Origin: Catajapyx aquilonaris
Taxonomy: Eukaryota
NCBI GenBank assembly: GCA_000934665.2
Contig: JYFJ02003880.1
Span: 1 to 36,730 of the forward strand
Length of the DNA stretch: 36,730 nt
Reading direction: 5' to 3'
Positions 1-36,730 of the stretch are shown in pieces. Numbering within the stretch: position 1 is the first letter of the stretch; every line of letters begins with the position of its first letter. A program made the translations under genes and the position numbers. The notes beneath the pieces are model-generated. The model was given only the letters and a program-made list of their open reading frames with translations, did not search any database and was not told the origin of the DNA.

Positions 1-466
1 AGAATCATCTTTATCCTACTAATGTGAAGGTGACCTCTGCCCTCAGTGTCGAACTTTCTGAAGGCCTTTATCACGTCCAGCACCCCCACGGTTTCGATGC
101 TGATGGCCATCTTTGTGGCGGACAGGAAGGTAGGCCAGTCCATCAAATCCCTTGCTGTTGCATTAAAAATAGTTAAATTGGAGTAAAATGGTTTATTATC
201 ATGATACCAACCAGTGAGGTTGTGTTCCTCCAGAATGCGTTTGATGTCCTCCATGGTGCAGGCAGTGTTCTTGAACATTGAAAGAGCCGGTCCCAGTGCA
301 TCGGCCGTTACGTACTCATCTTTGTCCCAGTCCAAAAAGCTGAAGATGTCTCGCAATAATCTCTCGTCCTCGGGAGGGAATATATTTTTCTGCAAATACG
401 TCAGGTTAACTTTTGCCTCACCCTGTCATTCCTTCATGGTCATATTACCACAGATGGAATGTCCAT
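1..466 (-). CDS. Calmodulin-like / myosin-light-chain-like EF-hand protein, paralog 1 (3' end runs off the window)
   Basis: Exons 466-449, 389-212 and 154-<1 with GT-AG introns splice in frame to MDIPSV-KNIFPPEDERLLRDIFSFLDWDKDEYVTADALGPALSMF...-ARDLMDWPTFLSATK...DVIKAFRKFDTEGRGHLHISRIKMI. This is a calmodulin-like helix-loop-helix pattern with the same exon layout as 16983-17699. Confidence 0.85.
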
Positions 467-526
467 GATGAACACAGTGGGCCTCGGCTTATTTGTTCAC
501 GGCGGAACAGTCCCACGTAAACAATG

Positions 527-539
527 GTTGCATGGCGAC
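527..539. promoter_or_regulatory. RFX X-box-like site
   Basis: GTTGCATGGCGAC about 60 bp upstream of the ATG of calmodulin-like gene 1; resembles the X-box palindrome GTTGCCATGGCAAC. Confidence 0.4.
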
Positions 540-3491
540 AGTGTTGTAGTGTTAACAATTCACCAAAGTCATACTTATCCATACACAACTTTTGACACCC
601 CGTGCGATTTAATCGGACAACTTTCGTTTTTTTTTTTCGCTCTACCCTAGTGTAGGCATACATTGAGTTCAAGGACAACAAAGAGCTGAAAAGAGTGCGA
701 TAGAATGGCTAAGTATCTCAGGCGGCAACCTTCTATTAAGAAGGCACACGTACAAAAGATGGTGCCTCGTCGATATGACAAGTGTTTCAATAGAGATGGT
801 AACAATGACATGGAAAAGTAGAATAATGATGTATAGCGCACTTTGTGAGTATTGAATTTTTTTTTCGTCACTCATGTTTTCTATTCTCAGCTGGTCGTAA
901 CTTTATAAAAAATAGCCCTCGCATTACTCAATTTTATCTACCGGTACTTGAAGGTATAAAACAACATTTTAAGAACAGTGTAATTATTTGACACGGCCTT
1001 GTGAGTGTGAGTAAGTGTTTATTACATTTTTACACTGCTGATTTTGTCACTCTCCTGGCACTTTCAGTCACTTTGAATGAAATGTAAATGCATGGTTTAA
1101 ACTTACTTAGACTGTGAAAGTGAGTTCCCTTAATTTTTCCTTTGTTTGTGACCTCGCAATAGTAAGTGTGATTTTTAAATATATTTTTAAAACGAGTTTT
1201 GAAATTCATTTATTTTTGGTTGAAAAATGATACGTTTTTTGGAGAATCACCCACGCACATTCCACTGATTAGAAATGCTGACAACCGTGGCAACATTTTC
1301 AGTCAGGACATGATTTCTAGCACCTTTGATGGGTAATGGGTGCAGATATTTCCGTATATTTGGAAAAGCTGTGGACACCTCTTGGAGGAGATAGCGAGCT
1401 ATACGTAACCTCCATTAGTTACGTATCATCATATTTATAATAAACAGATAAAAATATAACCTAGAGCCACTGCATTGACCCCTTTTGACTGTCACCTTTT
1501 GACCTTATTTTCCCCATTATTTTTGTGCAGTTCGACTTGGGCCAAAATAGTCTGCGTTCGGTGAAGCTGTGGTGAAGTTCACTCGGCAGTTTTGCCTGAT
1601 CTTGTCCTTTGGTGCACTTCGTTTCTTGTACTATAAGGAGTGGTGTACGTGTATGAATGTCCGAATCACATGTCGTAAATACACAGCAACCTGCTGCAGT
1701 GCGGACACCGATGATCATCTGGCATATTATATAGGTAAAGTGGATTTTTGAGCAGTTTTGGCCCATTTTTTCTATCATCATTTGTAGTGTACAGTACGTA
1801 GACAATAATATTGAAGGTGACATTTTAAAAATATGGATTGATTTTGTGCATACGAAATAACTACGTCAATAATATTTTTTGGTGTGTTTTTACCCCTCTT
1901 GCTTTGTTGTTGTATCCCATTCGTAATTTTCTGCAGTATCATGTGACATCCATATTAGTCACCATCATGAAGTGCAATTTAATGACGATTGCACATCCAT
2001 TTAACCGGGTCATATGACTTCTGTAGAATTACTTGAATGGTACTGTACGAGTTACATCATGCATGATTCCTGCATATAAGAACATGGGTGTTTTTTCGAG
2101 TGGACTGGACGAGGGCAGGGGTCGGCAGGGGTGGATATTAAGCAGAATTATCCTCACATCTAGGTTAGTAAAACTTGTGACGACATGATAGGAAAAATAG
2201 CTCAACATTTTCAGACCACTTTAACACAGTGATTATCATAAAATATGTATTCTAAGTGGCTCTGTGTTGTGGCTCAGTGAACAGTTGACGTTCAAATTCG
2301 AAGGAAGAAACTTTGTTATCGTGTTAGTGTCAGCAGTTCTAACGCAAAAATTGTGGGACGAGACAACCCCTCATTGTGCATCAGCACATTAAATATTCTG
2401 AAGGAAGAATATTCGTCATATTTTACTTACATTGTGCCTCGCTGCTGGTAATTAGTCGCCTACGACGGTATTAGGCAACCCACGTGTTTCTCTGTACACA
2501 TATAATTTTTTGAATATGATTGAGTTGTAATTAATTTTTAGAGTCTCTCTTTAATTTTACTGCAATTTTTACCTCTGTGCCATCCTTCATTGGTACAATC
2601 TTTTAAAAATGTCATATATGCCATAACTTTGCTTTTTCATTACACAAATGTTATAACCATACTTTGCTCCCTTTCACAATATGGAGAATAAAATTACCAT
2701 TGTCATTGTTTTACACATCTGCAAGTATGTATTAAACAAATTTATCATTAAATTTGTTTCAAATAATTACCTGTTCACTATATGTTATGTATGTAAATTA
2801 TGTATGGTGCATCGGATACAATTCCGTATTCAATTTGGTGTAAATTCAGTGCCATTCGTGAATAAATGTAATGACCGTATTAAAATAAATTTTCATTCAA
2901 TTTGAATAACCTACCACTACATAAGTTATGACTCTCAAAATGTCATAAATGGCGCAGTGTAATGATATGTTTCAATAATGAAAATTCCATGTACGAGTAA
3001 CTTATTCATCTCCTTTGAATAACACTAATTAACAAGTTGTTTGGCACATGGACAATTTTAGTTGTTTCTAATGGATTCCCACACCCTGATTACGAATATG
3101 AAATCAGAAAGTGTCCATCACCCTCCATTTTCTTGTGACAGCGGAAACTACACTGCATATTTTATTATGTCAAAAAATATTATCATAAAAAGGCAATTGC
3201 ATTATTCACCAAGTCCCTTACAATTTACTAGATGTCATATTTATTCCCGTTTGTTTGGGCCGTTTGGGTTGGGCGCGGTGTGTCGATGATTTGATTGACA
3301 TTCATAAAGTCTAGCCTAGACCTTGACCAATAGGTGTGGTTACCTGACACGTCATAAATCACCATGATGTATTCAGTCAATGTGAAGGTTCAATAAAACC
3401 ACACTTGGTGCAATGACAGTGGAGATGGACACAGTGTGGGGACGTTATTCTGAAAGTTGGGCAATGGATTTGCCAAACTAAGCTTATTAAA

Positions 3492-5151
3492 ATGACTACT
3501 TCAGTGATTTCCGTAGAAGAAGTGAGACAACCGAAAGGTCAGAGTTCGTTTTGGGAAGTGTTGAGACCAGTGGCCATCTTGTCAGTGGTCGGAGGAATCG
3601 CTCCTTTTCCGTGGCCCAAGAAAGAGGAAGACTTGATGAGAGGAAAGAGGTACAGACGATGGCCGACAATGGTTAATTTTGCGCTACTTGTCACGTACAT
3701 CACCGTATTTTCGTGTAAATCACCAGTGGAATGGACTGCTGAGGGACAATGGGAAAGCCCAACGCAAAGAATCGCGTTTGCATTAGCGGAATCGGTTTTG
3801 ATAGTTGGTTCATGGATTAACTACATTTTGATCCAGAAACGAGTACCTGCCATTTGGAAGTTGATTCATCGCTTTTCACATCAGAACGTGAATAGTCATC
3901 AGAAGACACTGGAAAAGTACGCAATCCTGATGGTGATCGGTTGCTTTTTTCTTCCCCTATTAATTGAGGTGGACATTATTCACAGCATCGTTCAGAAGTC
4001 GAGATCATTTGATTTTACGGAGATAATTTACACGATATTCGTTTTGCATTGTGTTTTCTTGCTGGCAGTGATCCCAATTCAGCTAATATTTTTGGTGCAC
4101 GTTCACCTGTCGCGCCTTCAGGATTTCAACAATGAAGTGATGAAAATGTGCCATTTGCTCTACAAGTCTACTGAAGAGGAACAAAATGATGTGGACATGA
4201 TCCGGAACATGAGAGATGCCTTCGATCTATATCACGAACTGGGTCTCCTGGTGGACATGATGGACGACACTTACGGGATATTTATCATGACGACCTTTCT
4301 CATTTCTGTCACGTGGAGCACAAGCTACCTCTTTTATTTGCTTACGGTTTTCACAGGACCGCCCATTATGACTGTTTTGGTGCTGGTTGCCGTCATTGCA
4401 TTGGCATCTTGCCTGGTTGCATTCTCCAGTATCCTAGGATCCATTCAAAAGCAGGTAGAGAGTGTTACTGACATTAATAATGTCACACATGAAGGTATTG
4501 TTCTGTCATTACTCATTATTTAATTGGCTGTCTATACGCATCATACCTGATCCATATAGGCAAAACATTACCTTCACAGAAGGGCTAAAATTATTGACAA
4601 ATATAATGCTGTAGTAGCCTACTGTTGAAATGGCTTATGGTCAACTTGATGGCACTTACTCTTTTTTGTAAATGCAAAAATATCATTTTCAGAGCACCAG
4701 GTCGCTTCCCCATCTGATAAAAGCCAATTGTGAAGTTACCAATCCACGCATCAAGTCTTACGTAAGTCTGTTATTTTCTATCCTTCAGAGGTTTTACATC
4801 ATGCAGCAGTTTGACAAAAATAAGGCGTGATATCTTTCCATAATAATCTATAGGTGATCATTTTGTTTCAGATTGAATCACTAATCTGGAAGATGATAGG
4901 TCCTCCCATGGAGATAACTGCAGCGAGTTACTTCACGGTCAATCGTGGCCTCCTGACCTCCGTGAGTGTGAAACTATTTGTAACTATACACGTAATGTGA
5001 CTATGTGAACTTTACTATTGCATACTATTTGAAGGTGGCGGGTGCTGTGACGACGTACCTGATAGTCCTGGCTCAGTTCAAAGCAGCAGAAAAGGTGGAA
5101 GATGTCTCGACAACAATGGCGAACACAACAGACGCACAGATACCTCCGTGA
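3492..5151 (+). CDS. Gustatory receptor GR-1 (long-tail subfamily A)
   Basis: Exons 3492-4454, 4693-4761, 4872-4961, 5035-5151. Three phase-0 C-terminal introns typical of arthropod GRs; hydrophobic multi-TM exon 1; ITAASYFTVNRGLLTS and the TM7 signature TTYLIVLAQF (TYhhhhhQF). Confidence 0.93.
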
Positions 5152-5217
5152 TGGTTGCTTTCAAAAAGCAATTTGTGCACAACGTACGATGTTGAGTTAC
5201 AGGAATGATTTTTTTTC

Positions 5218-5665
5218 ATGTGATCTCCGCTAGAATAACATGGTCATTTAGATGGAACTTAAATGTAGTGTATTCCTTATCTTCTCTCACAGGAATCACA
5301 CTTGACATTCCTCCAAGCATAAAATAATATTCCCGAGTTGAAATATGTCACTGTTTACACTGATTGTTATACAACAGTTCAGGTTTAAAATCACTGATTC
5401 ACTTACATCATTATTCCAAGGCGACTGCAGTAGTGCTTCTTCAATACCACTGTCCACAGCCAGTCCAACACAATAATAATAATTGATATAAGTAATGAGT
5501 TTCGAAATATATTCCTCCGAGGGCAGGTGCGTGTGAGACACACAGACTATAAAAATGTAAAATGTCACGTCATAGAGACTTGTGGCTCTGTCACGCATCG
5601 TTGTATACGCGACCAAAAAATGACAAGTACAGTTATAATCATACTTTGAAGCAATAAGTAGTGAA
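5218..5665 (+). repeat. About 440-bp direct repeat, copy 1
   Basis: Near-identical to 7312-7748, from ATGTGATCTCCGCTAGAATAAC to GAAGCAATAAGTAGTGAA, with only scattered substitutions and short indels. Confidence 0.95.
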
Positions 5666-5802
5666 TTATCCCATGTGATGGTGGGCACAGTGGACATGAC
5701 ATAATGAAACTTTACAATATAACGATACAGGACTACTGCGCTATACTTACGTACTTTATTGATGCCTTCTGATTAACTTGATATAGGCCAAGTAGTTTCC
5801 TA

Positions 5803-7246
5803 TCATGTTTCCGACTCCTTGAATTGTGCTAGGACTATGAAATATGTGGTCACAGCTCCCAGCACCTACAGGCGGATATGATAATTATAATCGCATAAAA
5901 AGAGACATTATTCTAGATTTATTAAAGCACTGACTTACGCAGGTCAAGAGGCCACGATTGACCGTGAAGATATCTGCAGCTCTTATTTCTACGGCAGGAC
6001 CAGACATTATCTGGATTAGTTCTTCGATCTGCAAAAATACATTACATTAAACAAATTGACCTTGAAAATTATACTCATAAGACACATTCTCTACATTTCC
6101 TTTGGTGACCGGCTCGGTGACTAGACGATTGAGGCGAATGAGATAAGGCAGTGATCTTGTGCTCTGGAAGTAAACAAATCCAGTTTAATGCACTGCATTG
6201 CTTACGTAACTGGAATGCATACATACATTTTTGTTAGTGCTTCTGTTTGTTCATAATCGCACGTCATTTGAGCTTACCTGCCACGAGATGGACCCCATGA
6301 GAGACGTGAAATAAATCACAGAGGGCACTAATGTGACAAGGAGGACAGCAGTGCTCAACATCATAGCACCGCTGCTTGGAAAGAATGATGCGTAAAATAG
6401 AAAACTTGTGCACCATATTACAAACACCAGGTAAATGATCAGGATGGGCACACCAAATATGATGTTAATGTTGTCCACCAAAAAGAAAATGTCATAATAT
6501 GTCTTTGTTGAATTTGCTATTTTTGTAGATACATCCTTGCAGTTTTTATCCTCGCCAGTGGGTTTGTCGAAGATAGTGTATAGCTGGACAATATCATTGT
6601 TGAAGTCCTTTTGTATCAGCTGGATCACTTTGGCTAAAAACATAATTTGAACAGTAATGGAACATAGCAAATATAGAGCGTGACAATTCACGAATATGTG
6701 ATAGAGAGAATCACGTGAAGATAGAGTACCTTCGAAGTGATAGAGTGAGGCATACGCTATTTGCGTCAAAAAGACTATCATAACTGAACCAACAACCACC
6801 AGGACGGAGAACTTTCGCAACGGCCTCTTGTGACATGTCACATCCAGATGAAAGCATCGGTGGATTAGCTGCCATATTTTGGCTAATTTGGTTTGAATCA
6901 AGATGTAGTCGATCAATGGATAAACCACTAGGGCTACACGCACTGTTGCAGCTGCTACAATCGCTGTCGTGGAATATTTTTTGACACGGTCCCACATTTC
7001 AGGCAAAAACCAGGTTGCATTTATGATGTGTGCGGCGAAAAGAAGGAAGTGCACCATTGTTGGCCACCGTTGGTACCACTTCCATTGCTGACTTTGTCTT
7101 GGGTAAGGACAAGGGGCGATTCCTGCCACCACTGACATGGTGGCAAGGGGTCTGAACGCTATCCAAAATGATCCATCTTCCGCTTCTGTTTCGTTCGTTA
7201 TTCTCTCTTCACTTATCGTAATCACAGTAGACACTCTTCTAAACAT
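5803..7246 (-). CDS. Gustatory receptor GR-2 (short-tail subfamily B)
   Basis: Exons 7246-6278, 6163-6095, 6028-5939, 5865-5803, all phase 0; ends IRAADIFTVNRGLLTC-VLGAVTTYFIVLAQFKESET*. Confidence 0.93.
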
Positions 7247-7311
7247 GATTGTCACTCAATCGAACAACTTGTCACCACCTCACACTTGCCATTCTCCTCG
7301 TAAATTCTCAA

Positions 7312-7748
7312 ATGTGATCTCCGCTAGAATAACATGGTCATTTAGATGGAACTTAAATGTAGTGTATTCCTTATCTTCACTCACAGTAATCACACTTGAC
7401 ATGCCTCCAAACATAAATATTCCCCAGTTGAAATATGTCACTGTTTACACTGATTGTTATCCAACAGCTCAGGTTTAAAATCACTGATTCACTTACATCA
7501 CTCCAAGGCGACTGCAGTAGTGCTTCTTCAATACCACTGTCCACAGCCAGTCCAACACAATAATAATAATTGATGTAAGTAATGAGTTTCGAAATATATT
7601 CCTCCGAGGGCAGGTGCGTGTTAGACACACAGACTATAAAAATGTAAAATGTCACGTCATAGGGACTTGTGGCTCTGTCACGCATCGTTGTATACGCGAA
7701 AAATGACAAGTACAGTTATAATCATACCTTGAAGCAATAAGTAGTGAA
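7312..7748 (+). repeat. About 440-bp direct repeat, copy 2 (fills most of the divergent GR-2/GR-3 promoter region)
   Basis: Near-identical to 5218-5665. Confidence 0.95.
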
Positions 7749-7800
7749 ATATTTCTCTGAAAGGGAGCAAATACAGCAAAAACGAGCCGCCACTTTCAAA

Positions 7801-9508
7801 ATGTTTGGGCGAATGTCTACAGTGATTCCGGTGAAGGAGACTAAAAAAACAAAAGACACTGCAAAAAATGGAAGTGCATTTTGGGAAGTGTTGAGACCAG
7901 TGGCCATCTTGTCAGTGGTCGGAGGAATCGCTCCTTTTCCGTGGCCCAAGAAAGAGGAGGATCTTAGAGGGAAGTGGTACAGACGGTGGCCAACAATGAT
8001 TCATTTTGCACTATTCGCAGCATATATCGCCATATTTGTGAGTAATCCTCCAATAGAATGGGTGGGACAATGGGAAAGTCCAACACAAAGAGTCTCGTTT
8101 TCAATAACTGAGTCTGTTTTGAATGTTGGTCCATGGATCAACTTCATTTTGATCCAGAGACGAGTGCCTGCCATCTGGAAGTTGATTCATCGCTTTTCAC
8201 AGCTGAACGTGAAAAGTCATCAGAAGACACTGCGAATTTCTGCAATCCTACTGGTGATCTCTTGTGTGTCCCTCCCCCCATTACTTGAAGCTGACATGAT
8301 TGTTGAGCTCGCTCAGGAGCCAGGATCACTTACAAAAATAATTCACAATCTTTTCATAATGCATTGCATCTACTTGCTGGTCGTGATTCCCATTCAGCTG
8401 ACATTTCTGGTGCTCGTTCACCTGTCGCGCCTCCAGGACTTCAACAATGAAGTAATCAGTATGTGCGATGTACTCTGCACGTCAAGTGAAGAGGTCCAGA
8501 ATGATGTCAACATGATCCGGAACGTGAGACAATCAGCTGATCTGTATCACGAACTGGGTCTCCTGGTGGACATGATGGACGACACATACGGGATATTCAT
8601 CATGACTACCTTTCTCATTTCTGTCACGTGGATCACAAGCTTCCTTTTTTATTTGCTTATGATTTTCACGGGACCGCCCATTTCAACTAGATTGGGACTG
8701 GTTGCCGTCATTTCATGGGCATCTTCCCTGGTTGCATTCTCCAGCATCCTGGGATCCATTCAAAAGCAGGTAGAGATTGTTACTGACAATAATAAAGTCA
8801 CAGCAAAAGGCATTGCCACCTCATTGTTTAATTGGCTGGCACGCAATACAACTTCAGCCATAGCCATTCCGTATGCTCACAAAATGGCTGCAAAATGGCT
8901 AAAATTGACTGACAAAATGCAATGTTGTTGTCCAGTTTAAAGTGCTTATTGTCAACCTGATTACACTCTTATAGTAAACGTTACTAATGTAAATAATTGT
9001 TGTAAAATATTGGTTTTCCAGAGCAACAGATCACTTCCCCACCTGATAAAAGCGAATCGTGAAGTGACCAATCCACGCATCAAATCAGATGTAAGTGTGT
9101 TTATTAATATAATGCCCTGCACATATTTCACACTTTATCCACCTTGCATGCAGCACCATCACAAAAATAATCATGCCTGACATTAATTTTCCATAAAATA
9201 TAGGTTATTATATTTGTTTCAGATTGAATCACTAATCTGGAAGATGATAGGTCCTCCCATGGAGATAACTGCGGCCAATTACTTCACGGTCAATCGCGGC
9301 CTGTTGACCTCCGTGAGTTATTCTGTGAAACTAGTTGTAACTACACATGATGTAACTCTATGTGAACATCACTGTTTGTCATTTGAAGGTGGCCGGTGCT
9401 GTGACGACGTACCTGATAGTCCTGGCTCAGTTCAAAGCAGCAGAAAAGGTGGAGGATGGTGTCACGGCAACAGTGGAGAACACAACAGACACACAGATAC
9501 CCCCGTGA
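7801..9508 (+). CDS. Gustatory receptor GR-3 (subfamily A)
   Basis: Exons 7801-8769, 9022-9090, 9223-9312, 9389-9508; ends VAGAVTTYLIVLAQFKAAEKVEDGVTATVENTTDTQIPP*. Confidence 0.93.
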
Positions 9509-9961
9509 TCGTGACAACACACAGATCGCGTTCGAAAAAATATTTGTGCACCTGCGTTCAATATTATCTGATTAACACGATGCACCGTACTTAGCTAATA
9601 TTCACGCATTTCCAGATCGACAGTAAGTAATTTAATAAGTGGCATGGAAAAAAATAAACAGTCATAATAAAAGTGAGAAACGCCCTGTTCTTGTATTAAT
9701 CCGCATAATGAGTCACGTCATATAGTAAGGTGTGTCCACACTTTATCTCAGCAAGAATAACATGGTCATTTGGACGGAACTTTATTCTCCGCTGCAACAC
9801 TAGTGATGTGAAGGTTTCATGGAGCAGAAAGAAATGAATGTACAAGAACAGTACAAGTGATTCCGTCACTACATCTGATGGATTATACATGTAGTAGGGT
9901 TATTTTAAGAACACTGAAATAAAAGGTTCGCCGGATAATGTTGGCAACACCGATTGTTGCG

Positions 9962-9975
9962 GTTTCTATGGCGAT
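9962..9975. promoter_or_regulatory. RFX X-box-like site upstream of the Duox-like gene
   Basis: GTTTCTATGGCGAT about 200 bp before the first ATG. Confidence 0.35.
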
Positions 9976-10168
9976 AGTGGCAAAGAGAATTTAACTAATA
10001 GAAGATTCACCCAGAATTTTCAGAGAGATGGTTAAACAAAGGTGAATCAGCTAACCATTAGAAGTTTCGAGCAGATATTCCCAGGTGTGTTCGACAACAT
10101 TCCAACTGGTGAGTTGTAAGCCGACTGCAATTGCATATCATTGCAGATAATTGAATTTGTGCCACACG

Positions 10169-13100
10169 ATGTGGAGTCACATGTGTCCTGCACTGACAAC
10201 TACGAACATGGCAATCATTCTGTGTGTCGTTGCTGTGGTGTCTGAAACCAGCCCCGAAAATGAGAAGGAAAAACCACCAGTACTGACATGCAACCTTAAG
10301 GTCGGAAAGAAGCCTTCTCGAAGAGATTGGGTGTATGGACCAATGCCTAGCCAGAAGAAGAAGTTTGTCCAGTGGTTAGTGACCGGATGCTTGGAGGGTT
10401 GCCCGTCAACCTTGCGTGAAGTTAAAAAGTACGCTCCGTATGACGGATGGAGCAATAATGTTATGTACCCTTCGAACGGAAGACTTGGTGAGTAGCTGTC
10501 TTCTGAAGAAACAACATTTTGTCCATTTCATGTGCATTGCAGGAGAGCAGCTTTTCTCCAACGAGATTGCCAACGGTTATGACGACGGTGCAAGAACGCC
10601 TTCCGGACAGAACAGGCCCAACCCATTGACCATAAGCCAGACTCTGTTCAATGGTGACCATATCGTCGATCGGGAATCAGCCCGGAACGTCCTTCAAGTC
10701 TTCTTCGGGCAGTTCGTGGCAGACGAGATAATCAACAACCGTGCCATGCACTGTCCCCTTGAGGGAATGAAGATTGAGGTTCCAGAGGGGCACCATTACA
10801 GGTCCAAGTATAATCAGGAGTCCATCCCGTTCTATCGGGCAGCCCACGATCCGGACACTGGAGACACCTACATGATTCCTCGTCAGCAGGTCAACCAAGT
10901 GACGTCCTGGATAGACGGCAGTGCAATATACGGAAACACCAAGCTTTGGGCCGGTGTCCTCAGGACTCAGAATTACATGAAGATGGACCCGGATGGTCTT
11001 CTGGCAGGAAACCTTCGGGGAGACTATCCGGAGTACAACTACATGCGACTGCCCATCGAGAACAAGCCTCCTCCAGTCAACGCCTCGTTCTTCGAGAAGA
11101 AGAAGACGTACTTCTCCTTGGGAAGGTTGTACCAGTTCGGGGATGTCCAAGCCCATGAACAGCCGGCACTGATGAGCATAGCCATAGTCTGGTTCAGGTG
11201 GCACAACGCCCTGGCCATGTACCTGCGAAAGGCATACCCGGAGGCCAGCGGAGAGCAGATCTTCCAGGAGGCAAGGAAGTGGGTTCTGGCCACCTACCAG
11301 CACATCATCCTCTACGAGTGGCTACCACATTTCTTGGAAGACGAAACTCTTCCTTCTCCTTACACAGGTGAGGCCAAGTTTGTACACATAAAAATGGATT
11401 CTGAACCATTTTTTTCAGGATTCCGGGCTTCGGTGAGTCCAAGCATCAACAAAATATTTGCTGCTGTTTCCATGCGCATTGGGCACACCCTGCTTCCTCA
11501 CGGGTTGAACCTGAGGAATTACGGATGGCAGGGATGCAAGATGCAGCCTTTCAGCATGGGACAGACAACACAGAGCAGCAAACTGATGAGACTCTGCAAT
11601 GCCTACTGGCAAGCAGAGGTAGGTCCAAACAATGTTGCGATTTCTGTAATGCGAAGCGCCACTAAGTTCATGCTGCATTTACAGGGTCTCTTCAAGGAAC
11701 CAATTCTGGACTCCAAGTCTTCATTCCAGTACCTTACTTTGGACGACATGATCATGGGACTCATGGTGCAGCCAGCGGAGCAGCTGGACAACTTCTTGGT
11801 TGAGGATGTCAGAGGTCACCAATTCTTTCAGTATACTTTAAACCCTCTAATAACCTCCTGATTCTTGCAGAGTACCTGTACGGATCCATGGACTACATTA
11901 GAACCGATCTGGGAGCCATAGACATCCAACGAGGAAGGGACTTTGGACTGTCCAGCTACACCCAGATTTACAACGACGCTGCTCATATGTACAATTTCAC
12001 GCCGAAACAGATTACCACGAAAGAGGATTTCTACAGGGAATACGAAAAAGAGATGAAACCAAAGGAATACTCTGACTTGCAAAAGGTGGGTTTTGTATGT
12101 CCATTTTTTGGTGACATTGCTTTCCATATCCTTTCAGAAATGGGATGAACTGTTCTCGTTGTATGGCGACATACACAACATCGACATGTACGTAGGAAGC
12201 CTGATGAGATCTCAGGGAAGGTTGGACCCATTTTTGCGTCACAACATTGCAACCCAGTTTGAACGGCTACGGGATGGCGACTCGTTATGGTTTGAAAACA
12301 GGAAAGAAGCGTGAGTTGTGCTGTGCTTATATAAAAATCGGTACCTAGTTGGATTTGATCAATCTTCTAGGCTTTTCAACGACGAAGAGATATGCAGGAT
12401 CAAGCAGGTGACCTTTGCAGACATTGTCATCGCAACGACAGAACTGGGCGTATTAGACATGCACGAGGATATATTCGTCCTTCCTTGGGCAGACGGTAAG
12501 TTGCAGACTTTCATTAACAACAGCCAATTTTAATGCCCACCATCCTTTCAAGATGACCCGCCGACCTTTCCCCTGCACGACAACTGCAAGAAGACTTTAA
12601 AACAGCGCTTTGATTGCAAGGTCAGAGGTCAGACCAAGATGGCCTGCTGGAGCGTCGGATGGCCGGACAAGCAGGACCTTGAGAAATGCACCGAATTCAT
12701 GGAGTACAAGTTCGGGCAGGACGTGCACGTGGACATCATTCTCACTGTGCTGTGCTACATTCTAATCATGATTTGTGAGTGATCAACATTACCCTCATTT
12801 TCTCCTATTATAAAAATAATTGTCTTTTTCGCAGGTGATTTGTGCATATTGCAATATGTGGTCCTGATCCGTCGTGGAAAGTGGAGCCAGAGGGCACCGC
12901 ATCTGAAAGGCCGACTACAGTTCCACGTGAAGAGAGGTCGTCACATGAAGGTGTACATCGCCATGGAGTACATTGGATGGAAGATGGGTTCCCGTTCGGT
13001 CCTGCTGTACATGAACTACAGGAGGAAAGGTCTGGAGATATGGGCCACCGAGGGAGGGATGCTGCGGTTCGTAAGTCTGGACACCTACCAGAGCATGCGC

Positions 13101-16100
13101 ATCCTGCTGGGACAGGAAGGACAGTACGCGTCCATACTCATACCAATGCACTACGACGTGGTCCTGCAATTCGTCACTGCCAAACACAGGGACGGGTTCA
13201 TCACGGCTTTCGTTCACTTCCTGGACACGCTTAAGATCCGGTCTCGGATACAGAACCTGCGTCTGTCCGAGGTCATGGTGAAGACCACCAACTTGCAGCA
13301 GAGGCAGGAGCAAATCAAGTTCTTCTGCATGACGGCCTACTCCTTGTTGCAAAGGGTCAGCTCTAGAATACACAGGGTGTTCCGCAATGCACTCACAACA
13401 TGAGTTAATTTTTTTTTTTGTAGGCGTATGACATCCCAGTGATGGACGTGAGAGACCTGAAGAAAATGAAAAGGAAGGCCCACCTCGTGAAGAACATACA
13501 ACTCACCAGGGCCGAATTGGCAGAACTATTTGGTATCAAGGAGCGAAGTATCTTTATGTACAAGGTTGGTTGCTTGGCCCTCCTGCATTTTAGTGTAATC
13601 ATAGTATGTGGTACTGTGGGATAAAAGTGGCAGTACTATCCGAAATATTGTTTTGTCCACAGATATTCTACTTGTTTGACAGGAAGAATCAAAAGTCAGT
13701 GTCCCTTCAAGACTTTCTGGACGTGTTTGTTATTCTAAGCGTTGGTGAGCTATGCTACGAATATTTCTGCTTATATGGAGTGGTTCTCATGGGGCAGTTG
13801 ATTCATGGTTTTTTCAGGATCTGCTGAGAAAAAGGCTTCAATCATGTTCAGCCTGCATGACACTGAGGAGTTAAATTATTTGAACAAGACGCAGTTCGTA
13901 GAAATGATCAAGTGAGTCCAACTTATGCGACCTTCTGTCCAGCCCATCCTTTATCGGTATACGTCATATCTTTGCAGGACTCTGGCTGAAGCTGCCAACA
14001 CAAATGTCGACGCCAACGAAATGCCGCGATTGGTCGAGAAACTCCTGGAGACCAGTGGCCTGCGTGACAAGGTGAGCTACAAAAATCTTGTCAAATTCTG
14101 TCGTTCAAATGCTTACTCCGCCCCAGGATAAGTTGTACTTGGAGGACCTCCTGAAGGTTCTGGGAGGCAACAAGGACTTCTTGGGATACGCCTACCTGAA
14201 CATCGGTGAGCACAACATACCGGACTATATGCTGACTAAAGGTTTCCACACTGAATCGAAGAGACTCAGCGAAAATTACTTCATTACCACCCTGGCCAGG
14301 GCTGGCACCCTTTTCGGGTAAAATGTTGTCTGAATCCAACCACATGTTGCACCAAACATGTCTCTTTGTTTCTTCAGTGAAGGTAAACGTGTGGAACGGA
14401 ACGAGCTTGAAGTGGACGAAGAGGTAACGGCGTCGTTTCCTTGGCAAAGAGACACCTGCTTTGGGAGGCTTCGAAAGTGGATTATCCAGTACGGCAATTA
14501 CCTGAACAGCAACTCAACTGTTGTCTTCTATCTGACGATCTACGTGGCGCTCGTCTTTGTGATATGCCTAAGAGGTGATTTTAATATAACAGTGCACTCA
14601 AATCTAACGAAATATTACCGATGGACTTGTCTTTCCAGAGGTATTCACTGCTCCAGCAGGTGTTTCTAGCTACCGAATCGCTCTTCGAGGAACAGGAGCC
14701 TCCCTGAGCTTCATGCTGGGCACCACATTAATCACAGTATGCCGAAACCTGATGACAGCCCTCAGGGAGACTTTCCTCAACCGGACAATTCCTATCGACC
14801 TGGCCGTGGAATTCCACAAGTTCATCAGCCTTCTTATTTTAATTTTTAGTAGTGAGTATTCCCCCCCCCCCCCAAAAAAAATGTCTGAATTGAAATTTTC
14901 AAGACGTATCAAGTCCTTGTGTCCATATTCTTGCTTTTCTTCCTTGCAGTTGCTCACATCATCTGTGGAATACTGATGGTGATTTATCAGTACGCTTTTA
15001 GCAGTGACCATGAGTTGTCGTGCCTCACAGGCACTCTCATCCCCACGTCAGTATATGAATTTACTCGCAATAATGTTATGACCACCCAACCTTCCCTTGC
15101 AGATCCGAATCCATGACGACCTACACCACTTGGATGATGGAAACCATCCCAGGTGTGTCTTCCATCGTGATGTTCTTCATCCTCAGCACCATGTACATAT
15201 TCTCGACGTCTCACAGTCGCACCCTGGTCTACCGGTACTTCTGGATGACCCACAATTTGTATCCACTCCTATACCTGACGCTAATGGTTCACGTCATCAC
15301 TCTGTTAGAACCCGTGAGTATACTGTTGACCGAAAAATGCGGGTCTAACAAACAATCGGTGTATGCTCATTGCAGCCGACTGTGTACGGACGCTTCATGG
15401 TTTTTCCGATCTTTATATACTGTGCCGACTACATGAGAAACCTGACGCAGAACAAGCGATTAGTGTACGTAGATGAGGTCGAGTTCTTGCCTTCCAGTAA
15501 GTGTGTACCTTTGATACCTAGGCCATGTAGATTAATTATACCTGCCATTGCACTTAATTTTCAGATACAATCAGGGTTCGGTTGGATAGGCCACCAGGGT
15601 TCAGCTTCAGGTCAGGCCAGTTCATTAAGGTCTCGTCGATGGCCATGAACCCAAACGACCTTCACGCGTTTTACGTGGCCTCCCCACCGGAGGAGCCGTA
15701 CCTGGACCTGTACATCAACATCGTCGGACCTTGGACCTTCAACTTACGGACCATTTACGGATTGGTACACAGCAGGGGAATGGTACACTATCCGCGAATG
15801 AGGATCGAAGGTCCTTTCGGTACGTCCCTTCAGAACTGGACCAACTACGAGGTGGTCATCCTGGTGGCCAACGAGATGGGGATCATACCATTTCTATCAA
15901 TCATCAAGGATATGATACACTGCAGCACGAACAAGGTCCCCATGCATTGCGAAAAGGTAAGGTCCTAAAGAAGTCTGGTATATGCAATGGTGGTTGCCGC
16001 GTGTGCTGGTTAACCTGCAGATTTACCTTCTGTGGACAACCGAGTCGCAACGGTCTTACGAGTGGGTCATTGACATCCTGAGAGAAGTGGAGGAAGCTGA

Positions 16101-16596
16101 CATGTACGGGTTCATGTCCATTCACATATTTATCACCCAGACTAGCAATAAGTTTTCCTGGAGGACCATCATGGTGGTAAGTTGTCTCTTGATTACACGG
16201 GTTTCTAGCACTACCTTTCTGTCTTTTTCCGTGCCAGTACCTGTGTGAACGACACTTCCAGAGGAGTAAAGACAGGTCGCTTTTCACAGGCCTTCTAGCC
16301 ACCACACACTTTCGACCACCTTCTTACAGGAAGTTTTTTTTGAAGCTCAAAGTAGCCTACTTGCATGTAAGTTGGCTCATACACTCCACAATTTTTAAAT
16401 TTCAGAACGGCTACATTTTTTTCTTGTTTATTATTGAGACTGCAACTAGTGCACAAATTATGTCTTCCCATCACCAAAACAGGTCAATGTGTTTGGTGTT
16501 TTTTACGCTGGTGAAAAGATGCAAGGGATGCGGATACGGAGGATCTGCGAAGAGATCACTCAGCTTCAAGGAGCCTCGTATAGTTTTAATATGTGA
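10169..16596 (+). CDS. Duox: Divergent dual oxidase (Duox)-like protein, more than 20 exons
   Basis: Signal peptide; peroxidase-homology domain (YDGWSNN, VFFGQFVADE, PRQQVNQVTSWIDGSAIYG, WFRWHN, YQHIILYEWLP, RIGHT, DIQRGRDFG); TM; EF-hand region (13663-14071); ferric-reductase TMs (FHK...AH, FWMTH...VH); GQFI, GPWT, EGPFG, YLCERHF, SLFTGL. Last exon 16483-16596. The junctions checked splice in frame with GT-AG. The start could be 10169 or 10208. Confidence 0.92.
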
Positions 16597-16698
16597 ACAT
16601 TGTAACGTTATGTGACATCGGGAAGCCCTAATTTGGGCAGAGAAATTTTTGTTACGGTACAGTGTAACGTAACTGACCGAATTCCTTATGTTTTATTG

Positions 16699-16704
16699 AA
16701 TAAA
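16699..16704 (+). terminator. Candidate polyadenylation signal of the Duox-like gene
   Basis: AATAAA about 100 bp after the stop codon, followed by GT-rich sequence. Confidence 0.45.
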
Positions 16705-16982
16705 AAATGACAAACTGTTGGTGTGTGAAATGTCTGTTGTTGAAGGAGGAGGGGCAATGGATGCCAACTTGGAGCCATGTGGTCCAACTAGCCCTGGTAC
16801 GTCTTTACTTCGTACACCCAAAAAATTAGACCGCATTTATCCCAATGAAGTGCTTTAATGAAATCCAAACAATGCGCATACACATGCTCACATCAGCTGG
16901 TCATCTTTGGACTTCCCATGCCAACATGTCAGCCTTTCCTTTTCATCAATCTTCCATCACCAGCACTTCACTACCTTCCAGT

Positions 16983-17699
16983 CTATAAACTATCGTTCTT
17001 CCAACTAGTGTTTGTTTTGGGCAGCCAGGCTATGACCACGAAGTTCTTCCGGAATTCTGCAATGAAACGATATCAGTTAGAACAGTCATGGAACTTCCTG
17101 AGTCTCATGTACTGTACGTAGTCTCACCCTTGTGGTTGATGTTCCCATGCTCATCTTTGGGAGCAAGCCTGAGGAGCTCGTCAACCTCATTCTGTGGCAT
17201 GTTCTCTCCATTGTTGAACAGAAGCGTATTCATCTGATCGGCTGTGACGTACCCTGTGTCTTCAGGGTCTAACTCTTTGAAGGCCTTCGTTGCGACTGAT
17301 TCCTTCAAGTTGGGAAGACTCATTGCCTTCTTAATGATTTCCAAGAACTTAGGCCAGTTAATCTGATCACTTCCTGAAGTATTATTGCATTTTGTATATC
17401 TATTTGTCAGTCGGTTATTATGAGATACGCACCTTTGAGATCAAATTGGGCCAGAAGTTCTGCGAAGTCTTCAGGGGTGGTCTCAAGTCCCTGGAACATT
17501 GCGAAGGCGTCGTGTGCGTCTTCTGCTATGGTGTGTCCCTTCTCTTCACGGTCCAGGAAGGAGAAGATGTCCATCAAAAACGACAAATCCTCTTGCGCGA
17601 AAAATGTCACAGTCTGTAAGATTTCGAAGTGAAGATCAAGAATATTCACCTTTCAGAGTCAAGCAGAGGATGTCAGACCTTCTTAGGTGGAACGGCCAT
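16983..17699 (-). CDS. Calmodulin-like / myosin-light-chain-like EF-hand protein, paralog 2
   Basis: Four exons splice to MAVPPKK-TVTFFAQEDLSFLMDIFSFLDREEKGHTIAED...FDLK-GSDQINWPKFLEII...KAFKELDPEDTGYVTADQMNTLLFNNGENMPQNEVDELLRLAPKDEHGNINHK-EFRKNF...SL*; four calmodulin-type hands. Confidence 0.9.
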
Positions 17700-17761
17700 G
17701 ATGAGGGTCTGTCTTTTTAAAGGTTTAGTCTCACATGGAATACTTAGCTGTGTAAACAATC

Positions 17762-17803
17762 GTTGCGTGGAGATAGTACCACGCATATTGTTGCAATGGA
17801 TAT
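17762..17803. promoter_or_regulatory. Two RFX X-box-like sites upstream of calmodulin-like gene 2
   Basis: GTTGCGTGGAGAT (17762-17774) and GTTGCAATGGATAT (17790-17803), 60-100 bp upstream of the ATG; the first is at a similar distance to the site in paralog 1. Confidence 0.35.
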
Positions 17804-18149
17804 TGTTGGTCACTTTCTACAGGGCCACTTTTCTTATCTGGGTTTTATATTTAAAAACCATTACGGTGAAAATAAATTCGGTCCATTCTTGTTGTTTGTC
17901 ATATTATTTTATTGGTTCCAGCCATTTACTAGTCTACACCTTTCAAGTTTTTGAATCAATATCTCATCAATTTGTCAGGGTGTACCTTTTAATACAGTGC
18001 TGTCAAATAAGATTACCTAACGTACTCTGAAGAAAATCGGTTTTTATGATTTATGCGAGTTGTTACGTGACTGGATATGGGAATGACACAATGGCCTTCA
18101 AAAGGTTAGGTCGGTGTGATGATGTAATATTGTTGTATCAATTTATTCT

Positions 18150-19532
18150 TCAATTTTCCGAAGCCTTGAATTGTGTCAGGACTATGAAATATGTTGTCAC
18201 AGCTCCCAGCACCTGTAAGCGGAGATGAAATATTCACGGGCGTTATTTTTGATAGAAGAATGCAATAACTTACGGAGGTCAAGAGGCCACGATTGACCGT
18301 GAAGATATTGGCCGCTCTTATTTCGACGGGAGGGCCAGACATCATCTGGATCAATTCTTCGATCTGAAAGGATAGATGTGTATAACTCATTTGGCATTAT
18401 AATTATTGAGACTACAATACATTTGCTTTGATGTCAGTATCGGTGACTAGACGACTGAGGCGAATTAGATGAGGCAGTGATCGTGTGCTCTGGAAGTCAA
18501 GATGGAATTTAATACACTGAAACGCTTACGTGACTGAACTGATATTCTTGGACAACACTTGAGATTTACCTGCCATGAAATGGACCCCAATAGCCACGTG
18601 AAGTAACTTAGTGAGACTACTAGGATGAAAATCAGGACAATGTTGCTCATCAAAGTAGTACTGTTCAGTGAATACATAACTACGTAAAATAGGAAACTGG
18701 TAGACCATATCACAAACACCAGGTAAATGATGAGGATGGGCACACCGAATGTGATGTTAATTTCGTCCACCAAGAAGAAAATTTCATAAAATGTTTTTGT
18801 TGATTGGGCAATTTTAATAGACATATCCTTGCGGTTTTTCTCATCTCCCGCTTGTTTGTCTAAGATAGTGCAGAGCTGGACAATATCATTGTTGAAGTCC
18901 TTTTGTTTCAGCTGAATCACTCTAACCAAAAACATAATTTGAATAGTAATAGAACAGATCAGAAAAACGGAATGGAAATGCATGAAAATGTGATACAGAG
19001 ATGTGTGTGAAGAAATAGTACCATCGAAGTAATAGAAGGTAATATAAGACGACTGCGTCAAAAGGACTATAATTACTAAATCAACCACCAATAGCACAGA
19101 ATACTTTCTCAGCGACCTTTCGTGACCCACCACATCCAGACGACAGAAACGGTGGATTAGCTCCCAAATTTTGGGCAATTTGGTTTGAACAAAAATGTAG
19201 CTGATCCAGGGACCGCCCAGAACAGCTACTCGCACAACCATGGTTGTTACCATCACAGTCGGAGAATATTTACTGATAATGTCCCACATTTCAGGCAAAA
19301 ACCAGACGGCATTTATGATGTGTGCGACGAAAAGAATGAAGTGCACCATTGTTGGCCACCGTTGGTACCACTTCCATCGCGCACTTTGTCTTGGGTAAGG
19401 ACAAGGTGAGATCCCTGCCACCACAGCCATGACGGCCAGTGGTCTGAACACTGTCCAAAAAGTGTCATCTTGCTGTCCCTTTTTTCTTTCCTTTAGCGGA
19501 ATAACAACTGACACTCTCTCAAAAATGACCAT
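18150..19532 (-). CDS. Gustatory receptor GR-4 (subfamily B)
   Basis: Exons 19532-18570, 18489-18421, 18363-18274, 18212-18150; ends VLGAVTTYFIVLTQFKASEN*. Confidence 0.93.
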
Positions 19533-20428
19533 CACTAACACCTTGGCGCGTGTATGTTACACACTTAAAGGCAGCTCTTTCACTGGGTGGGACAACACAT
19601 ATCAGTTGCATTGGTATACGAACATGTTACGTAAGTAATGTATGAGACATCAAAATGTGTCGTGGTTCCAGATTAATTGTTTCACAACATTATGTCCACT
19701 TACTTTAGTCGATTTTGTTCATTAGAATGGTTCTTGGTGACCTTATGTGCACCGTGTGTTCACTTGTAGAATATAATTTGATTTCCACCGCATATTGACA
19801 GATAAAAAGGGCCAAAATCATTAGGTACGGTACTTAAATTGTCATTGTTCCGAAGTTTTGAATTGTGCGAATACAATGAAATAAGTGGTCACAGCTCCCA
19901 GCACCTACAAACAGAAGGTGAAAAATTCAGTTGATAACAAATATCATTTGAGATATTATTGGATTAACATACTGAGGTCAAGAGGCCACGATTGACCGTG
20001 AAGATATTGGCCGCTCTTATTTCGACGGGTGGACCAGACATCATCTGGATTAGTTCTTCAATCTGTAACAAAGAGTACATAGTGTGACATGAACACTTGA
20101 ACAGTACGATGTCTTGTCTACATTTTCTTTGGTGTCAGGCTGTGTGACTAGACGACTGAGGCGAATTAGATGCGGAAGTGATCTTGTGCTCTGGAGGTAA
20201 TTAAAAGGAATTTAATGCACTCGCTTACGTAACAGATATTCTTGCATAATTATCATTAGAGCTTACCTGCCAAGAAATGGAACCCATGAGGGAGGTGAAG
20301 TAAATCACTGGGGGCACTAAGGTGACAATGCGGATAATGCTGATGAACATACTAACACCGCCGTGTGAAAAGAAAAATAAATAAAAAAGATAATTGGTGC
20401 ACCACATCACAAACAATAAGTAGAAGAT

Positions 20429-20752
20429 TTTTTTTTAATTACCTTACGGGGGGAGTTACGTACTCCTTAGGGGGGGTGGGTTACCACCTTTGGAAATTTG
20501 TGTTGGAGCGGGTTTAAGAATAATCTTAATTAGTATGCTCCAAGGGTGGGTGGGAGGGGATGTGCAAAGTGCAAGTGCAATGTCTCTAATCGTCATTTTG
20601 TGAACTCCCCCGGGTGGCTTAGTCTGTCGGAAATTGCCACCCGAAACGAAGCCAGAGATGGCCCAACTCTGCACGAAAGAAGGTGGGAACCCCGGGTGGG
20701 GATTGAACCCGGGACCTTTACTTCCGTGGGCGCCGCGCCACTCCGTCTCCCC
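20429..20752 (-). mobile_element. tRNA-derived SINE inserted in GR-5 exon 1
   Basis: Perfect 16-bp TSD ACAATAAGTAGAAGAT (20413-20428, 20753-20768); head with B-box GGTTCAATCC; A-rich 3' tail. Confidence 0.9.
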
Positions 20753-21736
20753 ACAATAAGTAGAAGATCAGGATGGACACACCGAATATGCTGTTAATGC
20801 TGTCCACCAATAATAATATTTCATAAAATGTGTTTGTTGAATTAGCCATTAGAGTCGATGTATACTTTCGGCCTCTATAATCTTTCTCGTGATTGGCGAA
20901 AATAGTGTAGTGGCTAATGACATCATTGTTAAAGTCTTTTTGTAGTATCTGGATCACTTTAGCCAAAAACATAATTTGAATAAAAATGGAAAATAGCGAA
21001 AATAAGGAGTGGCTATTTAAGAATATGAAGCATAATGATCCGGTTGCAGTCAAGGTTCCTCGAAAGTAATAGACGATCAGATTTGATAGCTGGCTTAAAA
21101 AGACCATAACTACTAATGCAACAACCAAACACAGCGAGTACTTTCTCATCGACCTTTTGCAACCCGTCACATCCAGATTAGAAAATCTGTGGATTAGCTC
21201 CCAAAATTCGGTCACTTTAGTTTGAATCCAAATGTAGTTGATCAAGGGGCCAATCACAATGGTTACACGCACGATTGTGGTTGTTACCACAATGGTTAGA
21301 GAAGATTTTCTGATAGTGCGCCACATCGTAGGGACGATAGTCCCTATAAGTAAGATCGTCAGGTAGTTTTCCAACAATTAATTTTTTTGCCTTGTTGGGA
21401 CAAATTTGTGCCGAGCTCTACAGGCCTTATCCTTGCACACAAAGACTTCAAGTTTTGAACATACCTCCGTACTGCACCAACTTATCCCCCTAACCTCTAT
21501 GCAAATTAGCCTATTTCATCTCACAGCCAATTAAAAAATTATATAAAAAAATATATAAAAAATCAATTAAATTAAATTAATTTTATTTTCTAATTGCCAC
21601 GCAACTCATATCAACAAATGCCTCGCGCAACTGATTGCTATAGAGACCGAAGCATAAAAATTAACCTCCACAGACATTACGAATTGAGTTAGCGAATTGG
21701 AACGTGTGACTTCTTCCTATCATGTGACATCTCATG

Positions 21737-22672
21737 AGGTACCTGACCCAAATAAGGCCCAGCTCCCAATAAGGCCCAGTTTTTATATCTCTGTTAATTG
21801 CGGTCGTAACGCAAAATGGCATGCAGGGGTCGATTAAGCATCAAAAAGTGAGTACAGTTCGGTAGATGGAACGCTCGTGCAGGACACATAGGTCCATGAA
21901 TTTTGCCAGTCATTATCGAGAAGCCAGAAAAACAGCTGCGTTGTAATTTTGCGCCTGAGAAAAGCCTGGATACAAGACAAGCGCGATGTCCTACGCCTGT
22001 GTAATGGTACGTACAGACACCTGAGCGACTGAGGATAGCTATCGTAGTGGCACATATGATTAAAACAGTTCCCTTTAGGTAATACAGGTCACTTGCTGAA
22101 AGGCTACTGCGTTTCTAATAAGGCCCAGTCCACATCGTGGTGGGCCTTATTAGACTTGACTACTTTCAAACACTTAAGCAAACTTTAGAAGGCATGCAGG
22201 GACAACCAGACCCGAAAAAATATACAATATGGACGAGAAAGGCTGTCGATTGACTGTCCACCATCAGCAAAATGTGTTGGTATAGCTCCGTATGCCATGA
22301 GGATGATATGAGGGACATGCGGAGGTCATTTCTTGTCTAACCTGGGTCCAGGAAAACTGCGTGGGTCTTACAGCAGAAGATAAGGAGCAGTTTCTGTGTC
22401 CAGATTGTGAAATGTGAGAAATAGGACTTGCAATGGTGGCGGACTTACGTGGGCCTTATTTGGGACCTATGGTCTTAATAAGGCCCATGTGTAACACTTT
22501 ACTAAGCAGGTTGTCAGCCGAAGGATATGAATTCCACCATACACGGATATATATTGACTTGTGCATTATTATATGACGTATCTGTCCATGCAGTCAAATA
22601 AATGCTCAACATTCACTGGGACTGGTGAAAAATTGTTATCTGTTAGGTGTGCCTTATTTGGTGCAGGTACCT
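21737..22672 (+). mobile_element. Non-autonomous pogo-like (Tc1/mariner superfamily) DNA transposon nested in the Helentron-like element
   Basis: About 25-bp TIRs AGGTACCTG(AC/CA)CCAAATAAGGC(C/A)CA; TA on the right flank and TG on the left; internal AATAAGGCCCA repeats in both orientations; decayed C-terminal PHD finger (...WVQENCVGLTAEDKEQFLCPDCEM*, about 22275-22417) like those of arthropod pogo-like transposases. Confidence 0.75.
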
Positions 22673-22859
22673 TATTCATGTCCGGTAAGTCGAGCCGAAA
22701 AACTCGGTACAATAACAAGAATCAGGAGGTTATTCATAAGAAGCAGGCCGTCTACCAGCATCTTCTGGCCGAGGTGCGAGTGGGCCTATAGTCTCCGAGT
22801 CAACCCTCCATCTCTTGGCAAGCAGGGTCCGCACCAGCACGCTGGCATCCAAAGACAAC

Positions 22860-24010
22860 AACGAAGCATGCGTCAGCAACTACAGCAGGTGCAAGGCAGA
22901 AGGATTGAATCCCGTGTGCCTCCTCCCAACCAACGACATGTGCCACGAGTTCAACCACCGTATGCATCGTGCGTCGTGCCTGGATACTGTCCTTCTGGAG
23001 GCAGAGGACAAGCTCACAGCAGGCAACAAGGCTGGAGGATGGAGAATAACCGCCGCATCTCGTCAGTCAAGATCAACTTTGACAACATCCCAAACGACGA
23101 AAAGTCGATCTGTCGGACCTAGGCAGGTACGGGTCCGAATATTAGTTGGATAGGGGTATGTGGCATAGCTGTATGCGAAATCACACAAGGCTGGTGGTTA
23201 AATTCATACTTCAATTTAATGTACTCCGACTAACATACTAGTACCTCCAAACATTACAACAACTTTGAACAATATGCAACTTCCTCCTTATGGAGGCACC
23301 CCTTCCAAAATCACGTACTGTGCGATTGAAAATTCTTACCTGTTGGAATGCTCAAGCTCTGTCTGCCGGGCTGTCAAGATGTGAAGTCTCTTTTTAAATA
23401 ATTCCGGCGCTGCTTTTATAGTGCCCGGTTTGAGGTGGGGCTCGGTGTTTTCACAACTGTATTAATCTGATTCCTTTTGCATCCCGTAATGTGTGTGTCA
23501 TATTGATGCTGTAAGTTTCCTATCCCTTCCACCGCGCTTGGACTCTAATGGCTCTTTTTGTATGGATTACTGGCGCCAAGGAGTCTACTACTTTATAGAT
23601 TACTATGGCACTGCAGTGACAGTGACAATCATGTAATTTTAAATGAGTTTACGGGGCATAATTATAGCCAATTAATTACTGCGCACTTGGTTATGATAAT
23701 CATATTAGTTGTTATGCCGTATGCGGCATGACAATCTGCAGGTGTGTTGTCAAGTTCGAGCTCGGCTACAACATATACGCGGAGAGGAAACAGTTTCCAC
23801 TGATACTAGCATACGCCATCACCATCCACAAAATCTCAGGGGCTCACTCTGGATTCCGCTTTGGTGGACCTCAGCAAGTCCGTGTTCGCAAGAGGAATGG
23901 CGTACGTCGCGCTCTCGAGAGTCCAGGCGCTGGACAGACTATACATCCTTCGCCTAGATGAACGCTGCATCAAGGCCGACGTGGGCTGTGTGAGGGAATA
24001 CAATAGACTC
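22860..24010 (+). pseudogene. Pif1-family helicase C-terminal remnant
   Basis: PVCLLPTNDMCHEFN (motif IV-like), then after a ~600-bp interruption RKQFPLILAYAITIHK/SQGLTLD (motif V, +1 frameshift near 23832) and VFARGMAYVALSRV (motif VI). Confidence 0.88.
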
Positions 24011-24089
24011 CATTGCTCTCCTCCATTGCTCTTACCCAGGAAAACAACGAAGCGGCCACATGCAGTCTCCTCCGCATCAGAAATATCAC

Positions 24090-24960
24090 TTAGGTCTTAG
24101 GGGGTTCGACAATCCAAGTCCAAATGTTTCTTGCTATGCCAACGCTGCCTTGGTATGTCTCTTCGCGCAGCCAGACCTCAGGACAAGAATCTCGGCCTCG
24201 AAGGGAAGCAGCAGCGTTTTAAGGGCCCTAAAAACAGCTCTCGCACAACACCGACCTTATCAGCGTCCCCCTGCGAAGAGGAGAGTATCCAACACAACGG
24301 CACCGGCAACTATAATGACGTCGTCGCTCCCTCGTCATTCGGGGTCAGAAGAGCTCTGGGTAGAGGATTCGACGCGGAGAAACAGCAAGACTCTTTAGAG
24401 TTCATCGAATTCCTGTTCGAAGATTTGCCTGTACCTACACCTAAGAGACTGGGGCACTCACCGATGCCACGATGAATATGAGTGTTCCTTCTGCCACGCC
24501 AGATGGGAAGGGGCAGAGGAAACTCGGCGGTATCTCTCTCTGATCGTGCCAAGAGAGAGTGTGTCTCTCTTCGTCCTGTTGCAGCAGAGGGACGAAGGAG
24601 TACCATGCCCGTCTTGTAAGCGCACTGGGGTTGCTGCCAAGACCTGCATTTGAAGTAACGTACAAGGTTGCCTCATCCTGCACCTTGAACGTCACGATGA
24701 AAGTGGAGGGGAAAGGTCGGACGCCAGCATAACAGATTTCGACCTAAGTGACCATATATCAATTGGATTCAAGCTATTCAAAAGCAGTGAAATCCTATTA
24801 CACCATGGAGTCTCAATGAATTACAACCACTACACTGCTTTAGTGAAGAGTGAAGGGTGAAGGTAGTTGGCTACACTTTAACGACCAGCAGATGACCACT
24901 ACTTCGGATCCGAGGAGAATGATTAGGGACACAGTCTGCATATTTCTCCTACCTCTATCT
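24090..24960 (+). pseudogene. USP/C19 ubiquitin-specific protease remnant
   Basis: Cys box GLRGFDNPSPNVSCYANAALVCL; QQDSLEFIEFLFE; CPSC finger; LILHLERH; His box LLHHGVSMNYNHYTALVK; WLHFND. The boxes are in the right order but spread over several frames with stops. Confidence 0.8.
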
Positions 24961-25158
24961 CTGAAGGCTGATACAACCCATCCTTCTTAGTTTCCAAATA
25001 AAATATGTGATACGTAAGCAAATTATTTATTCCCATTTTCAAAACATTATAAAATTTTTTAAATCATACACAACGAATGCAATTTGCATCTCTTCTAAAC
25101 ACGAATACATCAATGAGTATAACTACTTGTTCATATTGCTTCGTCAAAAAATAACTGC

Positions 25159-25816
25159 AATTATCACAAAAAAACAATCCCTATGGAATTGTAAAAAAAA
25201 GAAAGTAAGATCTAAGTGACGGATAGAAATTACTGAAACAAGACTGGGCTGCGTAAGATCTTCACCATATGGGTAAATGTAACCCAGAGATCTTACTTCC
25301 GCATTTAACGTTTTACAAGATGTCATGTTAGAAATTGTCTAAAAGATCCAGAGTATAATAAGCCATTCTGTTAACCAATTAACATCCTAGCCCCCCAACT
25401 AATCGATTAACCAATAAATCAATCAACCAACCAGCACCTCATTTAATCAATGGAACAACAAAGAAAAAATCAAGCCTCCGAACAACCAATCTCCAACCAA
25501 CCAGACAATAAGTAATCACTTACTGTTAGCAAGTCATAAGTATTTAACCAATCATCATTCAAAAAACCAGCCTATAAACCCTTGGGAATACTATTCTCAG
25601 CCCTACAATCACTAATACCTAACACCCAGCACAAAGATGACTTGATCAACACCATCTTGTAAAACGTTAAATGCGGAAGTAAGATCTCTGGGTTACATTT
25701 ACCCATATGGTGAAGATCTTACGCAGCCCAGTCTTGTTTCAGTAATTTCTATCCGTCACTTAGATCTTACTTTCTTTTTTTTACAATTCCATAGGGATTG
25801 TTTTTTTGTGATAATT
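25159..25816. repeat. Foldback: 164-bp inverted arms with a ~330-bp spacer
   Basis: 25159-25322 is the reverse complement of 25653-25816 and looks essentially perfect by eye. Confidence 0.95.
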
Positions 25817-26506
25817 TCAAGTAAAACCCATGCTGCATTTATGATGTGTGCGACGAAAAGAAGGAAGTGCACCATTGTTGGCCACCGTTGGTACCACTTC
25901 CATTGTTGACATTGTCTTGGGTAAGGACAAGGGGAGATTCCTGCCACCACTGCCATGATGGCCAGGGGTCTGAACGACGTCTTCTGTTTCATTGGTTGTT
26001 CTTTCTTCATTTATCGTAATCACAGTAGACACTCTTCTAAACATGATTTTCACTCATTCAAACACAAGTTTTGTCACTAGTTCTCAGTGAAAATTTCCTA
26101 ATGTCTCTTTTCTGGGACCCATAACGCAGTGACTCCCTTTCACACTAACTGCACCAGCAAAATGTCTCTCCAACAGAGCGCATCTATAAAAAACATCAAT
26201 TACTGACCTTTATAGTGACCCCTATAAAAGATGTATCCACAAATGAGTAATTGCTTGTTTAATATTACAAAATTCGATTTTGTTTTATGTGCCCATTCTT
26301 CTGGCCGGGTCCATTCACAAGCCTACACCTTTCAGTTTTGTAACAATAACTGATTCATTTGTCAGGGTGTAACTTGTCACATAGTGCTGTCAAATAACAT
26401 CCTAAAGAGAAATATGATTTTTATGCAGTGTTGTTACGTGACTAGATGCATGAATATTACAAAGGTTAGACCGGTGGTCGTAGTGATGTAATATTGTTGT
26501 AGTAAT

Positions 26507-26952
26507 ACCGAAGCAGCAGTAGCTGAGGGGATTTGGTATCCGGCTGCAAATCGGGAGGTCCAGGGATCAAATCCCCAGGCCGGCAACTCTGACCGTGGTT
26601 TTCTGTGGTTTCCCACGGTCACCCCAGGTGAATACCGGAGTTGTTTCCTAATCGTAGGCCACAGCCGCTTCCTGCCCTTCCCTATCCCTGCCCCGTACTG
26701 GAGGAGGTGCGGCGTTTGTGGGAGGCCTCTTACCCGCACCTAGAGGGTTGTCTTTCAACCTAGCCCTCTGGGGGACTGCACACGGCCTCCGCCATGAGAC
26801 ATTGCACTTGCACCACTGTCCCCCCCTCCATTCCAGCACTGGAGAGACAGAAAATGGTAGAAAAAACCTCCCTCCTACATAAGCCAGAAGGCTTCAAGGG
26901 TGTAATTNACATAAGCCAGAAGGCTTCAAGGGTGTAATTAAAAAATATATAT
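26507..26952 (+). mobile_element. tRNA-derived SINE (second family, long form)
   Basis: 16-17-bp TSD ATATTGTTGTAGTAAT(A) at 26491 and 26953; head ACCGAAGCAG...GGGATCAAATCCC; central GGTTTTCTGTGGTTTCCC...AGGCCACAGCCGCTTCC block shared with 32552-32810. Confidence 0.88.
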
Positions 26953-27355
26953 ATATTGTTGTAGTAATATTTCTTATATCTCTGAACTGATACGATTGTG
27001 ACTAATTTCGGTCCATATTTGCACATAATTCGTTCGACCTTCCACGACTGATATGACAGGAAGGTGTCGTCAGTTTCTGCGTGCTAAACACATGCGAATG
27101 GTCGTGAGTTCGTGACCACTTCATTATGTATCGTGGACATGATTTTGTGAGATAGTCACGCACAATGCACGCGCCATTATAATAATAATAAAAGGCTTTG
27201 CAATGCGGGATATACGAACATTCTCTGTTTTAATAAAAAAATAATTTGTATAATAATAAAAAAATTAATTATGCCACACAGAATGATATTATTTCCGTAA
27301 GAAGTGTCTTTTCACTGTCACATACAGCACGGCCGTTAATTCTGTGATTAACAAG

Positions 27356-28967
27356 TCAAGGAGTCATCCCTGCGTCGGTTGTGTTTGGCTCAGTGTAGTC
27401 GAGGCCATCATCTTTCCAATTTTCTCCTAATTTGAATTGAGCGAGGACTATCAGAAACGTCGTTACAGCAGCGGCCACCTTCAAAAAAAGTATACAGTAA
27501 TGTTTACATCATGTATGATCTGTTGTCAAATAGTTTCACAGAAGCAAAACTCACTGAGGTCAGCATGCCACGATTGACAGTGAAGTAACTGGCAGCAGTT
27601 ATCTCCATTGGAGGACCTATCATAGTCCAGATTAGTGATTGAATCTGAAACAAAATAATCACATATAAATGGAAATTCTACATACAGGATAGAGATACTG
27701 TAAACAAGTACACTTACATCTGCCTTGATGCGTGGATTGATCACTTGGCGATTTGCTCTGATCAGATGGGGAAGTGACTTGGTGCTCTGAAAAGATAAGG
27801 TTTTTTGGCATTATAAATTAGTAAAATTAACTCAGAGTGTAATCAAGTTGACCAAAACCTTTTTAAACAGTTTAAAAATATTGCATGTCGTCACCAATGT
27901 TGGCCCTTCACAGATTAATTTTGCTCTGTTACATTATGTTTCAAAGATCGAGTGTCTTTTTCTTGCATTACAATCTATACCTGCTTTTGAATGGATCCGA
28001 GGATACTGGCGAAAACAACCAGGGAAGTTGCCACTGTAATGACTGCAACGAGCCCCAAACCGGTTTCAATGGGAGATTCCGTAGAAGTAATTATTAGCAA
28101 GAAAAAGAGAAAAGTGGTGCTCCACATTACAAGCATTAGAATGGTCGTCATGATGAATATGCCGTAAGTGTCGTGCATCATGTCCACCAGGCGACAAAGC
28201 TCGTGAAACAAATCAGCGGAATATCTGATGTTCCGGATCATGTTCACATCATTTTGTGCTTCAGTGGACGTGTACAGTAAATGGCACATTTTGATCACTT
28301 CATTGTTGAAATCCTCGAGGCGCGACAGGTGAACGAGGACCAGAAATGTCAGCTGAATGGGAATCACGACCAGTAAGAAGTAGCAAAACACAAAGTACAA
28401 AGTGTCAATTAATTCTATGATATCAAACTGTTCGCCGGGAAACATAATTAAGCAGGCGATTGCGTCAGCATCATGTAATACAGGAAGGGAAACACAGGAG
28501 ATCACCAGCAGGATTGCATAGGTTCGCAACTTCTTCTTATGGCTTTTCACGTTCTGATGTGACAAGCGTATAATCAACCTCCAGATGGCAGGTACTCTCC
28601 TTTGGATCAAAACGAAGTTACACCACGGACCTAAAATCAAAACCGATTCCAATATTGTCATCGAGACTGTTTCCGTTGGACCTCCAAATCGTCCCTCAGC
28701 AGTCCAGTACTGTGGTGGGTCACTCACAAGTAGAGCAATATGTAGTACAAGCAATGCAAAATGTATGATTGTTGGCCATCGCCTGTACCACATTCCTCTC
28801 AAGTCTTCCTCTTTCTTGGGCCAAGGATAAGGAGCGATTCCTCCAACCACTGACAAGATGGCCACTGGTCTCAACACTTCCCAAAATGTACTTCCACTCT
28901 TTGCACTGTCTTTTGCATTTTGGGCCTCCTCCACCGAAATCACTATCGTCGACATTCTTCCAAACAT
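27356..28967 (-). CDS. Gustatory receptor GR-6 (subfamily A)
   Basis: Exons 28967-27981, 27786-27718, 27644-27555, 27478-27356; ends VAAAVTTFLIVLAQFKLGENWKDDGLDYTEPNTTDAGMTP*. Confidence 0.93.
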
Positions 28968-29048
28968 TTTGTAAGTAGTGACCAACTTTTGCAGCACCTT
29001 AATTATATTATCTTCAGCCAGTAACTATTCACTTGCCAAGAGTGGCAG

Positions 29049-29690
29049 AAAGATGTCCAAGCAACAATATTCAGACCACAAAATAGCAGGAGGTTCACAC
29101 GCGAGAGGTTTTTCAAGTTGGTCTATTGGTCGGGTCGAGATCAATGCAGGTTGTGGACACAATGTGTCTAGTTTGAGACACACAATAAATAATTACAATA
29201 ACAGGGCGTTGTTCACAATTCCTGTTTCTTCGTTGCCATGCAACAGATGTTGCGTTACAATGCATACAACTGAACTGTGTCGTGTCAAATTTTGGTGTCA
29301 GCAAACGCAGAGCGTCAATCATTGAAGACACTGGATTTTAATATCCATCTTTCCATGACACAAAAATCTCAAATCAAAAACAATCTATTTGTCAACTATT
29401 TAAAGTTAAAATAACAGTAATGGGAATTAGTTTTGCTTAGTGACTCCCATTATTCAGGAGAAATTTTTTTCAATGGGCTTTGGAAACTTATGAGAAGAAT
29501 GTCAATTGGAATAATAAGTTTAGGTATACACTCTCTCATATGGGATATAAACCTTATTTACTTGCAGAGACTGAGATGCATAAATTCCATACGGTTGTCA
29601 ATTATTTCCATTTGTTCTTGTTACGAAAATCTTTGAATAGGTCATAAATAATTATCAAAATTTATTTACAGCACTGTGGCTCTCAGATCA
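29049..29690 (+). repeat. Diverged duplicate of the spacer at 35465-36620 (GR-6 upstream region)
   Basis: Colinear shared blocks: TCCAAGCAACAATA, TTCAGACCACA, GTCGAGATCAATGCAGGTTG, AATGTGTCTAG, ATAACAGGGCGT, CTGTTTCTTCGT, CCATGCAAC, TTATTCAGGA. Confidence 0.8.
29232..29244. promoter_or_regulatory. RFX X-box-like palindrome upstream of GR-6
   Basis: GTTGCCATGCAAC about 270 bp upstream of the ATG. Confidence 0.45.
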
Positions 29691-29843
29691 AGTAGCCTAC
29701 ACTGTGCATGGTGTGACACAGCCAAGCATTATTTTTAAGCCGTAAGATGGTATCCAACTCTCAGAAGCTCTTGGTCTTTTTCCCATTTTGGTCAGTTAAA
29801 TTTTCTCTTCACGGACGTGGAGAAAAATCTTCAGTCTTGTTTT

Positions 29844-31270
29844 CTACACCTGTTTGGCGAAAGACAGAAACACTTGCTCCAAAGTAGGCTCGCTGATGGA
29901 GTAGTCTTCCACCAGATCGACCTCATTTTTCAAGGTTTCCATGGTTCGGAAGAGGAAAGTCCAAGACAACGCTGTATTAGTGACGTGATATTGCAGTAGC
30001 CCCTAGAAAAAAAAAATTATGGATGCAATGCAGCCAAAAACAATGCAATGTCGGCAAGATCAGATCTGATTGTAGATGACGCAAGCAAACAGACGAAAGA
30101 CATTGAGATAAACATATTGCTCAACCGGTAGATTTTGAATCGAATGACAGTCCTGCGGCCATGACAGTGCCGGGCAAGTGGTCCAACGTCTTTGAGACAG
30201 ACTTGAACAAGAGTAATTAAATCTAACATGGTAAATTTCGAAAACTCTGCTCTTAACGAGTACTAATTTAGACCCCTCTATTTACCAGAAATGCCTACAG
30301 AATTGTTACCTGATGTTCGTCCTTCAGGACACACGGTGCAAGCGTGGTCTCCACTAGACTTTTCAGAGCCGACAATTCTTCTTCCTGATTGGCAACGTCA
30401 CTGCCTTGCTTCAGTTTCAACACCACGCTGAACCCTCTTCCAAACTTGGACTTAATGTGCTGAGGGCCTCCCAAGCACTGGAACTGGCCGTTGACCATTA
30501 TGGCCAGTCGTGAACACAAAGCTTCGCATTCATCCATGCTAGAACACGTGTGGTACAGGGTGAGTTTGGTGCATGTAGTACAGGAGGATATCTCCTCTCC
30601 TCGTAAGTGATCTCACCGTACCTGTGCGAGGTGAGTATGACCGCCTGTCCGGTAGACTTGATCTGAGCAAGGACCTGCCAGAGGTTCCTCCTGGCTGTGG
30701 GGTCAACCCCGCTGGTGGGCTCGTCCAGGAAGACCACTTTGGGGTCACCAATCAGGGCAATGGCCGTGCTCAGCTTCCTCTTGTTCCCACCGGAGTAGGT
30801 CCCGCAAGGCTTGGACTTGTGCTCTTGCAAGCCCAGGTCCCTCACCCACCTTCTCACCTCCTGGACTCGCGTATTCCTCGCTATCCCCCTCAGCGAAGCG
30901 TACAGGTGAAGCATCTCTTTGCCGGTCAGGGCATCTATTAAGGCGTCGAATTGGGGGCAGTAACCGATCTGGGACAAGTACTGTCAGGAAAAAAGCATGA
31001 GCTTAATTATTTTCACCTGGAAAAATAGACATGTGTTGCTTACTGCTCTTTTCGAACTCGTGACACCTTTCCCCAACAGATAGGCATTGCCACTGCTCGG
31101 TGTCTCATCTCCGGTCAGCATCCTGAAGGTCGTGGTCTTTCCGGCGCCGTTCAGTCCCAACAATCCGAAACATTCGCTGTCCTCGATGGCGAAACTCACG
31201 TTCCTCACTGCCATTAGGTTTCCAAATTTTTTGGACAAATTTTTCACTACGAATGTACTCGTACTTAGGC
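29844..31270 (-). CDS. ABCA-subfamily transporter, C-terminal NBD2 exons (part of an internally deleted gene)
   Basis: Four in-frame exons: Walker [42 protein letters not shown] (NBD2-type signature), [53 protein letters not shown]. Confidence 0.88.
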
Positions 31271-32189
31271 CTGAAAAAAATTCAATTGACTGAAATTCTC
31301 ATTAAAAACCTACCAGCCCGAACCCATAATGGTATACGTTCGCCCCCAAACAAGTTGAGTGGTGGGGTAACAAACAAGACATGATTTAAAAATCTTCCTT
31401 AAGATTATCTGGCCTTTAGAATCGATAATTCTGTATGGTACCAGTAAAGCTAGGAGGACACCAAAGTTGAAGTTGATATTACAGTTGACAACTGAAATAT
31501 ATGTGCATGATTACAACTTGGACAGTGAATTTCTGTGGGGTGCGGGTGTACTAAAAATATTGCTGACACTATACGTTTATATGTTATCAGGACGTAAATT
31601 TTAACCATGAAGCTGATTATAGCCACACAAATATAAAGAGAGCATTGATATTAATTACAAGAAATCTACCACAGCATTTTAAAATGGGATTGCTCGGGGA
31701 CTTTTTCTGAAATGGCTACATTTTGCTGTACCACAGGTAACGGCGCGGTTTCATTTTATTAATAAATTTAAATGTGATACTAAGATAATAATTTACAACT
31801 CACTTAACCCCTTTTGCTACCAGCTACACTGTCATCGCCTAAACCTTCGCTTACATGTACTCTGAAGATAAGGACAAGATATTTGACAAATAATAACAGC
31901 TATTGTGCTATACGTATCACTACACTACAGTCTGCACTGTGAATGTGTTGGGGACGATTTTCCTCGCCTAGATGTCCTGATTTTCACAATGATCGTCGTA
32001 AAAAAAACTAACTTCGAGTGCTACCGTCCAACTGTTAGTCTTATTTACCCGCAATAAGTACAATACGTACACCCCGGAGCAGAGCAGTGGCGTACACTTG
32101 GCCAACATTAATACATTAATAATATAGCAAGTTGGTTAACAAAACAGCTATGTGATGAAATCATGAACAAATGAAGTAATTACAGGGAA

Positions 32190-32550
32190 AATAAAATGGG
32201 AAAAATCATAACTTCAATCCTGTAGAAGTGTAGAACAAAAGTCCACACCATCCTGCTGCACATTCGCCCATTTGAAGAAGAAACATAATTCCACATGGTT
32301 ATTGCGCAAAAAATAAAAACCCTTTTTATTAGTGGTTTTTAATTTTTTGTGCAGTACTGAAGAGGAATTCAGTTTAGGTGTAAATGGTAGGAAATCACTT
32401 CATCGCAGTGGAGATCTGCGTTCAAAATTTGGAACCTCTACCTGCTGCAGAATCGGAGTTAGAGCGAATGGAAAAAAACGTAACACCATGTTGGAAAAAT
32501 TCATTGTTGAAATGGGATATTCGGTCTTACTTAGGGGCTACCGACCCTAA
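32190..32550 (+). mobile_element. Non-autonomous Helentron-associated element end, related to the left end of 21327-25813
   Basis: 32405-32549 is colinear with the reverse complement of 21327-21470 (GCAGT, GTTCAAAA, TAGAGC, AAAAATT.ATTGTTG.AA, TCTTACTT, terminal hairpin TAGGG...CCCTA). The left boundary is uncertain. Confidence 0.6.
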
Positions 32551-32551
32551 A

Positions 32552-32617
<66 letters not shown>
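32552..32617. repeat. (ATT)22 microsatellite, the SINE tail
   Basis: Pure ATT run directly abutting the SINE body. Confidence 0.97.
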
Positions 32618-32810
32618 GCTTTTTGGGATAGGATAGGGAAGGATGGAAGCGGCTGTGGCCTATTATTGAGGGAGAAATCCCGGAATTCTGCTGGGGGGAC
32701 CGTGGGAAACCACAGAAAACCACTGTTAGGATTGCCGGCCCCGGGACTCGAACCCAGGACCTTCCGATTAGCAGTCTAACACCATATCCACTCCACCAAA
32801 CTGCTTCGGT
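32552..32810 (-). mobile_element. tRNA-derived SINE (second family, short form with (AAT)n tail)
   Basis: Head ACCGAAGCAGTTTGGTGGAGTGG with B-box GGTTCGAGTCC; same central block as 26507-26952; no TSD found. Confidence 0.88.
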
Positions 32811-33207
32811 ACTTACACAAAAAAAATGCAATTTACATTTTTCATTTATGCCATACAGTAAATGAAAGCTACTCTCTCCTGTATAATCACTCAGATGGGT
32901 GTAGTAGAAAGTTAAATACAGCAATCCACTATATACTCCCTATTACACTAAATTCTGGTCCCCATGGCGCAGAGCGGAGGAGAATGTGAACCTCGATCTA
33001 CTTCCGGTGTCACAGTTGCCTGGGATCTTGGAATATTCGAACGGGAAATATATGTTGTGTTATAATACTCCAAAACATGATTTATACACGATTACAATCA
33101 CCGCGAGATATGGACTAATAATTGTCCTAAGCACATTAAAAATTAGTATTAATTTGTTTTGACTAACCCTCATGTGAAAAACGAGAGTGGTGTTTTGTAA
33201 ATCTTAC

Positions 33208-34575
33208 TTTTGGCAGTGATGCATTGGTGCAGGCGTCGGAGCACATAGTTTCAATAATTCCTCTATCAACCGCGATCTGCATTCCAGAGAATCCCGTGAT
33301 AATATACATCGATTCTGTAACAAAATTCAGATGAGTAAGTGTCGGTTAGCAATGTAGTCTATACTGAATATGACCGAATACATGATATATGCAAATAATA
33401 TAATGTTGGTAATGGTATATACAGAGTGTTTCAACTTTTTTGTCCGAAGAGTTCTCGGAAATATTGCACTGCCAATTTGTAAGCAGTGACATGCAACAGG
33501 TTTGTCGGAGTAATGGGGAATATTCCCTGCGAATCTTAGGTTGAAGTGGCATACACTGCTTACAAAGTATAGCAGCTTAGTGCAAGATTTTCAATAACTG
33601 TTCGGACAATAAAGTTGAAACACGCTGTAGGCCTATATGCATTCAACTACCTACTACCCCGTCGCTGTCGATGTAATATGAGTCTGTATAGGTCAAACCC
33701 CGACGCATCATGATCCTGAACGGGATTTCCGTATGGCCTTCCTCGAACGGGCCATCAAACACGACTCCTGCCAATTGACCACCAGTATAATAAGACCAGT
33801 TTTTTGGTGAGTCTCGGTTTTTTATGTACATAGAAATTACTTCAGCTCTCGTCTCCAAGGGGATGAATTCTGCAAAGTCAATCAAATAATCGTACAGTGT
33901 TAGGAATGTTCCTGCTGTTAACCCTTAACCTGTTTAAAAATTACTTCAAGATATGAGCACTGTGGACCTAATGTTACGTCTCGGACATTTTCATGAGCAG
34001 TATACTGTATTTCATATTACAAAGCGTCCTAAGTAATGATCGGGTGATCATGATTATTACTGTACATTCCGCACTGTGATCTACGGTATAGAACAAAATA
34101 ATTACTAACAAAATATATATTACCAGCGGGAATTTCGTGTTCCAGCAAGACGTTATCCACAGACTTCATCACATTGTGAGTGAATGCGTTCGACGGGGCA
34201 TAAGCAATCTTTCTGCAATAAAAATGTGTAGCTTATACAGTATTCATAAGTTGTATAAAAACCCCTGATATTATCTGGAGTCACTGAAACATATTTTGTG
34301 TTAGCGGCCAAATCCATCTTGCTGGCAGTTATCACATACCTGACCTGGAACTGAGGCATGTGCTTAGGATATAGCTTGCCAAAAATATCTGATTCTGTAA
34401 GTACGCCAGATACTATTTTTTCATGGTGATCTGCGTCGCTTTGTCCACTTAATGACCACAAGACCAGTGCCATCAGCGGAGGAAGTAATAGTTCGCAGCC
34501 TGTCACGATAAAATGCCTCTTGCGTAATAGCAGGTTTTTCCACATCAGGAGCAAAAAGTGATTCAACCACAGCAT
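33208..34575 (-). CDS. ABCA-subfamily transporter, N-terminal exons (TM1 plus part of extracellular domain 1)
   Basis: MLWLNHFLLLMWKNLLLRKRHFIVTGCELLLP (classic ABCA start), IAYAPSN, LAGVVF, YIITGFSGMQIAVD. Exons 34575-34340, 34212-34124, 33914-33651 and 33314-33208 splice in frame. Confidence 0.85.
33422..33627. mobile_element. Tc1/mariner-type MITE in an ABCA intron
   Basis: About 49-bp imperfect TIRs CAG(A/C)GTGTTTCAACTTT(T/A)TTGTCCGAA..., with TA on both flanks. Confidence 0.85.
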
Positions 34576-35464
34576 TATGGACACTCAGTCGGCACTGAAA
34601 ATAAATCCAAAACTGCTCACTCAAAGGATTCCTTGTTTCAAAACAAAGCCTTTATGATGTATTACCTGCACAGGATTCTCAGTCGCCAGAATTTACGTCA
34701 GACGTGTCGACATGTTGTAAAATAGAAATCTTGGTGAAATTGTAAAATTATTGTCCGATCCACATCAGACTGCTCTCCACCGAATGGAATGCATTGTCGG
34801 TGTTGTTTACTCACGGTAACCCAGACAACTACAAAAGTACCCGTAGACATAGGTGCTGCTGACATCCATCGTCCGGGTGACCTTCACAGCACAATGACGT
34901 GATGATTGTGTGCTGGATGTGAAGCAGAGAAAAAGGCCGATTTGAACTGTATTGAAATATTAGCCGTAAATTCCAGACATGTCATAATCTTCTTCCGCCT
35001 CGATTTCCGACCTCTGTTCCAGCCAGAGGACGACACGAGATTCACTCAAAGCATGGATCCACATCAGCGACTCAAATTGCATGACATTCGCAGAATTTCA
35101 TAAAAAATTAGCATTTATATTGCTTCACTTATGTCGCAGGTACATCATACAGAACTTCCTATAGCCTACCTATAATTATGGCCTGTATGCTATCATAGTG
35201 TTGGCCATAAATAATGACATGTAGTGCACACTTTTGCCTCCGCTTTCATAACGGGACACACGAAAAATGTGAAGCAGTGAAAAATATTACTGGGAAGGTC
35301 ATAAGCACATTGGACTTGACCGCAGGATACTGAAAATACTTTGGGACATTGGCCCGCGTTCTAACCATGCGCAATGGGGTGTAAACAACGGTTGTGGTTT
35401 GTTTGCTCAGGCAGCCTGTCGGATGCCCTCGAGCTGACTTTTGCTTCTTTGAAGCTGGAGGTTC

Positions 35465-36620
35465 AAAGATATCCAAGCAACAATAATTCAGACCACATAT
35501 TGTCAGGACCCTTACATACGTGAAGGTTTTAATGTTTATTTATTGTTCTCGTCGAGATCAATGCAGGTTGAAGCCGTAATGTGTCTAGGATGAGATGTCT
35601 AATGAATAATTGATTACGATAACAGGGCGTCGCTCATATAATTCTTCTGTTTCTTCGTGTCCATGCAACTGATCTTGCGTAATGCGGACACTAACGTTGC
35701 GCATGTTTCTTATATAAGTGTCTCGTATCGTGTCAACAAACACTTAGAGTCATTATAATGGTCTTCCTTCCTTTTGCATCGATCACCACTTGGCTTAGTA
35801 GTACTCATTGTTGTCATGGCATGTGCAAATCCTACAGTGCCAAGTTAGCAACCAGAAATAATGTTACGGTTGCCAATAATAATTTATGTTTTCAATGCGG
35901 TGTAATGTTAGTCTTCATCACCTTCAAAGATTCTGAAATAAATACCTGGTGCAAATATTAGAAATGAAAAGAATACGGCTGTTAATTTGCATACAGAAAT
36001 GTCAAGTCAAAGACCTCAAGATATTTGTGAGAGAAGTTTGGTTAATGTTTTAGGTATATAGTCTGGTGACCCGGGGTAGCTTGCCCCCTGGGGTAACTGG
36101 TTGTTTACTGTTATCCTTTTACATATGCTGCCATGGTGATTGCCCGCGGGATAGCTTACCCGGGGTCACCAGACTAGGGGCCTTAATAAGAGTACTGGAT
36201 ATAATTATGTTTTTTCGTGACTCTTTTATTCAGGAAATTTTTTGAAGTGGACTTTGGCAACTCATAATGATTAATGATCATTGGATGAAATAGGTTCAAG
36301 CACAACAAAATTGACTGGCCTTCAATGATAATCAAAGGAACAACGATTTACGTTAAGCAAATCCGCATAAAGGAATAAAATGAACTAATAAATTCTCGTC
36401 ATTTTTATTTTGAATTTGACTTCCTTACTTCATTACACAGATAGCTCAGAACTAGTTAGAAACGGTAGAAAAGTGGCAGGGTAGAGTTGCAACCTGAAAA
36501 ACTGATAACAATAATATTATTGGTATACAGTATAACTTCAGCTTCACACTTAAAACTTCATATCTTCAATTCCGTCTAAAGACAGCTAGTTATGGGCCAC
36601 TGTGCTCTCAAGGTCACCAT
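35465..36620 (+). repeat. Diverged duplicate of the spacer at 29049-29690
   Basis: Same colinear blocks, expanded by insertions including the 36059-36176 hairpin. Confidence 0.75.
36059..36176. mobile_element. Small MITE-like hairpin element
   Basis: About 23-bp TIRs TAGTCTGGTGACCC(C/G)GGGTA; no TSD recognised. Confidence 0.6.
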
Positions 36621-36649
36621 AATAGTTTAGGTCTGTGATGATGTCACCA

Positions 36650-36730
36650 TCAAGGAGTTATCACTGCGTCGGTTGTGTTGCCCGAAGTATTTGTGACAGC
36701 ATCATCCAACTTTTCTCCTACTTTGAACTG
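36650..36730 (-). CDS. Gustatory receptor GR-7 (subfamily A), part of the last exon; the rest lies outside the window
   Basis: QFKVGEKLDDAVTNTSGNTTDAVITP*, homologous to the GR-1/3/6 tails. Confidence 0.85.
   Translation of the reverse strand, partial: QFKVGEKLDDAVTNTSGNTTDAVITP

Follow-up and report, generated by a model that had tools for sequence, protein, structure and literature searches.

A Duox-like gene and its family

The window analysed here, 36,730 nucleotides of Catajapyx aquilonaris DNA (contig JYFJ02003880.1), carries a Duox-like gene at 10208..16596 on the forward strand, on which all features given below also lie. Three-frame reading and splicing yielded a model of 23 exons and 22 introns encoding 1640 amino acids with full Duox architecture, the splicing being predicted from genomic letters. 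All 22 introns are GT-AG and 51-116 nt long, and the 4923-nt coding sequence contains a single terminal stop and no internal stop, as an earlier first-pass annotation of the sequence had claimed. The start codon at 10208 is tentative, with a further in-frame ATG upstream, and a likely polyadenylation signal (AATAAA) was located at 16699..16704 by sequence scan. Placing a 172-nt intron at 14206 disrupted the frame, and that model was rejected; the intron at 14318-14377, common to two paralogs, restores it. Every one of the 22 intron positions is present in at least one paralog, with 21 in common with C5623, 19 with C5764B, 11 with C3423 and 10 with the canonical Duox gene C28. Per-exon Pfam analysis placed a peroxidase-homology ectodomain, EF region, ferric-reductase transmembrane domain, FAD domain and NADPH domain in one chain, consistent with Duox descent. 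The order of domains (PHD, M0, PH-like, EF, six-helix bis-heme, FAD, NADPH) is that of human and mouse DUOX1-DUOXA1 (PDB 7d3e/7d3f and 6wxr/6wxv; PMC7794343), and DUOX1 gave the best sequence and fold matches. A chemoreceptor cluster surrounds the gene. Chemoreceptor or calmodulin-like neighbours were considered as a trait of the clade and rejected, with 0 matches in 211,093 bases around the paralogs and DuoxA genes.

Elsewhere in the genome there are two canonical Duox genes, C28 and C19 (the first-pass annotation had asked whether a canonical Duox exists elsewhere), and at least nine degenerate Duox paralogs that form one clade (SH-aLRT 100). In trees that contained Duox rows only, with no NOX5/Rboh outgroup, and of which a quick version is reported, this clade falls inside the arthropod Duox2/B group, with a support of 86 in one tree and of 99 for the enclosing branch in another. 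The label "B" was assigned in this analysis, drawing on PMC11721785, where an arthropod Duox A/B split is described. By descent the window gene is thus a Duox, grouping with Duox proteins and having 10 of its 22 introns in common with C28. The genome also holds 11 DuoxA loci, seven of which constitute a divergent clade (support 100/99) adjoining the C28 DuoxA at 89/87; several of the divergent DuoxA genes carry long acidic or Ser-rich tails.

Comparison of the window gene with its nearest paralog, C5623, gave a dN/dS of 0.43 (0.37-0.50) for the whole gene and 0.37 (0.27-0.52) for the dehydrogenase (DH) domain, by the NG86 method, whose estimates are rough. Values of 0.3-0.6 are relaxed. Values against paralogs were below 1 in every domain, in agreement with the earlier suggestion of a maintained paralog. 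Among the five paralog pairs with all domains, the DH domain had the lowest value in 4/5 and the transmembrane domain exceeded the whole-gene value in 5/5. A reading of these genes as decaying duplicates, pseudogenes that so far happen to be unbroken, could draw on dN/dS values that are high for an enzyme and highest in the youngest pairs (up to 0.63-0.66). Against it, the window gene has neither a broken frame nor a dN/dS near 1: 1000 runs of neutral mutation at about 0.2 substitutions per site produced a mean of 27 stops and a minimum of 10, compared with none in its 1640 codons, and the whole-gene intervals exclude 1 in 5/5 pairs. The motif losses described below moreover lie on deep branches common to the clade, and we regard decay as hardly credible.

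Nucleotide, flavin, heme and oxygen sites

In NOX and Duox enzymes, NADPH and FAD binding is served by the motifs GGGIG(V/I)TPF, HPFT/HSFT, THFGRP and GVFSCGP together with a terminal ENF. The FAD-binding domain exon of the window gene (15565..15956; Pfam FAD_binding_8, alignment to human DUOX1) contains HAFYVAS, GPWT and the rewritten NADPH glycine loop ANEMGIIP, and is followed by the NADPH-binding domain exons (16021..16596; Pfam NAD_binding_6, alignments). The altered motifs listed in the first-pass annotation were recovered with small adjustments of register: LHAFYVASPP begins at 15660, with 15663 being its His codon; the nucleotide-binding motif VILVANEMGIIPF begins at 15855, the span formerly given (15867-15881) being its ANEMG core; THFRPP and GVFYAGE are present at 16304 and 16495; and the protein ends YSFNM-stop at 16579-16596. 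The equivalents of DUOX1 R1424, R1495 and C1520 (NOX2 C537) are Glu1516 (16042), Pro1587 (16316) and Ala1612 (16507). Neither these residues nor DUOX1 H1148, the GGGIGVTP loop or the terminal ENF has an equivalent, and the GxGxTP loop, 2'-phosphate arginines, CGP cysteine and C-terminus of a working NADPH site are all absent. Scanning all six frames across the entire window detected no canonical CGP, ENF-stop, GxGxTP, HPFT or HFGRP, indicating that the alternative canonical terminal exon envisaged earlier does not exist there. Loss of R1424 is itself not diagnostic, since this position is not Arg in 10/42 canonical rows.

Residue counts across the family cover eight comparable degenerate paralogs. 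The nicotinamide-side Cys, Gly408, Thr414 and terminal Glu-Asn-Phe are altered in 8/8, which upholds the expectation that a paralog retaining its heme ligands probably cannot oxidise NADPH normally. The claim that the FAD motifs had been rewritten held in part: the His, Ser, GPWT, Arg1306 and Lys1224 of the FAD site are kept in 8/8, while the HPFT Thr is replaced by Tyr in the subclade of the window gene (4/8 paralogs), and the window gene also has Pro changed to Ala. The NOX2 substitutions C537R, T341K, G408E/R and E568K impair activity (PMC4550764), and the window gene is altered at all four positions. NOX2 mutated at T341 (T341K), G408 or E568 (E568K) fails to incorporate FAD (PMC4550764), and with its HPFT changes the window protein is a doubtful flavin binder. 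An AlphaFold model of the 130-aa FAD-domain exon, built from a 20-row alignment, had a pLDDT of 78 and DUOX1 as its best Foldseek matches; a single-exon model of this kind is uninformative on cofactor binding.

The six-helix ferric-reductase domain (14378..15496) was delimited by Pfam and alignments, with residue roles taken from PMC7794343 and PMC3591440. Its four heme histidines, H1223, H1237, H1317 and H1330 (codons at 14815, 14955, 15251 and 15290), persist with the spacing reported earlier, and 4/4 sites are kept in 8/8 degenerate paralogs. Residues matching DUOX1 R1087, R1214 and R1131 (as Lys) are likewise present; the FAD-phosphate Arg1306 (15218) and Lys1224, the O2-site Arg1180 and the Gly412-Pro415 equivalents are retained. 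The oxygen site is otherwise changed, a loss that the first-pass annotation missed. The equivalent of NOX2 His119 is Gly1241 (14967) and that of Thr178-Gly179 is Ser-Ser (15158), leaving the NOX oxygen-site signature unmatched; the His119 equivalent occurs in 0/8 degenerate paralogs vs 37/39 canonical rows. His119 distinguishes NOX from ferric reductases (PMC3591440), and eukaryotic ferric reductases (FRE/FRO) resemble the window gene in having four heme His without His119 and, as in its subclade, no Thr178-Gly179 (PMC3591440 signature). FREs differ in that their NADPH site works and that they lack PHD and EF modules, whereas the window gene is of Duox descent. Other NOX paralogs lacking His119 have been described; according to unpublished data cited in PMC3591440, one from Dictyostelium, NoxC, may still contribute to ROS.

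With sites picked post hoc from papers, heme and FAD positions were kept in all eight paralogs more often (11/14) than other near-invariant transmembrane and DH positions (35/95; Fisher p=0.007), and NADPH-site positions were more often lost in all eight (4/9 vs 12/95; p=0.03); FAD sites alone (7/10) were not significant (p=0.085). One reading is that the proteins are still oxidases, but weak, calcium-independent or switched to NADH. The 2'-phosphate-binding Arg is replaced by Glu or Asp in 4/8 paralogs, as is usual when an enzyme switches to NADH, and the retained Arg1180 and Gly412-Pro415 equivalents would also suit an oxidase. The positions altered in all eight nevertheless matter for either nucleotide, and His119 is missing throughout, so that a surviving oxidase appears very unlikely.

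Ectodomain and calcium loops

The extracellular peroxidase-homology domain (PHD) is encoded by the exons at 10543..12495 (Pfam An_peroxidase, E 7e-57). An active heme peroxidase relies on a distal His-Arg and a proximal His-Asn pair (PMC3533774). The window ectodomain retains the proximal His391 (codon 11484), which is absent from DUOX1, but has Asp at the distal His position, Gln296 (11148) at the distal Arg position and Asp496 (11921) as partner of the proximal His, and lacks both pairs. The register of the proximal Asn rests on a motif alignment with C28 and C19 and on MPO numbering, and a short-exon search against solved peroxidases gave no usable match for it. In the degenerate paralogs the proximal His is retained, the Asn partner is Asp and the distal Arg is gone, each in 7/7. 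Exons for the first membrane helix (M0) and for the PH-like domain follow at 12553..13355 (hydropathy; alignment to paralogs and canonical Duox), and the EF-hand exons at 13663..13911 give weak Pfam matches (E 0.045 and 0.0056). Both EF loops, DRKNQKSVSLQD and DTEELNYLNKTQ, lack the position 3/5/6 pattern found in the canonical loops of C28 and C19 and are degenerate in comparison with DUOX1; EF1 is retained by some paralogs. Loop A is about 10 residues shorter than that of C28.

With its NADPH site and oxygen-site His gone and its calcium loops degenerate, the window gene is unlikely to yield a protein that still turns NADPH into peroxide. On these residues we conclude that it is very probably a retained pseudo-oxidase and not an NADPH:O2 oxidase, and its job is likely other than peroxide production.

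One such job would be that of a non-catalytic scaffold or regulator, acting by binding, whose heme and flavin sites serve folding only. Heme is needed for folding in NOX2, and retention of the heme histidines may be due to this. It might, for example, join canonical Duox in mixed 2:2 complexes and so damp or localise it, or use its peroxidase-like domain for surface adhesion or as part of the matrix. DUOX1 is a 2:2 tetramer assembled through PHD-PHD and DUOXA contacts (PMC7794343), and the cysteines of the PHD-to-loop C disulfide, as in DUOX1, are kept in the window gene (Cys164 at 10752) and as a pair in the degenerate paralogs (7/7 and 8/8). The electron chain is lost at both ends, and the FAD threonines are lost in the window gene's subclade. 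On the other side, the cytosolic DH domain, needless for a PHD-based scaffold, is the most constrained domain in most pairs, and at least nine copies with seven dedicated-looking DuoxA genes are many for a simple inhibitor. We judge this role somewhat unlikely.

A family of heme-based surface sensors is a further option: the outer and membrane parts, being variable, would take up different ligands or gases (O2, NO, CO, peroxides, metals), with the conserved cytosolic domain signalling to a common partner. The faster evolution of the transmembrane domain and slower evolution of the DH domain, together with the DuoxA tails, fit this, and the fixed His/Asp pattern of the PHD without distal Arg suggests a tuned, non-peroxidase heme binding. 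Bis-His hemes are, however, six-coordinate and bind gases poorly, and the chemoreceptor cluster of the window gene is unrepeated in the 211,093 bases around the other loci; sensing therefore appears quite improbable.

Relatives and a putative redox relay

A search of 1.84 billion sequence representatives returned 1526 matches, the best 150 of which peak at 44% identity. Among these 150, the full degenerate pattern was found in P0110 (weevil) only, and P0082 and P0081 are partly altered. A weak ortholog search yielded 0 matches among 43 candidates. A five-paralog PHD profile gave 45 matches, comprising 41 canonical-type Duox and 4 non-Duox peroxidases; 41/41 of the former keep His119, plus the glycine loop and catalytic Cys where the region is present. 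The best matches, with identities of up to 44%, came from the arthropod "dual oxidase 2-like" or Duox B group, to which proteins of crayfish (XP_045615867.2), beetles and bees belong, as does C28. The ESM Atlas returned generic FAD_binding_8 clusters only, and in the open-access literature literal word matching turned up no account of a Duox family with a degenerate DH domain.

The red palm weevil has paralogs named "dual oxidase 2-like" (KAF7270827.1, XP_076267168.1 and two further clusters), which are annotated as ordinary oxidases and for which a limited open-access search found no paper. This three-gene Duox2 expansion has, like the Catajapyx set, lost the glycine loop, Cys and ENF, with His119 in 0/3. 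Unlike the Catajapyx set, it keeps its EF loops, has no PHD His, and shows losses among both the heme His and the FAD contacts (2/4 heme His and 2/10 FAD contacts kept in all 3). Its origin is independent, inside beetle Duox2: FastTree joined both sets at 0.65, but a mixture model separated them and the AU test rejects a single origin (p=0.0025). The weevil losses indicate that Duox-like proteins can persist without the electron wire, as a scaffold would.

We consider the likeliest job to be a heme/flavin electron relay with a donor other than NADPH, with roughly half the confidence given to the pseudo-oxidase assignment. What stays and what is gone in this intact paralog under purifying selection, namely the hemes and most FAD contacts on one side and the NADPH site, oxygen-site His and calcium loops on the other, is best explained by a selected pseudo-oxidase that, with its own DuoxA-like partner, would work as a transmembrane relay, a reading to which we give not quite an even chance. 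The protein would load heme and flavin, pair with a divergent DuoxA and be delivered to the cell surface; reduced flavin, or else a partner reductase, would supply the electrons, which would leave to a non-O2 acceptor or set a redox state. The entry step follows the logic of STEAP1, which has no NADPH domain but accepts electrons from FADH2 or from cytochrome b5 reductase (PMC10659578). STEAP1 is a membrane hemoprotein of the ferric-reductase superfamily without a working NADPH module (PMC10659578; PMC7363144), as predicted for the window gene; it has one heme and no DH domain, whereas the window gene has two heme sites, a complete constrained DH fold and a peroxidase-like ectodomain, and the likeness is a functional analogy only.

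More speculatively, and as a possibility well short of probable, the Duox B/DuoxA pair may in one arthropod lineage have grown into a multigene family that relays or senses redox state at the cell surface. Its nine or more pseudo-oxidases would keep the heme wire and a conserved flavin domain in the cytosol while differing in their outer parts; each would be paired with a divergent DuoxA of its own and would use a non-NADPH donor and a non-O2 acceptor. Since weevils independently took the same first steps, pseudo-Duox may be a recurring, unrecognised class annotated as ordinary oxidases. Work on Duox has dealt with it as the enzyme that supplies H2O2 to cross-link cuticle, to defend the gut and to signal wounds. 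If a family expanded together with DuoxA has retained the heme wire but given up both substrates, the Duox/DuoxA scaffold would have a second use unrelated to ROS, and the degenerate paralogs are natural variants for separating the parts needed for folding, assembly and electron transfer. Arthropod proteins annotated "dual oxidase 2-like", those of a pest weevil among them, can be pseudoenzymes, a caution for gene counts and for the interpretation of RNAi.

The Duox-like gene and its degenerate relatives

The Duox-like gene of the window is a short-intron animal gene on the forward strand that, in a six-frame reading, has a cluster of chemoreceptor-like genes and a gene resembling calmodulin as its neighbours. 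With exon borders placed by hand at GT-AG, our splice model joins 23 exons between positions 10208 and 16596 into a 1640-aa protein whose only stop is terminal. The first-pass annotation had likewise described splicing free of internal stops, and all of the motifs that it quoted were found where the spliced model is read. Individual exons matched Pfam An_peroxidase, Ferric_reduct, FAD_binding_8 and NAD_binding_6, the EF-hand was matched weakly, and an AATAAA lies downstream at 16699. The possibility of an alternative terminal exon carrying CGP and ENF was checked through a six-frame scan, which found no canonical terminal motif in any frame of the window. For the FAD exon, AlphaFold gave a model (pLDDT 78) whose best match is DUOX1, indicating that the predicted fold is intact; such a model cannot show binding. 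When random neutral mutation was simulated at approximately 0.2 substitutions per site, each of 1000 runs acquired at least 10 stops, whereas the window gene has only its terminal one. This result argues against decay of the gene, which we consider highly improbable.

Genome searches that used the peroxidase and FAD exons as queries, and whose locus counts are lower bounds, recovered two canonical Duox genes, one close to Penaeus Duox (contig C19) and one Duox2-like (contig C28), so a canonical Duox does exist elsewhere in the genome. Degenerate copies were found on contigs C5623 (72% identical to the window gene), C5764 (two, in tandem), C2148, C3471, C3423 and C4589 (5' end missing). C4589 also carries a 5' half and C3423 a 3' end, which could belong to a single gene or to separate ones. 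Including the window gene, the degenerate copies number at least nine or ten. Paralog loci were modelled with a custom spliced aligner that penalises stops; the stop-free paralog models are therefore partly built in, and shared introns serve as the independent check. Each of the window gene's 22 intron positions recurs in one or more of the genome's other Duox genes, 10 of them in the canonical C28 gene. In a quick tree of 26 rows, built after partial and redundant rows had been dropped, the seven degenerate proteins near full length form a single clade (SH-aLRT 100) inside the arthropod Duox2 group, supporting the original assignment of the window gene as a Duox paralog; the fork of this clade with C28, crustacean and mite sequences is not resolved by the tree. 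The trees place the genome among the arthropods, probably in the Pancrustacea. Judged from its sequence, the window gene is a Duox by descent that lacks the NADPH-site, oxygen-site and calcium-loop features of an active oxidase.

Residues lost and retained

Residue roles, mapped by alignment, came from passages on the human DUOX1 structure (PMC7794343), the FRD superfamily (PMC3591440) and CGD (a review, PMC4550764). In all 8 paralogs covering the region the four heme histidines are kept, as the earlier annotation had claimed for the window gene. Its proposal that the NADPH and FAD motifs are both rewritten is refined by the wider clade: 8/8 paralogs have no equivalent of DUOX1 R1424 and R1495 or of NOX2 G408, T414, C537 and E568, whereas the HPFT His, the next Ser and GPWT, along with R1214 and R1131 (as Lys), are kept in 8/8. 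At the R1424 position, 10 of 42 canonical rows also lack Arg. The oxygen-site histidine (NOX2 His119, DUOX1 H1148) is present in none of 8 degenerate paralogs versus 37 of 39 canonical rows; NOX paralogs lacking His119 are already described in a passage of PMC3591440. Compared with other near-invariant positions of the membrane (TM) and dehydrogenase (DH) domains, heme and FAD sites are kept more often (11/14 versus 35/95, p=0.007) and NADPH sites are lost more often (4/9 versus 12/95, p=0.03), in tests that are post hoc and compare paralogs that are kin. The retention contrast is not significant for FAD sites alone (p=0.085), and the NADPH contrast for the window gene by itself gives p=0.055.

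The HPFT Thr is Tyr in the window gene's subclade and the Pro is Ala in the window gene; NOX2 mutants at these positions disable the FAD site. These two substitutions, like the canonical rows without Arg at R1424 and the described NOX paralogs without His119, weigh against our reading of the gene. Thr178-Gly179 is missing in the window gene and kept by the other degenerate subclade, in which the oxygen-site Arg is partly lost. Degeneration of the EF loops is seen in the window gene and, to a varying extent, in the paralogs. In the peroxidase-homology domain (PHD), with residue roles from passages of PMC3533774, Cys164 is kept, and 7/7 degenerate paralogs keep the proximal His and have lost the distal Arg. 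The partner of the proximal His is Asp in 7/7 (window 11921-11923) versus Asn in C28 and C19.

Selection, maturation factors and convergent degeneration

dN/dS was estimated by the JC-corrected Nei-Gojobori method with 500 bootstraps over codons. The method takes no account of transition or codon bias, and the more divergent pairs approach saturation. The window gene and C5623 gave a dS of 0.41 and a dN/dS of 0.43 (0.37-0.50), below 1 as expected of a maintained paralog, with domain values of 0.38 (PHD), 0.42 (PH-like), 0.34 (EF), 0.57 (TM) and 0.37 (DH). Overall and DH values were 0.45 and 0.22 for the tandem copies C5764A/B, 0.28 and 0.14 for C3471/C2148, 0.35 and 0.20 for window/C5764A, and 0.63 and 0.38 for C3423/C4589a. 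Values for three partial pairs were 0.43, 0.66 and 0.53, the interval of the last extending to 1.05. The catalytically rewritten DH has the lowest dN/dS in 4 of 5 full pairs. Constraint on the degenerate copies is real, though looser than enzymes usually show.

A Pfam search of the genome for DuoxA, the Duox maturation factor (DuoxMF), returned 18 matches at 11 loci, and further search added none. Seven loci form one clade (support 100/99) adjoining the C28-side DuoxA at 89/87, one goes with C19, and those of C1280 and C726 are long-branched, the C726 model being poor. The canonical Duox2-like gene and DuoxA are head-to-head on C28 (L051, G000:C28:141500-147500), while on C19 they share a strand and are separated by approximately 46 kb. 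As Duox and DuoxMF are known to co-evolve (a passage of PMC11721785), the apparently parallel Duox and DuoxA expansions are what a functional family would show, the pairing being putative. Four divergent DuoxA-like genes (L035 on C2314, L037 on C3659, L039 on C4071 and L036 on C1527) carry long C-terminal tails that are acidic, Ser/Thr-rich or Pro-rich, and L035 has an open frame of 1242 aa with tandem repeats.

Protein database and ESM Atlas searches, including the best 150 of 1526 matches listed, found no ortholog of the degenerate clade. One of those 150 is a degenerate weevil protein, and a search with it gave three degenerate clusters among 29 matches, all from the red palm weevil Rhynchophorus ferrugineus ('dual oxidase 2-like'; P0110/P0171, P0180 and P0181). 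In the weevil set the glycine loop, ENF, His119 and the Cys are gone, as are most contacts to FAD and some of the heme His; its EF loops are kept and its peroxidase domain is decayed. It falls within beetle Duox2, and the AU test rejects its union in one clade with the degenerate set of this genome (p=0.0025, 16 rows), which indicates that degeneration is convergent in the two, with different parts spared. The Duox P0082/P0175 has partly changed NADPH motifs (GEGIGVTP, an acidic residue at the R1424 position and SAG for CGP) and is a possible third independent case.

Genomic neighbourhood and candidate function

At least seven 7tm_7 gustatory-receptor-like copies of two subfamilies lie on both sides of the Duox gene, at 3498-4454 and 7801-8769 (+) and at 6272-7255, 18468-19556 and 27981-28967 (-), with apparently partial or broken copies at 20261-21335 and 25813-26007 (both -). 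Two divergent calmodulin/myosin-light-chain-like EF-hand genes occupy about 17030-17734 and 3-425 (both -), one of them tail-to-tail with the Duox gene approximately 430 bases from its stop; no such neighbour was seen in the sequence around the other Duox paralog loci. An ABC transporter gene, ABCA-like by look, spans about 30060-34580 (-), with an ABC_tran match on 30501-30983. Fragments at 23668-24100 (+) resemble a PIF1/Helitron helicase C-terminus in their motifs; Pfam gave no match on 23810-24097. Recent local repeats are direct (5218-5669 versus 7312-7752, 452 bases, 95%) and inverted (25156-25322 versus 25653-25819, 167 bases, 99%).

That the window gene is not a normal NADPH oxidase yet is maintained is very probable, and far firmer than any specific job. 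The sites for fuel and oxygen and the calcium switch are lost, but the heme wire and the flavin platform survive and the DH is constrained; on this pattern the simplest active job would be a membrane electron relay, to which we tentatively give slightly less than an even chance. A purely structural or regulatory role is unlikely but retains an appreciable share, a sensor is improbable, and a weak or NADH oxidase is slightly more so. The relay would draw its electrons from reduced flavin or from a reductase partner, sources that STEAP1 is able to use (PMC10659578), and would hand them to an acceptor other than O2. No description of such a degenerate Duox family was found in open-access main text, and the passages of PMC1940245 and PMC5372347 describe none. 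Our own analysis establishes the contrast in residues across the clade, the clade of DuoxA genes, dN/dS for each domain and the independent degeneration in the weevil.
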